Below are positions 1 to 64,000 of a stretch of DNA of 64,000 bases, piece by piece (position 1 is the stretch's first letter; each line of letters starts with the position of its first letter). The notes beneath the pieces are model-generated. The model saw nothing but the letters and a program-made list of their open reading frames with translations. It was not told the DNA's origin and did not search any database. The DNA comes from Protaetiibacter sp. (lineage in GTDB: Bacteria; Actinomycetota; Actinomycetes; Actinomycetales; Microbacteriaceae), in contig JASLGG010000051.1 of assembly GCA_030150265.1 (NCBI GenBank), forward strand, positions 51,798-115,797, read 5' to 3'. The translations under genes and the position numbers were made by a program.

Positions 1-575
1 AGATCTTCAACCAGTTCGGCGGCCCCATCACCGGCATCCTCGACGCGCTCGGCCTGCCGCCCATCAAGTGGGGCTACGACGTCTTCCCCTCGCACATCGC
101 GATCGCCACGATGGTCGACTGGCGCTGGACCGGCTACAACGCCCTCATCCTGCTCGCCGCGATGCAGGCCATCCCGCGCGACATGTACGAGTCGGCCGCG
201 CTGGACGGCGCCGGCCGCGTCCGCCGGTTCTGGTCGATCACCATCCCGATGATCCGCCCCACGATGATCTTCGTCATCGTCACGGCGACCATCGGCGGAC
301 TCCAGATCTTCACCGAGCCCAAGCTCTTCGACGGCCAGTCGAACGGCGGATCGAACCGCCAGTTCCAGACGATCGTGCTCTACCTCTACGAGATGGCGTT
401 CCCCCGGCGCGACTTCGGGCGCGCGGCGGCGACGGCCTGGATCCTCTTCCTCATCATCATCCTGATCGGCCTGCTCAACTACGCGATCTCGCGGACCATC
501 GCCTCGCAGGACATCAAGCGCAACGTGCGCGTGCCGGGCAGGCGACGCGTCGTCACGAACGGGAGCAGCAAGTGA
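1..575 (+). CDS. ABC sugar-transporter permease (MalF/CebF type), C-terminal fragment; 5' end lies outside the window
   Basis: Open from the window edge in the frame of track ORF 111..575. EAA-loop-like motif 'YESAALDGAGRVRRFWSITIPMIRP' and C-terminal TM helices. Its stop overlaps the next start (GTGA at 572-575). Confidence 0.85.
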   Translation, partial: IFNQFGGPITGILDALGLPPIKWGYDVFPSHIAIATMVDWRWTGYNALILLAAMQAIPRDMYESAALDGAGRVRRFWSITIPMIRPTMIFVIVTATIGGLQIFTEPKLFDGQSNGGSNRQFQTIVLYLYEMAFPRRDFGRAAATAWILFLIIILIGLLNYAISRTIASQDIKRNVRVPGRRRVVTNGSSK

Positions 576-1489
576 GCACCACGATCGAACGTCCGGCCAC
601 CGGCCAGGGCGGACTCCACCTGCCGAGGCAGGAGGAGCGCGTCGTCCGCAAGCGCAAGGCCCGGTTCTACGACCGGCCCGGATGGCTCACCTACGGGCTG
701 CTGTCGGCGTTCTTCCTCGGCGCGGTGTTCCCGCTCTGGTGGTCGTTCGTCATGGGCTCGCGCCAGGCCTCCGACATCAACGCGGTGCCGCCCGTCGTCA
801 TCCCGGGACCGAACTTCCTGAGCAACGTCGTCAAGGCCTTCCAGACCGTCGACTTCGCCAAGGCGCTCGTCAACAGCGTCATCATCTCGCTCGTCATCGC
901 GGTGTCGGTCGTCTTCTTCTCGACGCTCGCCGGCTACGCCTTCGCCAAGCTCAACTTCCGCGGGCGCAACGGCCTCATGGTCGCGGTGATCGCCACCATG
1001 GCGATCCCGACCCAGCTCGGCATCATCCCGCTGTTCATGCTCGTCGCCGAGTTCAAGCTCACCAACACGCTCGGCGCCGTCATCATCCCGGGACTCGTGA
1101 GCGCCTTCGGGGTGTTCTTCATGCGGCAGTACCTGGTCGACGTGATCCCCGACGAGCTCATCGAGGCGGCGCGCGTCGACGGAGCCTCGATGTGGGGCAC
1201 CTTCTGGAACGTCGCGATCCCCTCGGCGCGGCCCGCGATGGCGGTGCTCGGCCTCTTCATGTTCATGGCCGCCTGGACCGACTTCCTCTGGCCGCTGCTC
1301 GTGCTCGGCCCGAAGAACCCGACGGTGCAGACCGCGCTCGCCGCGCTCGCGGCATCCGGCGGCCACGCGCCCGACTACTCGATGGTGCTCGCCGGCACGA
1401 TCGTGTCGATCATCCCGCTGCTGATCCTGTTCCTGTTCGCGGGCAAGCAGCTCATCGCGGGCATCATGTCCGGGGCGGTGAAGGGCTGA
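572..1489 (+). CDS. ABC sugar-transporter permease (MalG/CebG type)
   Basis: GTG at 572 in the frame of track ORF 68..1489; the 68-571 part is an Arg/Pro-rich wrong-frame read of the previous gene. Six hydrophobic segments and EAA motif 'LIEAARVDGASMWGTFWNVAIPSARPA'. Its stop overlaps the next ATG by 1 nt. Confidence 0.9.
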   Translation: MSTTIERPATGQGGLHLPRQEERVVRKRKARFYDRPGWLTYGLLSAFFLGAVFPLWWSFVMGSRQASDINAVPPVVIPGPNFLSNVVKAFQTVDFAKALVNSVIISLVIAVSVVFFSTLAGYAFAKLNFRGRNGLMVAVIATMAIPTQLGIIPLFMLVAEFKLTNTLGAVIIPGLVSAFGVFFMRQYLVDVIPDELIEAARVDGASMWGTFWNVAIPSARPAMAVLGLFMFMAAWTDFLWPLLVLGPKNPTVQTALAALAASGGHAPDYSMVLAGTIVSIIPLLILFLFAGKQLIAGIMSGAVKG

Positions 1490-2910
1490 TGGCGCTGTCT
1501 CTCCCCGACGGCTTCGACTGGCCGGCCGGGTTCCTCTGGGGTGCCGCCACGGCGGCCGCCCAGATCGAGGGAGCCGGTCACGAGGACGGCAAGCTCGACT
1601 CGATCTGGGACCACTTCGCCCGCACCCCCGGCAACGTGGCGCGCGGCGACACCCCCGAGGTCGCGGTCGACCACTACCACCGGATGCCGGACGACGTGCA
1701 GCTCATGCGGAGCCTGGGCCTCGACTCCTACCGCTTCTCGGTGAGCTGGGCGCGCGTCAAGCCCGCCGACGGCCCCGTCAACCCGAAGGGCCTCGACTTC
1801 TACAGCCGGCTCGTCGACGAGCTGCTCGAGAACGGCATCCTCCCCTGGCTCACGCTCTACCACTGGGACCTCCCCCAGGCGGTCGAGGAGACCGGCGGAT
1901 GGGCGAATCGCGACACCGCGCAGCGCTTCCTCGACTACGCGATCGCGGTGCACGAGGCGCTCGGCGACCGCGTGACGCACTGGACCACCTTCAACGAGCC
2001 GCTGTGCTCCTCCCTCATCGGCTACGCCGGAGGCGAGCACGCCCCCGGGCGCCAGGAGCCGCACGCCGGCCTCGCGGCCCTGCACCACCAGCACCTCGCG
2101 CACGGACTCGCCGTGCGGGAGCTGCGGGAGCGCGGTGCGCAACAGCTGGGCATCACGCTCAACCTGACCAACGCGATCCCGAACGACCCGGCCGACCCCG
2201 TCGACCTCGACGCCGCCCGCCGGCTCGACGCGCTGTGGAACCGTGCCTACCTGGAGCCGATCCTGCTCGGTGCCTACCCGGCCGACTTCCTCGAGGACGT
2301 CGCCGCCCACGGCTTCGACCGCATCGTGCACGACGGCGACCTGGCGACGATCCACCAGAGGATCGACTTCCTCGGCGTGAACCACTACCACGACGACAAC
2401 GTGTCGGGGCATCCGCTGCCCGCCGGGCACCCGCGGGGGCTCGCACCGACCGACAAGCGCACCTCCTCGTGGTTCGTGGGGTCGGAGTTCCTCACGAGCC
2501 CCACCCGGCACCTGCCGCAGACCGCCATGGGCTGGGAGATCAACCCCGACGGCCTGCGCGAGCTGCTCGTGCGCCTCGGCCGCGAGTACCCCGAGCTGCC
2601 GCCGCTCTACGTGACCGAGAACGGCTCGGCGTGGGACGACGTGGTCGCCCCCGACGGCGGCGTGCACGACGCGCAGCGCGTCGACTTCCTCGAGCGCCAC
2701 CTCGAGGCCGTCGCGCGGGCGGTCGAGGCGGGGGCGGATGTGCGCGGCTACTTCGCGTGGTCGCTCATGGACAACTTCGAGTGGGCCTGGGGCTACGAGA
2801 AGCGCTTCGGGATCGTCTACGTCGACTACACGACGCAGGAGCGCATCGTGAAGGACTCGGGGCGGGCGTTCGCCGCGATCGCCTCCTCGGCGCGAAGCCT
2901 CGCGCCGTAG
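1489..2910 (+). CDS. GH1 beta-glucosidase
   Basis: ATG at 1489 in the frame of track ORF 682..2910. N-terminal 'FLWGAATAAAQIEGA', acid/base motif 'TTFNEP' and nucleophile motif 'YVTENG'. Follows two sugar permeases, as in cellobiose (ceb/bgl) operons. Confidence 0.95.
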   Translation: MALSLPDGFDWPAGFLWGAATAAAQIEGAGHEDGKLDSIWDHFARTPGNVARGDTPEVAVDHYHRMPDDVQLMRSLGLDSYRFSVSWARVKPADGPVNPKGLDFYSRLVDELLENGILPWLTLYHWDLPQAVEETGGWANRDTAQRFLDYAIAVHEALGDRVTHWTTFNEPLCSSLIGYAGGEHAPGRQEPHAGLAALHHQHLAHGLAVRELRERGAQQLGITLNLTNAIPNDPADPVDLDAARRLDALWNRAYLEPILLGAYPADFLEDVAAHGFDRIVHDGDLATIHQRIDFLGVNHYHDDNVSGHPLPAGHPRGLAPTDKRTSSWFVGSEFLTSPTRHLPQTAMGWEINPDGLRELLVRLGREYPELPPLYVTENGSAWDDVVAPDGGVHDAQRVDFLERHLEAVARAVEAGADVRGYFAWSLMDNFEWAWGYEKRFGIVYVDYTTQERIVKDSGRAFAAIASSARSLAP

Positions 2911-2946
2911 GATGTACGGGCCGACACCGGCCAGGAGGACCTCCCC

Positions 2947-3963
2947 ATGACCCCGGAACCGCACGGAACCGTGCCGACGCTCGAGATGGTCGCGAAGGCG
3001 GCCGGCGTCTCGCGGTCCACCGTGTCCCGCGTCATCAACGACTCCCCCAAGGTCACGCCCGAGGCCCTCGCCGCCGTGCAGAAGGCGATCGAGGAGCTCG
3101 GCTACGTGCCCAACCGGGCCGCCCGCATCCTCGCCAGCCGGCGCACGCTCTCGGTCGCCCTCGTCATCCCCGAGAACACCGCCCGGTTCTTCGCCGACCC
3201 GTACTTCGCGACGGTCGTGCAGGGCATCGCGATGTTCCTCTCCGACACCGACTACACGCTGAGCCTGCTCATCGCCTCGGAGAAGGACGGCGAGAAGACC
3301 CGACGCTACCTGCAGGCGGGCAACGTCGACGGCGCGCTCATCCTCTCCCACCACTCCGACGACCGCTCGTACACGCAGCTCGCCAAGTCGATCCCCGTGG
3401 TGTTCGGCGGCCGGCCGATGAGCCAGGAGGGCTCGGACGCCTACTACGTCGACGTCGACAACGTCGCCGCGGCCCGCTCGGTGACCCGTCGGCTCGTCGA
3501 GCGCGGGCGGCGGCGGATCGCGACGGTCGCGGGACCGACCGACATGTCGGCCGGTCTCGATCGCCTCGCGGGCTGGCGCGAGGAGCTCGCCGCGGCGGGA
3601 GTCCGCGACGATCTCGTGGAGCACGGCGACTTCAGCCCCGCGGGCGGCGAGACGGCCATGCGCCGGCTGCTCGCGCGCGACCCCGAGATCGACGGGGTGT
3701 TCGCGGCGAGCTCGCTCATGGCATCCGGCGCCCTCAACGTGCTGCGCGCCCACGGCCGCTCGGTGCCCGACGACATCGGCCTCGTCACCTTCGACAACGA
3801 CTACGCGGCGCAGTCGTCGATCCCCCCGCTCACGACGGTCGAGCAGCCGACCGTCGAGCAGGGTCGCCGGATGGTGGACGTGCTGCTGCGGCTCATCGAC
3901 GGTCAGACGGTGTCGCAGGTCACCATGATGCCGACGCGCGTGATCGAGCGCGGATCCGAGTGA
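2947..3963 (+). CDS. LacI-family transcriptional regulator (CelR/CebR-like by context)
   Basis: Track ORF of 338 aa. N-terminal HTH 'LEMVAKAAGVSRSTVSRVINDSPKV' plus a periplasmic-binding-protein-like effector domain. Sits next to the beta-glucosidase and cellobiose-type permeases. Confidence 0.9.
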   Translation: MTPEPHGTVPTLEMVAKAAGVSRSTVSRVINDSPKVTPEALAAVQKAIEELGYVPNRAARILASRRTLSVALVIPENTARFFADPYFATVVQGIAMFLSDTDYTLSLLIASEKDGEKTRRYLQAGNVDGALILSHHSDDRSYTQLAKSIPVVFGGRPMSQEGSDAYYVDVDNVAAARSVTRRLVERGRRRIATVAGPTDMSAGLDRLAGWREELAAAGVRDDLVEHGDFSPAGGETAMRRLLARDPEIDGVFAASSLMASGALNVLRAHGRSVPDDIGLVTFDNDYAAQSSIPPLTTVEQPTVEQGRRMVDVLLRLIDGQTVSQVTMMPTRVIERGSE

Positions 3964-3980
3964 CCGCGTAGCGTCGAGGC

Positions 3981-4262
3981 ATGGATCAGGTCGTCGACGT
4001 CCCGGAACGCAGCCGCTTCGTGCTCGAGCGCGACGGCGAGGTGATCGGCAAGGCGCTGTACCGGCGCGAGCCCGGCGTGATCACCTTCTTCCACACCGAG
4101 GTCGACCCCACCATCCAGGAGCGCGGGCTCGGCTCGATGCTCGCGAAGACGGCCCTGGATGCGGTGTCCGCCGAGGAGGGCACCCGCGTCGTGGCGCAGT
4201 GCCCGTTCATCGCCGCCTACATCGAGCGGCATCCGGAGTACCAGCCGCTGCTCACGCGGTGA
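3981..4262 (+). CDS. Small GNAT-like N-acetyltransferase (YjdJ / Acetyltransf_CG type)
   Basis: Track ORF of 93 aa. 'FFHTEVDPTIQERGLGSMLAKTALD...CPFIAAYIERHPEY' is typical of the short GCN5-related family. Confidence 0.75.
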   Translation: MDQVVDVPERSRFVLERDGEVIGKALYRREPGVITFFHTEVDPTIQERGLGSMLAKTALDAVSAEEGTRVVAQCPFIAAYIERHPEYQPLLTR

Positions 4263-5193
4263 CGCGTCGCGCGAGCAGGACGCGCAGGCCGAGACCCGCC
4301 GCCGCCACGAGCAGCGCCGCGACGAGCGGCCACACGGCGAGCTCGGGCATCGTGGCCGCCATCCGGAGCACCCCCCAGCCGTAGTCGAGCAGCTCACGCG
4401 GGTCGCGCAGCAGGGCGCGTGAGCCGACGGCCGCCTGCACGGCCGTCGCGATGAGGGGCACGATCCACAGCAGAAGCAGGCTCACGGCGGCGGCGACGAT
4501 CCGGCCACGCGTGCGCACGCCGCCCCAGGCGATCGCCACTCCGACGAGCACCGGCGGAGTCCAGGTGACGAGGGGCGCGAGGGCGTACAGCAGCGGCGAC
4601 GACGTGCCGAGCGAGACGAGCGCTCCCGAGATCCACCAGCCGACCGCGATCGCCGCGAGCGTCAGCGCGACGACCGCGAGGGGCCGTGCGCCCCGCGCGA
4701 CGAACCCGAAGACGAGCAGTCCGCCCAGGATGCCCAGCACCGCGACCGCGACGCACGCGGCCAGGTAGAAGCTCGCCTCGTCGCCCTCACGGAGGCCCGA
4801 GCCGATGACGCCCACCGCCTGCGCCGTCGCCACGATCTGCACGAAGAGCAGCCCCGCCGCGATCGACACCGGCGCGGCGCGGGGCAGGCGGTCCCGGAGG
4901 GCGCGCGCCGCGATCCCCGCGAGGGCGGCGCCCACCACGAGGAGGCCGAGCACGTAGGTGGTCGAGTACTGGCTGAGCGGCAGCCAGGCCACCGGCATCC
5001 CCTCCGGCGGCGTCGGCAGCGCCCACAGGCTCTGCGCGGGCAGCCGCATCCCGGTGGCGATCCAGGGAAGCAGCCCCAGGAGGGCGCCGCCCGCCCCGAA
5101 GCCGACGCTCGCGAGGGCGGCACCCCAGCGCGGTCGGCGCAAGGCGGCGGGTCCGGAGGGGCTGGGAGGCAGAGGAGCGACGGCGGGGCTCAC
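4252..5193 (-). CDS. Polytopic integral membrane protein, unknown function
   Basis: Track ORF of 313 aa with about 8 hydrophobic helices. The other frames over this span are Arg/Pro-rich artefacts. Confidence 0.7.
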   Translation of the reverse strand: MSPAVAPLPPSPSGPAALRRPRWGAALASVGFGAGGALLGLLPWIATGMRLPAQSLWALPTPPEGMPVAWLPLSQYSTTYVLGLLVVGAALAGIAARALRDRLPRAAPVSIAAGLLFVQIVATAQAVGVIGSGLREGDEASFYLAACVAVAVLGILGGLLVFGFVARGARPLAVVALTLAAIAVGWWISGALVSLGTSSPLLYALAPLVTWTPPVLVGVAIAWGGVRTRGRIVAAAVSLLLLWIVPLIATAVQAAVGSRALLRDPRELLDYGWGVLRMAATMPELAVWPLVAALLVAAAGLGLRVLLARRVTA

Positions 5194-5207
5194 CCGTCCA
5201 CGCTACG

Positions 5208-5489
5208 TCAGCGCCGCTCCGAGACGTCGATCCGCACCCGGCCGCCGTCGAGGTCGAGCGGCCCGTCGCCCGGGACCGGCGCGGGTGCCGGCAGCTCGGC
5301 CTCGGAGGCGAGCGCCTGCTGCGCCTCGTGCTTGGTCGGGTGGAACACCTCGTCGGCGAAGCCGAACGCGCCGTTGCCGGAGCCGCGACCCTGACTCGTG
5401 CCGCGCAGCTCGATCCAGCCCCGCCACTGGGCGAGCGCGATCGCGCCCACGAACACGGCCCCCAGCACGACCCAGCCCCACCACGGCAT
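5208..5489 (-). CDS. Small membrane-anchored protein (DUF6191-like)
   Basis: Track ORF of 93 aa with one N-terminal TM helix 'WWGWVVLGAVFVGAIALAQW' and a charged tail containing 'DEVFHPTKHEAQ'. Confidence 0.6.
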   Translation of the reverse strand: MPWWGWVVLGAVFVGAIALAQWRGWIELRGTSQGRGSGNGAFGFADEVFHPTKHEAQQALASEAELPAPAPVPGDGPLDLDGGRVRIDVSERR

Positions 5490-5512
5490 CTCCCCAGGCT
5501 AGCCGGACGACC

Positions 5513-6181
5513 TCAGTAGCGGGCGGAGAAGGCTCCGTCGGCGTGGAGCAGCTGACCGCTCACCCAGCGGCCCTCGCCGGAGAGGAGGAAGGCGACGAGC
5601 CCCGCGACGTCGGCCGGCATCCCGAGCCTGCCGCCCGGCTGCGCGGTGGTGAGCTCGGCGCGCACCGCGTCGGTCATCCATCCGGTGTCGATCGGGCCGG
5701 GGTTGAGCACGTTGGCCGAGATGCCGCGCGGCGCGAGCTCGCGAGCCGCCGAGATGATGATCCGGTCGAGCGCGCCCTTCGAGGCGCCGTAAGGGAGGTT
5801 CCCGGTCGTGTGGTCGCTCGTGAGCGCCACGATCGCGCCGCCCGTCGCGGGCGCCTGCCGCGCGAAGGCCGCCGTGAGCAGGAGGCTCGCCCGCGCGTTG
5901 ACCGCGACGTGCAGGTCGAAGCTCTCGGCGGTGGTGTCGAGGATGCCGGACTCGACGTCGTGCGCGTGGCTCAGCACGAGTGCCTCGATGGGCCCGAGCG
6001 CCGCCGCGACCTCGTCGACGAGCCGCGCGGGGCCCTCCGGGTCGGAGAGGTCGCAGGCGAAGTCCGCGCCGTGCAGATCGGAGGTCGCGACGGTCCAGCC
6101 GTCGGCGCGGAGCCGGGGGACGATGCCGGCGGCGGCGATGCTGTCGGCGCGCGCGGCACCGGTGACGAGGGCGACGGGCAT
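5513..6181 (-). CDS. SDR-family oxidoreductase
   Basis: Track ORF of 222 aa. N-terminal 'ALVTGAAR' nucleotide-binding turn, catalytic 'YGASK' (YxxxK) and 'NVLNPGPIDT'. Confidence 0.85.
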   Translation of the reverse strand: MPVALVTGAARADSIAAAGIVPRLRADGWTVATSDLHGADFACDLSDPEGPARLVDEVAAALGPIEALVLSHAHDVESGILDTTAESFDLHVAVNARASLLLTAAFARQAPATGGAIVALTSDHTTGNLPYGASKGALDRIIISAARELAPRGISANVLNPGPIDTGWMTDAVRAELTTAQPGGRLGMPADVAGLVAFLLSGEGRWVSGQLLHADGAFSARY

Positions 6182-6218
6182 GGCGACGACGCTACCGTGC
6201 CGAGCGCGGCACGCGGCG

Positions 6219-6974
6219 CTACCGCCGCGGGATCACGAGCGGGCGGCCGTCGCGCACCAGCACCTCGACGGCGAGCCCGTACACCTCCGAGACGAGCTCC
6301 TCCGTGAGCACCTCGGCGGGGGCGCCGAGGGCGCGCATCCGTCCGTTCTCGAGCAGGGCGACGCGGTCGGCGTAGGCGCCCGCGAGCGAGAGGTCGTGCA
6401 GCACCACGACGACCGTGCGGCCCTCGGCGGCGAGCTGCCGCGCGATCCGCAGAACGTCCTCCTGGTGACGCAGGTCGAGCGCCGCGGTCGGCTCGTCGAG
6501 TAGCACGATCGGGGTGTCCTGGGCGAGCACGCGGGCGAGCGAGACGCGGGCCCGCTCTCCGCCGGAGAGCTGCGTGAACCGCCGCCCCAGCAGGTGCGTG
6601 ACATCGGCGCGCTCGAGGGCCTGCGAGATCGCCTCGGCGTCCTGCTCACGCTGCCCCGTGCGCAGCCAAGGGCTGCGACCCATCTGCACGACCTGGCCCA
6701 CCAGGAACGGGAAGCTCACCGCGTTGTCCTGGGTGAGAACGGCGCGCAGGCGCGCGAGCTCGAGCGGCTCGATGTCGCGGATGGGGCGGCCGTCGAGCGT
6801 CACACGTCCGGTCTCCGGATGCCGCTCCCCCGAGAGCGCGGACAGCAGCGTCGACTTGCCCGCCCCGTTCGGCCCGACGAGAGCGAGCAGCTCGCCCTCC
6901 GGTACCGCGAGCTCGACGTCGTGCACGACGCGGCGGCCGGAGAGCTCGACCGAGACGCCCTCCGCGCGGATCAC
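6219..6974 (-). CDS. hmuV: Heme/iron-chelate ABC transporter ATP-binding protein (HmuV-like)
   Basis: GTG at 6974 in the frame of track ORF 6219..7859 (756 nt). Walker A 'GPNGAGKST', signature 'LSGGERARV', Walker B 'VLLDEPTAALD' and HmuV-like 'VSFPFLVGQVVQMGRSPW'. GTGA overlap with the upstream permease stop. Confidence 0.85.
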   Translation of the reverse strand: MIRAEGVSVELSGRRVVHDVELAVPEGELLALVGPNGAGKSTLLSALSGERHPETGRVTLDGRPIRDIEPLELARLRAVLTQDNAVSFPFLVGQVVQMGRSPWLRTGQREQDAEAISQALERADVTHLLGRRFTQLSGGERARVSLARVLAQDTPIVLLDEPTAALDLRHQEDVLRIARQLAAEGRTVVVVLHDLSLAGAYADRVALLENGRMRALGAPAEVLTEELVSEVYGLAVEVLVRDGRPLVIPRR

Positions 6975-8023
6975 GCCCAGCCCCCGGACGCCCGCCTCTG
7001 CCGCCAGAGCAGCACGAAGAAGAAGGGGCCGCCGATGAGCGAGGTGAGCAGTCCGATCGGCAGCTCCGCGCCCACGACGAGCGTGCGCGAGAGCAGGTCG
7101 GCCACCACGATGAGCAGCGCGCCGCCGAAGGCGCTCGCCACGAGCAGCGCGCGGTGCGCGGGCCCGAGGATCATGCGCATGAGGTGCGGCACGACGAGGC
7201 CGACGAACGAGATGATGCCGACGAACGCGACCGCCGCGCCCGTCAGCAGCGCGACGAGCACGATCGACCACAGGCGCAGCCGCTCGACGTCGATGCCCAG
7301 GTGGCGGGCATTGCGCTCGCCGAGCGCCAGGATGTCGTATCGCCGCCCGAAGGCGATCGCGACGAGGGTGCCGACCGCGGCGACGCCGAGCACGAGGAGC
7401 GACTCGCGCCAGAGCGATCCGCTGAGCGACCCCAGCTGCCAGAACACGATCTGCTCCCGGCTCGCGCTGCCCGCGAGGAAGAGCAGGAAGGCGAGGCCGG
7501 CGCCGCCGAAGGCGTTCACGGCGATGCCGGTCAGCAGCAAGGTCACGACCTCGGTGCGGCCGTTCGCGCGTGAGACGCCGTAGACGAGGAGCGTCGCGGC
7601 GAGACCCCCCGCGAAGGCGAGCAGCGCGATCGTCCACTCGCCGAAGGCGATCACGCCCGTGACGATCGCGAGCGCCGCGCCCACCGCGGCGCCCGAGGAG
7701 ACCCCCACGACGCCCGGCTCGGCGAGCGGGTTGCCGAAGATCGCCTGCATGACGGCACCGGCCACCGCGAGCGCCGCGCCCACCGCCATCGCCATCACGA
7801 TCCGCGGGAAGCGGATCACCCAGAGCGCCGCCTCGGTCGTGGGGTCCTCGGGTGCCCATCCGTTCGGGATGCCGACCGCGCGCAGCAGCGAGCCGATGAC
7901 CTCCGGGATGCTGACCCCGAACTGGCCCACGACGGCGGACACGAGAACGGCCGCCACGAGCAGGGCGGCGAGGACGATCCCGACGATCGTGCGGCGCCGG
8001 GCGAGATGGGCGGCGCGGTTCAC
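6971..8023 (-). CDS. hmuU: FecCD-family heme/iron-chelate ABC permease (HmuU-like)
   Basis: GTG at 8023 in the frame of track ORF 6971..9100 (1053 nt). Polytopic, with the conserved C-terminus 'LPIGLLTSLIGGPFFFVLL'. GTGA overlap with the upstream lplA-like stop. Confidence 0.85.
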   Translation of the reverse strand: MNRAAHLARRRTIVGIVLAALLVAAVLVSAVVGQFGVSIPEVIGSLLRAVGIPNGWAPEDPTTEAALWVIRFPRIVMAMAVGAALAVAGAVMQAIFGNPLAEPGVVGVSSGAAVGAALAIVTGVIAFGEWTIALLAFAGGLAATLLVYGVSRANGRTEVVTLLLTGIAVNAFGGAGLAFLLFLAGSASREQIVFWQLGSLSGSLWRESLLVLGVAAVGTLVAIAFGRRYDILALGERNARHLGIDVERLRLWSIVLVALLTGAAVAFVGIISFVGLVVPHLMRMILGPAHRALLVASAFGGALLIVVADLLSRTLVVGAELPIGLLTSLIGGPFFFVLLWRQRRASGGWA

Positions 8024-9069
8024 GGGACCCGGTACAGCCACTCGTCGGTCGCGAACTTCTCGCTCACGAGCTGTTCGGCGCGCGCGTACTCCTCGGGTGT
8101 GATCTCCCCCTCGTGCAGGCCGTGCAGCGAGCGGAAGGTCTCGACCATCCGCTCGATGATCGCCTCGCGCGGCAGGCCCGTCTGGCTGCGCAGCGGGTCG
8201 ACGCGCTTCTGCGCGGACGTGGTGCCCTTGTCGCTCAGCTTCTCGCGTCCGATGCGCAGCACCTGCACCATCTTCTCCGCGTCGATGTCGTACGACATCG
8301 TCACGTGGTGCAGCACGGCCCCGTCGGCGAGGCGCTTCTGGGCGGCACCGCCGATCTTGCCCGCGGGGCTCGCGATGTCGTTGAGCGGCTGGTAGCTCGC
8401 CTCGATGCCGAGCGAGCGCAGCGCGACGAGCACCCAGTCGTCGAGGTAGGCGTAGCTGTCGGCGAAGCTCATCCCCTGCACGAGGTCGACCGGCGCGTAG
8501 AGCGAGTAGGTGATGATCGAGCCGGCCTCCATGAACATGGCGCCGCCGCCCGAGATGCGACGCACCACCGGGATGCCGAACCGCGCCGCCGCCTCCGGGT
8601 CCACCTCGTTCCTCACCGACTGGAAGCTGCCGATGACGACGGCCGGCTCGTCCCACTCCCAGATGCGCAGCGTGGGTCGACGACGGCCGGCGCCGACCTC
8701 CTCGGCGAGCACCTGGTCGAGGGCGAGGTGGGTCGCGGGGCTGAGCGGACCGGGGTGCACGAGCTCCCAGTCGTAGTCGCGCCACGTCGTGGCCCGATGC
8801 AGCGCCCGGCGTACGGCGGTCGCGACGGACTCCGGCGAGAAGCCGAGCAGCACGGCGCCCTCGGGAAGCGCGGCCTGCACGGCGGCGGCGATCGCCTTCG
8901 CGTCGGCATCGGCGGGGAGGCCGGTCAGCGCGGCATCGATGAGCGGAAGCGCGTCGTCGGGCTCGAGGAAGAAGTCGCCCGAGAGCCGCACCTCGGCGAG
9001 GCGCCCGTCGACGACGTCGAGATCGACCACGACGAGCTTGCCGCCCGGCACCTTGAACTCGCCATGCAC
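8020..9069 (-). CDS. lplA: Lipoate-protein ligase family protein, circularly permuted (accessory domain first)
   Basis: Track ORF of 349 aa with a GTG start. The N-terminus 'HGEFKVPGGKLVVVDLDV...SGDFFLEP' resembles the LplA C-terminal accessory domain. It is followed by a BPL/LPL catalytic core ('RRISGGGAMFME', 'GKIGGAAQKR'). Confidence 0.8.
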   Translation of the reverse strand: MHGEFKVPGGKLVVVDLDVVDGRLAEVRLSGDFFLEPDDALPLIDAALTGLPADADAKAIAAAVQAALPEGAVLLGFSPESVATAVRRALHRATTWRDYDWELVHPGPLSPATHLALDQVLAEEVGAGRRRPTLRIWEWDEPAVVIGSFQSVRNEVDPEAAARFGIPVVRRISGGGAMFMEAGSIITYSLYAPVDLVQGMSFADSYAYLDDWVLVALRSLGIEASYQPLNDIASPAGKIGGAAQKRLADGAVLHHVTMSYDIDAEKMVQVLRIGREKLSDKGTTSAQKRVDPLRSQTGLPREAIIERMVETFRSLHGLHEGEITPEEYARAEQLVSEKFATDEWLYRVP

Positions 9070-9092
9070 CCCTCCACACTAGTCGCGCGGAG

Positions 9093-9111
9093 TTAGGCAT
9101 GCCTTACCGAG
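9093..9111 (-). promoter_or_regulatory. Candidate DtxR/IdeR-type iron box upstream of lplA-hmuU-hmuV
   Basis: The minus strand reads CTCGGTAAGGCATGCCTAA, 13/19 matches to TTAGGTTAGGCTAACCTAA, with a perfect 10-bp palindromic core AGGCATGCCT. Lies 24-42 nt upstream of the GTG at 9069. Shares GGTAAGGC-N3-CCTAA with the box at 14441. Confidence 0.45.
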
Positions 9112-9154
9112 TGACCGGCTGCGGCCCGCGGCGCTCACCGCGGGCCGCATCCGC

Positions 9155-10717
9155 TCAGCTGCTCGCGCAGACCCCGCCGTTCAGGAAGAACAGCAGCGGC
9201 TCGCCCGAGCCCCCGCGGTCCGCCCCGATGAAGCCGATCGTGATCCGCTCGCCCGGCCGGATGACGCGGTTCCACGACAGGTTCGAGGCGAGCTGCCGCC
9301 CTCCCGCGGTCGTGTAGTCGGCGCTCCAGCCGTTCGCGACCGACTGACCCGCCGGGAACGTCCAGCGCAGCGTCCATCCGTCGATCGGCTTCGTGCCCGT
9401 GTTGGTGATCCACAGCTGCGTGTTGAACCCCCCGGGCCAGCTGCCGTTCACGATGTACTCCACCTTGCACGCGGGTCGCGTGACCGCCGGCTGCGCGAGC
9501 CGGATGAGCTCGGCAGCCTGCTCCGGGAACCACTGACCGGCCGGCGGGTCGACGATGCCGCGAGCCGGATCGGTGGGTCCGGCGGTGCCGCGGTAGCACT
9601 GACCGTCGGATTCACCGGGCACCTTGATCCACACGTAGGCGTCGACGATCGCGTCGCCAGTGTCGGCGGTCGGCGGCAGGCCGAGACCCGCGCCAGGCGG
9701 GTTGCACCAGGCCTCGGCATCCGGGTAGGCGCCCGCGGGCGGCGTCCACGGTCCCGTGCCGTTGCGGCTCGTGTCGATGATGACGTGCGGCTGGCGCGCG
9801 GGGTCGCGCACGAGGCCGGTGTCCGCGAACGCCTTGTCGAAGGCCGCGTCGCTCTGCGTCCAGGTCGAGAAGTCGTCCGGGTTGGCCGGGTAGTACTGGC
9901 TCGCGCACCACTCCCGCTGCCACCAGCTGTTCCGGTCGAGGTAGACGCAGTCCGAGATCCAGTGGCCGTACTTCACGAGCCGCTCGGTCTGGACGTAGTT
10001 GGACGCGTTGAGGTACAGGCCGTCCGCCTTCTCGACGCCCGCCTTGATGAGCCGGTCGGTCGCGTCTCCGACCCCCAGCCAGCCGCTGTGCGTTCCGTCG
10101 AGGTAGACCGCGGTGCGCGGAAGCGCGGTGAGCGCATCGACGGCGTAGTTCAGCTGGGCGAAGCGGTCGCTCGCCGCGGTCGCGGGGTCGGCCTCGGCCG
10201 GCTGGCACCAGTCCTGGGTCCCGTTGATGGTCGTGTACCAGGGGATGATGCCGAGCCCGTCGGGCTCGAGCACCACGACGGCGTCACGGGAGCCGATGCC
10301 GGCGACGGCTCCGTCGATCCACGCCTCATACGCGGCGGTGCTCGTGGCGCCACCCGCCGAGTACTGCGCGCAGTCCCGGAACGGCAGGTTGTAGAGCACG
10401 ATCACGGGCACCTCGCCGGCTGCGCTCGAGCCGTCGAGCAGGGCGCCGACCCCCGCCCGCACCTCGGCGGGGGTGCCCTTGGTGAACCAGGTGGCGGACG
10501 GGAAGGACGCGAGCAGCTGTGCGTCCGCGCGCGCCGGGCCGGTGAGAGCCGCGGCCGCGGCGGCGGTCGTGCTCGCGGGGTCGACGTAGAAGGTGGTGGT
10601 GGATCCGACGACGTCGTTCGCCGCAGGCGCGGCGAACGCGGGGAGGGTGGTGGTGAGCACAAGGGCTGCTGCGGCGATGGCCGCACCGGCCGCTCGTCTC
10701 GTCGTTGAGGCGTGCAT
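9155..10717 (-). CDS. Secreted GH6 cellulase with C-terminal CBM2
   Basis: Track ORF of 520 aa. Signal peptide 'AAALVLTTTLPAFAAPA'. GH6 motifs 'LPFRDCAQYSAGG', 'VVVLEPDGLG', 'IDTSRNG' and 'WIKVPGESDG'. C-terminal CBM2 'CKVEY..WPGGF..W..W'. Confidence 0.93.
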   Translation of the reverse strand: MHASTTRRAAGAAIAAAALVLTTTLPAFAAPAANDVVGSTTTFYVDPASTTAAAAAALTGPARADAQLLASFPSATWFTKGTPAEVRAGVGALLDGSSAAGEVPVIVLYNLPFRDCAQYSAGGATSTAAYEAWIDGAVAGIGSRDAVVVLEPDGLGIIPWYTTINGTQDWCQPAEADPATAASDRFAQLNYAVDALTALPRTAVYLDGTHSGWLGVGDATDRLIKAGVEKADGLYLNASNYVQTERLVKYGHWISDCVYLDRNSWWQREWCASQYYPANPDDFSTWTQSDAAFDKAFADTGLVRDPARQPHVIIDTSRNGTGPWTPPAGAYPDAEAWCNPPGAGLGLPPTADTGDAIVDAYVWIKVPGESDGQCYRGTAGPTDPARGIVDPPAGQWFPEQAAELIRLAQPAVTRPACKVEYIVNGSWPGGFNTQLWITNTGTKPIDGWTLRWTFPAGQSVANGWSADYTTAGGRQLASNLSWNRVIRPGERITIGFIGADRGGSGEPLLFFLNGGVCASS

Positions 10718-10758
10718 GATTCCTCCAGGAGGAGTGGGATGTGGTGGCGGCCCTCCCG

Positions 10759-10772
10759 TGGGAGCGCTCCCA
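10759..10772. promoter_or_regulatory. CelR/CebR operator (perfect TGGGAGCGCTCCCA)
   Basis: Exact 14-bp palindrome TGGGAGCGCTCCCA about 42 nt upstream of the GH6 start codon (10717). Confidence 0.8.
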
Positions 10773-10840
10773 CGGCTCGAGCCGTGGGGCTATAGTGCCG
10801 TGTCGCGCCGGTGCGGTCAAGGGCGCGCGGCGCGGTACCC

Positions 10841-11704
10841 CTAGCCCGCGGCCAGGTGGCCGTCGAGCCAGGCGATCACGTCGGCGCGCACCTCGGCCTG
10901 GTTGGTCTCGTTGAGCATCTCGTGGCGCCCGCCCGGGTAGACGGTGACCGTCACGTCCGTCAGGCCGCCCCGCTTCTCGTAGGCGGCGGCGAGCTTGCGG
11001 ATGCTCGCGGGGCCGCCGAGCGGGTCCTCCTCGCCGATCATGATGAGCATCGGCAGGTCGCGGTTCAGGTGCTTCGGGGTGCCGAGCAGGCGCAGCGCAT
11101 CCGCCAGGCCGAAGAGCTTGATGACCGTCGCGTCGAAGGTGAGCGGGTCGGCCGCGAACGCCGCCCACACCTCCGGGTCCCGCGAGAGCCACTCGTGCCC
11201 GGTGGTGCCGAGGTGCTTGTGCCTCGCGTTGAGGTCGCCGCCGTTCATGTCGAGCAGGGTGCGGTAGGCGGTGGCCGAGAGGATGACGGCGTCGTAGCGC
11301 GCGGCATCCGTCCCGATCATCTTCTGGGCGAACAGCGAACCGAGGCTGTGGCCGAAGAGCGCGAGGGGCAGCCCCGGGTTGTCGTCGCGGATGATGCCGG
11401 TCAGCTGCTCGACGGCCGCGATCGCGCCGCGCACCCCGCGCGGCCCCAGCCTGCCGAGCCGGGAGCGGTCGCCGCCCCACTGGCCGAGCCCCGTGGCGCC
11501 GTGGCCGCGGTGGTCGTCGGCGTAGACGGTGTAGCCGGATGCGGCGAGCGCCTGCGCGAAGCGCTCGTAGCGGGTCGCGTACTCCCCCACGCCGTGCAGC
11601 AGCTGCACGACGCCGCGCGGCGCATCCGCCTTCCACACGTAGTAGTGGATCGTGACGCCGCCTGCGTCGACGAAGGTGTGCTCGGTGCGGGTCGCATCGC
11701 TCAT
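10841..11704 (-). CDS. Alpha/beta hydrolase (monoacylglycerol-lipase / lysophospholipase-like)
   Basis: Track ORF of 287 aa. 'HGVGEYATRYERF', 'DHRGHG' and nucleophile elbow 'GHSLG'. Confidence 0.85.
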   Translation of the reverse strand: MSDATRTEHTFVDAGGVTIHYYVWKADAPRGVVQLLHGVGEYATRYERFAQALAASGYTVYADDHRGHGATGLGQWGGDRSRLGRLGPRGVRGAIAAVEQLTGIIRDDNPGLPLALFGHSLGSLFAQKMIGTDAARYDAVILSATAYRTLLDMNGGDLNARHKHLGTTGHEWLSRDPEVWAAFAADPLTFDATVIKLFGLADALRLLGTPKHLNRDLPMLIMIGEEDPLGGPASIRKLAAAYEKRGGLTDVTVTVYPGGRHEMLNETNQAEVRADVIAWLDGHLAAG

Positions 11705-11766
11705 TCGGGGCCTCCTCGCCGCCTTCGAGCGTAGCGGCGCCCAGCCTCCGTGCGGAGGAGAGGGGC

Positions 11767-13098
11767 ATGATGGATGGGATGAGTCAGATGTTCCGCTCCT
11801 TCGCGACGCGGAACTACCGCATCTGGTTCGCGGGCGCGCTCGTCTCCAACGTCGGCACCTGGATGCAGCGGGTCGCCCAGGACTGGCTCGTGCTCGCCGA
11901 GCTCACGGACGACGACGCGGTCGCGGTGGGCGTCGTGATGGCCCTGCAGTTCGGCCCCCAGCTCGTGCTGCTGCCGGTCACCGGATGGGTCGCCGACCGC
12001 TTCGATCGACGGCACGTGCTCGCGGTGACGCAGGGCACGATGCTGCTGCTGGGACTCGGCCTCGGCCTCGTGACGCTCACGGGCGTCGTGCAGCTCTGGA
12101 TGGTGTTCGGCTTCGCGCTCGGCCTCGGCGTCGCCGCCGCGTTCGACGCGCCCGCCCGCCAGGCCTTCGTGGGCGAGCTCGTCGACGACGCCTCGCTCGC
12201 CAACGCGGTGGCCCTCAACGCCGCCTCGTTCAACGGCGCCCGGCTCATCGGCCCCGCCGTGGCCGGGATGCTCGTGGCGGTCGTCGGATCGGGGTGGGTG
12301 TTCCTGATCAACGCGGCGTCGTTCCTCGCCGTGCTCGTCTCGCTCGCGGCGCTGCGGCCGAAGGACTTCACACCCTTCACCCGCAAGGCCCGCGGGCGCG
12401 GCCAGATGCGCGCGGGCTTCCGCTACGTGCGGCGGCGCCCCGACATCCTGCTGGTGTTCGCGATGGTGTTCCTCACGGGAACCCTGGGCTACAACTTCCC
12501 GATCTACACGGCCACCATGGCGCGCGTCGAGTTCGGCGAGGGGCCCGAGGAGTTCGGATGGCTGTCGTCGGCGCTCGCCGTCGGCTCGGTCGCGGGGGCG
12601 CTGCTCGCCGCGCGCCGGGAGCGCCCCAGGCTGCGCACGGTGACGCTCGCGAGCCTCGGCTTCGGCCTCTCGCTCGGCGCCGCGGCGCTGGCGCCCGAGC
12701 CGATCAGCTTCGGCGCGGTGCTCGCGGTGGTCGGCTTCGCGGGCATCACGATGATGAACACCGCGAACGCCTACGTGCAGACCACGACGGCACCCTCGAT
12801 GCGCGGGCGGGTGCTCGCGCTCTACCTCGCGATCTTCATGGGCGGCACGCCGCTCGGCGCGCCGCTCATCGGCGCGATCGCGGATGCCGCGGGGCCGCGC
12901 TGGGCGATCGTCGTCGGCGCCGCATCCGGGCTCGCGGCCGCCGGGCTCGCCGGGGTGTTCTACCTGCGCACGCGCGGCGTGCGGGTCAGCTGGGAGCGCA
13001 GCCGGCGCTGGCCGCTGCGGATCTCGTCGGCGACGCCGGCCGACCGCGACACCGCCACGCAGGAGATCGCGATCGTCGAGGCCGGCACGCAGCGCTGA
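11767..13098 (+). CDS. MFS transporter (MFS_3 / EntS-like family)
   Basis: Track ORF of 443 aa. 'FRSFATRNYRIWFAGALVSNVGTWMQ' is the typical N-terminus of this family, with about 12 TM helices. The start could also be the ATG 21 nt downstream. Confidence 0.85.
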   Translation: MMDGMSQMFRSFATRNYRIWFAGALVSNVGTWMQRVAQDWLVLAELTDDDAVAVGVVMALQFGPQLVLLPVTGWVADRFDRRHVLAVTQGTMLLLGLGLGLVTLTGVVQLWMVFGFALGLGVAAAFDAPARQAFVGELVDDASLANAVALNAASFNGARLIGPAVAGMLVAVVGSGWVFLINAASFLAVLVSLAALRPKDFTPFTRKARGRGQMRAGFRYVRRRPDILLVFAMVFLTGTLGYNFPIYTATMARVEFGEGPEEFGWLSSALAVGSVAGALLAARRERPRLRTVTLASLGFGLSLGAAALAPEPISFGAVLAVVGFAGITMMNTANAYVQTTTAPSMRGRVLALYLAIFMGGTPLGAPLIGAIADAAGPRWAIVVGAASGLAAAGLAGVFYLRTRGVRVSWERSRRWPLRISSATPADRDTATQEIAIVEAGTQR

Positions 13099-13121
13099 CC
13101 TGCCCCGCCGCAGGGAAGGCG

Positions 13122-14231
13122 ATGCAGAATGGCAGCATGCCGGTCGTCGCCAAGGACACCCCGCTCGTCGCCCGCATCGGCGCCTCCGCCACCACCACGG
13201 AGTCCCGCGCGCTGGTCGTGGCCGTGGCGGCCTTCGTGCTCGCCTTCCTCGTGGCGCTCGTGGGGGTGCGCGGTCCCCTGCAGCTGTCGGGCGCCTGGTC
13301 GCTCGGCGCGTGGGCATCGGCCGTCGCGGCGGTCGCGGCGGCGGCGGCCTTCGTCGCCGGATACCTGCTGCCCGCACCGGGTGCGACCCGGCGCGACCGG
13401 CCCGAGCGGTCGACCTGGCGGCTCGTGCTCGACATCGTGGCCCTCGCGCTCGCCCACGGCTTCACGACGCTGCTGCTGCTCGAGGGCCTGTCGATCGTCG
13501 TGGCGCAGGCCTTCCTGGGTGCCGAGGTGTACTCCTTCAGCTCGATGACGCTCATCGCCGCCGCGGCGGCCCTCGCGGCCTACGTGTCGTTCCTCTCGGC
13601 ATCCGGCATGACCACCACCCGCGTGGCGACGGTGCTCGCGGTCTACCTCGTGGTGGGCGTCTTCGCGGCGATGCTGTCGACCTCCGACGCCGACTGGTGG
13701 GAGAAGAACATCTCGGCCCTCGGCATCGGCGACGACTTCTCGAGCTGGGTCTTCAACATCACCCTGATCGTCGCGGGCGCCATCATCACCGCGATCGCGA
13801 GCTACCTCGTGGTGGAGCTCGCGGCGAGCGGGATGGCGCGGGCGCGTGGCGAGCGCGACGACGGCCGCGAGCGCCTCCGCATCGAGGTGCTGCGCGGGGC
13901 GCTCCTCGCCCTCGGCACCTTCCTCGCCCTCGTCGGGGTGTTCCCCGTGAACTGGGTGGAATGGGTGCACAACACCTTCGCGACGGGCCTCGTGGTGATC
14001 TTCGCGGCGATGGTGTTCGGCGTGCGCCACGTCGTGCCGCGGATGCCCGTGGTGTTCGTCGCCGTCGGCTTCGTCTTCCTCGGCGTCGTGCTGTTCGCGA
14101 CCGTGCTGTTCGCGACCGGCGCCTACAACCTGACCGCGGTCGAGATCATCGGCTTCGCCCTCATCTTCACCTGGCTCATCGTGCTCATCCGCAACATCTC
14201 GGCGGGCGCGCACGACACCGGGCGCCCCTGA
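13122..14231 (+). CDS. Polytopic membrane protein (C-terminal half DUF998-like), unknown function
   Basis: ATG at 13122 behind GGGAAGG, in the frame of track ORF 11652..14231. About 9-10 hydrophobic helices and 'WWEKNISALGIGDDFSSWVFN'. The upstream part of the track ORF is a wrong-frame read of the MFS gene. Confidence 0.7.
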   Translation: MQNGSMPVVAKDTPLVARIGASATTTESRALVVAVAAFVLAFLVALVGVRGPLQLSGAWSLGAWASAVAAVAAAAAFVAGYLLPAPGATRRDRPERSTWRLVLDIVALALAHGFTTLLLLEGLSIVVAQAFLGAEVYSFSSMTLIAAAAALAAYVSFLSASGMTTTRVATVLAVYLVVGVFAAMLSTSDADWWEKNISALGIGDDFSSWVFNITLIVAGAIITAIASYLVVELAASGMARARGERDDGRERLRIEVLRGALLALGTFLALVGVFPVNWVEWVHNTFATGLVVIFAAMVFGVRHVVPRMPVVFVAVGFVFLGVVLFATVLFATGAYNLTAVEIIGFALIFTWLIVLIRNISAGAHDTGRP

Positions 14232-14337
14232 GCGTCAGGCGGCGTCGGCCGCGAAGGCGGCCCGCAACGAGAACCGGCCCGCGGAGGGGGGAATCTCAGC
14301 GGGCCGTCTCAAGGGTGCGTGGCACCCGAGGGGGTCT

Positions 14338-14371
14338 CCCGCGGCGGCGACCACCACAGCGCCGCCGCGGG
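14338..14371 (+). terminator. GC-rich hairpin (12-bp perfect stem), possible factor-independent terminator without a U-tract
   Basis: CCCGCGGCGGCG-ACCACCACAG-CGCCGCCGCGGG, about 105 nt after the stop at 14231. Confidence 0.3.
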
Positions 14372-14440
14372 ATGCTCCCATGCTAAGCAGAGAGGCTGGA
14401 TGCGAGCCGCGCGCATGCTGGGAACTCCGCATCCCGCCTC

Positions 14441-14459
14441 ACAGGTAAGGCTCACCTAA
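14441..14459. promoter_or_regulatory. DtxR/IdeR-type iron box upstream of hmuT
   Basis: ACAGGTAAGGCTCACCTAA matches the 19-bp consensus TTAGGTTAGGCTAACCTAA at 15/19 positions. Ends 21 nt before the GTG start at 14480. Confidence 0.6.
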
Positions 14460-14479
14460 GTTCCTTCTAGGATGGAGGG

Positions 14480-15577
14480 GTGACCCGAGCCCTTCGCGCC
14501 GCCACCGCGGCGGCCCTCTCCTGCGCTCTGCTCGCCGGATGCGCGATGCAGGCCCCCACGGGGTCCGCCACGACCGCCCATCCGGTCGACACGCGCCCGC
14601 TCTCGCAGCTCGAGCTCTACCCCGACCCCCGCGCGGTCGAGGGGCCGAGTACCGCGGTCATCGCGACCGACGCCGTCGAGCCGGTCGTCGATGCGCCCGC
14701 ACAGACCCTGCCCGCGAAGGTCGTCTCGCACGACCCCGGGGGCGACCGCGACGTCGTGGTCCGCGACACCTCCCGGGTGCTGGCCCTCGACCTGGCCGGA
14801 TCGCTCGCCGCGACCGTGTGGGGCCTCGGCCTCGGCAGCACCCTCGTGGGACGCGACATGTCGACCACCTTCCCCGGCACGGAGAAGCTGCCGGTGGTCA
14901 CCGCCGGCGCCCATGCGATCAACGCCGAGAGCGTCCTCGCGCTGCGCCCGACGCTCGTCGTCGCCGACGGCACCATCGGCCCGCGCGACGTGCTCGAGCA
15001 GCTGCGCGACTCCGGCGTCACCGTCGTCTTCGTCGCCAACGAGGCGAGCTTCGACGGCGCGGCGCAGCTCGCCCGCGACGTCGGCGCCGTGCTCGGGGTG
15101 CCGGAGGCCGGCGAGACGCTCGCGTCGAGCATCGCCGCCCAGGTGGACGACACCCTCGCGCAGATCGCGGCGATCGCACCCGCGGCATCCGGTGACAAGC
15201 TGCGCGTGATCTTCCTCTACCTGCGTGGCGGCTCGGGCATCTCCTACCTGTTCGGCAAGGAGTCGGGTGCCGACCGGCTCATCGCCGCCCTCGGCGCTCG
15301 CGACGTCGCGGGCGAGCTCGGCTGGGAGGGCATGCGACCCGTCACCGACGAGGCGCTCATCGACGCCGATCCGGATGTCGTGCTCGTCATGACCGACGGG
15401 CTCGCCTCCGCCGGGGGCGTCGACGGCCTGCTCTCCTCCAAGCCCGCGCTCGCCCTCACGACCGCCGGACAGCACCGCCGGATCGTCGACATGGCCGACG
15501 GCCAGATCCTGAGCTTCGGACCCCGCTCGGCACTCGTGCTGGACGCCCTCGCGCGCGCCCTCTACGCGAAGCCCTGA
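14480..15577 (+). CDS. hmuT: Heme/iron-chelate ABC substrate-binding lipoprotein (HmuT-like)
   Basis: Track ORF of 365 aa with a GTG start after GGAGGGG. Lipobox 'LLAGC'. Class III (helix-backbone) binding-protein layout: 'VLALDLAGSLAATVWGLGLGSTLVGRD' and 'LRPTLVVAD'. Confidence 0.8.
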   Translation: MTRALRAATAAALSCALLAGCAMQAPTGSATTAHPVDTRPLSQLELYPDPRAVEGPSTAVIATDAVEPVVDAPAQTLPAKVVSHDPGGDRDVVVRDTSRVLALDLAGSLAATVWGLGLGSTLVGRDMSTTFPGTEKLPVVTAGAHAINAESVLALRPTLVVADGTIGPRDVLEQLRDSGVTVVFVANEASFDGAAQLARDVGAVLGVPEAGETLASSIAAQVDDTLAQIAAIAPAASGDKLRVIFLYLRGGSGISYLFGKESGADRLIAALGARDVAGELGWEGMRPVTDEALIDADPDVVLVMTDGLASAGGVDGLLSSKPALALTTAGQHRRIVDMADGQILSFGPRSALVLDALARALYAKP

Positions 15578-15651
15578 CCCCGCACCGACGGGTCGTCCTC
15601 CCCGCCCCGCGGCCACCGGTTAGGCTCTCGCTCAGAGCGGGGGATGATCGC

Positions 15652-16710
15652 ATGACCACAGAGTCTCGCCGGGTGCTCGTCGTGGATGACGACCCCGACG
15701 TCGCGCTGTTCGTGAAGACGATGCTCGAGCGCCGAGGTGGATGCGTCGTGCAGCTGGCCGCCGACGGGATCGCCGCAATCGCCGCAATCGCCGCCTTCCG
15801 GCCCGACGTCGTGGTGACCGACATCCAGATGCCGGGGCTCTCCGGACTCGAGCTGCTCGCCGCGATCCGCGAGGACGCCGCCTGGATGCCGGTGGTCGTC
15901 ATGACGGCGCACGTGTCCGTGGACTACGCCGTCTCGGCCCTGCGCGCGCAGGCCGACGAGTTCCTCACCAAGCCGCTCGACAGCACGCGCCTGGTGGAGG
16001 TCGTCACCCGCCTCGCCGACGAGGGCCGTGCCCGCCGCGAGGCCGTGACGCCGAAGGAGTTCGTGCTCGCCGTGGGAGCGCATCCCGATGACGTCGAGAT
16101 CGGAGTGGGGGGCGTGCTCGCCGCCCACCGCGAGGCCGGCGATGAGATCACGATCCTCACGCTCTCACGCGGGGCGCGCGGCGGCGACGCCGACGACCGC
16201 CAGCACGAGTCGCTCGCGGCCGCCGAGCTGCTCGGCGCCCGGCTGTTCCTCAAGGACCTCGTCGACACCGAGATCCCGGGCGGCGGCCCGACCGTGCGGC
16301 TCATCGAGGAGGTCGTGCGGGAGGTCGTGCCCACGATCGTCTACACGCACAGCCAGCACGACCGGCACCAGGACCACCGCGCCGTGCACGAGGCCACCAT
16401 CGTCGCGACGCGCACCATCGACACGGTGGCCTGCTACCAGAGCCCCTCGGCGACGGTCGACTTCCGTCCGACGCGCTTCGTGTCGATCGACGGCTTCGTC
16501 GAGCGCAAGCTCGCCCTGCTGGCCTGCTTCCGCTCGCAGGCCGAGAACCGCTCCTACCTCGTGCCGGACTTCGTGGTGGCGACCGCGCGCTACTGGTCGC
16601 GCTTCGGCGGCGGCGAGAACGTCGAGCCGCTCGAGGTCGTGCGCGAGACCTCCGACCTCTCGGTTCCGGCGCGGACGCGGCAGGGCGAGCGCAGCAGGGA
16701 GGCACGATGA
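15652..16710 (+). CDS. Response-regulator receiver fused to a PIG-L/LmbE-family N-acetylglucosaminyl deacetylase
   Basis: Track ORF of 352 aa. REC motifs: 'VLVVDDDPD', 'VVVTDIQMPGLSGLEL', 'VVMTAH', 'FLTKP'. PIG-L motifs: 'VLAVGAHPDDVEIGVGG' and 'HQDHRAVH'. No signal peptide or TM helix. Confidence 0.9.
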   Translation: MTTESRRVLVVDDDPDVALFVKTMLERRGGCVVQLAADGIAAIAAIAAFRPDVVVTDIQMPGLSGLELLAAIREDAAWMPVVVMTAHVSVDYAVSALRAQADEFLTKPLDSTRLVEVVTRLADEGRARREAVTPKEFVLAVGAHPDDVEIGVGGVLAAHREAGDEITILTLSRGARGGDADDRQHESLAAAELLGARLFLKDLVDTEIPGGGPTVRLIEEVVREVVPTIVYTHSQHDRHQDHRAVHEATIVATRTIDTVACYQSPSATVDFRPTRFVSIDGFVERKLALLACFRSQAENRSYLVPDFVVATARYWSRFGGGENVEPLEVVRETSDLSVPARTRQGERSREAR

Positions 16711-17693
16711 CTCGGGTGCTCATCACGGGCGTCGGCGGGGCGGCCGGCGTCGCCGTCGTCCGCTCGTTGCTCGCGCGCCACGACCTCACCGTCTTCGCAG
16801 CCGACATGGACGGCTGGGCGGCGGGCCTCTACCTCGTGCCGCCCGAGCAGCGCCGGCTCGTCGAGCCGGGCCGCGACCCCGGCTTCGTGCCCGGGCTGGC
16901 CGCGCTCGTCGAGCGCGACCGGATCGACGTGGTGATCTCCACGGTCGACGTCGAGCTGACCGCGCTCGCCGAGCGTCGCCACGAGCTCGCCCCCGCCGTG
17001 CTCGCCGCGCCGAGCGCGGCGACCCTCGCCGTGGCGCTCGACAAGCTCGCCCTCGCGGAGCGCTGCGCCCCCACCGCGCAGGTGCCGCGCACCGTGCTCG
17101 CCGGACCCGCGGCGCTCGAGGTCGAGTGGGAGTTCCCGGTGTTCGCGAAGCCGCGCAGCGGTGCGGGCAGCCGCGGCATCCGGATGGTGCCCGACCGCGC
17201 CGCGCTCGCCGCGCTCCCCGCCGATGAGGGGCTCATCGTGCAGGATCTGCTGCCCGGCGAGGAGTACTCGGTCGACGTCATCGCGGACGCCGAGGGGAAG
17301 GTCGTGGCGGCGGTGCCGCGCACCCGCACCCGCGTCGACTCCGGGGTGTCGATCGCCGGGCGCACCGTGCGCGACCCGGAGCTCGAGGAGACGGCCGCCG
17401 CCGTGGCCCGGGCCATCGGGCTCGTCGGCGTCGCGAACGTGCAGCTGCGGCGCGACCGCGCCGGACGCGCCGCCCTGCTCGAGGTCAACCCTCGGTTCCC
17501 GGGGGCGCTGCCGCTCACGATCGCCGCGGGCGTCGACATCCCCTCGCTCGTCGTCGACCTGTTCACGGGCCGCCCGCTGCCCGAGCGGCTCGGGTTCCGC
17601 GAGGTCGCCTCCGTGCGCTTCCTCGAGGACATCGTGCTCGACCCCGCCGAGGTGCTCGAGTCGGCGCATGCCGCCCACCAGGACGGCGACTGA
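16707..17693 (+). CDS. ATP-grasp domain ligase
   Basis: Track ORF of 328 aa with an ATGA overlap onto the previous stop. Rossmann-like N-terminus 'VLITGVGGAAG', then 'FPVFAKPRSGAGSRGI', 'IVQDLLPGEEYSVDV' and 'NVQLR...LLEVNPRFPG'. Confidence 0.85.
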   Translation: MTRVLITGVGGAAGVAVVRSLLARHDLTVFAADMDGWAAGLYLVPPEQRRLVEPGRDPGFVPGLAALVERDRIDVVISTVDVELTALAERRHELAPAVLAAPSAATLAVALDKLALAERCAPTAQVPRTVLAGPAALEVEWEFPVFAKPRSGAGSRGIRMVPDRAALAALPADEGLIVQDLLPGEEYSVDVIADAEGKVVAAVPRTRTRVDSGVSIAGRTVRDPELEETAAAVARAIGLVGVANVQLRRDRAGRAALLEVNPRFPGALPLTIAAGVDIPSLVVDLFTGRPLPERLGFREVASVRFLEDIVLDPAEVLESAHAAHQDGD

Positions 17694-17694
17694 C

Positions 17695-18414
17695 GTGCAC
17701 ACGGAACTGCGCGGCGACCACCACGTGCACTCGACCTTCTCGGACGACGCCGTCTCGACCCTCGCCGAGAACGTCGCCGCGGCCCATTCCGCAGGCCTGT
17801 CGGAGCTGCGTCTCGTCGACCACGTGCGCGCGAGCACGAGCTGGGTGCCGGAGTTCGTGTCGGCGGTCGCCGCCCTCGAGGTGCCCGAGGGGCTCACGGT
17901 GCACACCGGGGTCGAGACGAAGCTGCTCGACGCGACGGGCGCGCTCGACCTGCCGTCCGGGCTCGACGGCGTCGACCGCATCCTCATCGCCGACCACCAG
18001 TTCCCCGGGCCCGACGGCCCCTGGACGCCCACCGCGACCGTCGAGCGGCTGCGCGCGGGGCTCGCGGTCGACGACGCGCTCGACCTCCTCCTGGAGGGGC
18101 TGCTCGGCGCGATGCGCCGGCATCCGGGCAATCAGCTCGCGCACTGCTTCTCGATCCTGCCGAAGGTGGGGCTCGAGGAGGAGCTGCTCGGCGCGGAGCG
18201 CATCGCGGCCTGGGCGCAGACCGCTGCGGCGAGCGACACGCTCGTCGAGGTCAACGAGAAATGGGGATGCCCGGGGCCGGCAGCGCTCGCCGCGGCGCGT
18301 GCCGCCGGGGTGCGGCTCGTCGCCTCCACCGACAGCCATCGGGCATCCGACGTCGGCCGCTACGAGCGGGTCGCCGCACTGCTCGACGAGGCCGAGCGGA
18401 GGGGGGCCGCCTGA
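17695..18414 (+). CDS. PHP-domain metal-dependent phosphoesterase (HisJ/CpsB-like size and motifs)
   Basis: GTG at 17695, 1 nt after the previous stop, in the frame of track ORF 17161..18414 (239 aa). PHP metal ligands 'GDHHVHSTFSDD', 'LVDH', 'TGVE', 'IADH' and 'STDSH'. Confidence 0.8.
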   Translation: MHTELRGDHHVHSTFSDDAVSTLAENVAAAHSAGLSELRLVDHVRASTSWVPEFVSAVAALEVPEGLTVHTGVETKLLDATGALDLPSGLDGVDRILIADHQFPGPDGPWTPTATVERLRAGLAVDDALDLLLEGLLGAMRRHPGNQLAHCFSILPKVGLEEELLGAERIAAWAQTAAASDTLVEVNEKWGCPGPAALAAARAAGVRLVASTDSHRASDVGRYERVAALLDEAERRGAA

Positions 18415-19907
18415 TGGATGTGCCGCAGATCCTCATCGACGTGCTCGTGATCGTGCTGCTCGTGTTCGTGGCCACGGGCGCGGTTCCCGTGATCACGGCG
18501 GCCGTGCACTTCGTGATCGTGCCGCTGCACGCCTTCATCAACCACTACGGCAAGGCGGCCCCCTACACGCCGCGGGTCGCCGTCATGGTCCCGGCCTGGA
18601 ACGAGGGTGCGGTCGTCGGCCCGACCATCGAGAGGCTGCTCGAGCTCGACTACCCCTCCGAGAACCTGCGCGTCTACGTGATCGACGACGCCTCCACCGA
18701 CGACACCCCGGACGTCGTCGCGCGCAAGGCCGTCGAGCACCCGGGGCGGGTGTTCCTGCTCCGGCGAGAGCAGGGCGGCCAGGGCAAGGCGCACACGCTC
18801 AACCACGGCATCCGGGTCGTGCTCGGCGAGGACTGGGCCGAGGCGCTTCTGATCATGGACGCCGACGTGATCTTCACCCCGAGCTCGCTGCGCCGCATGT
18901 CGCAGCATCTCGCCGACCCCGAGGTGGGCGCGGTCTCGGCCTACATCGCGGAGGGCAGCCGCGACCCCAACTACATGACGCGGTTCATCGCGATCGAGTA
19001 CGTGCTCGCCCAGCTCGCCTCCCGCCGCGCCCAGAACGTGCTCGGCGCCCACGCCTGCCTCGCGGGGGGCGCCCAGCTGCACTCGCGCGCCAACCTGGAG
19101 GCCATCGGCGGGCAGATCCCCACCAGCACCCTCGCCGAGGACACCGTCGCGACCTTCGAGTCGCAGCTGCACGGGCGCCGCATGGTGTTCGAGCCGCACG
19201 CGGTCGTGCTCGCCGAGGAGCCCGGCACGATCGAGGGACTGTGGAAGCAGCGGCTGCGCTGGGCGCGCGGCAACGTGCAGGTCTCGGCGATGTACCGCAA
19301 GGTGTGGTTCCGCTGGGGCCATGGCCTCCACCACCTCGGCAACATCGCGTTCGGGGCGTCGTGGTTCAGCATCTTCCTGCTGCCGTTCACGATGATCCTG
19401 TCGTCGATCGGGCTCGTCGGGTTGTTCTTCCTGCACAGCGATCTCGCCGAGACGGTGTTCCGTGCTCTGTGGATCACGGCCGCGCTCACCTACGTCTTCT
19501 CGATGACGCTCGGCGTGCAGCTCGACGGCAGGGTGGGACGGATGTCGTGGCGGGAGGCGCTGCTGTTCCCCGGCGCCGTGTCGTTCCTCGTGATGATCGC
19601 CGCCCTGTTCCCCGGGCTCCTCGAGGAGCGGCTGCCGCGGATGCTGGGGCTCGAGCTGCTGCCCGTCGGGCACGCCGCGCTGACCCTCGGCATCTACGTG
19701 TGGATCTCCGCGGCGATGGCCGGCGCATGGCTCGCCCGCGCCGTCGAGGCGACGCGCGTCGGACGCGTGCTGTCGCCGCTGCTCGTCTACCTGGTCGGCT
19801 ACGGGCCGATGCTGTGCGCCATCACGGTCGACTCCTACGTCAAGGAGTGGCGCAAGGCCGACGCGAGCTGGATCAAGACCGAGAAGACCGGGAGAGTGCT
19901 GGCATGA
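18414..19907 (+). CDS. Membrane-embedded processive family-2 glycosyltransferase (PgaC/NodC/cellulose-synthase-like)
   Basis: ATG at 18414 overlaps the previous TGA by 1 nt, in the frame of track ORF 18261..19907 (497 aa). One N-terminal TM pair, then 'VMVPAWNEG', 'VIDDASTDDT', 'IMDADVIF', 'LAEDT' and 'QRLRWARG' (QxxRW), followed by 4-5 C-terminal TM helices. Confidence 0.9.
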   Translation: MDVPQILIDVLVIVLLVFVATGAVPVITAAVHFVIVPLHAFINHYGKAAPYTPRVAVMVPAWNEGAVVGPTIERLLELDYPSENLRVYVIDDASTDDTPDVVARKAVEHPGRVFLLRREQGGQGKAHTLNHGIRVVLGEDWAEALLIMDADVIFTPSSLRRMSQHLADPEVGAVSAYIAEGSRDPNYMTRFIAIEYVLAQLASRRAQNVLGAHACLAGGAQLHSRANLEAIGGQIPTSTLAEDTVATFESQLHGRRMVFEPHAVVLAEEPGTIEGLWKQRLRWARGNVQVSAMYRKVWFRWGHGLHHLGNIAFGASWFSIFLLPFTMILSSIGLVGLFFLHSDLAETVFRALWITAALTYVFSMTLGVQLDGRVGRMSWREALLFPGAVSFLVMIAALFPGLLEERLPRMLGLELLPVGHAALTLGIYVWISAAMAGAWLARAVEATRVGRVLSPLLVYLVGYGPMLCAITVDSYVKEWRKADASWIKTEKTGRVLA

Positions 19908-20053
19908 CCGAATCGACGCGGATGGGGCGCGCCGCCGCGCACCACGAGCTGCGTCGCGATGCGCGACGCGAGTACCTGCTCCTGGTCCAAGGGGCTCTCG
20001 GGTTGATCGTCATCGCGGCGATCGTCTGGGTGCGGCAGGCGTTCTTCGCATGA
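19904..20053 (+). CDS. 49-aa single-pass membrane microprotein coupled to the GT2 synthase
   Basis: In the frame of track ORF 18299..20053. ATGA overlaps at both ends (19904-19907 and 20050-20053). Charged N-terminus plus TM helix 'LLLVQGALGLIVIAAIVWV'. Without it, this would be the only 142-nt gap in an otherwise gapless operon. Confidence 0.6.
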   Translation: MTESTRMGRAAAHHELRRDARREYLLLVQGALGLIVIAAIVWVRQAFFA

Positions 20054-20403
20054 GCGAGGGGATGCTCGCGCTCGTGGTCGACGACAGCGACGACCAGTCC
20101 GAGCTGCTGCGCCGCTACCTGGAGCGCGAGGGCTGCCGCGTGGTGGCGGCGTCGACGGCGGAGCAGGCGCTGACCCTGCTGGACGGCATCCGTCCCGACC
20201 TCGCGATCGTCGACCTGCTGCTGCCCGGGATCTCAGGGGCGGAGCTGGCCGGGCGGGTGCGGATGACGCATCCGGACTGCCTGCTGGCCATCAGCTCGGT
20301 GCTCGACGCCGCCAGCTACCCGGAGGCCGACGCCGTGCTGCCGAAGCCGTTCACGGGCGCGCAGCTGGCGGCTGTCGTCGAGCAGGCTGCGCGACGCGGA
20401 TGA
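20050..20403 (+). CDS. Stand-alone response-regulator receiver (no output domain)
   Basis: Track ORF of 117 aa. 'LALVVDDSDD', 'LAIVDLLLPGISG' and 'VLPKPF'. Confidence 0.85.
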   Translation: MSEGMLALVVDDSDDQSELLRRYLEREGCRVVAASTAEQALTLLDGIRPDLAIVDLLLPGISGAELAGRVRMTHPDCLLAISSVLDAASYPEADAVLPKPFTGAQLAAVVEQAARRG

Positions 20404-22142
20404 CGCTGCCGCGCGCACGCGTGCTGTGGGCGCGCTGGTACGCGATCGCCGACGACCCGAACCCCATCGTCAAGCAGGCCCCCACGGCGATCGCGGTGGC
20501 GGTCGCGCTCGTGCTGACGGGGCTGGTCCCCGACCTGCCCTTCGGGCGGCCCGTCGCGGGCTGGTCCGGCGTGGCCGTCATCGCCGCGGCGACCGCCCTC
20601 GCGGCCGTGCTCACCCGGCGGAGGGTCTTCGAGGGGTTCGTGGTCACGATCGTGCCGATCGCCGACATCGTCGGTCTCGGCCTGTTCCGCGCCGGGACGG
20701 GAGGCGCGTCGTCGGTCTTCGGCATCCTCATCCTGCTGCCGATCGTCTGGATCGCCTCTCTCCCGAAGCTGCGCCACGTGGCGATCGTGGCGGTGCTCAC
20801 GACCCTCGTGATCGCCCTGCCCTACGTGACCGATCCGCCGGAGAGCTGGGCGGCCTGGCTGCGGGTGGTCATCGTCCCGGTCACCTACACGATCATGGCC
20901 GCGATCGTGAACGAGCTCTCGCGCATCGCCCGGGTGCGCACCGAGGAGGCGGAACGCCTCGCAGCCGACCAGGTGCTCGCCCTCGAGGAGAGGCTGCGCG
21001 TGATGACGCAGCTGCAGGAGGGCGAGGAGCGCTACCGCGAGCTGCTCGAGCTGTTCCGCAGCGTCTGGAACGCGACGACGGCACAGGCGGTGATCGGCAC
21101 CGATCGCACCGGGCTCGTGGTCGCCTGGAACCCCGGCGCCACCGTGCTGCTCGGCACCGAGGACATCGACGCGGAGTTCACCGCCCGGATCGAGCGCTTC
21201 TTCACGCCCGAGGCGCTCGCCTCGCTCGAGGCGGAGTCGGGTGCGATGCCCGCCCACGACGCGATGGATCCCGCGCTGCGCTCGCTCTTCGGGATCGTCG
21301 ACCGGGGCGAGACCGCCGTGCGCGAGCTCGAGATGCGACGGGAGGACGGCAGCGCCGTGCCCGTGCGCCTCACCGTGACGCCGCGCCGCGACGGCACCGG
21401 CGAGCAGGTGGGCTACCTGCTCGTCGCGACCGACGAGACCCGCGCCATCGAGGTCGCGCGCATGAAGGACGAGTTCGTCGGCATGATCTCGCATGAGCTG
21501 CGCACGCCGCTCAGCTCGATCCTCGGCTACCTCGAGCTGCTGCGCGACGATCCGGTGCATCCGCTCAACGAGGAGCAGCTGCAGTTCCTCGAGATCGCCG
21601 AGCGGAACGCGCGACGGCTGCTGCGGCTCGTGGGCGACCTGCTGTTCACCGCGCAGGTGGAGTCGGGCCAGTTCCCTCTCGAGTCGCGCGAGGTCGACCT
21701 CGGTGCGATCGTGCGGGCAGCCGCCGAGACGGCGCGGCCCGCCGCCACGGCGGCCGGGGTCGCGCTCGTGGAGGAGATCCCGGATGCCGAGGTGCGGCTC
21801 GAGCTGGACGCCGTGCGCATCGGCCAGGCGGTCGACAACCTCGTCTCGAACGCGCTCAAGTTCACGCCCGCCGGCGGGCGCGTGGAGCTCTCTCTCGTCG
21901 CCGACGCGGAGAACGCCACGATCGGCGTGCGCGACACCGGGCTCGGCATCCCGCCCGACGAGCTCGACCGCCTCTTCACGCGCTTCTTCCGTGCCAGCAC
22001 GGCCACCCGCAACGCGGTGCCGGGCGTCGGGCTCGGGCTCAACATCACCAAGGCGATCGTGACGGCGCACGGCGGCCGCATGGAGGTGGAGAGCGAGGAG
22101 GGGGCCGGGACGATGTTCCGGATCGTGCTCCCGCGGCGCTGA
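20400..22142 (+). CDS. Sensor histidine kinase: polytopic membrane domain, coiled coil, PAS, HisKA, HATPase_c
   Basis: Track ORF of 580 aa with an ATGA overlap. About 5-6 TM helices in the first 170 aa. H-box 'SHELRTPLSS', N-box 'NLVSNALKFTP', G1 'VRDTGLGIP', G2 'GVGLGL'. Confidence 0.9.
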   Translation: MTLPRARVLWARWYAIADDPNPIVKQAPTAIAVAVALVLTGLVPDLPFGRPVAGWSGVAVIAAATALAAVLTRRRVFEGFVVTIVPIADIVGLGLFRAGTGGASSVFGILILLPIVWIASLPKLRHVAIVAVLTTLVIALPYVTDPPESWAAWLRVVIVPVTYTIMAAIVNELSRIARVRTEEAERLAADQVLALEERLRVMTQLQEGEERYRELLELFRSVWNATTAQAVIGTDRTGLVVAWNPGATVLLGTEDIDAEFTARIERFFTPEALASLEAESGAMPAHDAMDPALRSLFGIVDRGETAVRELEMRREDGSAVPVRLTVTPRRDGTGEQVGYLLVATDETRAIEVARMKDEFVGMISHELRTPLSSILGYLELLRDDPVHPLNEEQLQFLEIAERNARRLLRLVGDLLFTAQVESGQFPLESREVDLGAIVRAAAETARPAATAAGVALVEEIPDAEVRLELDAVRIGQAVDNLVSNALKFTPAGGRVELSLVADAENATIGVRDTGLGIPPDELDRLFTRFFRASTATRNAVPGVGLGLNITKAIVTAHGGRMEVESEEGAGTMFRIVLPRR

Positions 22143-22167
22143 GACCGTACCCCTCGCCCGGTCCCCG

Positions 22168-23070
22168 TCAGTCGGTGGGGGGTGCGGGCGGCGTGCCGAG
22201 GGCGTCGAGGGCGGACCAGAACTCGACGTCGACGGTCTCGTGCACGCGGCGCTCGAGCTCCGCGAGGCGCTCGGTCGAGTTGATGCCGACGACCGTCGTG
22301 TGGATGCGGGGCTCGCGCAGCGAGAAGTGGAGGGCCGCGGTCGCGGGCTCGATGCGCCACTCCTCGCACAGCGCCCGGAACCGGTCGACGTGGGCCAGGA
22401 ACTCGGGGCTCGGCTCGGAGTAGCCGTAGGTGCGGCCGCGGAAGTTGCCGCCCGCCAGGATGCCCGCGCCGAACGGCGCCGCGTTGAACACCGTCATCCC
22501 GCGCTCCGTCGCGAGCCGGATGATCTCCTCGGCCGAGCGATCGACCACCGTGTAGCGGTTGTGCGTCAGCACCACGTCGAAGACGTCGGTGCGCACGTAC
22601 TCCTCCACGAGCTGCCGGGTGCCGGCGGCGATACCGATCGCACCGATCCGCCCCTCCTCACGCAGCCGGATGAGAGCCTCGACGGCGCCGCCCCGACCCA
22701 TCGCGGATGCGACGTCGACCGTGTAGGGGTCGTGCAGCTGGTAGAGCGGCAGGGTGTCGAGGCCGAGGCGCTCGGTCGACTCCTCGAAGGAGCGCAGCAT
22801 CCGCTCGCCGTCGAAGACGCCCGTCACCGGGTCCTGGTCGCCCTTGGAGAACACCGAGCGGTCGTCGGGCAGGCCGCCGATCGCGCGGATGGCCTCGCCG
22901 ATCAGCCGCTCGCTCTCGCCCTCCGCATAGATGTTCGAGGTGTCGATCTGCCGGAACGGCGAGCGCAGCATCGCCGCGGCGAGCGCGACATCCGCGCCCG
23001 GGCGCTTGCCGAGGCCGGAGGTTCCGATGGTGACCTGCTGAAGCGACGTCGCATCCCACATGGCATCCAT
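22168..23070 (-). CDS. Aldo/keto reductase
   Basis: Track ORF of 300 aa. 'IDTSNIYAEGESERLIGEAI', 'LYQLHDP' and 'HNRYTVVDR'. Confidence 0.85.
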   Translation of the reverse strand: MDAMWDATSLQQVTIGTSGLGKRPGADVALAAAMLRSPFRQIDTSNIYAEGESERLIGEAIRAIGGLPDDRSVFSKGDQDPVTGVFDGERMLRSFEESTERLGLDTLPLYQLHDPYTVDVASAMGRGGAVEALIRLREEGRIGAIGIAAGTRQLVEEYVRTDVFDVVLTHNRYTVVDRSAEEIIRLATERGMTVFNAAPFGAGILAGGNFRGRTYGYSEPSPEFLAHVDRFRALCEEWRIEPATAALHFSLREPRIHTTVVGINSTERLAELERRVHETVDVEFWSALDALGTPPAPPTD

Positions 23071-23107
23071 GCTGCCACTCGCCGGCCGGCGCGCTATGAC
23101 GTGAGCG

Positions 23108-23719
23108 TCACGACGTGAGCGTCGACTCGGCGGCCTGCCAGGCCTCCGCGATGAGCTCGGCCCCGAGCGCCGTCGGGTGCACGCCGTCCTCGGCGACCGC
23201 CGCCGCGCCGTGATGCACGGCCGCGACCGTCAGGATGCGATGCAGCGGCACGAGGGCGGCCTGGAACTCGGACGCGAGCGAGGCGACCGCCTCGCGCTTG
23301 CCCGCGAGATCGTCGAGCCACGCGCGCTGCTCCTCGACGACGGGCACGAGGAACGGCTCGACGAGGATGAGCCGCGGGTTCGAGGCCGCGCGGGCCTCCT
23401 CGAGGAGGGCCCGGTAGACGCCCTCGAAGTGCGCCGGATCGGTCGCGTCGCCGCCGTCGAAGCGGCGCCAGGTGTCGTTGACGCCGACGTAGACCGTGAG
23501 CACGCTCGGCTCCTGCGCGAGCACGTCGGCGGCCCAGCGGTTCCGCAGGTCTCCGATCCGGTCGCCGCCGATGCCGCGGTTCACGATCCGGCGACGCTCC
23601 CCGCGCAGCGCGAACGCCTCGGCGACGAGGCGCACGTAGCCCCAGCCGAGGCCGGCGGGGTCGTCACGGCGGCCGGCGTCGGTGATCGAGTCGCCGACGA
23701 AGAGCACGGGTCCGGTCAT
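23108..23719 (-). CDS. SGNH/GDSL-family hydrolase
   Basis: Track ORF of 203 aa. Block I 'FVGDSIT', block II 'NRGIGG', block III 'GVND', block V 'DGVHP'. Confidence 0.85.
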   Translation of the reverse strand: MTGPVLFVGDSITDAGRRDDPAGLGWGYVRLVAEAFALRGERRRIVNRGIGGDRIGDLRNRWAADVLAQEPSVLTVYVGVNDTWRRFDGGDATDPAHFEGVYRALLEEARAASNPRLILVEPFLVPVVEEQRAWLDDLAGKREAVASLASEFQAALVPLHRILTVAAVHHGAAAVAEDGVHPTALGAELIAEAWQAAESTLTS

Positions 23720-23757
23720 GCGGTCAGGGTAGCGGGCGCCGGGGTCATGATGGGGGG

Positions 23758-24402
23758 ATGAGCGGAACGCATGTGATCGTGCTGCCGGGCGGCGGCTACC
23801 ACCGGCACGCGCCGCACGAGGCGGAGCCGGTGGCCGAGTGGCTCCGCGGGCTCGGCCACGCCGCGAGCGTGTTCGCGTACCCGGTGCTGACCCGGCATCC
23901 GGGGCCGCTGCGCGCCGTGCGGGCCGAGGTGCGCCGCGTGCGGGAGGCGGGGGCTGCGCGGGTGGCGCTGCTCGGCTTCTCGGCGGGCGGGCACGCGGCC
24001 GGGATGGCGGCGTACGCGCCCGGCGCCGCGGCGGAGGAGCGTGTGGACGCGGTCGTGCTCTGCTACGCCGTCACGTCGATGATGCTGCCCACCCACCGCG
24101 GGTCCCGCGAGAACCTGCTCGGCGCCGACGCGTCGTGGGATGCGCGGCGGGCGACCTCGCTCGACCTGCTCGTGACGGCATCCGCGCCGCCGAGCTTCGT
24201 GTGGCACACCGCGGGGGACGAGGCGGTGCCCGTGCAGCACTCCTACCTGCTGGGGATGGCGCTGGCGGCCGCGGGCGTGCCGCACGAGCTGCACGTGCTG
24301 CCGGGCGAGGTGCACGGCGTGGGGCTCGCGGCGGGCGACCCCGCGGGCGCGTGGACCGGGCTGTGCGCCGACTGGCTGGAGAGGCTCACGCATCCGGCCT
24401 GA
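23758..24402 (+). CDS. Alpha/beta hydrolase (esterase)
   Basis: Track ORF of 214 aa. Oxyanion 'LPGGGY', nucleophile elbow 'GFSAGG' and C-terminal 'GEVHG'. Confidence 0.8.
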   Translation: MSGTHVIVLPGGGYHRHAPHEAEPVAEWLRGLGHAASVFAYPVLTRHPGPLRAVRAEVRRVREAGAARVALLGFSAGGHAAGMAAYAPGAAAEERVDAVVLCYAVTSMMLPTHRGSRENLLGADASWDARRATSLDLLVTASAPPSFVWHTAGDEAVPVQHSYLLGMALAAAGVPHELHVLPGEVHGVGLAAGDPAGAWTGLCADWLERLTHPA

Positions 24403-24468
24403 CCGCCTGCGCCCGCGAGCATCCGCGCCGCATCCGCCGCGTGGTCGACCGGAGGGGGAAGCCGGCAC

Positions 24469-24557
24469 GCGGCGAGAGCAACTACTCCCGCCGCATGCAT
24501 GCTTCATCGCCCGCGCCGGAGGCTTCTCCCGCCGATGGGCGCTGCTTCTCCCGCCGA
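24469..24557. repeat. Intergenic GC-rich repeat element, copy 1 (GGCGGGAG hairpin family)
   Basis: Hairpin GCGGCGAGAG-CAACTA-CTCCCGCCGC, followed by two direct copies of CTTCTCCCGCCGA 22 bp apart. About 45 bp is alignable by eye with 41076-41119. Confidence 0.6.
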
Positions 24558-24634
24558 CGGAAGCGTCGGAGCGGGGTCGCAGCGGATCGCTCCTCAGCCG
24601 GCGAGCGGGCCGGTCGGCCGGCGGGCGGGGCGGG

Positions 24635-25786
24635 TCAGCCGGCGGGCGGGGCCGGAGGTGCGGCCGGCGCCGCGCCCAGCAGCTGCTGCGCGACCGTCGC
24701 GTGCACCGACTCCGTGTCGGAGGGGTGGTAGATGCCGGCGAGCACGTCGCGCTGCAGGCGCACGAGCTCGGAGCCGCTGCGGTAGCCGCCCCCGCCCGCG
24801 AGCCGCATCGCCTGGTCGACGACGTACCGCGCCGTCTCGGTGGCCCGGTGCTTCACGCCCGTGAGGTCGCGGAACCAGCGCGCACCGCGATCGACCCGCT
24901 CGTCGAGGTCGCGAGCCACCGACTCGAGCTGCGGGGCGAGCGCGTCGAGGGCGAGCGCGGCATCCGCGACGCGCCACCGGATGTCGGGGTCGGCCGCGTA
25001 CGGCGCACCCCCGTTCTTGAGGCTCGTGCGCTTCTGCACCGCCTCGACGGCGAGCTCGAGGGCGCGGTCGGCCAGCCCCGCGTAGACGGCGCCGATGAGG
25101 GTCAGGAAGTTCGCGAACAGGGCGAAGATGAACGGGTCGGCGTTCGGCCCGACCGGCAGGAACCGCACGATGCGCGCGTCGGGCACCACCGCCCCCTCGA
25201 GCCTCGTGGTGCGGGACTGGGTCGCGCGCATGCCGAGGGTGTCCCAGTCGTCGAGCGTCGTGACGCCCGCATCGTCGCGCGTGAGGATGCCGTGCACGAG
25301 CCGCGGGGCGCCATCCGGGCCGTCCATCTGCTTGCCGAAGACGATGAGGCGCGTCCAGGCGGGGGCGAGCGAGGTGAAGATCTTGACGCCCGTGAACGCG
25401 TAACCGGCGACGGGGGTCTCCACTCGCTCGGCCGTGGTGAGCGAGTCCCACATGACGAGGTCGTTGCCGGGCTCCGAGTTGCCGAAGGCGAAAAGCTCGC
25501 CGGCCTCGGCATCCGCGAGCACCCAGGCGAGCGAGTCGTCGCCGCGCTCGGCCAGGGTGCGGGCGATGCCCACCACCACCAGATGCATGTTGACGGCGAG
25601 CGCCGTGGCCGGGGCGTAGGCGGCGAGCAGGCGCTGGTCGCGCACGCCCTCGAGCAGGGATCGGGGGCGGAGGTAGCCCGCCGCCCGCAGCTCGGCGAGA
25701 TCCTCGTCGAAGAAGGCGTTGTCGCGGTCGTAGCCGGCGGCGCGGGAGCGGATGCGGTCGAGGAGCTCGGGGGTCAGCACGGACAC
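24635..25786 (-). CDS. Acyl-CoA dehydrogenase family protein
   Basis: Track ORF of 383 aa. Three-domain ACAD layout with 'GMRATQS' and a C-terminal helical domain. Pro/Ala-rich tail. Confidence 0.8.
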   Translation of the reverse strand: MSVLTPELLDRIRSRAAGYDRDNAFFDEDLAELRAAGYLRPRSLLEGVRDQRLLAAYAPATALAVNMHLVVVGIARTLAERGDDSLAWVLADAEAGELFAFGNSEPGNDLVMWDSLTTAERVETPVAGYAFTGVKIFTSLAPAWTRLIVFGKQMDGPDGAPRLVHGILTRDDAGVTTLDDWDTLGMRATQSRTTRLEGAVVPDARIVRFLPVGPNADPFIFALFANFLTLIGAVYAGLADRALELAVEAVQKRTSLKNGGAPYAADPDIRWRVADAALALDALAPQLESVARDLDERVDRGARWFRDLTGVKHRATETARYVVDQAMRLAGGGGYRSGSELVRLQRDVLAGIYHPSDTESVHATVAQQLLGAAPAAPPAPPAG

Positions 25787-25823
25787 GTCACCACGCTACG
25801 CCGCCCGCCCCACCGAGGGGAGG

Positions 25824-26846
25824 TCAGGCTGCCCCGAGCTGCCGCCGCGCCTCGTCGATCACGGCGAGCACCGCGACACTCGCGTCGAGCGGATGCTCGG
25901 GCGCCTCGAGCCGGCCGTCGGCCACATGCCGGGCCACCGCGGCGGCCTGGTAGCAGAGGCCGTCGCGCCACCGCATCCCGGTCTCGTCCTCCCAGTAGGC
26001 GTTGCCGCCGTCGGCCCGCCCGATCCGGAAACCTCCGGGCCCCACGAAGGGCTCCACCTCGAGCCGCATGCCGTTGGAGCCGGCGATCATCGCCGTGATC
26101 GGCAGGTCGACCGTCATGCTCGTGAACGAGCTCGCCGAGACCTCCTCGCCCCAGCCGAGCACGACGCGCGCGTCGGCGTCGACCCCGGTGGGCGCGAGCT
26201 CGCCGGTGGCCGCGACGGAGTCGGGCGCGCCGAAGCAGAAGTGGCTCCACCACAGCGTGTAGACGCCCAGGTCGAGGAGGCTGCCGCCGCCGAGCGCCGG
26301 GTCGAAGGCGCGGCTGTGCGGGTCGTACTCGAAGCGCCCGGCGAAGGTCGCCGCGGCGCCGAGCGGCGTGCCGAGCGCGCCGTCGTCGAGCAGCCGGCGC
26401 ACGATCGTGGTCTGCGGGAGGAACCGCGACCACATCGCCTCCATCGCGAAGACGCCGGCCATGCGCGCCGCCGCCGCGATCTCGGCGGCATCGGAGGCCG
26501 AGACCCCGAGCGGCTTCTCGACGAGCACGTGCTTGCCCGCGTCGATCGCGAGGAGCGCCAGGCGGCGGTGCTCGGTGTGCGGCGCCGCGACGTAGACGAC
26601 GTCGACCTCCGGATCGGCGACGAGCGCCTCGTAGGCGCCGTACGCCCGCGGGATGCCGTGCCGCTGCGCGAACGCCTCCGCGCGATCCGCCGATCGTGAC
26701 GCGACCGCGACCACGCGCTGGTCGGTGAAGCGGTGCACGCTCGCGACCCAGTCGTGCGCGATGCCTCCGGGCGCCAGCACGCCCCAGCGCAGGGCGGGAC
26801 CGCCGCGCAGCGGCGCGTGACTCGGCTCGGGGAAGACGAAGCTCAT
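25824..26846 (-). CDS. Gfo/Idh/MocA-family oxidoreductase
   Basis: Track ORF of 340 aa. N-terminal Rossmann 'LRWGVLAPGGIAHDW' and 'VLVEKPLG'. Confidence 0.85.
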   Translation of the reverse strand: MSFVFPEPSHAPLRGGPALRWGVLAPGGIAHDWVASVHRFTDQRVVAVASRSADRAEAFAQRHGIPRAYGAYEALVADPEVDVVYVAAPHTEHRRLALLAIDAGKHVLVEKPLGVSASDAAEIAAAARMAGVFAMEAMWSRFLPQTTIVRRLLDDGALGTPLGAAATFAGRFEYDPHSRAFDPALGGGSLLDLGVYTLWWSHFCFGAPDSVAATGELAPTGVDADARVVLGWGEEVSASSFTSMTVDLPITAMIAGSNGMRLEVEPFVGPGGFRIGRADGGNAYWEDETGMRWRDGLCYQAAAVARHVADGRLEAPEHPLDASVAVLAVIDEARRQLGAA

Positions 26847-26855
26847 GCCCGCACG

Positions 26856-28097
26856 CTAGCGGGTGCCGCGCCCGTCGAGCACGGCGGCGAGCTGATCGAC
26901 CGCCCAGTCGACCTCCTCGGGCTCGATCACGATCGGCGGCGCGAGCCGGATGGTGGAGCCGTGGGTGTCCTTCGCGAGCACGCCGCGCTCGGCGAGCAGC
27001 TCGGCCACCCGGCGCCCGGACGCCAGCCCCGGGTCGATGTCGATGCCCGCCCAGAGCCCCGCGGAGCGCACCTCGACGACGCCGCGGCCGAGGAGCGCGT
27101 CGAGCCGCTCGCGCAGCCGCGCGCCGAGCGCGCTCGCGCGGCGCTGGTAGTCGCCCGTCTCGAGCAGCCCGACCACGGCGAGGCCGACCGCGGCCGCGAG
27201 CGGGTTGCCGCCGAAGGTGGAGCCGTGCTCGCCGGGTCGCAGCACGCCCAGCACCTCGGCGTCGCCCACGACCGCGCTCACCGGTACGATGCCGCCGCCG
27301 AGCGCCTTGCCGAGCAGGTAGAGGTCGGGGATGACGCCCACCCGCTCGCACTCGAAGGTCGCGCCGGTGCGCCCGAGGCCCGACTGGATCTCGTCGGCGA
27401 TGAACAGCACGCCCGCCTCGTGCGTGAGACGCCGCACCTCGGCGAGGTATCCGTCGGGGGGGATCACGATGCCCGCCTCGCCCTGGATCGGCTCGAGCAG
27501 CACCGCGACGGTGTCGTCGTCGAGCGCGGCCGCGAGAGCCGCCGCGTCGCCGTACGGCACCGACACGAAGCCGGGCGTGTACGGGCCGAAGTCGTCCCGC
27601 GCATCCGGGTCGCTCGAGAAGCTCACGATCGTCGTGGTGCGGCCATGGAAGTTGCCGTCGGCCACGACGATCTTCGCGCGACCGGGGGCGACGCCCTTGA
27701 CGCGGTAGCCCCACGCCCGCGCCACCTTGATGGCCGACTCGACGGCCTCGGCGCCCGTGTTCATGGGCAGCACCATCTGCTTGCCGGCGAGCGTCGCGAG
27801 CCCCTCGAGGAACGGCCCGAGCCGGTCGTTGTGGAAGGCGCGGCTCGTGAGCGTGAGCCGGTCGAGCTGCGCCTTCGCCGCGTCGACGAGCAGCGGATGC
27901 CCGTGCCCGAAGTTGAGCGCGGAGTACGCGGCGAGGCAGTCGAGGTAGCGCCGCCCCTCGACGTCGGTCACCCACGCGCCGAAGGCCTCGGCGACCACGA
28001 CGGGCAGCGGGTGGTAGTTGCGGGCGCCGTACTCCTCGGCCTGCGCCAGGTACCGGGCGGTCGCGCCTGCGGGCGGCACGGATGCGGTGGGGACCAT
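26856..28097 (-). CDS. rocD: Ornithine aminotransferase (class III PLP aminotransferase)
   Basis: ATG at 28097 in the frame of track ORF 26856..28175 (413 aa). 'NYHPLPVV', 'DEIQSGLGRTG' and 'LGKALGGG'. The start is not certain. Confidence 0.88.
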   Translation of the reverse strand: MVPTASVPPAGATARYLAQAEEYGARNYHPLPVVVAEAFGAWVTDVEGRRYLDCLAAYSALNFGHGHPLLVDAAKAQLDRLTLTSRAFHNDRLGPFLEGLATLAGKQMVLPMNTGAEAVESAIKVARAWGYRVKGVAPGRAKIVVADGNFHGRTTTIVSFSSDPDARDDFGPYTPGFVSVPYGDAAALAAALDDDTVAVLLEPIQGEAGIVIPPDGYLAEVRRLTHEAGVLFIADEIQSGLGRTGATFECERVGVIPDLYLLGKALGGGIVPVSAVVGDAEVLGVLRPGEHGSTFGGNPLAAAVGLAVVGLLETGDYQRRASALGARLRERLDALLGRGVVEVRSAGLWAGIDIDPGLASGRRVAELLAERGVLAKDTHGSTIRLAPPIVIEPEEVDWAVDQLAAVLDGRGTR

Positions 28098-28201
28098 GCG
28101 CGCCAGTCTCCCACGCAGCCATCCGGTGCAACCCTGCGTCATGTGCAGCAATCGTGCGCACGACCCCGCTCCCACGCAATGATCCCCCGTATGCTGACGC
28201 G

Positions 28202-28639
28202 GTGGACAACATCGACTACGGCATCCTCGACCTGCTCCGGCAGAACTCGCGTGCGGGCTACGGCGACATCGGCGACCGGGTCGGGCTCTCGGCGTCCGCG
28301 GTGAAGCGCCGCGTCGACCGGCTCGTGGCCGACGGGGTGATCCGCGCGTTCACGATCCAGGTCGACCCGGCGGTCGACGGGATGGCCACCGAGGCCTACG
28401 TCGAGCTGTTCTGCCGCGGCACGGTCGCCCCCGAGGAGTTGAAGCGCATCCTCTCCCAGGTGCCGGAGGTCGTCGACGCCTCCACCGTGACGGGCGACGC
28501 GGATGCCGTGGTGCACATCCGCTCGCGCGACATCCCCTCGCTCGAGGACGCCCTCGAGCGCGTGCGCATCGCGCCGAGCGTCGACCACACGCGCAGCGCG
28601 ATCGTGCTGAGCCACCTCATCCATCGCAGCTACGACTGA
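28202..28639 (+). CDS. Lrp/AsnC-family transcriptional regulator
   Basis: GTG at 28202 in the frame of track ORF 28082..28639 (145 aa). HTH 'DYGILDLLRQNSRAGYGDIGDRVGLSASAVKRRVDRLVADGVI' plus a RAM domain. Divergent from rocD. Confidence 0.85.
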   Translation: MDNIDYGILDLLRQNSRAGYGDIGDRVGLSASAVKRRVDRLVADGVIRAFTIQVDPAVDGMATEAYVELFCRGTVAPEELKRILSQVPEVVDASTVTGDADAVVHIRSRDIPSLEDALERVRIAPSVDHTRSAIVLSHLIHRSYD

Positions 28640-28648
28640 GCTTGCGCG

Positions 28649-28684
28649 TCAAGTTATGTATCAGTACATTGATACATAACTTGA
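28649..28684. promoter_or_regulatory. AT-rich perfect inverted repeat, likely operator of the downstream membrane-protein/GntR operon
   Basis: TCAAGTTATGTATCA-GTACAT-TGATACATAACTTGA: 15-bp perfect arms and a 6-nt spacer, about 30% GC in a roughly 70% GC context. Ends 15 nt before the ATG at 28700. Confidence 0.65.
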
Positions 28685-28699
28685 ACAAAGGATCGCAGG

Positions 28700-29644
28700 A
28701 TGTCGCTTGAAACCCTCCTCGGCACCGCGGCCATCACCGTCCTGGTGGTGATCGTCTCGCTCGTCATGGTGATCGTCTCGCGCGGCAGGCACCCCGAGCG
28801 CCTCTCGCGCCGGCTCGGGCTCGCACTTCCCGACGACCCGGCCCTGCGCGACGAGATCCTCCGACGCGGCCGGCATCGCACGCTGTGGGTGTCGGTGGGC
28901 GCCTGCCTCGGCTTCGTCGTCACGATCGCGATCGTGCTGGCCGCCGCGGTGACGGGGCTCATCCCCGACCCGGGCACCGGCGCCGCCTGGACCGGGCTCG
29001 CGGGCCTCGTGCTCGGCGGCGCGATCGCGGCGCTCTGCGTCGTGCTCGGCTCACGGCATCCGGTCGACCCGAGCCGCCCCCGCGTCGCCCACGCCCGGCG
29101 CACCGAGCTCGCCGACTACCTCGACCCCATCGAGCTCGTCGGCGCACGGGTCGTGGCGGGGCTGGGCGCCGTGGCGACCGCCCTGGCGCTCGCGCTTCCC
29201 GGCAGCAGCTGGATGATGGAGGGGCAGCCGCTCGCGGCGGGCGTCCTCGCCGTCGGCGGCCTGATCGGACTCGTGCTCCTCGAGCTCGGCGGCCGACGGG
29301 TGGTGCTCGCCCGCCCGCGCGTCGCGGATACCCCGGTCGCGCTCGCCTGGGACGACGCGACCCGCGCCACCGAGCTGCGCGCCCTCGCCACGGCGCCCCT
29401 CATGATGGGCGCCTACTCCCTCGCCTTCGGCAGCTTCGCGTCGCTCGGACCCGCGCTGCGCCTGCTCCCCGACGTCGCCGCGGGCATCCTGATCAACGTG
29501 ACGTTCTTCGTGCTCCTCGCCGCGCTGGTGACCGTGGCCGTGGTCGCGACCTCCCGCAAGCCCGAGCAGTTCTACCTGCGTCGGCTGTGGCCCGAGGTGG
29601 CGGCAGCCAACGCCGCGAACACGCGCACGAGGTACAGCCGATGA
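28700..29644 (+). CDS. Polytopic membrane protein, unknown function
   Basis: Track ORF of 314 aa with about 7-8 TM helices. ATGA overlap with the GntR gene. Confidence 0.7.
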   Translation: MSLETLLGTAAITVLVVIVSLVMVIVSRGRHPERLSRRLGLALPDDPALRDEILRRGRHRTLWVSVGACLGFVVTIAIVLAAAVTGLIPDPGTGAAWTGLAGLVLGGAIAALCVVLGSRHPVDPSRPRVAHARRTELADYLDPIELVGARVVAGLGAVATALALALPGSSWMMEGQPLAAGVLAVGGLIGLVLLELGGRRVVLARPRVADTPVALAWDDATRATELRALATAPLMMGAYSLAFGSFASLGPALRLLPDVAAGILINVTFFVLLAALVTVAVVATSRKPEQFYLRRLWPEVAAANAANTRTRYSR

Positions 29645-30093
29645 ACATCCTCACGATCGACCCCGCCTCCCCCGTGCCGCCGTTCGAGCAGCTGCGCACC
29701 GCACTGCTCGCCCGGATGCAGGACGGCGCCCTCCCGGCGGGCAGTCGCCTGCCCACCGTGCGGCAGCTCGCGGCCGACCTCGGCATCGCACCCGGCACGG
29801 TCGCCCGTGCCTACAAGGAGCTCGAGGCCTCCGGCGCGATCGAGACGCGCGGCCGCGGCGGCACCGTCGTGGCGTGGTCGCCGGATGCCGGCGAGCGCCG
29901 CGTGCAGGAGCTCGCCGCCCAGCTCTCCGCCGCGGCACGCGAGAACGGGGTGGCCGCCGAGCGCGTCCGCGCGCTCGTGGACGCGGCGCTCGGCGCCGCC
30001 GCTGCGCCCGCCGCACCCGTTGCACCCGCCGCCGCACCCGTTGCACCCGCCGCACCCGCCGCACCCGCCGCACCCGCCGCACCCGCTGGTTGA
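29641..30093 (+). CDS. GntR-family (YtrA-like, short) transcriptional regulator with a Pro/Ala repeat tail
   Basis: ATG at 29641 in the frame of track ORF 28885..30093 (150 aa). Winged HTH 'LPTVRQLAADLGIAPGTVARAYKELEASGAIETRGRGGT'. C-terminal tail 'APAAPVAPAAAPVAPAAPAAPAAPAAPAG'. Confidence 0.85.
   Translation: MNILTIDPASPVPPFEQLRTALLARMQDGALPAGSRLPTVRQLAADLGIAPGTVARAYKELEASGAIETRGRGGTVVAWSPDAGERRVQELAAQLSAAARENGVAAERVRALVDAALGAAAAPAAPVAPAAAPVAPAAPAAPAAPAAPAG
30013..30087 (+). repeat. Tandem 9-bp repeat (GCACCCGCC and variants, about 8 units) inside the GntR 3' end
   Basis: Read directly: GCACCCGTT GCACCCGCC GCC GCACCCGTT GCACCCGCC GCACCCGCC GCACCCGCC GCACCCGCC GCACCCGCT. Confidence 0.85.
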
Positions 30094-30254
30094 GTAGCGC
30101 CGCAGGCGCGTATCGAAACCAGCTCGCGTGCCACGAGAGAGCCGTGGGTTTCGATACGCCGCTCCGCGGCTACTCAACCAGTGGGAGCAGCCAGCGGGCA
30201 GACAGCTCAACCAGCGGGAGTGAGGGGCAGCGGGCAGACAGCTCAACCAGCGGG
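30088..30254. repeat. Composite REP-like intergenic element: 33-bp imperfect inverted repeat plus 27-bp direct repeat
   Basis: Arms are 30088-30120 (GGTTGAGTAGCGCCGCAGGCGCGTATCGAAACC) and 30147-30179 (GGTTTCGATACGCCGCTCCGCGGCTACTCAACC). CAGCGGGCAGACAGCTCAACCAGCGGG then occurs at 30192-30218 and 30228-30254. CTCAACCAG[C/T]GGG occurs three times. Confidence 0.7.
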
Positions 30255-30297
30255 TCGGAGCGGCGATACCGACAGGCACTCGCCGGTGTCGGCACTC

Positions 30298-30331
30298 GAT
30301 CGGCCGGGCGCTCGCGCACGGCCGGCCGATC
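30298..30331 (-). terminator. Hairpin downstream of the minus-strand aldo/keto reductase
   Basis: GATCGGCCGG-N14-CCGGCCGATC: a perfect 10-bp stem about 37 nt past the stop at 30368. No U-tract. Confidence 0.3.
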
Positions 30332-30367
30332 GGCCGAGCGCCGCGGACTACCGCGGAGCCAGAAGAC

Positions 30368-31195
30368 TCAGTGCCCTTCCACGTCCGAGTCGACCCCCGC
30401 GTGCGGGCCGCGCGAGAGCGCGCCGAGCGCGACCATGTCGGTCTCGCTGAGCTCGAAGTCGAAGACAGCGAGGTTGTCGCGCATCCGTTGGGGCGACGAC
30501 GAGCGCGGGATCGCCACGAGCCCGTGCTGCACGTGCCAGCGCAGCACGATCTGCGCGGGCGAGCGACCGTGCTCCCGGGCGATCTCCCGCACGATCGGCT
30601 CGTCGAGGATGCGCGCGCCCGAGCCGCCGAGCGGGCTCCAGGACTCGGTCACGATGCCGTGCTTCTCGTCGTAGGCGCGCTGGGCGGGCCGGGTGACGAA
30701 GGGGTTGAGCTCGATTTGGTTGACCGCGGGCACGACCGAGGTCTCGGCGAGCAGCGTGTCGAGGTGCGAGGTGCGGAAGTTGGAGACGCCGATCGCCCGC
30801 GCCCGGCCCTCCGCGTGCAGCCGCTGGAAGGTGAGCCAGGTGTCGACGAAGAGGCCTCGCTGCGGGAGCGGCCAGTGCATGAGCAGCAGGTCGATGTAGT
30901 CGAGTCCGAGCCGGTCGAGCGCGGCCTCGAGCCCGCCGACCGCCTTGTCGCCGCCCTGGAACTCGCCGTCGAGCTTGGTGGTCACGAAGAGCTCCGCGCG
31001 CGGCACGGCGGCGCGCCGGATGCCCTCCCCCACGCCCGACTCGTTGCCGTAGCGCACGGCGGTGTCGATGTGCCGGTAGCCGAGCTCGAGCGCAGCCGCC
31101 ACGGCGTCCGCTGCCGCGTCGTCGTCGAGCGGTGAGGTGCCGAGGCCGAGCTGCGGGATGCGCGCCCCGGTGTTGAGGAGGATCTCGGGGATCAT
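30368..31195 (-). CDS. Aldo/keto reductase (2,5-diketo-D-gluconate-reductase-like)
   Basis: Track ORF of 275 aa. 'GYRHIDTAVRYGNE', 'LFVTTKL', 'LLMHWP' and 'QIELNPF'. Confidence 0.9.
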   Translation of the reverse strand: MIPEILLNTGARIPQLGLGTSPLDDDAAADAVAAALELGYRHIDTAVRYGNESGVGEGIRRAAVPRAELFVTTKLDGEFQGGDKAVGGLEAALDRLGLDYIDLLLMHWPLPQRGLFVDTWLTFQRLHAEGRARAIGVSNFRTSHLDTLLAETSVVPAVNQIELNPFVTRPAQRAYDEKHGIVTESWSPLGGSGARILDEPIVREIAREHGRSPAQIVLRWHVQHGLVAIPRSSSPQRMRDNLAVFDFELSETDMVALGALSRGPHAGVDSDVEGH

Positions 31196-31237
31196 GCCTC
31201 CACGCTACGCCGCCCGGCGCGGGGTGGCATGGGCAAG

Positions 31238-34200
31238 CTAGATCTCGAGCGCCGCCATCGCCCGATCCGGGTTGCCGAAGCGGTGCGCCGTGACCGACAC
31301 CGCCTGCTCGCGCAGGAACGGCAGCAGCTCGATCCGGCCGGCGGCCGTGACGGCCCCCGCGTAGAGGGCGACGTCGATCGAGCCGCCGAGCGCGGTCGCG
31401 AGCGCGGCGGCGTCGCCGCCGACGAGGCGGATGCGCGCGGGCAGCTCGCGTGCGGCGCGCGCGGCGAAGGCGGCATCCGACTCCACGACCGCGGTCCAGC
31501 CGAGCGCCGCGCCGGTGCCGGTCGCGCGCAGCGGCGTCGCCGAGCTGATCGCGAGCGGCGCCCGGGCGAGGGCCGCCGCCGCGAGCACGCGCACGAGGTC
31601 GGCGAGCGCGCCGTCCTCGGCGAGCCGCACGGTGACGGGCGCCGGACGGTAGCGGAACACGTTCCGCTCCACGCCGAGCTGCGACACGTCCCGCGAGCCG
31701 CCGAACTCCACGGCCCACGCCGCGGCATCCGAGAAGGCGCCCCGACGCACGGCGTCGAAGCCCTCGTAGTCGAGCGACGGCTGGAACGCCTCGACGAGCG
31801 CACGCACGCGCGGCTCGAGCCCGTCGAGCCGCAGGTCGCCCGCGGGCGCGACGGGCACCGGATGCCAAGCGCCCAGCACGAGCAGGGTGTTCGGCCCGCC
31901 CGCCTTCGCCCCCGCGCCGACCGCGGAGCGCTTCCATCCGCCGAACGGCTGCCGGCGCACGATCGCCCCCGTGATGGGCCGGTTCACGTAGAGGTTGCCG
32001 GCCTGCACCCGGTCGATCCAGCGCGCGACCTCGTCGGTGTCGAGGGAGTGGATGCCGGCCGTGAGCCCGTAGTCGACGGCGTTCTGCAGCGCGAGCGCCT
32101 CGTCGAGGTCGCGGGCGCGCATGAGGCCGAGCACGGGCCCGAAGTACTCGGTGCGGTGGAACTCGGATCCCGGGGCCACCCCGTCGCGCACGCCCGGCGA
32201 CCAGAGGCGGTCGCTCGCATCGAGCTGGCGCGGCTTCACGAGCCACGACTCGCCCTCGGCGAGCTGGGTGAGGCCGCGCGCGAGCTTGCCGGCCACGGGC
32301 TCGATCACCGGCCCGACGACGGCGGCAGGGTCCTGGGGGTAGCCGACGGCGAGGCTCGTCACGGCATCCGCGAGCTGGCGGCGGAAGCGCTCCGAGTCGC
32401 CCACCGAGCCGACGAGGATCGCGAGCGAGGCGGCGGAGCACTTCTGCCCGGCGTTGCCGAAGGCGCTCGCCACGAGGTCCTTCACCGCGAGGTCGAGGTC
32501 GGCGCTCGGCGTGATGACGATCGCGTTCTTGCCGCTCGTCTCGGCGAGAAGCGGCAGCTCGGGCCGCCACGAGCGGAACAGGGCCGCGGTGTCGGAGGAG
32601 CCGGTGAGCACGACGCGGCCGACCTCGGGGGCCGTCACGAGCCGCCGGCCGAGCTCCCCCTCCTCCACGTCCACGAGCTGCACGAGCTCGCGCGGCACCC
32701 CCGCCTCCCACAGCGCCTCGGCCAGCACGGCGCCGGAGCGTCGAGCCTGCGGGGCGGGCTTGAGGATGACGGCGCCGCCCGCCGCGAGCGCCGCGAGCAC
32801 GCCTCCCGCCGGGATCGACACGGGGAAGTTCCACGGCGGCGTGACGAGCACGAGGGGCACCGGCGCGAAGGTGGCGTCGCGGATCGCGCCGAGCTCGCGC
32901 GCACGCTCCGCGTAGTAGAGGGCGAAGTCGACCGCCTCGCTCACCTCGACATCCGCCTCGGCGAGCGTCTTGCCGGTCTCGGCGGCCATCACCTCGATGA
33001 GGCGCCCCCGGAACACGGCGAGCACCTCGGCGACCCGCTCGAGCAGCTCGGCGCGCTCGTGGGCAGGCACGCGGCCCCACTCGGCCCCGCGTGCGGCGGC
33101 CGTCGCGAGGATCGCGTCCAGCCGGCCCGGGTCGTCGACGCGCGCGGCGGCGAGGGTGTCCAGGCCGAGCCGGCTGCGCGCGGAGCGCGCGATCACGTCG
33201 CGCGCCCACACCCGGTTGGCGGCGAGCGCCGGATCGGTGTCGGGCTCGTTGCGGAACTCCTGCGGCGCGCGCGGCAGCGGCGGGTTCATCCGGTTCTGGA
33301 GGCGGTTGGGGCGCGGAACCGAGGCGTCGAGAGCCTCGAGCGAGGCGGCGAAGCGCTGGGCCTCGCGCTCGAACACCTCCGGGTCGTCGAGGTCGAAGAT
33401 GCCCGACATGAAGTTCTCGGGACTCGCGTTCTCCTCGAGCCGCCGCACGAGGTAGCCGATCGCGGCGTCGAACTCGCCCGGATGCACGACCGGCGTGTAG
33501 AGCAGCAGCCGGCGGGTGTCGGCGCGCACCGCCTGCGCCTGGGCGGTCGCCATGCCGAGCAGCATCTCGATGTCGAGCTGGTGCTCCACCTCGCGAGCGG
33601 TCGCGAGCAGCCACGCGAAGGCCACGTCGAAGAGGTTGTGGCCCGCGACGCCGATGCGCACCGCGGATGCCGCCTCCGGGGTGAGGGCGGCCACCAGCAT
33701 CCGCTTGTAGTTGGTGTCGGTCTGCTGCTTGCTCGACCAGGTGGCGAGCGGCCAGCCGTGCACGGCCGCGTCGACCCGCTCCATCGCGAGGTTGGCGCCC
33801 TTGACGATGCGCACCTTGATGCCGGCGCCCCCGGATGCGACGCGCGCCCGCGCCCAGGCCGTCAGCTCCTGCAGGGCCGCGACCGAGTCGGGCAGGTAGG
33901 CCTGCAGCACGATGCCCGCCTCGAGACCGCGCAGCTCGGGCTCGTCGAGGAGCCGCGTGAAGACCGCGATCGTGAGGTCGAGATCGCGGTACTCCTCCAT
34001 GTCGAGGTTGATGAACTTGCGGGTGCGCGCGGCGGCGGCCTGCAGGTAGAGGGGTCGCAGCAGCTCCACGACGCGCTCGACCGTCTCGTCGAAGCCCCAC
34101 AGCGACAGCTGCGCGGCGACCGAGGACACCTTCACCGACACGTAGTCGACGTCGTCGCGCGCGAGCAGCTCGCGGGTGCCCGTGAGCCGGCGGGCCGCCT

Positions 34201-34660
34201 CCTTGTCGCCCAGCACCGCCTCGCCGAGCAGGTTGATGTTGAGCCGGGCGCCCTGCCCGCGCAGGCGGGCGAGGCTCTTGCCGAGCCGCGCGGGGGTCGC
34301 GTCGATCACGAGGTGGCTCACCATGCCGCGCAGCACGCGGCGCGCGATCGGGATGACGATGCGCGGCAAGAGCACCCCGAAGCCGCCGCCGAGCGCGATG
34401 AGCGCGCGCAGGTACCAGGGCAGGAACCGCGGGATGCGGCGGGAGAGCCTCTCGAAGCTCTTCGCGGCGACGCGCGGATCCTCGGGGCGCACCACGCGAT
34501 CGACGAAGCCGAGGGTGAACTCGAGGCCGAGCGGATCCTTGAGCACGCCGGCGAGGCGCGCGGCTCCCGCATCCGGCTTCGCCCCCGCGCTCGCGTCGAG
34601 CCAGCGCCGCACGAGGGCGACCGTGTCGTCGAAGGTCGGCAGATCGGTGGGCACCGCCAT
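31238..34660 (-). CDS. putA: Bifunctional proline dehydrogenase / 1-pyrroline-5-carboxylate dehydrogenase
   Basis: ATG at 34660 in the frame of track ORF 31238..35353 (1140 aa). PRODH barrel ('VSVKVSS', 'LQAYL', 'RIVKGAN') followed by an ALDH domain ('ETSGKNA', catalytic 'GQKCSA'). No N-terminal RHH DNA-binding domain. Confidence 0.93.
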   Translation of the reverse strand: MAVPTDLPTFDDTVALVRRWLDASAGAKPDAGAARLAGVLKDPLGLEFTLGFVDRVVRPEDPRVAAKSFERLSRRIPRFLPWYLRALIALGGGFGVLLPRIVIPIARRVLRGMVSHLVIDATPARLGKSLARLRGQGARLNINLLGEAVLGDKEAARRLTGTRELLARDDVDYVSVKVSSVAAQLSLWGFDETVERVVELLRPLYLQAAAARTRKFINLDMEEYRDLDLTIAVFTRLLDEPELRGLEAGIVLQAYLPDSVAALQELTAWARARVASGGAGIKVRIVKGANLAMERVDAAVHGWPLATWSSKQQTDTNYKRMLVAALTPEAASAVRIGVAGHNLFDVAFAWLLATAREVEHQLDIEMLLGMATAQAQAVRADTRRLLLYTPVVHPGEFDAAIGYLVRRLEENASPENFMSGIFDLDDPEVFEREAQRFAASLEALDASVPRPNRLQNRMNPPLPRAPQEFRNEPDTDPALAANRVWARDVIARSARSRLGLDTLAAARVDDPGRLDAILATAAARGAEWGRVPAHERAELLERVAEVLAVFRGRLIEVMAAETGKTLAEADVEVSEAVDFALYYAERARELGAIRDATFAPVPLVLVTPPWNFPVSIPAGGVLAALAAGGAVILKPAPQARRSGAVLAEALWEAGVPRELVQLVDVEEGELGRRLVTAPEVGRVVLTGSSDTAALFRSWRPELPLLAETSGKNAIVITPSADLDLAVKDLVASAFGNAGQKCSAASLAILVGSVGDSERFRRQLADAVTSLAVGYPQDPAAVVGPVIEPVAGKLARGLTQLAEGESWLVKPRQLDASDRLWSPGVRDGVAPGSEFHRTEYFGPVLGLMRARDLDEALALQNAVDYGLTAGIHSLDTDEVARWIDRVQAGNLYVNRPITGAIVRRQPFGGWKRSAVGAGAKAGGPNTLLVLGAWHPVPVAPAGDLRLDGLEPRVRALVEAFQPSLDYEGFDAVRRGAFSDAAAWAVEFGGSRDVSQLGVERNVFRYRPAPVTVRLAEDGALADLVRVLAAAALARAPLAISSATPLRATGTGAALGWTAVVESDAAFAARAARELPARIRLVGGDAAALATALGGSIDVALYAGAVTAAGRIELLPFLREQAVSVTAHRFGNPDRAMAALEI

Positions 34661-34722
34661 GTTCCGAGGATAGACAAGCGCCCCGCGCACTTTCCGTGCA
34701 CGGGGCGCTTCGTCGTTGCGGA

Positions 34723-35319
34723 TCAGGCGGCCGCGGCGGCCTCGAGCTTCGCGGCGCGCACCTCGCGGAGCGCCCCGGCCCAGCTCTCGAGCTGGCCGAC
34801 GAGGGTCTGCAGGCTCGAGAGGTGCTGCTCGCCCGGCGCGAAGGTGCGGAAGCCCTCGAAGTCGTGGATGAGCGACAGCGCGAGCTGCTGGCGCACGTCG
34901 GCGATCTGCAGCTCGCCGAGCACGGCGCGCAGCATGTCGGCGGCGCGCGCGCCGTTCGCGGTGGCGCCGTAGCTCACGAGCGCGGCGGCCTTGTCGTTCC
35001 ACTCGCGGTACACGAAGGAGAGCGCGTTGAGGAGCGAGGGCGACGGCGCGTGGTTGTACTCGGGGGTCACGAAGACGAAGCCGTCGAAGGAGTCGACCTT
35101 CTCGGCCCACGCGTGGGTGTGCTCGTTGGCGTAGCGGCCGGCGGATGCGGGGACCGCCTCGTCGAGGAGCGGCAGGCCGATCTCGGCGAGGTCCACGATC
35201 TCGTACTGGGCGTCGCCCACGCGCGAGGCGTGCTCCTGCACCCAGTGCGCGACCTGGTCGCCGACGCGGCCGGGGCGCGTGCTGCCGATGATGATGCCGA
35301 TGCGGAGCGGGCTGCTCAT
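34723..35319 (-). CDS. NAD(P)H-dependent FMN reductase family oxidoreductase
   Basis: Track ORF of 198 aa. 'IIIGSTRPGR' and 'FVFVTPEYNHAPSPSL'. Confidence 0.85.
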   Translation of the reverse strand: MSSPLRIGIIIGSTRPGRVGDQVAHWVQEHASRVGDAQYEIVDLAEIGLPLLDEAVPASAGRYANEHTHAWAEKVDSFDGFVFVTPEYNHAPSPSLLNALSFVYREWNDKAAALVSYGATANGARAADMLRAVLGELQIADVRQQLALSLIHDFEGFRTFAPGEQHLSSLQTLVGQLESWAGALREVRAAKLEAAAAA

Positions 35320-35340
35320 TCCGTGATCCTCCCAGGGATT

Positions 35341-35380
35341 GTTGACACGTCACCGTAACATAAGCAGTTGACGCATCAAC
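35341..35380. promoter_or_regulatory. Two related 14-bp sites in the divergent FMN-reductase/MarR intergenic region (candidate MarR operators)
   Basis: GTTGACACGTCACC (35341-35354) and GTTGACGCATCAAC (35367-35380), spaced 26 bp start to start. Each is pseudo-palindromic. Confidence 0.45.
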
Positions 35381-35405
35381 CTATTCCCGTGAGTACCCTG
35401 GCATC

Positions 35406-35915
35406 ATGGCGACGCGATCCGAGGTGAGCTCCGAGGAGTGGGACGTCTGGCGCGACTACTTCCGCGCCGGACGCGAGCTCGTCACCGCGCTCGACCGCCG
35501 CCTCCAGGACGACGCCGGCATCTCGCACCCCGAGTACCTGCTGCTGCTGAGCCTCTCCGAGGCGCCCGACCGCAGCCTCCGCACCGGCGAGCTCGCCGAG
35601 GCGCTCGCCTGGGAGAAGAGCCGCGTCTCGCACCAGGTCAGCCGGATGCAGGCGCGCGGCCTCGTCGAGCGCCGCGAGTGCGAGACCGACGCGCGCGGGG
35701 TGTGGGTCGTGCTCACCGCGGGGGGCCGCCGCGTGCTGCTGCGGGCCACCCGCGACCACGCCGAGGCGATCCGCGAGTGGTTCCTCGACATCCTGGACGA
35801 CGACGAGAAGCGCGTGGTCGGCCAGGTCGCCCGACGGATGCGCGAGACGCTCGGAACCGCGTGCGCGGAGGCCGTCCGCCGTGAGGAGGAGGCGGGAGAA
35901 CGCGCCGCCTCCTAG
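35406..35915 (+). CDS. MarR-family transcriptional regulator
   Basis: Track ORF of 169 aa. Winged helix 'LRTGELAEALAWEKSRVSHQVSRMQARGLVERRE'. Confidence 0.85.
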   Translation: MATRSEVSSEEWDVWRDYFRAGRELVTALDRRLQDDAGISHPEYLLLLSLSEAPDRSLRTGELAEALAWEKSRVSHQVSRMQARGLVERRECETDARGVWVVLTAGGRRVLLRATRDHAEAIREWFLDILDDDEKRVVGQVARRMRETLGTACAEAVRREEEAGERAAS

Positions 35916-35925
35916 GCTCGGCGGC

Positions 35926-37203
35926 GTGAGCATCCGTCCCGGCACCGCACGACGCGCACCCGTGCCCGGCTGGGTGCGGCCCGCGCCGACCCGCCGCGAC
36001 CGGCTCGCCGACCTCGCCATCGCCGGGGGGCTCTTCGTGGCCGCCGTGCTGAGCCAGCAGCTCTACCGGGTGGCGGGCGTCTACGACGAGCCCGCGGATG
36101 CCGTCACCACCTTCGCCGTGCTCGCCCTCGTGACGCTGCCGCTCGCCCTGCGCCGCAGCCATCCGATCGTCGCCGCCGCGCTCGTCTCCGCCGCCTTCGT
36201 CGCCTCCGGCGTGCTGTCGGTGCCCGAGCTGCTCATCGGCAACATCTCGCTCTTCACCGCGATCTACTCGGTCGGCGCGTGGGTCTCGCGGCGCTCGCTC
36301 GCGAACGGCGCACGCGCCGCGATCGTCGTCGGGATGGCCCTCTGGCTCTTCATCGCCCTCTTCCAGTCGGCGACCGACCCGACCGCCCTCACGGGCCTCT
36401 CGCGCGTGGGCCTGTTCTCGCCGCTCGTCGCCTACCTGCTCATCCAGGTGCTCATGAACCTGCTCTACTTCGCGGGCGCCTGGTGGTTCGGCGAACGCGG
36501 CTTCGCCTCGGCCCGCCAGCGCGCCGAGCTCGAGGAGCGCACGCGCGAGCTCGAGCGGGAGCGGGAGCGCAGCGCGGCGCAGGCGGTCGCGCTCGACCGG
36601 GTGCGCATCGCGCGCGAGCTGCACGACGCCGTGGCCCACCACGTGAGCGTCATCGGCATCCAGGCGGGCGCCGCGCGCACCGTGCTCGGCACGGACGCGG
36701 AGGCGGCATCCGCGGCCCTGCAGACGATCGAGCAGACGAGCCGCGACACCATCCGCGAGCTGCACGAGATGCTCACCACCCTGCGCGACACCGACGACGC
36801 CGTCGACTCGGCGCGCGGCGTCGAGCGGCTGCCGGAGCTCGTCGAGGCCTCGGTCGACGCGGGCGTCCCCACGAGCTATCGCGTGATCGGCGACGCCGTC
36901 GCCGTGCCCGCGATCGCGAGCGTCAACCTCTACCGCATCGCCCAGGAGGCGCTCACCAACGTGCGCAAGCACGCGGGACCCGACGCGACCGCCGACGTGC
37001 GGCTGCGCTACGGCGCCGACCACGTCGAGCTCGAGGTCGCGAACACCGGCGGGCGGGCGGTGCGCCGCCTCCCCGGCGGGCTCGGCCAGCTCGGGATGCG
37101 GGAGCGCGTCGCCGCGTCCGGCGGCACTCTCGAGCTCGGCCCGCGCAGCCGGGGCGGCTACCTCGTGCGGGCGCGCATCCCGTTGCCGGAGGCCGCCGCG
37201 TGA
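35926..37203 (+). CDS. Sensor histidine kinase (HisKA_3 / DesK-NarX type)
   Basis: GTG at 35926 in the frame of track ORF 35881..37203; the start is uncertain. About 5 TM helices, H-box 'RELHDAVAHHVS' and HATPase 'ALTNVRKHAG'. Confidence 0.85.
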   Translation: MSIRPGTARRAPVPGWVRPAPTRRDRLADLAIAGGLFVAAVLSQQLYRVAGVYDEPADAVTTFAVLALVTLPLALRRSHPIVAAALVSAAFVASGVLSVPELLIGNISLFTAIYSVGAWVSRRSLANGARAAIVVGMALWLFIALFQSATDPTALTGLSRVGLFSPLVAYLLIQVLMNLLYFAGAWWFGERGFASARQRAELEERTRELERERERSAAQAVALDRVRIARELHDAVAHHVSVIGIQAGAARTVLGTDAEAASAALQTIEQTSRDTIRELHEMLTTLRDTDDAVDSARGVERLPELVEASVDAGVPTSYRVIGDAVAVPAIASVNLYRIAQEALTNVRKHAGPDATADVRLRYGADHVELEVANTGGRAVRRLPGGLGQLGMRERVAASGGTLELGPRSRGGYLVRARIPLPEAAA

Positions 37204-37850
37204 CGCGCGTGCTGCTCGTCGACGACCAGGCGCTCGTGCGCACCGGCTTCCGCGTGATCCTCGACGCCCAGCCCGACCTCGAGGTGGTCGGCGAGGCCGG
37301 CGACGGGCACGAGGCGATCGCCGTCGCGGCGGAGGTCGCCCCCGACGTGGTGTGCATGGACGTGCAGATGCCGGGACTCGACGGGCTCGAGGCCACCCGG
37401 CGCATCGCGGCCCGCGCCGACGCGCCGGCTGTGCTCGTGCTCACCACCTTCGACCGCGACGACTACCTCTTCCGGGCGCTCGAGGCGGGCGCATCCGGGT
37501 TCCTGCTGAAGACGGCGAGCCCCGAGCAGCTCGTCGACGCGGTGCGCGTGCTCGCGCGGGGCGACGCCCTGCTCTCGCCCGCCGTCACCCGGCGGGTCAT
37601 CGAGCGGTTCGGGGCGGCGGGAAGCTCCCCCTCGGTCGCGGACGAGGTGCTGCCCGAGCTCACCGACCGCGAGGCCGAGGTGTTCCGGCTGCTCGCCGAG
37701 GGCCTCTCGAACGCCGAGATCGCGGGCCGGCTCTACGTGGGCGAGGCGACCGTCAAGACCCACGTCTCCAACATCCTGCTGAAGCTCGGCGTGCGCGACC
37801 GCGTGCAGGCCGTCGTGCGCGCCTACCGCTCGGGCTTCGTGCGCGCCTGA
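37200..37850 (+). CDS. NarL/LuxR-family response regulator
   Basis: GTG at 37200 (GTGA overlap) in the frame of track ORF 36279..37850 (216 aa). REC 'VLLVDDQ', 'MDVQMPGLDG' plus HTH 'LTDREAEVFRLLAEGLSNAEIAGRLYVGEATVKTHVSNILLKLGV'. Confidence 0.9.
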   Translation: MTRVLLVDDQALVRTGFRVILDAQPDLEVVGEAGDGHEAIAVAAEVAPDVVCMDVQMPGLDGLEATRRIAARADAPAVLVLTTFDRDDYLFRALEAGASGFLLKTASPEQLVDAVRVLARGDALLSPAVTRRVIERFGAAGSSPSVADEVLPELTDREAEVFRLLAEGLSNAEIAGRLYVGEATVKTHVSNILLKLGVRDRVQAVVRAYRSGFVRA

Positions 37851-37948
37851 GCCGCGATCCCGCTCCTCCGCCGCACGGGGTCCGCCGCGAGGGGGAGGCG
37901 GATACCGTGGGCCCCCCGTAGCGTGGGCCGCGGAACGAAGGAGGCCCC

Positions 37949-38833
37949 GTGCTCGAGATCCGGGACGTCAGCAAGACCTACGGCACGCGGCGCGTGCTCG
38001 ACGACGTGAGCTTCGATGTCGCACCCGGCCGCATGACCGGCTTCGTAGGCGCGAACGGCGCGGGCAAGACCACGACGATGCGCATCGTGCTCGGCGTGCT
38101 CGAGGCCGACGCCGGCACCGTCACCCTCGACGGCGAGCCGCTCGGCGCCACCGGTCGCCGCCGCTTCGGCTACATGCCCGAGGAGCGCGGCCTCTACCCC
38201 AAGATGAAGCTCGCCGAGCAGCTCGTCTATCTCGCCCGCCTGCACGGCCTCGCGCCCGCCGACGCCAAGACCAACACCGACGAGCTGCTCGCCCGCCTCT
38301 CGCTCACCGAGCGGGCCGGCGACGCGATCGAGAAGCTCTCCCTCGGCAACCAGCAGCGCGCCCAGATCGCCGCGGCCCTCGTGCACGACCCCGAGGTGCT
38401 CATCCTCGACGAGCCGTTCAGCGGGCTCGACCCGATGGCGGTCGACGTCGTCGTCGAGGTGCTCGCCGACCGGGCGCGCAGCGGGGTGCCCGTGCTGTTC
38501 TCGAGCCACCAGCTCGACATCGTCGAGCGGCTCTGCGACGACCTCGTGATCATCGCGGGCGGCGCCATCCGGGCCGCCGGATCGCGCGACGCGCTGCGCG
38601 CCGAGCACGCCACCCTCCGCTACCAGCTGCAGACCGACGGCGACGCCGGCTGGGTGCGCGACGAGGCCGGCATCACCGTGATCGAGGCGGACGGCGGCTA
38701 CGCGCTGTTCGACGCCGCCGACCCGGAGGCCGCTCAGCGCGTGCTCGCGGCCGCCGTCGCGCGCGGCGGGGTGTCCGACTTCGCGCGCCAGCATCCGTCC
38801 CTCTCCCAGATCTTCAAGGAGGTCGTCCGATGA
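37949..38833 (+). CDS. ABC transporter ATP-binding protein (ABC-2 exporter type)
   Basis: Track ORF of 294 aa. Walker A 'GANGAGKTT', signature 'LSLGNQQR', Walker B 'LILDEPFSGLD'. Confidence 0.9.
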   Translation: MLEIRDVSKTYGTRRVLDDVSFDVAPGRMTGFVGANGAGKTTTMRIVLGVLEADAGTVTLDGEPLGATGRRRFGYMPEERGLYPKMKLAEQLVYLARLHGLAPADAKTNTDELLARLSLTERAGDAIEKLSLGNQQRAQIAAALVHDPEVLILDEPFSGLDPMAVDVVVEVLADRARSGVPVLFSSHQLDIVERLCDDLVIIAGGAIRAAGSRDALRAEHATLRYQLQTDGDAGWVRDEAGITVIEADGGYALFDAADPEAAQRVLAAAVARGGVSDFARQHPSLSQIFKEVVR

Positions 38834-39930
38834 CCGCCGTGCGCACCCCCACGACCGCCCGCCCCTACTCCACCGCGCGCACCGTGTGGCTCGTCGCGAT
38901 GCGCGAGGTGATGGTGCGCCTGCGCAGCGTCGCCTTCCTCGTGTCGACCGGCATCCTGCTGCTGCTCCTGCTCGGCTCGGTGCTCGTGAGCGCCGTCGTC
39001 GCGGCGACGGCCGAGCCGCCCAAGGTGGCCGTCGTCTCGGGGGTCGAGCTGCCCTCCGGCAGCGAGCTGCGGGTGACCGACGTCGCCACCGTCGACCAGG
39101 CGGAGAAGCTCGTGCGCGCCGGCGACGTCGACGCCGCGATCGTGCCGGATGCCGGACAGCTCGGCTACGCGGTGGTCGGCAAGGACAGCGCACCGCTCGG
39201 CGTCGTGCAGGCGCTCAGCGTGGCGCCGCCCGTGCACCTGCTCGACGACAGCGGCGCCGGCGGCTTCCTCGCCTACCTCGTCGCGATCGGCTTCGGCCTC
39301 GTGTTCTTCGTCTCGGCCATGACCTTCGGGCAGACGATCGCGCAGTCGGTCGTGGAGGAGAAGCAGACGCGCGTCATCGAGATCCTGCTCGCGGCGATCC
39401 CGACGCGGGCGCTGCTCGCGGGCAAGGTGGTGGGCACCACGATCCTCGCCTTCGGGCAGATCGCGCTGCTCATCGCGATCGCGATCATCGCGCTGTCGGT
39501 CACGGGCCAGAGCGCGCTGCTGCTCGGCCTGGGCCTGCCGTTCGTGTGGTTCGTGCTGTTCTTCGTGCTCGGCTTCGTGCTGCTCGCCTCGCTGTTCGCG
39601 GCGACCGGCGCCATGGTGTCGCGCCAGGAGGACATCGGCTCGACCACGACCCCCGTCACGATGCTCGTGATGCTGCCGTACTTCATCGTCGTGTTCTTCA
39701 ACGACAACCCGCTCGTCGTGGGGATCATGTCGTACGTGCCGTTCTCGGCGCCGATCGGGATGCCGTTGCGGCTGTTCCTCGGCAACGCGCAGTGGTGGGA
39801 GCCGCTGCTGTCGCTCGGCATCCTCGCGGTCACCTGCGTCGGCGTGATCGCCCTCGGCGCGCGCATCTACGAGAACTCGCTCCTGCGCCTCGGCCAGCGC
39901 GTGAAGCTCGCGGAGGCCCTCAAGGGCTGA
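38830..39930 (+). CDS. ABC-2 family transporter permease
   Basis: Track ORF of 366 aa with an ATGA overlap onto the ATPase. One N-terminal TM, a large loop, then 5 TM helices. Confidence 0.85.
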   Translation: MTAVRTPTTARPYSTARTVWLVAMREVMVRLRSVAFLVSTGILLLLLLGSVLVSAVVAATAEPPKVAVVSGVELPSGSELRVTDVATVDQAEKLVRAGDVDAAIVPDAGQLGYAVVGKDSAPLGVVQALSVAPPVHLLDDSGAGGFLAYLVAIGFGLVFFVSAMTFGQTIAQSVVEEKQTRVIEILLAAIPTRALLAGKVVGTTILAFGQIALLIAIAIIALSVTGQSALLLGLGLPFVWFVLFFVLGFVLLASLFAATGAMVSRQEDIGSTTTPVTMLVMLPYFIVVFFNDNPLVVGIMSYVPFSAPIGMPLRLFLGNAQWWEPLLSLGILAVTCVGVIALGARIYENSLLRLGQRVKLAEALKG

Positions 39931-39940
39931 GAATGGGTGG

Positions 39941-41002
39941 GTGACCCTGCACGACACGAGCTTCCGCGGCTTCGCGAGCGACAACTACGCCGGCATCCAC
40001 CCGGAGGTGCTCGCGGCCATCGCGGACGCCAACGGCGGACACCAGATCTCCTACGGCGAGGACGTCTACACGGCGCGCCTCGGCGAGGTGATCCGCGCCG
40101 AGTTCGGCGAGCAGGCCGAGGTGTTCCCCGTCTTCAACGGCACGGGCGCCAACGTCGTGGCGCTCACCGCACTGCTGCCCCGCTGGGGCGCGGTGGTGGC
40201 GACGAGCACCGCCCACATCCACACCGACGAGGGCGGCGCCCCCGAGAAGGTCGCCGGCCTCAAGCTCTTCGTCGTGCCGACCCCCGACGGCAAGCTCACG
40301 CCCGAGCTGCTCGCGACCCAGGCCTGGGGCATGGACGACGAGCACCGCGCCGCTCCCGCCGCCGTCTCGATCACCCAGACCACCGAGCTCGGCACCCTCT
40401 ACACCCCCGCGGAGGTGCGGGCCATCGCGGATGCCGCCCACGCGGCCGGCCTCGCGGTGCACATGGACGGCGCGCGCATCTGGAACGCGGCCGCCGCGCT
40501 CGGCGTGCCGTTCCGGGAGTTCACCACGGATGCCGGGGTCGACATCCTGAGCTTCGGCGGCACCAAGATCGGTGCGCTCGGCGTCGAGGCGATCGTCGTG
40601 CTGAGCCCCGAGCGGGTCTCCGACATCGTGCGGCTGCGCAAGACCTCGATGCAGCTCGCGAGCAAGCTGCGCTTCTTCAGCGCCCAGCTGCTGGCGCTCT
40701 TCGACGGCGTCGGGATGCGCGCCGCCGCGAACGCGAACGCGATGGCCGACCGGCTGCGCACCGCGCTCGAGGCGAGCCTCGCCGACGGCTCGATCACGGG
40801 ACTCGGGTTCAGCCAGGCCACGGAGGCGAACGCCGTGTTCGCGGTGCTCGCGAACGACGCGGCCGACCGCATCCGCGCCCGCTTCCGCTTCTACGACTGG
40901 GATCGCGCGGCCGGCCAGGTGCGCTGGATGACGTCGTTCGACACGACCGAGGCCGACATCGACGCCTTCGTCGCCGCGATCCGCGAGGAGCTCGCTCGCT
41001 GA
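39941..41002 (+). CDS. Threonine aldolase family PLP enzyme (Beta_elim_lyase)
   Basis: Track ORF of 353 aa with a GTG start. 'FASDNYAGIHPEVL', 'HMDGARIWNA' and PLP-lysine 'SFGGTKIG'. Confidence 0.88.
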   Translation: MTLHDTSFRGFASDNYAGIHPEVLAAIADANGGHQISYGEDVYTARLGEVIRAEFGEQAEVFPVFNGTGANVVALTALLPRWGAVVATSTAHIHTDEGGAPEKVAGLKLFVVPTPDGKLTPELLATQAWGMDDEHRAAPAAVSITQTTELGTLYTPAEVRAIADAAHAAGLAVHMDGARIWNAAAALGVPFREFTTDAGVDILSFGGTKIGALGVEAIVVLSPERVSDIVRLRKTSMQLASKLRFFSAQLLALFDGVGMRAAANANAMADRLRTALEASLADGSITGLGFSQATEANAVFAVLANDAADRIRARFRFYDWDRAAGQVRWMTSFDTTEADIDAFVAAIREELAR

Positions 41003-41005
41003 GAC

Positions 41006-41119
41006 TGCGGCGGGAGCAACCACCCCGGTGGCGGGAGAAGTTGCGCAACCGGGCGGAGCACCGCACATGCGGCGGGAGCAACTGCCCCCGCCGCATGACG
41101 GCTTCGCCGCCCGGAGGCC
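41006..41119. repeat. Intergenic GC-rich repeat element, copy 2 (GGCGGGAG hairpin family)
   Basis: TGCGGCGGGAGCAAC, GGTGGCGGGAGAAG, and the hairpin ATGCGGCGGG-AGCAACTGC-CCCGCCGCAT (41067-41096). The tail GACGGCTTCGCCGCCCGGAGGCC resembles 24498-24523. Confidence 0.6.
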
Positions 41120-41159
41120 ACGAATCGCCCGGGCGGAGGGCGCGGCGTAGGCTCGACGG

Positions 41160-42890
41160 GTGACGAGGTCGCCTGCCGAGATGCCCTGGCTCGACTCCTA
41201 CGCGGACGGCGTTCCGCGTGAGCTCGAGGTGCCGCCGGGCTCGCTCAGCGACCTCATCGCCGAGTCCGTCGCCGCCTACCCCGGGCACGTGGCCCTCGAG
41301 TTCTTCGGCCGTGAGACGAGCTACGCGGCCCTCGGCGCGCAGATCGAGCACGCCGCGGAGGGACTGCGCCGGATCGGGGTGCAGCCCGGCGACCGCGTCG
41401 CCCTCGTGCTGCCCAACTGCCCGCAGCACGTCGTCGCGTTCTATGCGGTGCTGCGGGTCGGCGGCATCGTGGTCGAGCACAACCCGCTCTACACGCCGCG
41501 CGAGCTGCGCCACCAGTTCGAGGACCACCGCGCTCGCGTCGCGATCGCCTGGGACAAGACGGTGCCCACCCTGCAGGACTTCCCGAGCGACCTCGCGCTC
41601 GACCGCATCGTCTCGGTCGACATGACGCGCGCCTTCCCGCTGAAGATGCGGATGCTGCTGCGGCTCCCGATCGAGAAGGCGCGCACCAGCCGTGCCGAGC
41701 TCACGACCGAGGTGCAGGGCACGCTCCCGTGGGAGGAGCTGCTGACCGGCCCGGCGATCCCCGCATCCGTGCCGGGTCCCGCCCCCGACGACGTCGCGCT
41801 CATCCAGTACACCTCCGGCACGACCGGCACCCCGAAGGGCGCGACCCTCAGCCACCGCAACCTCGTGGCGAACGCGGCCCAGGCGCGGGCGTGGGTGCCG
41901 ACGATCCCGCGCGGGGCGGCATCCGTGCACGCCGTGCTGCCGCTGTTCCATGCCTACGGCCTGACGCTCTGCCTGACCTTCGCGATGAGCATGGGGGCGC
42001 GGCTCGTGCTGTTCCCGAAGCCCGACCCGGATCTCGTGCTGCCGGTGTTCAAGAAGCGCCCGCCGACGTTCCTGCCCGCCGTGCCGCCGCTCTACGACCG
42101 CCTGCGCAAGGCGGCCGAGGCGAAGGGCGTGTCGCTCCAGGGCATCGAGATCGCGATCTCGGGCGCCATGCCGCTCTCGAAGGATGTCGTGGAGCCGTGG
42201 GAGGCGCTCACCGGCGGCTACCTCGTCGAGGGCTACGGCCTCTCGGAGTGCTCGCCCGTGCTCATGGCGAACCCCGTCGCGCCGAACCGCCGCGCGGGCA
42301 CGGTCGGTCTGCCGCTGCCCGGCACCGAGCTGCGGGTGGTCGACCCCGACGAGCCGACCCGCGACGTCGAGCCCGGAACACCGGGCGAGCTCGTGGTGCG
42401 CGGCCCGCAGGTGTTCTCCGGCTACTGGAACAAGCCCGAGGCGACCGCGGAGGTCTTCACCGACGGCTGGTTCCGCACGGGCGACATCGTGTCGGTCGAC
42501 GACGACGGCTTCGTGACCATCACCGACCGCATCAAGGAGCTCGTGATCACGGGCGGCTTCAACGTGTCGCCGTCCGAGGTGGAGGACATGCTCCGCAACT
42601 ACGACGGGATCGCGGACGTCGCGATCGTCGGCATCCCGGATGCGCGCGACGGCGAGCACGTCGTCGCGGCGGTCGTGCCCCACCCCGGCGCGAGCATCGA
42701 CACGGCCGCGCTGCGGGCGTGGGCGAAGCAGCAGCTCGCCGCCTACAAGGTGCCGCGGCGCGTGCACCTCGTGGATGAGCTGCCGAAGTCGATGATCGGC
42801 AAGGTTCTGCGGCGCAAGGTGCGCGAGCAGCTCATCGAGCTCGAGGCTTCGACGAGCTCGACCCCACGGAAACAGGAGAGTACCCCGTAG
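41160..42890 (+). CDS. fadD: Long-chain fatty-acid--CoA ligase (AMP-binding superfamily)
   Basis: Track ORF of 576 aa. 'YTSGTTGTPKGA' and 'GWFRTGD'. The start may instead be the ATG at 41181 ('MPWLDSY'). Confidence 0.9.
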   Translation: MTRSPAEMPWLDSYADGVPRELEVPPGSLSDLIAESVAAYPGHVALEFFGRETSYAALGAQIEHAAEGLRRIGVQPGDRVALVLPNCPQHVVAFYAVLRVGGIVVEHNPLYTPRELRHQFEDHRARVAIAWDKTVPTLQDFPSDLALDRIVSVDMTRAFPLKMRMLLRLPIEKARTSRAELTTEVQGTLPWEELLTGPAIPASVPGPAPDDVALIQYTSGTTGTPKGATLSHRNLVANAAQARAWVPTIPRGAASVHAVLPLFHAYGLTLCLTFAMSMGARLVLFPKPDPDLVLPVFKKRPPTFLPAVPPLYDRLRKAAEAKGVSLQGIEIAISGAMPLSKDVVEPWEALTGGYLVEGYGLSECSPVLMANPVAPNRRAGTVGLPLPGTELRVVDPDEPTRDVEPGTPGELVVRGPQVFSGYWNKPEATAEVFTDGWFRTGDIVSVDDDGFVTITDRIKELVITGGFNVSPSEVEDMLRNYDGIADVAIVGIPDARDGEHVVAAVVPHPGASIDTAALRAWAKQQLAAYKVPRRVHLVDELPKSMIGKVLRRKVREQLIELEASTSSTPRKQESTP

Positions 42891-43888
42891 TGAAGTTCGG
42901 CATCTTCATCCCCCAGGGCTGGCGTTTCGATCTGGTCGGCGTCGACCCCGCGAGGCAATGGGGTGTCATGCACGACCTGGCGCAGGCCGCCGAGGCAGGG
43001 CCGTGGGAGTCGCTCTGGGTGTACGACCACTTCCACACCACCCCGGTGCCGAGCGAGGAGGCCACCCACGAGGCCTGGACGCTCATGGCGGCGTTCGCGG
43101 CGTCGACCTCGCGCATCCGTCTCGGGCAGATGTGCACGTGCGTGCACTACCGCAACCCCGCCTACCTCGCGAAGGTCGCGGCGACCGTCGACCTCATCTC
43201 GGGCGGCCGCGTCGAGATGGGCATCGGCGCCGGCTGGTACGAGCACGAGTGGCGCGCCTACGGCTACGGGTTCCCGGATGCGCCCGCCCGCCTGCGTGCG
43301 CTGCGCGAGGGCGTCGAGATCATGCACCAGGCGTGGACGACCGGGAAGGCGAGTCTCGACGGCGAGTTCTGGCAGGTGGACGGCGCGATCGTGGAGCCGC
43401 GTCCGCTGCAGGAGGGCGGCATCCCGTTCTGGGTCGCGGGCGGTGGCGAGAAGGTGACGCTCAGGATCGCGGCGCAGTACGCGAGGTACACCAACTTCAA
43501 CGGCGGCGCGGCGGAGTTCGCACGCAAGAGCGAGATCCTGCGCGGACACTGCGAGCGGCTCGGCACCGACTTCGACGCGATCACGCGCTCGTCGAACTTC
43601 AACACGATCGTCGCCGAGACGAGCGCCGAGGTGCACCGCAAGGTCGACGCGCTCGAGGCGCGGCTGGCCGAGTCGATGGGCGACGCGAAGGCGGCGGAGG
43701 CCGTGGCGTCGTACCGCGGCGGCCCGACGAGCGAGGGCCTCGCCGGCACGCCCGACGAGATCGTCGAGCGCCTGCGTGAGCGGCAGTCCCTCGGGCTCGG
43801 CTACAGCATCCACTACTTCCCGGACTCGGCCTACGACCGCTCGGGCGTGGAGCTCTTCGAGAAGCGGGTCATCCCCGCCCTCTCGTAG
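42890..43888 (+). CDS. LLM-class (luciferase-like) F420-dependent oxidoreductase
   Basis: Track ORF of 332 aa; the GTG start overlaps the previous TAG by 1 nt. 'KFGIFIPQGW', 'LISGGRVEMGIGAGW' and 'GGIPFWVAGGGEK'. Confidence 0.85.
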   Translation: MKFGIFIPQGWRFDLVGVDPARQWGVMHDLAQAAEAGPWESLWVYDHFHTTPVPSEEATHEAWTLMAAFAASTSRIRLGQMCTCVHYRNPAYLAKVAATVDLISGGRVEMGIGAGWYEHEWRAYGYGFPDAPARLRALREGVEIMHQAWTTGKASLDGEFWQVDGAIVEPRPLQEGGIPFWVAGGGEKVTLRIAAQYARYTNFNGGAAEFARKSEILRGHCERLGTDFDAITRSSNFNTIVAETSAEVHRKVDALEARLAESMGDAKAAEAVASYRGGPTSEGLAGTPDEIVERLRERQSLGLGYSIHYFPDSAYDRSGVELFEKRVIPALS

Positions 43889-43918
43889 GGGCGCGACGCG
43901 CGGGGCCGGCGCAGAACC

Positions 43919-46093
43919 TCAGAGAGGGGTGGGGGCGTCGGCGTCCTCGAAACGGCTGACGGCGAGGCCGTCGCCGCCCGGCTCGAGGTCGACGCGCACG
44001 GTGTCGCCGTCGCGGATGTCGCCCGCGAGCAGGGCGCGCGCGAGCCGGTCGTCGATCTCGTGCTGCATGAGGCGTCGCAGCGGGCGCGCCCCGTAGATCG
44101 GATCGTAGCCGCGCTCCGCGAGCCAGGCCCGCGCATCCGGGGTGACCGCGAGCTGCAGTCGGCGCTCCCCGAGCCGGCGCTCGAGCCGATCGACGTAGAG
44201 CGACACGATCTGGCCGAGATCGGCCTCCGAGAGCGGCGCGAACACGACGATGTCGTCGAGCCGGTTCACGAACTCGGGCTTGAAGGCCTGGCGCACGAGC
44301 TCCTGCACGGCCTCCTGCTTGCGGTCCCAGCTCATGTCGCGATCGACGAGGATCTGGCTGCCGAGGTTGGAGGTGAGGATCAGGATGGTGTTGCGGAAGT
44401 CGACCGTGCGGCCCTGCCCGTCGGTGAGCCGGCCGTCGTCGAGCACCTGGAGCAGCACGTCGAAGACCTCGGGGTGCGCCTTCTCGACCTCGTCGAGGAG
44501 GATCACCGAGTAGGGGCGCCGACGCACGGCCTCCGTCAGCTGGCCGCCCTGCTCGTAGCCGATGTAGCCGGGAGGGGCGCCGACGAGCCGCGACACGGCG
44601 AACTTCTCGCCGTACTCCGACATGTCGATGCGCACGAGCGCCTTCTCGTCGTCGAAGAGGTAGGCGGCGAGCGCCTTCGCGAGCTCGGTCTTGCCGACGC
44701 CGGTCGGCCCGAGGAAGAGGAACGACCCGGTGGGACGGTCGGGGTCGGAGATGCCCGCGCGGGTGCGGCGCACCGCCTCCGAGACCGCGCGCACCGCGTC
44801 GCGCTGCCCGATGAGCCGCTTCCCGAGCTCGGCCTCGAGGCCGAGGAGCTTCTCGGTCTCGCCCTGACGCAGCTTGTCGACCGGGATGCCGGTCCACGCC
44901 GCCACGACGGCCGCGATGTCCTCGTCGGTCACCTGGTCGTTGACCATGCGGGGGCCCTGCTGCTCGATCGCCTCGGCCTGCAGCAACTGCTGCTCGATGG
45001 CCGGGATCGTCTCGTAGTTGAGCTTCGACGCATCCTGGTAGCGCTGCTCGCGCATCGCGCGGTCGAGCTCGATGCGCGCGTCGTTGAGACGCGACTTGAG
45101 GTCGCCGACGCTGTGCAGCGTGCTCTTCTCGGCCTGCCAGCGCGTCTGCAGGGCGTCGAGCTGCTGCTCCTTGCCGGCCATGTCGGCGCGCAGCTTCTCG
45201 AGCCGCTCCTTGGACGCCGGGTCCTTCTCCTTCTTGAGCGCGAGCTCCTCGATGCGCAGCCGGTCGACCGCGCGCTTGAGCTCGTCGATCTCGACGGGGC
45301 TCGAGTCGATCTCCATCTTGAGGCGGGACGCCGCCTCGTCGATGAGGTCGATGGCCTTGTCGGGCAGCTGTCGGGCCGTGATGTAGCGGTTGGAGAGGGA
45401 TGCGGCGGCGACGAGCGCGCTGTCGGCGATCGCGACCTTGTGGTGCGCCTCGTAGCGCTCCTTGAGGCCGCGCAGGATGGCGACGGTGTCCTCGACGGAG
45501 GGCTCGCCCACGTAGACCTGCTGGAAGCGGCGCTCGAGGGCCGCATCCTTCTCGATGTACTCGCGGTACTCGTTGAGGGTCGTGGCGCCGATGAGGCGCA
45601 GCTCGCCGCGCGCGAGCATGGGCTTGAGCATGTTGGCGGCCGCGACGGAACCCTCGCCGCCTCCCGCGCCCATGAGGGTGTGGAGCTCGTCGATGAAGGT
45701 GATGATCTGGCCGTCGGAGTCGTTGATCTCCTTGAGCACGGCCTTGAGCCGCTCCTCGAACTCGCCGCGGTACTTGGCGCCCGCGACGAGGGCGGCGAGG
45801 TCGAGCGAGACGAGCTGCTTGCCCTTGAGGGAGTCGGCCACATCGCCCGCGACGATGCGCTGGGCGAGCCCCTCGACGACGGCGGTCTTGCCGACGCCCG
45901 GCTCGCCGATGAGCACGGGGTTGTTCTTGGTGCGCCGCGTGAGCACCTGGCTGACCCGGCGGATCTCGGCGTCGCGGCCGATCACGGGGTCGAGCTTGCC
46001 GCTCTTGGCGATCTCGGTGAGGTCGATGCCGTACTGCTCGAGGGCGCTCTTCGGCTCCTCCTGGCTGGAGGGGGCGCCCTGCATGTTGGCCAT
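43919..46093 (-). CDS. clpB: ClpB-type AAA+ disaggregase lacking the N-terminal Clp_N domain
   Basis: ATG at 46093 in the frame of track ORF 43919..46723 (724 aa). It begins '[36 protein letters not shown]', directly at the start of NBD1. Walker A 'GEPGVGKTA' and 'GPTGVGKTE', with a long M-domain coiled coil. The upstream in-frame sequence has no Clp_N repeats. Confidence 0.92.
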
Positions 46094-46109
46094 GGTTCTC
46101 CGTCTCAGA

Positions 46110-46130
46110 CTTGAGTTGGGGTGACTCAAG
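46110..46130. promoter_or_regulatory. HspR operator (HAIR), perfect consensus
   Basis: CTTGAGT-TGGGGTG-ACTCAAG, identical to CTTGAGT-N7-ACTCAAG, 17 nt upstream of the clpB ATG. Confidence 0.85.
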
Positions 46131-46264
46131 TTTAGCGCGACTCGCTCGCGAATGCACGAGCGATAAGGCGAGATCGGCTCGCACCCCGTGACCAGACGGA
46201 CAGGGCGGTGTAGAAAGAGGCGAGGGCGCCTCGCGGGGAGCGCGCCACCATCGAAAGGACCGCC

Positions 46265-46654
46265 ATGACCTACCTCAGCACCTTCTGGGACTTCCTCTGG
46301 TCCCTCTTCTGGCTGTTCGCGTTCATCGCCTACCTCTTCGCCATCTTCGCGATCATCGGCGACCTCTTCCGTGACCACAGGCTGAACGGATGGTGGAAGG
46401 CGGTGTGGATCGTCTTCCTGATCTTCCTGCCGTTCCTCACCGCCCTCGTCTACCTCATCGCCCGCGGAGGCGGCATGGCGGAGCGCAGCCAGAAGGCGGC
46501 CGCCGCGCAGCAGCGCGCCGCCGAGGGCTACATCCGCGAGGTCGCGGGGACCGCGACGCCGAGCGACGAGATCGCCAAGGCGAAGGCTCTCCTCGACTCC
46601 GGAGTGATCACGCAGGAGGAGTTCGCCGCGCTGAAGGCCAAGGCCCTCAGCTGA
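46265..46654 (+). CDS. PLDc_N-type membrane domain plus SHOCT domain protein
   Basis: Track ORF of 129 aa. Two TM helices with '[24 protein letters not shown]' and a C-terminal SHOCT '[20 protein letters not shown]'. Confidence 0.8.
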
Positions 46655-47060
46655 GCGGGCGCCAGACGACCACCTGATTCTGCTTGCGCATCCGGGTCCC
46701 GGTGCGCAGCGAGACGACCTCACCCTCCGAGCCGGCGGCGAAGACCCGCCGGCCCGGACGGGTGAGCAGCTCGTCGGCGAGCGCGGTCTCGAGCTCGCGC
46801 ACCCGCGCGCTGAGCGCGCTCACCTGGTTCTCGAGCTCCAGGATGCGGCGGATGCCCTCGAGGTTGAGCCCCTCGGCGGACAGCCGCGCGATCTCCTGCA
46901 GCTGCACGACATCCCGCATCGAGTAGCGCCGCGACTGCCCGGAGGTGCGCTGCGGGCTCACGAGCCCCAGCCGGTCGTACTGCCGCAGGGTCTGCGGATG
47001 CATCCCCGCGAGCTCGGCGGCGACCGCGATCGCGAACAGCGGGGTCGTCTCGTCCATCAT
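46647..47060 (-). CDS. hspR: Heat-shock repressor HspR (MerR family)
   Basis: Track ORF of 137 aa. HTH '[30 protein letters not shown]'. Last gene of the dnaK-grpE-dnaJ-hspR operon (4-nt overlap with dnaJ). Confidence 0.92.
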
Positions 47061-48028
47061 CCGCGGGCCTTCTCGAGCAGCTCGTCACGCGGGTTCTCGG
47101 CGGGCAGCTCGGCCGCGAACTCCTCGAGCTTGCGCTTGGCGTCGCCCGAGAGGTGGCTCGGCACGACCACCTGCACGGTCGCGAGCAGGTCGCCCGTGGC
47201 CTTCGCCGTGGCGACGCCCCTGCCCTTCACGCGCAGCACACGCCCGCTCGGGGTGCCCGGGGCGATGCGCAGCCGCACCGGATCGCCGTCGAGCGTCGGC
47301 ACCTGGATCGTCGCGCCGAGCGCCGCCTCCGCGAAGGTGACCGGAACGTCGATCCGCAGGTTCGCCCCGTCGCGCGCGAAAACCGGATGCGGACGCACCG
47401 CCACCGTCAGCACGAGGTCGCCGGGGTCGCCGCCATCCGGACTCTGCTGGCCCTTGCCGCGCACCTTGATCCTCTGGCCGTCCTTGACGCCGGCGGGGAT
47501 CTTGACCTTGGCGGTCCTGCCGCCCGGCAGCTGCAGGGTGACGGTGTCGCCGTGGATGGCGGTGAGGAAGTCGAGCGTCGTGGAGGCGGTGATGTCGGCA
47601 CCCGGGGTGGGACCGCCGTAGCCGCGGTAGCCGCCCGAGACGTTGCCGAAGCGGCCGGAGCCGAACATCCCGCCGAGCAGGTCCTCGAAGCCGCCCGCGC
47701 TGTAGGAGGCGCGGGACCCCGCGCCTCCGCCGAACATCCCGCCGAAGACGTCGTCGAAGCCGCCCGCGCCGCCCGGCGTGAAGCGGACTCCCGAGCCCAT
47801 CGCGCGCAGCTGGTCGTACTCGGCCCGCTCCTGCGGATCGGAGAGCACCGCGTACGCCTCGCTGATCTCCTTGAACCGCGCCTCGGCGGCAGTATCGCCC
47901 GGATTGGAGTCCGGGTGATACTGCCGCGCGAGCTTGCGGTAGACCTTCTTGAGCTCGGCGTCGGAGACGTCCTTCGCGACGCCGAGCACGGCGTAGAAGT
48001 CCTTGTCGAACCAGTCCTGGCTGGCCAT
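47057..48028 (-). CDS. dnaJ: DnaJ-family co-chaperone without the zinc-finger domain (class II / CbpA-like)
   Basis: ATG at 48028 in the frame of track ORF 47057..48106 (323 aa). J-domain 'DFYAVLGV...[11 protein letters not shown]', a G/F-rich linker and C-terminal substrate-binding domains. The whole protein contains no cysteine. Confidence 0.9.
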
Positions 48029-48050
48029 CGGACTCCTCTCGGGTGGGGTT

Positions 48051-48656
48051 CTAGCTGGCGGGGGGCGCGACCACGGCGACGCGCGCGGCGCGCAGCAGGC
48101 GGTCACCGAGCGCGTAGCCGATCTGGATGACCTCCTTCACGGTCTCGCCCTCGGCATCCGGATCGGGCAGGTGCACGACCGCCTCGTGGATGTTGGGGTC
48201 GAAGGCCTCGCCGACCTCGCCCACGGGGCGCAGCCCGTAGCGCTCGAACCCGGCGCGCAGCTTCTGCGAGACGAGCGTGAGCGGGGCGCCCTCGACGAGA
48301 TCGCCGTGCGCGTCGGCGCGGTCGAGGTCGTCGATCACGGGGAGCAGCGAGCGGATCACCTCGGCGACGACGGCCTCGCGGTTCGCCGCGCGGTCGCGCT
48401 CGACGCGGGTGCGGAAGTTCTTGAGGTCGGCCTGCGCGCGGGCGGCGATCTCGCGGTACTCCGCCACGAGATCCCGCTCGGCGCCCGCGAGCAGCGCGAG
48501 GTCCTCCTCGCTCAGCCCGTCGTCGCCCTCGGCCGGGCGGTCGGCCGCGGGCGTCTCCGCCCGCGGCTCTCCGGTCTCCGGATCGATCTTCCGCCTGTCG
48601 TGGATCGCGGGCTCCTCGTGCTCGCGGTCCTTGTCGTCGCGGTTCTCGTCAGCCAT
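48051..48656 (-). CDS. grpE: Nucleotide exchange factor GrpE
   Basis: Track ORF of 201 aa. '[16 protein letters not shown]' and 'FDPNIHEAV'. Confidence 0.92.
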
Positions 48657-48664
48657 GCCTACTA

Positions 48665-50602
<1,938 letters not shown>

Positions 50603-50610
50603 TCAAGAAG

Positions 50611-50631
50611 GTTGAGCCGAATGCGCTCAAG
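50611..50631. promoter_or_regulatory. HAIR-like HspR site 2 upstream of dnaK
   Basis: GTTGAGC-CGAATGC-GCTCAAG: perfect 6-bp arms TTGAGC/GCTCAA with the N7 spacing. Confidence 0.55.
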
Positions 50632-50648
50632 TTTTCGCGGGTGCCCGC

Positions 50649-52097
50649 TCAGGGCGCGACGCCCGGTCGGGAGAGCCCCAGCCGAGGGTAGAGCGCGGCG
50701 AACCCCGCGGCCAGCCCACCGCGGAGGGCGGCCGCCACGTGACCTCCGTTCGGGATCTCGACGTAGTCGGTCTGCCATCCGGCCGCCTTCGCCGCGGCCG
50801 TCATCTGCTGCGCCTGCGTCCGATACGAGGCGTCGTCCGAGCCGACGGTGAAGACGCCGAAGCTGTCGGGATAGCTGCCCGCCGCGAGGATCGTGGCGGG
50901 CCATGTCGCCTGGTACGCCGCCTTGTCGCCCGCGAAGTCGTCGGCGAGGGTGCGCGCCGCATGATCCGATCCGGGATAGGCCTCCCCCGAGATGTCGAGC
51001 ACGTTCGCCCACAGCTCGGGGAACTTCGCGCCGAACGAGAGAGCGCACTCGCCGCCGTTGGAGTACCCCGCGATGAGGGTGTGCGCGCGATCCTGCGCCA
51101 CGTTGAGGTGCGCACGCGCCCAGGGCAGCACATCCCGCGTGATGTAGGTCTCGACCTTGCCGTAGCGCGCGGTGTCGAGGCAGAGCGGATCCTGGGTGGG
51201 GTCGCCGAGCTGGTCGGCGACCACCACGATGGGCGCGAGGCCATCGTGGCGTGCCGCGAAGGCGTCGAGGGCGGCGGCGATGAAGCTCGGGTCGGGCGAA
51301 CCCGGCTGGCCCATGAGCATCACGACGAGCGGCAGGGCGGGCGGATGCGGCACGCGCGCCGCGGGGGGCAGGTAGACGCCCGCCGGCCGCGCGCGGAAGC
51401 CGGAGACGGTCGCCGGGATGTCGACCGTGCCCGTCGTGCCGGCCGCGGGCATCCCGGCGGGCGGCGTCCAGTTCTGCCAGAGCTCTCCCGGCGGGTCGCC
51501 CGCGGCCGGGGAGGTGTGCGGGAGGGCGATCGGGCGCACGACGGTGATCCCGGTGAGCTCGGCCAGCGTGTGCTCGATGCCGAAGTGCGCGTTGATGCCC
51601 ACGGTGCCCGCGGCGGCCAGCACGACGACCGCGCTGACGGCGACGAGCCGGCGCCACGCGGATGCGCTCACGAGGGTGCCGAGCGCGAGCCCGACCGCCG
51701 CGAAGGTCGCGATCGCCCAGACCCAGGTGACCGCGTCGAGCGCGACCCCGAACCAGTTCTGCGCGTCGGCGAGCACGAGCAGCACCGCGGCCACGCCGGC
51801 CAGCGAGAGGGCGCCGACGAGCGCCGGCACGAACGATCCCCTCCGCCAGCGCCGCACCAGCAGCACACCGAGCACGCCGGCCGCGAGAACGTAGACCGCC
51901 ACGGGCACGATCCCGTCGGCGATCGGCGCGTTCAGCACGGCACCCCGGAGGCCTCCGAACCGCCTCCCGGAGGCGAGCACGACCGTCGCGATGCCGAGGG
52001 CGGCGAGGAGCACGAACGCGAGCAGGCACCATGCGGCGGCGAGCGCGGCCCGGTTCGCACGGACGGATCGTGGCGGGCGCTTCTCCGAGGCGATCAT
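50649..52097 (-). CDS. Membrane-anchored esterase-family alpha/beta hydrolase (PF00756-like)
   Basis: ATG at 52097, placed by counting 482 aa back from the stop in track ORF 50649..53858. About 6 N-terminal TM helices, then 'LPLVVMLMGQPG' and nucleophile elbow 'GYSNGG'. Confidence 0.8.
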   Translation of the reverse strand: MIASEKRPPRSVRANRAALAAAWCLLAFVLLAALGIATVVLASGRRFGGLRGAVLNAPIADGIVPVAVYVLAAGVLGVLLVRRWRRGSFVPALVGALSLAGVAAVLLVLADAQNWFGVALDAVTWVWAIATFAAVGLALGTLVSASAWRRLVAVSAVVVLAAAGTVGINAHFGIEHTLAELTGITVVRPIALPHTSPAAGDPPGELWQNWTPPAGMPAAGTTGTVDIPATVSGFRARPAGVYLPPAARVPHPPALPLVVMLMGQPGSPDPSFIAAALDAFAARHDGLAPIVVVADQLGDPTQDPLCLDTARYGKVETYITRDVLPWARAHLNVAQDRAHTLIAGYSNGGECALSFGAKFPELWANVLDISGEAYPGSDHAARTLADDFAGDKAAYQATWPATILAAGSYPDSFGVFTVGSDDASYRTQAQQMTAAAKAAGWQTDYVEIPNGGHVAAALRGGLAAGFAALYPRLGLSRPGVAP

Positions 52098-52273
52098 GAC
52101 CGTGCCGTTCTCGCGTGTGGTGTCGAGCGGGGTCCGCCCGGAACGGATCCTCCTCGGCGTTGCTGAGCGGCGGATGCGGAACGCCTGATCCCCGGATGAG
52201 GAAATCCTCAGGTGCCGCCGAGAGCGGGCGGAGGCGCGCGGTGGTCGCCTCCGCCCGCGGGCACAGGCCGACT

Positions 52274-53659
52274 TCAGTCGCGTCCGGGCTCGTGGTTGCC
52301 CCGGATGCGGCCCTCCGGGTCGACGGTCTGCTTGACACGCCGCAGCCGCTCCGTCTCGGCGCCGAAGATCGCCTCGGCCGCGACGGGACGCTCGGCGAAG
52401 TTGAGGTAGCGCCGCGTGCCGCTCCCGAAGAGCCCCCGGAGGCCGTCGATCGCGGCGTTCACCTGTACCACGGCCTCCGGGAACGGCGCGACCCCGACCG
52501 CGAACACGGCGTAGCCGCCGTCGAGATCGGCCACGACACCGCCCTCGCCGCGACCCGGGGCGAGCTCGCCGCCCAGCAGGCGGAACTCGACGCTCATGAG
52601 CGGTGCGGACGCAGGCGCGGTCGCGAACGCGGCGAAGTCGGCGATCTCGCGGTCGCTCAGCCCGTCGAGCAGGAAGCCGTCGCCGACGCCGGGCACGGGC
52701 TCCGGCGGGTCCATGTGCAGCCGCGCGAGCTCGGCGACCGGCGTCGTGGCGACGGTGTCGATGCGCGGGTGCAGCGCCCGCATCGGCGCGAGCAGCCGCT
52801 CCGCCTCGGCGGGGTCCTCCTGCACGACGGCCTCGACCACCACGAAGTCGTGGCCGGCGAGCGAGGCGGGCACGCCCGGCGCATCCGGCATCCGCAGCAC
52901 GCGCACGAGCGTCGTGACGCTCGTCGGAAGCGACGCCGACCAGTCGCGCCAGGCGCCGACCACCTCGGCGGTCGAGGAGACCGGCCAGAACATGGCGCCC
53001 GCCTCGGCCTGGTGGATCGGGTAGAGCCGGAACTCGAGGGCTGTCACGATCGCGAACGACCCGCCGCCGCCCCGGAGCGCCCAGAACAGCTCGGGCTCCG
53101 ACCGCTCGTCGACCCTGCGCCGCGCGCCGTCGGCCGTCACCACCTCGATCGCCGTCACGCTGTTCGCGGCGAGGCCGTGCGAACGCGCGAACCAGCTGAG
53201 GCCGCCGCCGAGCGTGTAGCCGACGATGCCGACGTCGGATGCCGTCCCCGCCAGTCCCGCGAGGCCGTGCTGCGCCGCGAGCGGGGTCAGGTCGGCCCAC
53301 AGGGCGCCGGCCTCGACCCGCGCGATCTTGGTGCGCGCGTCGATCTCGACTCCCCGCATCCGGTCGGTGCGGATGAGCACGGTGTCGTCGAGCGGACCGA
53401 GGGGCGCGGCGTTGTGCCCGGTCGCCTGCGCCGTCACGCGCAGGCCGAGCGACGCCGCGGCGATCACGATGCGCGAGACGTCGTGGGCGTCCGCCGGGCG
53501 AGCGACCGCGGCGGGGCGCTGGTCGACGGTGAGCGCCCAGGCCCGGCGGGCGTCGTCCCAGCCCACGTCGCCGGGGAGCACGAGGTCCCCGCGGAGCTGC
53601 TCGGCGAGCGCCTCCAGCTCGAGCGAGCGGATGGCGTTCATGGTGGCATCGATCGTCAT
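52274..53659 (-). CDS. FAD-binding (FAD_binding_4 / BBE-like) oxidoreductase
   Basis: ATG at 53659 behind AGGAGG, in the frame of track ORF 52274..53713 (461 aa). 'TGHNAA', 'VGYTLGGGLS', 'LFWALRGGGGSFAIVT' and a BBE-like C-terminus. Confidence 0.88.
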   Translation of the reverse strand: MTIDATMNAIRSLELEALAEQLRGDLVLPGDVGWDDARRAWALTVDQRPAAVARPADAHDVSRIVIAAASLGLRVTAQATGHNAAPLGPLDDTVLIRTDRMRGVEIDARTKIARVEAGALWADLTPLAAQHGLAGLAGTASDVGIVGYTLGGGLSWFARSHGLAANSVTAIEVVTADGARRRVDERSEPELFWALRGGGGSFAIVTALEFRLYPIHQAEAGAMFWPVSSTAEVVGAWRDWSASLPTSVTTLVRVLRMPDAPGVPASLAGHDFVVVEAVVQEDPAEAERLLAPMRALHPRIDTVATTPVAELARLHMDPPEPVPGVGDGFLLDGLSDREIADFAAFATAPASAPLMSVEFRLLGGELAPGRGEGGVVADLDGGYAVFAVGVAPFPEAVVQVNAAIDGLRGLFGSGTRRYLNFAERPVAAEAIFGAETERLRRVKQTVDPEGRIRGNHEPGRD

Positions 53660-53820
53660 GGTTCCTCCTGGTGTCGTGATCGAACCCGGCGAGCCTCCCG
53701 GTCGCGGCGGCACGGCACCATCCCCGCGGCGGGGTGGATCGCCGACCCCGCGCCGGGGGTGCGCATCGCACCAGGAATCTGGGGGTGCGTGCGGCCGTCC
53801 CGGGCGAGCACAATGGCGGG

Positions 53821-54933
53821 GTGATCGGATACCGCGCGGAGAGCAGCCGTCGAGCCATCGACGCGCTCGGGCGCGCCGGGCTGCGGCACGACGAGTTCCT
53901 GCTCGAGACGATCGAACTCGTGGGGCGCGCCGTGCCCTACGACGCCATGTGCATCGGCACCACCGACCCGTCGACCAGCATGCTCACCGACTCGCGCAAG
54001 GTCGGCCTCCACGACGACGGGGGCGCGCTCTTCATGTACCACGAGTACGCGGTGCGCAACGTCATGCAGTTCAGCGAGCTCGCCCGGCGGCCGTACGGCG
54101 TCGGCATCCTGCGCGAGGAGACCCACGGCGATCCCATGAGCAGCCTGCGCTTCAGCGAGCTCGTGCGCCCGGTGCTCGGGGCCGAGCACGAGCTGCGCGG
54201 CGTCGCCCGCAGCGGGGGCCTCATGTGGGGCGCCTTCGCCCTGTACCGCGGCCCCGGTGCCCCCGCCTTCAACGACGCCGAGGCCGACTACCTGGCGCAG
54301 CTCGAGCGCACGATCGCCGACGGCATCCGCGCCTCGACCCTCGCCTCCGCGATCGACGCGGGGCTGCGCAACGGCGGCCCGGCCGTGTTCGTGTTCGACG
54401 CGGCGGGGCGTCTGCAGAGCGCCACCCCCTCGGCCGAGGAGCTCACCGCCGACCTCGGCGGCGAGGTGTGGGGCGGCCTCCCGGATGCCGTGGAGTCGCT
54501 CGTGCAGAGCCTGCGCGCGGAGGGCGCGGCGAGCCCCCGACTGCGAGCTCGCGGGTACAGCGGCCGCTGGTACAGCCTGCACGGTGCCCCGTTCCGGGGC
54601 CCGGACGGCGTGGTCGGCCAGTTCGCGGTGACCGTCGAGGAGGCCCGGCCCCCCGAGATCCTGCCGCTCATCATGGCGGCGTACGGGCTCACCGACCGCG
54701 AGGCGACCGTCGTGCAGGCGCTGCTCCGCGGCGAGTCGACGCACGCGATCGCCCAGTCGCTGCACCTGTCGCCGTACACGGTGCAGGACCACTTCAAGGC
54801 GATCTTCGAGAAGATCGGCGTCTCGAGCCGTCGCGAGGTCGCGAGCCGGGTGTTCTACGGGCACTACTTCGACGAGTACCGCGGCGGTGAGTACGCCCCG
54901 CCGCGCGAACCCCGCGACACCCCGGCCGTCTAG
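53821..54933 (+). CDS. LuxR-family regulator with an N-terminal sensory (GAF/PAS-like) region
   Basis: GTG at 53821 in the frame of track ORF 53734..54933; the start is uncertain. C-terminal HTH 'LTDREATVVQALLRGESTHAIAQSLHLSPYTVQDHFKAIFEKIGV'. Confidence 0.8.
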   Translation: MIGYRAESSRRAIDALGRAGLRHDEFLLETIELVGRAVPYDAMCIGTTDPSTSMLTDSRKVGLHDDGGALFMYHEYAVRNVMQFSELARRPYGVGILREETHGDPMSSLRFSELVRPVLGAEHELRGVARSGGLMWGAFALYRGPGAPAFNDAEADYLAQLERTIADGIRASTLASAIDAGLRNGGPAVFVFDAAGRLQSATPSAEELTADLGGEVWGGLPDAVESLVQSLRAEGAASPRLRARGYSGRWYSLHGAPFRGPDGVVGQFAVTVEEARPPEILPLIMAAYGLTDREATVVQALLRGESTHAIAQSLHLSPYTVQDHFKAIFEKIGVSSRREVASRVFYGHYFDEYRGGEYAPPREPRDTPAV

Positions 54934-54950
54934 ATCGCGCGCCGCGTCTC

Positions 54951-54971
54951 CTGCCGTTCACCCGACGGCAG
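54951..54971 (+). terminator. Short hairpin after the LuxR-family gene
   Basis: CTGCCGT-TCACCCG-ACGGCAG: a 7-bp perfect stem with no U-tract. Confidence 0.25.
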
Positions 54972-54984
54972 TAGCGTTGCGGGC

Positions 54985-56745
54985 ATGACCGACCCGAAGG
55001 GCGACGAGGCCCTGGCCGCCGCATCCGTGTCCGCTCCTCCCCCGACCGCCAGCACGGCTGCGATGCAGGTCATGGCCGACCCGCCGGCCGGTGGCGGCAC
55101 CGGACGGGTGCCGCGCAAGCAGTTCGTCTCGTGGGCGATGTGGGACTGGGCCACGCAGCCGTTCAACTCGGTGGTCTGGACCTTCGTGTTCGCGCCGCTG
55201 TACCTCGTGTCGGCGCACTTCCTCCAGCCCGAGCTCGCCGCGCTGCCCGACGGGTCCCCCGAGAAGGTCGAGGCGCTCGCCCGGCTCTCGAGCCAGTACG
55301 GCGCCTGGACGGCCATCGCGGGCCTGCTGATCTTCGCCCTCGCGCCCGTGCTCGGCGCTCGCTCCGACGCCAACGGCGGACGCAAGCGCAGCCTCATCAT
55401 CTTCACGGTCGTGCTCGCGCTCATCCAGTTCGCGCTCTTCTTCGTCTACGAGGACCCGAGCTTCTTCACCTACGGTGCGATCGTGCTCGCGCTCGGCACC
55501 GTCGTGTCGGAGATCGCGGGCGTCAACTACAACGCGATGCTGCATCAGGTCTCGACCCCCGCCACGGCCGGACGCGTGAGCGGTCTCGGATGGGGCCTCG
55601 GATACCTCGGCGGTGTCGTCGCCCTCGTGCTCGTGGTCGTGCTCACGCAGCTCGACTGGTTCGGCATGGACACCTCCGGCGGCCTCGCCTACCGGCTCAT
55701 CGCGGTCGGCTGCGGCGTGTGGACCCTCGTGTTCGCGATCCCGCTGTTCGTCAACGTGCCGGAGCAGCGCGTCGCCGAGGCACGGCCGCGCGTGAGCTTC
55801 CTCGGGAGCTACGTCGAGCTCGTGAAGGACATGGTGGCGCTCTTCCGCCAGTCGCGCCCGACCTTCTGGTTCCTCTTCGCGAGCGCCATCTACCGTGACG
55901 GGCTCGCGGGCGTCTTCGCCTTCGGCGGCATCCTCGCCGCCGTCGGGTTCGGCTTCACGCCGAACGAGGTCATGATCTTCGGCCTCGCCGCCAACCTCGT
56001 CGCGGGGGCGTCGACGATCGCGGCGGGCCGCCTCGACGACCGCTTCGGCGCCAAGGCCGTCATCGTCACCTCGCTCGCCGGCCTCGTGCTGATGGCGATG
56101 TTCGTGTTCTTCGCGCGCGACCTCGGCGTCGTGGTTTTCTGGATCGGCGGCCTCGTGCTCTCGATGTTCACCGGACCCGCGCAGGCCGCGAGCCGTTCGC
56201 TGCTCACGCGCGTCACCCCCGCCGGTATGCAGGGCGAGGTGTTCGGGCTGTACGCCACCACCGGCCGTGTTGCGAGCGTGCTGTCGCCCGCCGCCTGGAC
56301 GATCTTCGTGTCGGCCTTCGCCAGCACGATCTTCGGCGTCATCGGCATCGCGATCGTGCTCGCGGTCGGCCTCCTGCTGCTGATCTTCGTGAAGCTCCCG
56401 AGAGGCTCCGTCGCGAACGACTCCTTCGAGCACCTGAGCGGCTGGAACGCGAACGTGCTCCGCGGCCTCACCCTCGTGCTGTTCGTGGGCGTCGGCGCCG
56501 CGATCTTCTCGGTCACGGGTGCGGGCTACATCCCGGGGGGCATGCTCATCGCCGCCGCCGCGTTCCTCGTCGCGGCCGGCGCCGCGATCCCGGCGCTGCG
56601 CGGACTCGGCGAGCTGCGCAGCTCGGGCGAGGGCGGCGCGAGCGTGGGACGCGCGACCGTCGTGATCGCGGGGCTCGCGCTCGTCGGCCTCGTGCTCGCG
56701 GTACTGACGCACCTGGGCGTCCTGCCCGCGATCACGCTCGGATAA
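54985..56745 (+). CDS. MFS transporter (UMF1 / Atg22-like family) with extra C-terminal TM helices
   Basis: Track ORF of 586 aa. 'FVSWAMWDWATQPFNSVVWTFVFAPLY' is typical of the UMF1 family. More than 12 TM segments. Confidence 0.85.
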   Translation: MTDPKGDEALAAASVSAPPPTASTAAMQVMADPPAGGGTGRVPRKQFVSWAMWDWATQPFNSVVWTFVFAPLYLVSAHFLQPELAALPDGSPEKVEALARLSSQYGAWTAIAGLLIFALAPVLGARSDANGGRKRSLIIFTVVLALIQFALFFVYEDPSFFTYGAIVLALGTVVSEIAGVNYNAMLHQVSTPATAGRVSGLGWGLGYLGGVVALVLVVVLTQLDWFGMDTSGGLAYRLIAVGCGVWTLVFAIPLFVNVPEQRVAEARPRVSFLGSYVELVKDMVALFRQSRPTFWFLFASAIYRDGLAGVFAFGGILAAVGFGFTPNEVMIFGLAANLVAGASTIAAGRLDDRFGAKAVIVTSLAGLVLMAMFVFFARDLGVVVFWIGGLVLSMFTGPAQAASRSLLTRVTPAGMQGEVFGLYATTGRVASVLSPAAWTIFVSAFASTIFGVIGIAIVLAVGLLLLIFVKLPRGSVANDSFEHLSGWNANVLRGLTLVLFVGVGAAIFSVTGAGYIPGGMLIAAAAFLVAAGAAIPALRGLGELRSSGEGGASVGRATVVIAGLALVGLVLAVLTHLGVLPAITLG

Positions 56746-56822
56746 CCGCGCACAGCCCCGCCGGGAGGGCCGGCCCGCACGCGGGGGTCGATTCGCGGCG
56801 GGTCGCGGACTAGCGTGAGGGC

Positions 56823-57236
56823 ATGTCGACGCGGACACTCGCCTACTGGCTCGCGCTCGTCGACCGCCTCGTGGAGCGCGGCTTCGCCGGGGCGCTCGAG
56901 GAGCACGGCATCACCCGCATGCAGTGGCGCATCCTGACGGCCCTCTCCGAGGGACCAGCCACCGCGGAGCAGCTCGACGCGTCCCTCGCCGACCTGCCCG
57001 CCTACGAGGACGACGCGACGGCCGCCGAGCAGCTCGGCGAGCTCGTCGAGAGCGGATGGGTCGAAGCGGCCGACGCGTACCGGCTCACCGAGCGCGGCAT
57101 CGCGGCATCCGGGCACATCCTGGATGCCGTCGCCGAGCTGCGGGCGCGGCTGCTCGACGGCGTCTCGGCCGACGAGGAGCAGGCGATCGTCGCCCTGCTC
57201 GAGCGCATGGCGCGCAACCTCGGCTGGGAGGGATGA
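56823..57236 (+). CDS. MarR-like winged-helix regulator
   Basis: Track ORF of 137 aa. 'ITRMQWRILTALSEGPATAEQL' and 'LVESGWVE...YRLTERG'. Confidence 0.7.
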   Translation: MSTRTLAYWLALVDRLVERGFAGALEEHGITRMQWRILTALSEGPATAEQLDASLADLPAYEDDATAAEQLGELVESGWVEAADAYRLTERGIAASGHILDAVAELRARLLDGVSADEEQAIVALLERMARNLGWEG

Positions 57237-57261
57237 GCGCGCTCCGGCGGCGATGTGGCTA

Positions 57262-57290
57262 GTCTGAGGGCACCCGCGCCTCTCTCAGAC
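57262..57290 (+). terminator. Hairpin between the MarR-like gene and idi
   Basis: GTCTGAG-N15-CTCAGAC: a 7-bp perfect stem ending 2-3 nt before the idi ribosome-binding region. Confidence 0.25.
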
Positions 57291-57301
57291 AGGTGACCCG
57301 C

Positions 57302-57844
57302 ATGCCCCCCACCTCGACGCCCGACGGAACCGAGCTCGTGCTGCTGCTCGACGACGACGGCAAGCCCGTGGGCACGGCCCCCAAGGCGACGGTGCACACG
57401 ACCGACACCCCCCTGCACTTCGCGTTCTCGTGCCACGTCTTCAACTCCGCGGGACGGATGCTGGTGACCCGCCGCGCACTCGACAAGGACACCTTCGCCG
57501 GCGTCTGGAGCAACGGCTTCTGCGGGCACCCCGCGCCCGGCGAGACCGCGCTCGACGCCGTGCAGCGCCGCGCCGAGGCGGAGCTCGGCATCCCGGTGCG
57601 CGACATCGAGATCGTGCTCCCGCACTTCCGCTATCGCGCCGCCGACGCGAACGGGATCGTCGAGAACGAGATCTGCCCCGTCTTCCGAGCGACCGTCGAC
57701 GGCGATCCGCGCCCGGCCGCGTCGGAGATCGCCGAATGGGCGTGGGCCGACCCGACGTCGGTGCGGATGGCGGTCGCCGCCGCGCCGTTCGCCTTCAGCC
57801 CGTGGTTCTCGCTCCAGCTCGCGGCGTGGCCCGCGGGCCGCTGA
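57302..57844 (+). CDS. idi: Isopentenyl-diphosphate delta-isomerase, type 1 (Nudix fold)
   Basis: In the frame of track ORF 57293..57844. I prefer the ATG at 57302 because AGGTGA lies 5-6 nt upstream; the GTG at 57293 is the alternative. 'PLHFAFSCHVFN', 'LVTRRALDKDTFAGVWSNGFCGHP' and 'ENEICPVF'. Confidence 0.92.
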   Translation: MPPTSTPDGTELVLLLDDDGKPVGTAPKATVHTTDTPLHFAFSCHVFNSAGRMLVTRRALDKDTFAGVWSNGFCGHPAPGETALDAVQRRAEAELGIPVRDIEIVLPHFRYRAADANGIVENEICPVFRATVDGDPRPAASEIAEWAWADPTSVRMAVAAAPFAFSPWFSLQLAAWPAGR

Positions 57845-57850
57845 CGGCGA

Positions 57851-58456
57851 TCAGGCGCCCGGCGCTCCCGCATCCGTCACCGTGACGTCGGTGCGGTGGA
57901 ACCCCTGCCACGAGCGCGACGCCGTCGGCCCGCGCTGCCCCTGGTAGCGGTTCGCGTACGCGCCCGAGCCGTAGGCGTTCACGACGGGCGAGCTCGTGCG
58001 GATGAAGCACAGCTGCCCGATCTTCATGCCCGGCCACAGCTTGATCGGCAGCGTCGCGACGTTCGAGAGCTCGAGCGTCACGTGACCGGAGAAGCCGGGG
58101 TCGACGAAGCCCGCCGTGGAGTGGGTGAGCAGGCCGAGGCGCCCGAGCGAGCTCTTGCCCTCGAGGCGCGCGGCCACGTCGTCGGGCAGGGTGACGAGCT
58201 CGTAGGTGGAACCCAGCACGAACTCGCCGGGGTGCAGGATGAACGCCTCGCCCGGCTTCGTCTCGACGAGGCGGGTGAGCTCGGGCTGCTCCTCGGCCGG
58301 GTCGATGAAGGGGTACTTGTGGTTGTCGAACAGCCGGAAGTAGCGGTCGAGGCGCACGTCGATGCTCGACGGCTGGATCATCTCGCGGTCGAGGGGCTCG
58401 AGCCCGATGCGTCCGGCGTCGAGTTCGGCGGCGATATCGCGGTCGCTCAGCAGCAT
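57851..58456 (-). CDS. dcd: dCTP deaminase (possibly the bifunctional dCTP deaminase/dUTPase type)
   Basis: Track ORF of 201 aa. 'MLLSDRDI', '[10 protein letters not shown]', '[15 protein letters not shown]' and '[11 protein letters not shown]'. Confidence 0.93.
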
Positions 58457-58502
58457 GCGCCCGAGACTACCGGCTGGTCACGAGGCGACCCCGCATCCCG
58501 GC

Positions 58503-59102
58503 CTACCCGGCGAGGTTCGCGCGCATCTCCTGGTACGAGCCGCTCTTGAGAACGTCGCCGGTGACGTCGTCGACGAACTCCACCGTGACGTCGGCGTCCG
58601 CTGCGGCGACACCGACGAACTGCTGGTAGAGCGCGCCCTGCACATAGAACCCGACGGCGAGCAGCGCCTCGAACGGCGTGAAGCGCTGCGCGTCGACCGA
58701 GACGCGGAAGCTCGTCATCGCCTCGTCGAACTCGACGCCCGTCACGGAGTTGGTCGCATCGGCGGCCAGCTCATCGGCGGCATCGCGCGCAGAGGATCGC
58801 ATCTGGGCGAGCATGTCGTCGCGCTGCGCCTTGGTCATCGTGTAGGTGACGGTGTCCCCGTCGACTCGCGCGGAGAACCCCTTCTCCTCTGCGGCCGACA
58901 CGATCTCGTCGTCGCTCATGGTGCCTTGCGCGTCAAGAAGCGACCGCGCGATGGTCACGTCGACGGTGACGAGTCCTTCGTCGACCTCGATCGTCGGCGG
59001 GGTTGCGGAACCGTCCGCCGGTCCGGGCACCGCCGAGCAGCCGACGAGGGAGAGCGCGGTGAGGACGGTGACGGCTGCGGCCGCGCGAACAGACGTGTGC
59101 AT
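58503..59102 (-). CDS. Lipoprotein, unknown function
   Basis: Track ORF of 199 aa. Signal peptide plus lipobox 'LSLVGC'; acidic mature part. Confidence 0.7.
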   Translation of the reverse strand: MHTSVRAAAAVTVLTALSLVGCSAVPGPADGSATPPTIEVDEGLVTVDVTIARSLLDAQGTMSDDEIVSAAEEKGFSARVDGDTVTYTMTKAQRDDMLAQMRSSARDAADELAADATNSVTGVEFDEAMTSFRVSVDAQRFTPFEALLAVGFYVQGALYQQFVGVAAADADVTVEFVDDVTGDVLKSGSYQEMRANLAG

Positions 59103-59203
59103 GGGAATCCTCGACGGTGGTGGGTACGAGCACGGCCGCCGACCCGCGACGAACCTTTGGGGGCCACGTTAGCGGGCCGCCGGTGCTGGACGGAGGCCCG
59201 GGC

Positions 59204-60313
59204 TCAGGATGCCGCGAACGCCTCGGCGAGCCGACGGCCCGCGGCACGGAGCCAGCGCGCCGGCTCGGCCATGGCGGCCTCCGGCGAGCCCGCGAGCTCG
59301 ACGAGCGACACGGCGTCGGCGAACACGGTGCGGTCGGCGTCCGGGGTGATGCGTCCCGCCGCGAGCAGCGCGGGCACCCCGTGGGCGGCCGCCGCTGTCG
59401 CGACGTGCCCCGGCACCTTGCCCCTCGCGGACTGGCCGTCGTAGGAGCCCTCCCCCGTCACGACCGCGGATGCCGTGGCGAGCGCCGCGTCGAGCCCGAT
59501 GAGCGCGGCCACCTCGGCAGCGCCCGCGCTGAGCCGTGCGCCGAGGGCGAGCAGGGCGAAGCCGACGCCTCCCGCGGCGCCCGCGCCCGGCGTCTCGGGG
59601 TCCACCCCCGGGAACCGGCCGGCGAAGGCGCGCAACGCGGCGTTGGCACGCGCGATGCCCGCCGCGTCGAGCCCCTTCTGCGGCCCGAAGACGTGCGCGG
59701 CGCCGCTCGGACCTGCGAGCGGGCTCGTGACATCGGTCACCACGAGGGTCGGGGGCAGGGCGCTCAGGCCGACGAGGTCGAGGGCCGCGAGCGCCTCCAG
59801 CCCGCGGAGGCCTCCGTCGACGGCCGCCCCCCGCGCATCCGTCGCCCGCGCGCCGAGCGCGAGGAGCATGCCGAGACCCGCGTCGGTCGACGCGCTCGAC
59901 CCGATGCCGAGCACGAGCCGCGACACCCCGTGGTCGAGCGCCGCGGCGATCGCCTGCCCGAAGCCGGCGGTGTGCGCGTCATCCGGCCGCAGGGCGTCGA
60001 GCAGCTCGATGCCGGAGGTGGAGGCGAGCTCGACGACGCCGGCCCCGCCTGGCGTCTCGGCGTCCGGCGGGAGCAGCAGCCACGCGGCCTCCACCGACCG
60101 GTCGTCGGGCCCGCGCACGGTCACCGGCATCCGCGTCGCCCCGGGGACCGTCGCGAAGGCGGCGACCGTGCCCTCGCCGCCGTCCGCCATCGGCCGCAGC
60201 ACGGCCTCGTCGGCGGGCCGCACCGAGAGCCACCCCTCGGCGAGGGCGCGTGCCGCGGACGCCGCGTCGAGCGTTCCCTTGAAGCCGTCGGGGGCGAAGA
60301 CGACGCGGGGCAT
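59204..60313 (-). CDS. glxK: Glycerate kinase
   Basis: Track ORF of 369 aa. 'APDGFKGT', 'MADGGEGT' and 'VVTGEGSYDGQSARGKV'. Confidence 0.9.
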   Translation of the reverse strand: MPRVVFAPDGFKGTLDAASAARALAEGWLSVRPADEAVLRPMADGGEGTVAAFATVPGATRMPVTVRGPDDRSVEAAWLLLPPDAETPGGAGVVELASTSGIELLDALRPDDAHTAGFGQAIAAALDHGVSRLVLGIGSSASTDAGLGMLLALGARATDARGAAVDGGLRGLEALAALDLVGLSALPPTLVVTDVTSPLAGPSGAAHVFGPQKGLDAAGIARANAALRAFAGRFPGVDPETPGAGAAGGVGFALLALGARLSAGAAEVAALIGLDAALATASAVVTGEGSYDGQSARGKVPGHVATAAAAHGVPALLAAGRITPDADRTVFADAVSLVELAGSPEAAMAEPARWLRAAGRRLAEAFAAS

Positions 60314-60342
60314 GGCGGCAAGCCTACGAGGCGACGGATGCC

Positions 60343-60921
60343 ATGACGCGTCATGATCGAGGCATGCCCTGGCCCGTCACCGCATCGCGCACCGCCTACG
60401 CCAACCGCTGGATCCGCGTCGACCACGAGGACGTGGTGCGGCCCGACGGCGAGCCCGGCGAGTACGGCGTCGTCACGCTCGTCAACGACGCGGTCTTCGT
60501 GGTCGCGGTGACGGATGCGGGCGAGCTCCTGCTCGTCGACGTCGACCGCCACACGGTGGGCCGCTCGCTCGAGGTGCCCGCGGGCGGCACGGACGGCGAG
60601 GACCCGCTCCTCGCGGCGCAACGGGAGCTGCTCGAGGAGACCGGCCACGCGGCGCGCGAGTGGGTGCGGCTCGGCGGGGTCGACGCCCTCAACGGCGTGT
60701 GCCGGGCGCACGAGCACGTGTTCCTGGCGCGCGGCGCCCATCCGGTCGACGACGCGGAGGAGGGCCAGCACGAGGAGGGCATCGCCGGCGTGTCGCGGCT
60801 GCCGATCGCCGAGGTGCTCGAGCTCGCGCGCACGGGCGGGATCCGCGACGGCGAGACGCTCTCCGCCCTGCTGCTCGCGCTGCTCGCGCTCGGGAGGGTG
60901 GACGGCTCGGCGCTCGTATAG
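60343..60921 (+). CDS. Nudix hydrolase (ADP-ribose-pyrophosphatase-like)
   Basis: Track ORF of 192 aa. Nudix box 'GGTDGEDPLLAAQRELLEETG'. The start may be the ATG at 60364. Confidence 0.85.
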   Translation: MTRHDRGMPWPVTASRTAYANRWIRVDHEDVVRPDGEPGEYGVVTLVNDAVFVVAVTDAGELLLVDVDRHTVGRSLEVPAGGTDGEDPLLAAQRELLEETGHAAREWVRLGGVDALNGVCRAHEHVFLARGAHPVDDAEEGQHEEGIAGVSRLPIAEVLELARTGGIRDGETLSALLLALLALGRVDGSALV

Positions 60922-60951
60922 GCTCTACCGGTGTAGCCGTCCGACGGCTTC

Positions 60952-61022
60952 GGGGCTGTAGTTCAATGGCAGAACTTCTGCTTCCCAAGCAGACAGCGCG
61001 GGTTCGATTCCCGTCAGCCCCT
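60952..61022 (+). tRNA. tRNA-Gly (anticodon CCC)
   Basis: Hand-folded cloverleaf. Acceptor GGGGCTG/CAGCCCC, D-stem GTTC/GAAC, anticodon stem TCTGC/GCAGA with loop TTCCCAA, T-stem GCGGG/CCCGT with loop TTCGATT, discriminator T. No encoded CCA. Confidence 0.9.
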
Positions 61023-61895
61023 CTTCAGCTCCACCGTCGTGCGCATCCGCAGCTCGAGCCCGCCCGCCACGACCTCCGTCGCGAGCGCGACCGTGATCGC
61101 CGCGACCTCGGCGAGACCGCCGAGGTGGGTGCCGCCGCACGGGATGCGCGCCTCGCCCTCGGGCAGCACGCACACCCAGCTGCGGCGGGCCGAGAGAGCG
61201 TCGTCGTCGCGCTCGATGCGCACGGTGGCGCCGGAGGCGACCCACGCCGCGAGCAGGGCGTTCGCGCGGGCGGCCACGGCATCCGGGTCGTCGAGCGCGG
61301 CCGGGTCGAAGCCGGCCTTCCGCAGCGACTTGCCGATGCGGTAGACGTCGACGGATGCGTGGGGCTCGATGCGCGAGGACTGGATCGCCGCCGCGTCGAA
61401 GCCGGGATTGCCGAGGGCGTCGGGCCGCACGGGCTTCGACCAGGCCCCCGCGAGCGCCGCGTCGAGCGCGAGCGAGGCGAGGTGGCACGCGGTGTGACCC
61501 GCCGAGAGCGCGTGGCGGTGCTCCGCGTCGACCTCGACCTGCACCTCGTCGCCGACGCTCGGCGGCTCGCCCTCGACCACATGCCCGACCACGAAGGTCC
61601 AGCCGGGGGTGCCGCCCCGCACCGGCAGCGCCGGCCCGAGCAGCAGCTCGCCCTCGTGGATGCCGCCGGTCACGGCGTCGACGATCGGCTGCTCGCCACG
61701 GGGGCCGCGCATCCGTCCGCGGTCGGCGGGCTGGTCGGGCCACGCCGTGTCGACCGGATGGAAGGCGGTGCGGTCGAGCAGCACCGCCGAGCGGCCGTCG
61801 GCGAGCGTCTCGACGTGCAGCACCGTGCCGCGCGAGCCGGTCGCCCCGTCCGGGTAGCTGACTCGGGTGTCGCACGTCGGCAGGCTCATCCTCAC
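61014..61895 (-). CDS. AlaX-like protein (alanyl/threonyl-tRNA-synthetase editing-domain family, tRNA_SAD)
   Basis: Track ORF of 293 aa. Zinc motifs 'HTACH' and 'CGGTH'. The start may be 61889. Confidence 0.8.
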   Translation of the reverse strand: MRMSLPTCDTRVSYPDGATGSRGTVLHVETLADGRSAVLLDRTAFHPVDTAWPDQPADRGRMRGPRGEQPIVDAVTGGIHEGELLLGPALPVRGGTPGWTFVVGHVVEGEPPSVGDEVQVEVDAEHRHALSAGHTACHLASLALDAALAGAWSKPVRPDALGNPGFDAAAIQSSRIEPHASVDVYRIGKSLRKAGFDPAALDDPDAVAARANALLAAWVASGATVRIERDDDALSARRSWVCVLPEGEARIPCGGTHLGGLAEVAAITVALATEVVAGGLELRMRTTVELKRG

Positions 61896-61909
61896 ACCCT
61901 ACGGGCGCG

Positions 61910-63628
61910 TCAGGGCACCGGGGTCGGCGGGGTGGCGGTGTCGTCGGCATCCACCCCGAACAGGCCCTCGCCGTACTTCGTGAGCACCTCGTAGGCGTCG
62001 CCGTAGGTGTGCGGGTCGAGGTGCTCCGGGTTGCCGTACTTCGCCAGCAGCAGCCCGAGCAGACCGCGGGCAGGCGGGCTGAGCGGCTTGTCGCGGTGGG
62101 CGTTGCCCGGATGCGGCGCGTCCTCCTGCGGGTTCGGAGGCAGATACTGCGGGGTCGTCGTGGGCCAGGTCGCCGGCACGCGGGGCATGGTGAGGTTCAC
62201 GGCGTTGAAGATCGGGGTGGCCTCCTCGTCGCGACGGCTGAGCGGCGGGAGGCCGTGCAGCCGGCTGAGCGTCGCGATGACGGAGCCGTGGTGCATCTCG
62301 TCGTGCACGATCGTGCCCGCGGCGGTCCAGGCCGACACGGCGATCGCGGGCACGCGGCATCCGAGGCGCTCGAAGTCGAAGCCCATCTCGCCCTCGCCGC
62401 TGTCGTCGGGCGGCAGCGCGCGCGGCGGGGGCACGTGGTCGTAGATGCCGCCGTGCTCGTCGAAGGTGATGAGCAGCATCGTGTTGAGGGCGTTCGAGCC
62501 GTGCGTGGACGAGCTGGCGCGGATCGCGGTGTAGATCTCGTGCACGAGCAGCTCGCCCGCGCGCACGTCGGAGACGGCGCTGTCGAACACGTCCATGCCG
62601 TCGACGTCGCTCTCGCGCAGCTCCCCGAACGGTGGGTGGAAGTCGTTGTGGTTGTACGTCATCCGCGGCTCGATGAAGGAGTAGGCGGGGAGCTTCCCAG
62701 TCTCGACGTCGGTGTAGAACTGCGCCATCGTCGCGAAGTGGCCGGTGCGCCAGAACCGCTCGAGCGCGGGCGCGTGCAGCACGCCGGTGAGCGACACCAG
62801 CTGCAGGGGGTCGAAGTAGATGCGCCAGTCGACGCCCGCATCCTCGAGCCGGTTGAACACCGTGGGCGTCTCGGCCGCGTCGAGCCACTTGCGGTAGCCG
62901 CCGCCCGCCATGTTGGTGACGAAGCCGTGCGAGGTCGAGGCGTGGAAGAACGAGCGGTTGCAGAAGGTCTGGCTCGGCACGGCCGCGAACCAGTGGTCGT
63001 AGACGGCGAACTCGCGCGCCAACGTCGAGAGCACCGGCAGCATCGCGGGCGTGAAGGCGCCCATCACCCGGCCGAGCTCCTCGGTGGTGGGTGCGCGCGA
63101 GGCGCCCTTCACCTCGGTCCAGTTGATCGCGTAGTCGGTGACGAAGCCGTCCATCGTGGGGTGGGTGTCGTCCTCGGGGGCGTTGTGCGGGGGGCGCACC
63201 ACCCCGAACAGCTGGGTGTTGACGTGCGGGTACGGCTCGCCCGGGTCGGGGTTCGGCGAGTTCATGATCTCGTCGGTCGTGCCGGTGTACGGATGCGCCG
63301 GGATGCGCGTGCCGTCGGGCGCCGTGTTGGCGTGGTCGCCGAAGGCGAGGCCCTCGAACGCCTGGCCCTCGGGCAGGTTCCGATCGTCGTAGAGGTAGCC
63401 GAGCAGGTTGTCGAAGGAGCGGTTCTCGCCCATCACGACGACGAGGTGGGCGAAGCCGGGCACCTGCTCGCGATCGGGCGGCGGGGCCGCATCCTTCGCG
63501 CCCCAGGCGTGACCGGCCACGAGGCCGCCCGCGCCGCCGACCACCACGCCCGCCGCAGCCGCCCCGCCGGCGCGCAGGAAGTCGCGCCGGCTGGTTCCCG
63601 TGCTCGGGGGAGGATCGCCCTCGTCCAT
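61910..63628 (-). CDS. Tat-secreted phosphoesterase-family protein (non-hemolytic phospholipase C / acid phosphatase type)
   Basis: Track ORF of 572 aa. Twin-arginine signal 'SRRDFLRAGGAAAAG' and phosphoesterase motif 'VVVMGENRSFDNLLGYL'. Confidence 0.88.
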   Translation of the reverse strand: MDEGDPPPSTGTSRRDFLRAGGAAAAGVVVGGAGGLVAGHAWGAKDAAPPPDREQVPGFAHLVVVMGENRSFDNLLGYLYDDRNLPEGQAFEGLAFGDHANTAPDGTRIPAHPYTGTTDEIMNSPNPDPGEPYPHVNTQLFGVVRPPHNAPEDDTHPTMDGFVTDYAINWTEVKGASRAPTTEELGRVMGAFTPAMLPVLSTLAREFAVYDHWFAAVPSQTFCNRSFFHASTSHGFVTNMAGGGYRKWLDAAETPTVFNRLEDAGVDWRIYFDPLQLVSLTGVLHAPALERFWRTGHFATMAQFYTDVETGKLPAYSFIEPRMTYNHNDFHPPFGELRESDVDGMDVFDSAVSDVRAGELLVHEIYTAIRASSSTHGSNALNTMLLITFDEHGGIYDHVPPPRALPPDDSGEGEMGFDFERLGCRVPAIAVSAWTAAGTIVHDEMHHGSVIATLSRLHGLPPLSRRDEEATPIFNAVNLTMPRVPATWPTTTPQYLPPNPQEDAPHPGNAHRDKPLSPPARGLLGLLLAKYGNPEHLDPHTYGDAYEVLTKYGEGLFGVDADDTATPPTPVP

Positions 63629-63673
63629 GTGCCCATCTCAGCAGACGTTGCGCCCACCTGGCAGCATGGAGTC

Positions 63674-64000
63674 ATGCCGGAGATCCCCGACACCCTGCGC
63701 CCGCTGCTCGAGGCGCCGACGATCGCCCACCTCGCCACCGTCCGTCCGGACGGCACTCCCCAGTCGAACCCCATGTGGTTCCAGTTCGACGGGCAACACG
63801 TGCGGTTCACCCACACGACCCGCCGCGGCAAGTTCCGCAACCTCCAGGCGAACCCCGGCATGGCGTTCTCGATCGTCGATCCGGAGAACCCCTACCGCTA
63901 CATCGAGGTGCGCGGCGGGCTCGAGGAGGTCGTGCCGGACCCCACGGGCGCCTTCTACGTCGAGCTCGGCCGCCGCTACGGCGACCCCGACACCCCCACG
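63674..64000 (+). CDS. PPOX-class (pyridoxamine-5'-phosphate-oxidase-like) probable F420-dependent enzyme, N-terminal fragment; 3' end outside the window
   Basis: Not in the track because no stop lies within the window. Hand translation from the ATG at 63674: 'MPEIPDTLRPLLEAPTIAHLATVRPDGTPQSNPMWFQFDGQHVRFTHTTRRGKFRNLQANPGMAFSIVDPENPYRYIEVRG...'. Confidence 0.8.
   Translation, partial: MPEIPDTLRPLLEAPTIAHLATVRPDGTPQSNPMWFQFDGQHVRFTHTTRRGKFRNLQANPGMAFSIVDPENPYRYIEVRGGLEEVVPDPTGAFYVELGRRYGDPDTPT

Follow-up and report, generated by a model that had tools for sequence, protein, structure and literature searches.

What does a block that sets a sensor kinase and two receiver domains beside a membrane glycosyltransferase and three soluble enzymes make, and is it a known system hidden by generic annotation? 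The block lies in a 64,000-nucleotide stretch of Protaetiibacter sp. DNA (the window). Its seven genes, g1 to g7, and the region ahead of them are as follows.

15578..15651, + strand: upstream intergenic region of 74 nt, presumed promoter/5' UTR
15652..16710, + strand: g1, REC::PIG-L, with a receiver (residues 8-118) and a PIG-L/LmbE-type zinc de-N-acetylase (residues ~137-340)
16707..17693, + strand: g2, ATP-grasp enzyme of the carboxylate-amine ligase or carboxylase type
17695..18414, + strand: g3, PHP-family metal-dependent phosphoesterase of YcdX/HisJ type (alternative start ATG 17668)
18414..19907, + strand: g4, membrane-integrated processive GT2 synthase (PF13641)
19904..20053, + strand: g5, single-pass membrane peptide of 49 aa, no family match
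20050..20403, + strand: g6, stand-alone receiver domain (PF00072) without output domain
20400..22142, + strand: g7, sensor histidine kinase with ~7 TM segments, PAS, HisKA and HATPase

Organisation of the block

All seven open reading frames in 15652-22142 give clean translations, and the chain of same-strand genes described in the initial annotation is borne out by reading the frames and junctions directly. Four junctions are ATGA overlaps (at 16707, 19904, 20050 and 20400), and that between g3 and g4, cTGATG at 18412-18416, is a 1-nt overlap, both as originally listed. The g2/g3 junction reads TGA-c-GTG at 17691-17697, and the 1-nt gap reported there holds only if the PHP protein starts at GTG 17695; the in-frame ATG at 17668, which is the start chosen by another gene caller (248 aa), gives a 26-nt overlap with g2. 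We presume that the 74-nt region contains the promoter and 5' UTR because it is the sole non-coding gap adjoining the block. A Shine-Dalgarno-like run, GGGGGA, precedes the g1 ATG. A search of this region for sigma-70-like promoters, terminators and Rfam matches was negative, as was one for internal promoters, terminators and riboswitches within the seven-gene block. The gene upstream (14480-15577) encodes an unrelated Peripla_BP_2 binding protein.

Pfam searches confirmed every domain assigned at first reading, with g5 alone matching no family, and found no DNA-binding domain in any of the seven products, in agreement with the claim that the block has no transcription-factor output. The word 'phosphorelay' has to be withdrawn: the window encodes no HPt domain, and the kinase and two receivers therefore make up a two-component system and not a His-Asp-His-Asp phosphorelay.

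Conservation and signalling partners

The conserved unit consists of five genes, encoding REC::PIG-L, the ATP-grasp enzyme, a phosphatase, the GT2 synthase and the 1-TM peptide. Among 42 species-level loci flanked by 6 kb or more on either side, ATP-grasp is present in 40, PHP in 37 and GT2 in 36; loci with all three partners (34) span Actinomycetota, Vicinamibacteria and Myxococcota, and the proteobacterial loci are without PHP. Cultured organisms with counterparts of g1 and g4 include Microbacterium oxydans, Leucobacter komagatae, Cellulomonas persica and Comamonas sp. JUb58. The genes are collinear in ~45 loci, with junctions that are mostly -4 and -1 overlaps, and the recurrence of gene order and overlap-type junctions in dozens of species is more than chance. 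All-versus-all clustering of 80 loci found no other recurrent partner. Synteny is therefore conserved as far as the five-gene unit goes; the seven-gene block as such, which had been put forward as one cluster, is limited to Micrococcales, and the type of histidine kinase varies by lineage. In three Leifsonia loci g1 to g3 stand with the extra receiver and the kinase, and the locus has neither GT2 nor peptide; two Microbacteriaceae loci keep only REC::PIG-L, receiver and kinase. This indicates that the enzymes can persist without a neighbouring synthase. For each enzyme, the active-site motifs do not vary among the 32-60 orthologues compared, and Pfam, PDB alignment and orthologue motifs agree that the catalytic residues of the GT2, PIG-L, both REC, PHP and kinase domains are intact.

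Most lineages encode a histidine kinase beside the module: in 46 of the related loci a kinase gene lies next to it, on the downstream side in Micrococcales and on the upstream side in other groups. In g7, ~7 hydrophobic segments (by hydropathy) lie ahead of the PAS domain, the Pfam matches are HATPase_c (1.3e-28), HisKA (1e-21) and PAS_9 (1.9e-6), and the H-box reads HELRTP. The adjacent kinases differ in their sensors, which are 7TM-PAS in the window and multi-PAS in L027, L040 and L065; in L042 the kinase has an H-NOX partner, and that of L045 is a GAF/HPt hybrid. The g6 receiver (PF00072, 1e-15) has the DD, D, S/T and K positions in its translation, and an extra receiver of this type beside the kinase is seen only in Micrococcales loci. 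We propose that g6 is a second phospho-acceptor for the kinase, serving as sink, competitor or adaptor. The sensor kinase probably controls the enzymes directly, not via gene expression.

The synthase and the soluble enzymes

In the g4 product (GT2, PF13641 at 1.4e-32), a GT-A domain lies between an N-terminal TM helix and ~5 C-terminal TM helices. Its D/DxD/TED/QxxRW motif classes are represented by DDASTD, DAD, LAEDT and KQRLRW, which are invariant in 43 orthologues, and a C-terminal tail, W-x-K-T-x-K-x-G, is also conserved. Foldseek matched the AF2 model (pLDDT 83.5, pTM 0.82) to PcManGT (9e-15) and, over its full length, to BcsA (~1e-12), viral and vertebrate hyaluronan synthases (~3e-12 over ~500 columns) and chitin synthases (~1e-9). 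On this predicted structure, and with its catalytic motifs complete, g4 is a processive membrane synthase of BcsA/HAS type.

The small g5 peptide, with a charged N-terminus that is predicted to lie inside, has no match in Pfam or NCBIfam and is called as a gene by another pipeline too. Small TM open reading frames that overlap a preceding GT2 gene through ATGA or GTGA occur in ~35 loci of several phyla, and peptides of this type share the motif E-x3-D-x-R-x-E-[RK]-x-L, followed by a TM helix and then R. It is a real, conserved gene, translationally coupled to g4.

In L042, L045, L053, L057 and L068 the GT2 and peptide genes are followed by genes for signal-peptide TPR proteins of ~440 aa, with beta-rich C-terminal halves that mostly end in F or W. 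A PDB profile search of these proteins returned TPR matches only; judged by sequence, the TPR proteins of two-membrane bacteria appear to be outer-membrane barrel proteins. In L050 the PHP orthologue is accompanied by a TPR protein and by one resembling BcsB (PF03170, 1e-15). The presence of such proteins in the diderm versions points to polymer export.

The genes g1, g2 and g3 encode soluble enzymes whose active sites are intact. The g1 product, which is cytoplasmic, joins REC (PF00072, 1.5e-30) to PIG-L (PF02585, 5.9e-24) and belongs to a family with 373 representatives at E<=1e-30. The PIG-L part is closest in the PDB to TT1542, BC1534 and BshB, its AHPDD and HxDH motifs align to TT1542 and BshB, and D57, K107, GAHPDDVEIG and D.HQDHR are conserved across 60 orthologues. 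The ATP-grasp enzyme, the partner most tightly linked to g1, matches PF15632 (5e-31) and also PF02655. Its AF2 model (pLDDT 92.5) is best matched in Foldseek by 2pn1 (1.7e-21), then by biotin carboxylase, PurK, CPS and L-amino-acid ligases, so that bicarbonate-activating carboxylases as well as amide ligases are among its nearest structural relatives.

The PHP match of g3 (PF02811, 5e-8) passes the curated cut-off, with 33.9 bits against 26.4. Its best PDB match is YcdX (1m65, 8e-5), and the metal-ligand positions D8, H10, H12, H43, E74, D100-H101, H149, D213 and H215 are conserved in 32 orthologues. Two alphaproteobacterial loci, L057 and L059, are without PHP and carry a His_Phos_1 phosphatase directly after ATP-grasp, a replacement which argues that the role of the PHP protein is that of a phosphatase. 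Its target might be a phosphoprotein, the enzyme resetting the receiver or the kinase, in which case the rest of our model would stand. Both superfamilies contain phosphoprotein phosphatases (CpsB/YwqE in PHP, SixA in His_Phos_1), the system is signalling-centred, and the replacing proteins match SixA weakly (3e-5). However, they score higher against CobC (1e-12 to 1e-14), and g3 has no CpsB-type match, its best being of YcdX and HisJ type; moreover, the phosphatase is kept where no kinase adjoins (L043, L061, L064) and always adjoins ATP-grasp. We therefore regard a signal-resetting role as doubtful.

Proposed system and rival readings

With about even confidence, we propose that the block encodes an uncharacterised system for synthase-dependent glycan secretion, with a cytoplasmic precursor-remodelling branch and post-translational two-component control. 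Here, g4 and g5 would build a polymer of beta-linked hexosamine-type units, with a UDP-sugar as donor, and extrude it; in two-membrane bacteria the TPR/outer-membrane-barrel protein would carry it over the outer membrane. In the cytoplasm, the PIG-L domain would strip the N-acetyl group from a GlcNAc-bearing precursor, which we guess to be the nucleotide-sugar donor, a primer or a terminal residue. The ATP-grasp enzyme would form a new amide using the freed amine, or a carboxylate, its partner probably being a phosphorylated acid or amino acid, and the phosphate that is left would be taken off by the phosphatase. By phosphorylating D57 of the g1 receiver, g7 would turn the deacetylase on or off, and an envelope or redox signal would in this way set the amount or kind of polymer without a transcription factor; in Micrococcales, g6 would compete for, or drain, the phosphoryl group. 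That the sugar is GlcNAc, that the ATP-grasp enzyme re-N-acylates the freed amine and that phosphorylation gates enzyme activity is what we infer. The loci that keep the soluble enzymes beside no synthase, the carboxylases among the nearest structural relatives of g2 and the sequence-based call of the TPR barrels weigh against the model. In known processive synthases the chain is translocated during synthesis, so a cytoplasmic deacetylase should not reach the polymer, which also counts against it, and we know of no PIG-L enzyme acting on a nucleotide sugar.

The difficulty of access to the product would disappear with a Nod-factor-like signal, whose oligomers can be released into the cytoplasm. 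The GT2 would make short chito-oligosaccharides, PIG-L would de-N-acetylate the non-reducing end, as NodB does, and ATP-grasp would re-N-acylate it in place of NodA, giving a secreted signalling oligosaccharide. The succession of GT2, cytoplasmic deacetylase and re-N-acylation is that of NodC, NodB and NodA; NodC is the second-best NCBIfam match of g4 (3.6e-22), and diacetylchitobiose deacetylases of the PIG-L family are among the PDB matches of g1. What makes this reading quite improbable is that the NodC score is 78.9 bits against a cut-off of 550, the deacetylase and acylating enzyme belong to families other than NodB (CE4) and NodA, and the 80 loci show no recurrent ABC exporter of NodIJ type. 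In addition, g4 aligns full-length to channel-forming synthases, NodC has fewer C-terminal helices, and a TPR/outer-membrane partner is typical of polymer export.

The product might also be a small GlcN-based conjugate of mycothiol or bacillithiol type rather than a polymer: a glycosyltransferase puts GlcNAc on a phosphorylated acceptor, a phosphatase takes off the phosphate, PIG-L de-N-acetylates and an ATP-dependent ligase adds an amino acid to the free amine. The cluster's four activities match the four of the mycothiol pathway, MshA, MshA2, MshB and MshC, one for one. BshB1 is the best NCBIfam match of the PIG-L domain (1.7e-23) and BshB is among its best PDB matches; PIG-L and ATP-grasp form the tightest pair, the replacing His_Phos_1 proteins are of metabolic (CobC-like) type, and the Leifsonia loci hold the three soluble enzymes without GT2. 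Yet the BshB1 match, at 83.6 bits, falls short of its cut-off of 182.5, and the glycosyltransferase is not a soluble GT4 but a polytopic QxxRW GT2 with BcsA/HAS-like channel architecture and a conserved 1-TM partner. The diderm TPR/outer-membrane and BcsB-like proteins would be needless for a cytoplasmic redox buffer, and we consider a conjugate pathway unlikely.

Compared with these readings, secretion of a polymer under two-component control remains the one we prefer. No block product reaches the cut-off of a curated NCBIfam equivalog and no paper describing this gene combination was found, in line with the initial annotation, which knew of no characterised system of this composition. In this conserved but unstudied operon, a membrane synthase of sugar polymers is combined with three cytoplasmic enzymes of sugar remodelling. 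It is very improbable that the block is an already known PNAG (pga/ica) or cellulose operon that happens to have regulators nearby and a generic annotation. PgaC_IcaA is indeed the best NCBIfam match of g4, homologues are annotated by their sources as 'cellulose synthase/poly-beta-1,6-N-acetylglucosamine synthase-like', and the synthase gene has a small TM gene behind it, an arrangement shared with icaAD and pgaCD. Against this, the PgaC_IcaA score of 127 bits is far under the cut-off of 422 (CelA, 74 against 699), and the window has no CE4 deacetylase (PgaB/IcaB), IcaC, PilZ domain or c-di-GMP module, none of which recurs in the related loci; PIG-L, ATP-grasp and PHP, the accessory set of the block, are missing from those systems. 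By analogy with them, we propose that g5 is a partner subunit of the synthase, its position being that of PgaD/IcaD or of the BcsB TM anchor.

Operon structure and genomic surroundings

The seven genes at 15652-22142 are best read as a probable synthase-dependent glycan system, with a new set of accessory enzymes and predicted direct two-component control. ORF listing and translation verified the seven same-strand reading frames described in the initial annotation, and Pfam bore out both the domains proposed for every product and the statement that none of them has a DNA-binding domain. The genes, all on the same strand, are as follows:

15652-16710, g1, receiver domain fused to a PIG-L deacetylase (REC::PIG-L)
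16707-17693, g2, ATP-grasp enzyme
17695-18414, g3, PHP phosphoesterase
18414-19907, g4, membrane GT2 synthase
19904-20053, g5, 49-aa peptide with one transmembrane (TM) helix
20050-20403, g6, stand-alone receiver
20400-22142, g7, sensor histidine kinase

Direct reading of the sequence reproduced the junctions reported previously, namely ATGA overlaps at 16707, 19904, 20050 and 20400, and a 1-nt overlap between g3 and g4 (cTGATG, 18412-18416). The 1-nt gap claimed between g2 and g3 (TGA-c-GTG, 17691-17697) holds if g3 begins at the GTG at 17695, and this choice of start is soft: an in-frame ATG at 17668, preferred by another pipeline, gives a 26-nt overlap with g2. We place the start of g4 at 18414 because a 497-aa database protein is 100% identical to the resulting product; the upstream extension of its ORF, from 18261, is an Arg-rich out-of-frame overlap.

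The cluster is a chromosomal operon with its limits at 15652-22142. Its upstream neighbours are a Peripla_BP_2 binding protein, an MFS transporter and a GH6-CBM2 cellulase, its downstream neighbours on the opposite strand are an aldo-keto reductase and a GDSL lipase, and PutA, ClpB and DnaK are encoded farther away. GC content around the cluster is even, at ~0.72, and in view of this flat profile and the housekeeping and metabolic neighbours we rejected a mobile island. Neither an Rfam match nor a sigma-70-like promoter or intrinsic terminator was found in window 14000-23500, including the interior of the cluster, so nothing in the leader supports control by a c-di-GMP riboswitch or an attenuator.

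Two features of the upstream region are recorded separately. The cellulase (window 9155-10717, minus strand, ~5 kb upstream) is a secreted GH6 enzyme with a C-terminal CBM2 cellulose-binding domain, and its position beside the module does not recur in related loci. Coding strand and content are ambiguous over the ~1.4 kb that separates the MFS and binding-protein genes (window 13100-14480), where the long ORFs at 12884-14386 (plus) and 12960-14213 (minus) have no Pfam match and do not pass the GC3 filter.

Predicted activities of the products

The catalytic motifs of the synthase g4 are intact on alignment, as had been claimed from its D, DxD, (T)ED and QxxRW signatures: the GT-A motifs DDASTD, DAD (149-151), LAEDT (240-244) and KQRLRW (278-283; KQRxRW) are invariant in all 43 orthologues. 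An AF2 model (pLDDT 83.5, pTM 0.82) has a cellulose-synthase-like fold with the TM bundle after the GT domain, and Foldseek matches it to BcsA (~1e-12) and to the Chlorella-virus and Xenopus hyaluronan synthases (~3e-12) over ~500 aligned columns with TMq 0.5-0.58, as well as to the minimal cellulose-synthase-like PcManGT and to chitin synthases. By fold and motifs g4 is thus an enzyme of the processive-synthase type, for which polymer synthesis and translocation are predicted. Its top curated family is PgaC_IcaA (TIGR03937, 127.3 bits against a cut-off of 422.3), the NodC model (TIGR04242) scores 78.9 bits against a cut-off of 550, and CelA in NCBIfam is also far under its cut-off, which places g4 outside every named family. 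A C-terminal cytoplasmic tail, W-x-K-T-x-K-x-G at residues 486-493, is invariant in orthologues and presumably resembles the FxVTxK/WGTR gating-loop motifs of BcsA/cellulose and hyaluronan synthases.

The small peptide g5 proved to be a real gene, as first annotated, with a single-TM ORF overlapping the GT2 stop codon in ~35 loci, including those of Proteobacteria and Vicinamibacteria. These peptides have in common the motif E-x3-D-x-R-x-E-[RK]-x-L, followed by the TM helix and an R. The position is right for a partner of the PgaD/IcaD type, with one TM helix rather than two, and neither Pfam nor NCBIfam gives a family match. We rejected the idea that g5 is a graspetide/RiPP precursor for the ATP-grasp enzyme, since the TM helix is conserved, the gene always follows GT2 and not ATP-grasp, and core repeats of Thr/Ser/Lys-Asp/Glu are absent.

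Turning to the deacetylase, the PIG-L domain of g1 (PF02585) scores 85.5 bits against a gathering score of 28.2, and its closest PDB relatives are TT1542, BC1534, BshB and the diacetylchitobiose deacetylases. The catalytic residues anticipated from the sequence are in place: AHPDDVE (AHPDD) and HDRHQDH (HxDH) align to TT1542, BC1534 and BshB and are invariant in 60 orthologues. The BshB1 equivalog model (TIGR04001) falls below its cut-off, with 83.6 bits against 182.5. Receiver domains (PF00072) score 106 bits in g1 and 58 bits in g6, which consists of REC only. The g1 receiver has its complete pocket (D12/D13, D57, T85 and K107), with D57 and K107-P kept across the 60 orthologues. As this receiver is N-terminal to an enzyme domain, phosphorylation would be expected to act on catalysis, not on DNA binding. 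The kinase g7 comprises PAS, HisKA and HATPase domains preceded by ~seven hydrophobic segments. The circuit had been called a phosphorelay, a term for multi-step His-Asp-His-Asp transfer that has to be withdrawn: Pfam finds no HPt domain in any of the seven products, which are better described as a two-component system that has two receivers. An HPt-bearing hybrid kinase was seen only in the distant locus L045.

The remaining two enzymes, like g1, have no convincing TM segment, and all three are therefore taken to be cytoplasmic. In g2, PF15632 and PF02655 both exceed their cut-offs, and the top Foldseek match of its model (pLDDT 92.5) is 2pn1 (1.7e-21, TM 0.78), an uncharacterised structural-genomics protein. 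Behind it, all with similar E-values, come both bicarbonate-activating enzymes (biotin carboxylase, PurK, CPS) and amino-acid ligases (RizA, YwfE, PylC), and the fold search does not distinguish a ligase from a carboxylase function. The PHP domain of g3 (PF02811) scores 33.9 bits against a cut-off of 26.4; its metal ligands are intact on alignment, the positions HxH, H, E, H, H and DxH being kept in 32 orthologues. Only the generic PHP model matches g3, and among named proteins it is most similar to YcdX and to HisJ-type enzymes. Assignment to the tyrosine phosphatases of the CpsB/YwqE type found in capsule operons is not supported, as there is no match to the CpsB-type family.

The versions of the module in alpha- and gammaproteobacteria have no PHP gene. 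In two such alphaproteobacterial loci, a His_Phos_1 phosphatase (PF00300) directly follows ATP-grasp (L057:12005-12616, 5e-21; L059:4223-4855, 2e-23); it is nearest to metabolic phosphatases of the CobC type, with a weak likeness to SixA. This looks like a non-orthologous replacement of the phosphatase step, and because His_Phos_1 takes the place of PHP beside ATP-grasp, the role of g3 can probably be fixed as that of a phosphatase working with the ATP-grasp enzyme.

Conservation, variants and signal input

Close homologues of REC::PIG-L number >3,300, with 70-88% identity within Microbacteriaceae, and clustering at 50% (E<=1e-30) gives 373 representatives that mostly align end to end. A scan with one genome per species yielded 80 related loci, and their gene content was established by tblastn with the seven window proteins. 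The order g1-g2-g3-g4 is collinear in ~45 loci, from taxa that include Microbacteriaceae, Cellulomonas, Blastococcus, Streptosporangiaceae, a Streptomyces, Serinicoccus, Frankiaceae, Conexibacter/Solirubrobacterales, Thermoleophilia and Acidimicrobiia, and is rearranged in Vicinamibacteria and Polyangiaceae. Overall, the module recurs in Cellulomonas, Streptosporangiales, Thermoleophilia, Acidimicrobiia, Vicinamibacteria, Myxococcota and Proteobacteria, with 65-90% identity across Microbacteriaceae. Overlaps of -4 and -1 predominate at the junctions between genes.

Linkage was counted in the 42 loci where a full-length REC::PIG-L gene has >=6 kb of sequence to either side. ATP-grasp accompanies it in 40 of the 42, PHP in 37, GT2 in 36 and all three in 34. 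Across the related loci as a whole, the sole other recurrent partner in all-vs-all ORF clustering is a histidine kinase (46 loci). The kinase and extra receiver lie downstream only in Micrococcales; elsewhere the kinase is upstream or none is adjacent. Conservation thus holds for five genes plus a variable kinase, and the full set of seven is not the general unit.

In diderms, the GT2 and peptide genes are followed by a protein of ~440 aa (L042, L045, L053, L057 and L068) that combines a signal peptide and ~five TPRs with a C-terminal half rich in beta structure and mostly ending in F or W, an architecture of the PgaA/BcsC/PelB type. Profile searching of the PDB with these proteins matched TPRs only; from the sequence pattern, they are putative outer-membrane barrels. 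In a Polyangiaceae locus, the genes for REC::PIG-L, ATP-grasp and GT2 stand next to a run (L050:12480-16577, minus) that encodes the PHP orthologue, a TPR protein of 441 aa and a BcsB-like protein of 711 aa (PF03170, 1e-15). Because such TPR and BcsB-like proteins accompany the module, export of a polymer across the envelope appears probable.

Other variants bear on the nature of the product. Three Leifsonia loci (L009:10001-15203, L014 and L017) keep REC::PIG-L, ATP-grasp, PHP, the lone receiver and the kinase, and the GT2 and small peptide are absent from between these genes at the locus. Such variants fit the strongest rival to a polymer, a small conjugate resembling mycothiol or bacillithiol, whose pathway has four activities (glycosyltransferase, phosphatase, PIG-L de-N-acetylase and ATP-dependent ligase) that correspond to those of the module one for one. 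It leaves the channel-type GT2, its TM partner and the outer-membrane and BcsB-like proteins unaccounted for, and we prefer a polymer. Two Microbacteriaceae MAGs (L032:6982-11134 and L025:4925-9360) have a REC::PIG-L paralogue, 53% identical, flanked only by a CN_hydrolase upstream and by a receiver and kinase(s) downstream, with several kinases in a row in L032; ATP-grasp, PHP and GT2 are missing at both loci. In Occultella, the deacetylase has lost its recognisable receiver.

The kinases differ by lineage: the window has a 7TM-PAS type, L027, L040 and L065 have soluble multi-PAS kinases, Marinicella has an H-NOX-linked hybrid and Vicinamibacteria a GAF/HPt hybrid. This variety suggests that the enzyme module is a portable output and the g1 receiver its input port. 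In the Marinicella locus (Gammaproteobacteria, L042), the module at 2420-7283 is divergent from a stretch (9-2224, minus) that encodes an H-NOX haem-NO sensor (PF07700, 1e-31) together with a hybrid histidine kinase-receiver, an arrangement that suggests nitric-oxide control of the glycan system in this lineage. Directly upstream of REC::PIG-L in an Ilumatobacteraceae locus (L065:6878-9591) are a multi-PAS kinase and a DNA-binding response regulator of the OmpR type, and here a single kinase may serve a transcriptional receiver as well as an enzymatic one.

Proposed mechanism and comparison with known systems

The mechanism that we propose starts from a processive synthase with a conserved single-TM partner, tight operon coupling and the export parts of diderms, and from three cytoplasmic enzymes whose active sites, judged by alignment, are intact, as is the receiver on the deacetylase, with a kinase adjacent. 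The synthase would extrude a hexosamine-type polymer. On the cytoplasmic side, the PIG-L domain would de-N-acetylate a GlcNAc-bearing precursor, the ATP-grasp enzyme would form a new amide on the deacetylated precursor, possibly with a phosphorylated partner, and the phosphatase would finish the added group; phosphorylation of the receiver would gate the first step, deacetylation. The main weakness of this mechanism is access to the growing chain. Known processive synthases move the chain out as it grows, so remodelling would have to act on the donor, the primer or a terminal residue, and we know of no PIG-L enzyme that acts on a nucleotide sugar. In its most specific form, the proposal is a new class of synthase-dependent exopolysaccharide system spanning several phyla, in which the kinase sets polymer chemistry or output through a receiver-fused de-N-acetylase where comparable systems use c-di-GMP, the polymer contains glucosamine re-N-acylated with an amino or hydroxy acid by the ATP-grasp enzyme and phosphatase, and the peptide is an obligatory synthase subunit. 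We put this combination forward tentatively and regard it as rather unlikely to be correct as a whole.

Biofilms and cell envelopes depend heavily on synthase-dependent polysaccharides, among them cellulose, PNAG, alginate, Pel and hyaluronan, and most known bacterial examples are switched by c-di-GMP. The module would offer a different control logic, with predicted His-Asp phosphotransfer straight onto a biosynthetic enzyme, and its accessory enzymes imply an amino-sugar modification, presumably of a new kind. It is widespread, well conserved and found in cultured strains, and may underlie a trait of the envelope or biofilm in actinobacteria that are common in soil and in association with plants. 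Given this wide conservation, a result in one cultured carrier would annotate hundreds of genomes.

The view that no characterised system has this composition was upheld: none of the seven products reaches an NCBIfam equivalog cut-off, and no paper in the searchable literature covers the gene set. Work on Actinoplanes EPS and on lipocones was considered as precedent and is unrelated to it.

By analogy, the system probably works like the synthase-dependent secretion systems Pga/Ica or Bcs; membership in either fails on the low scores, the missing CE4 deacetylase and the missing PilZ/c-di-GMP part. The PNAG systems, PgaABCD of E. coli and IcaADBC of staphylococci, likewise have a membrane GT2 with QxxRW followed by a small membrane-protein partner, include partial de-N-acetylation in the pathway, and in diderms have a TPR and outer-membrane barrel protein, as is predicted for the diderm loci here. 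In contrast to them, g4 lies far under the family cut-off, g5 has no detectable homology to PgaD or IcaD, and ATP-grasp and PHP are added. Their deacetylase is an extracytoplasmic CE4 enzyme, whereas here it is a cytoplasmic PIG-L enzyme fused to a receiver; no CE4 deacetylase (PgaB/IcaB) was found in the cluster or its flanks, and no extra family recurs in the 80 related loci. Control is by c-di-GMP in Pga/Ica and, as predicted here, by His-Asp phosphotransfer. The g4 model aligns over its full length with BcsA of BcsA-BcsB-BcsC and with hyaluronan synthases, D, DxD, TED and QxxRW are common to all, and in L050 genes for BcsB-like and TPR/outer-membrane proteins join the module. Unlike the Bcs system, there is no PilZ domain and no BcsB in the window, g4 is far smaller (497 aa), and the accessory enzymes suggest an amino sugar, not glucose.

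NodABC and the Msh/Bsh pathways have their chemical logic in common with the module and differ in enzyme families. The order of chemistry in NodABC would be the same, with a GlcNAc chain made by a GT2, one N-acetyl group removed in the cytoplasm and the amine re-acylated, and a Nod-factor-like oligosaccharide is accordingly the next rival product after the small conjugate. In the Nod pathway the last two steps fall to a CE4 enzyme (NodB) and an acyl-ACP transferase (NodA), where PIG-L and ATP-grasp would carry them out here, the NodIJ exporter is absent, and the cut-off of the NodC model is missed. We continue to favour an exported polymer. The Msh (MshA/A2/B/C) and Bsh (BshA/B/C) pathways have the same activity set, and the PIG-L domain of g1 is BshB-like. 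Their glycosyltransferase is a soluble GT4 (MshA/BshA) rather than a polytopic processive GT2, their ligase is CysRS-like or BshC rather than ATP-grasp, and membrane/export parts and a receiver-fused deacetylase occur only here. The fusion itself has parallels in the CheB methylesterase, the PleD/WspR diguanylate cyclases and RpfG, all with an N-terminal receiver on an enzyme domain. In g1, by contrast, the output is a PIG-L/LmbE sugar de-N-acetylase, a receiver output of which we found no description in the searchable literature and which the module would add to this group.
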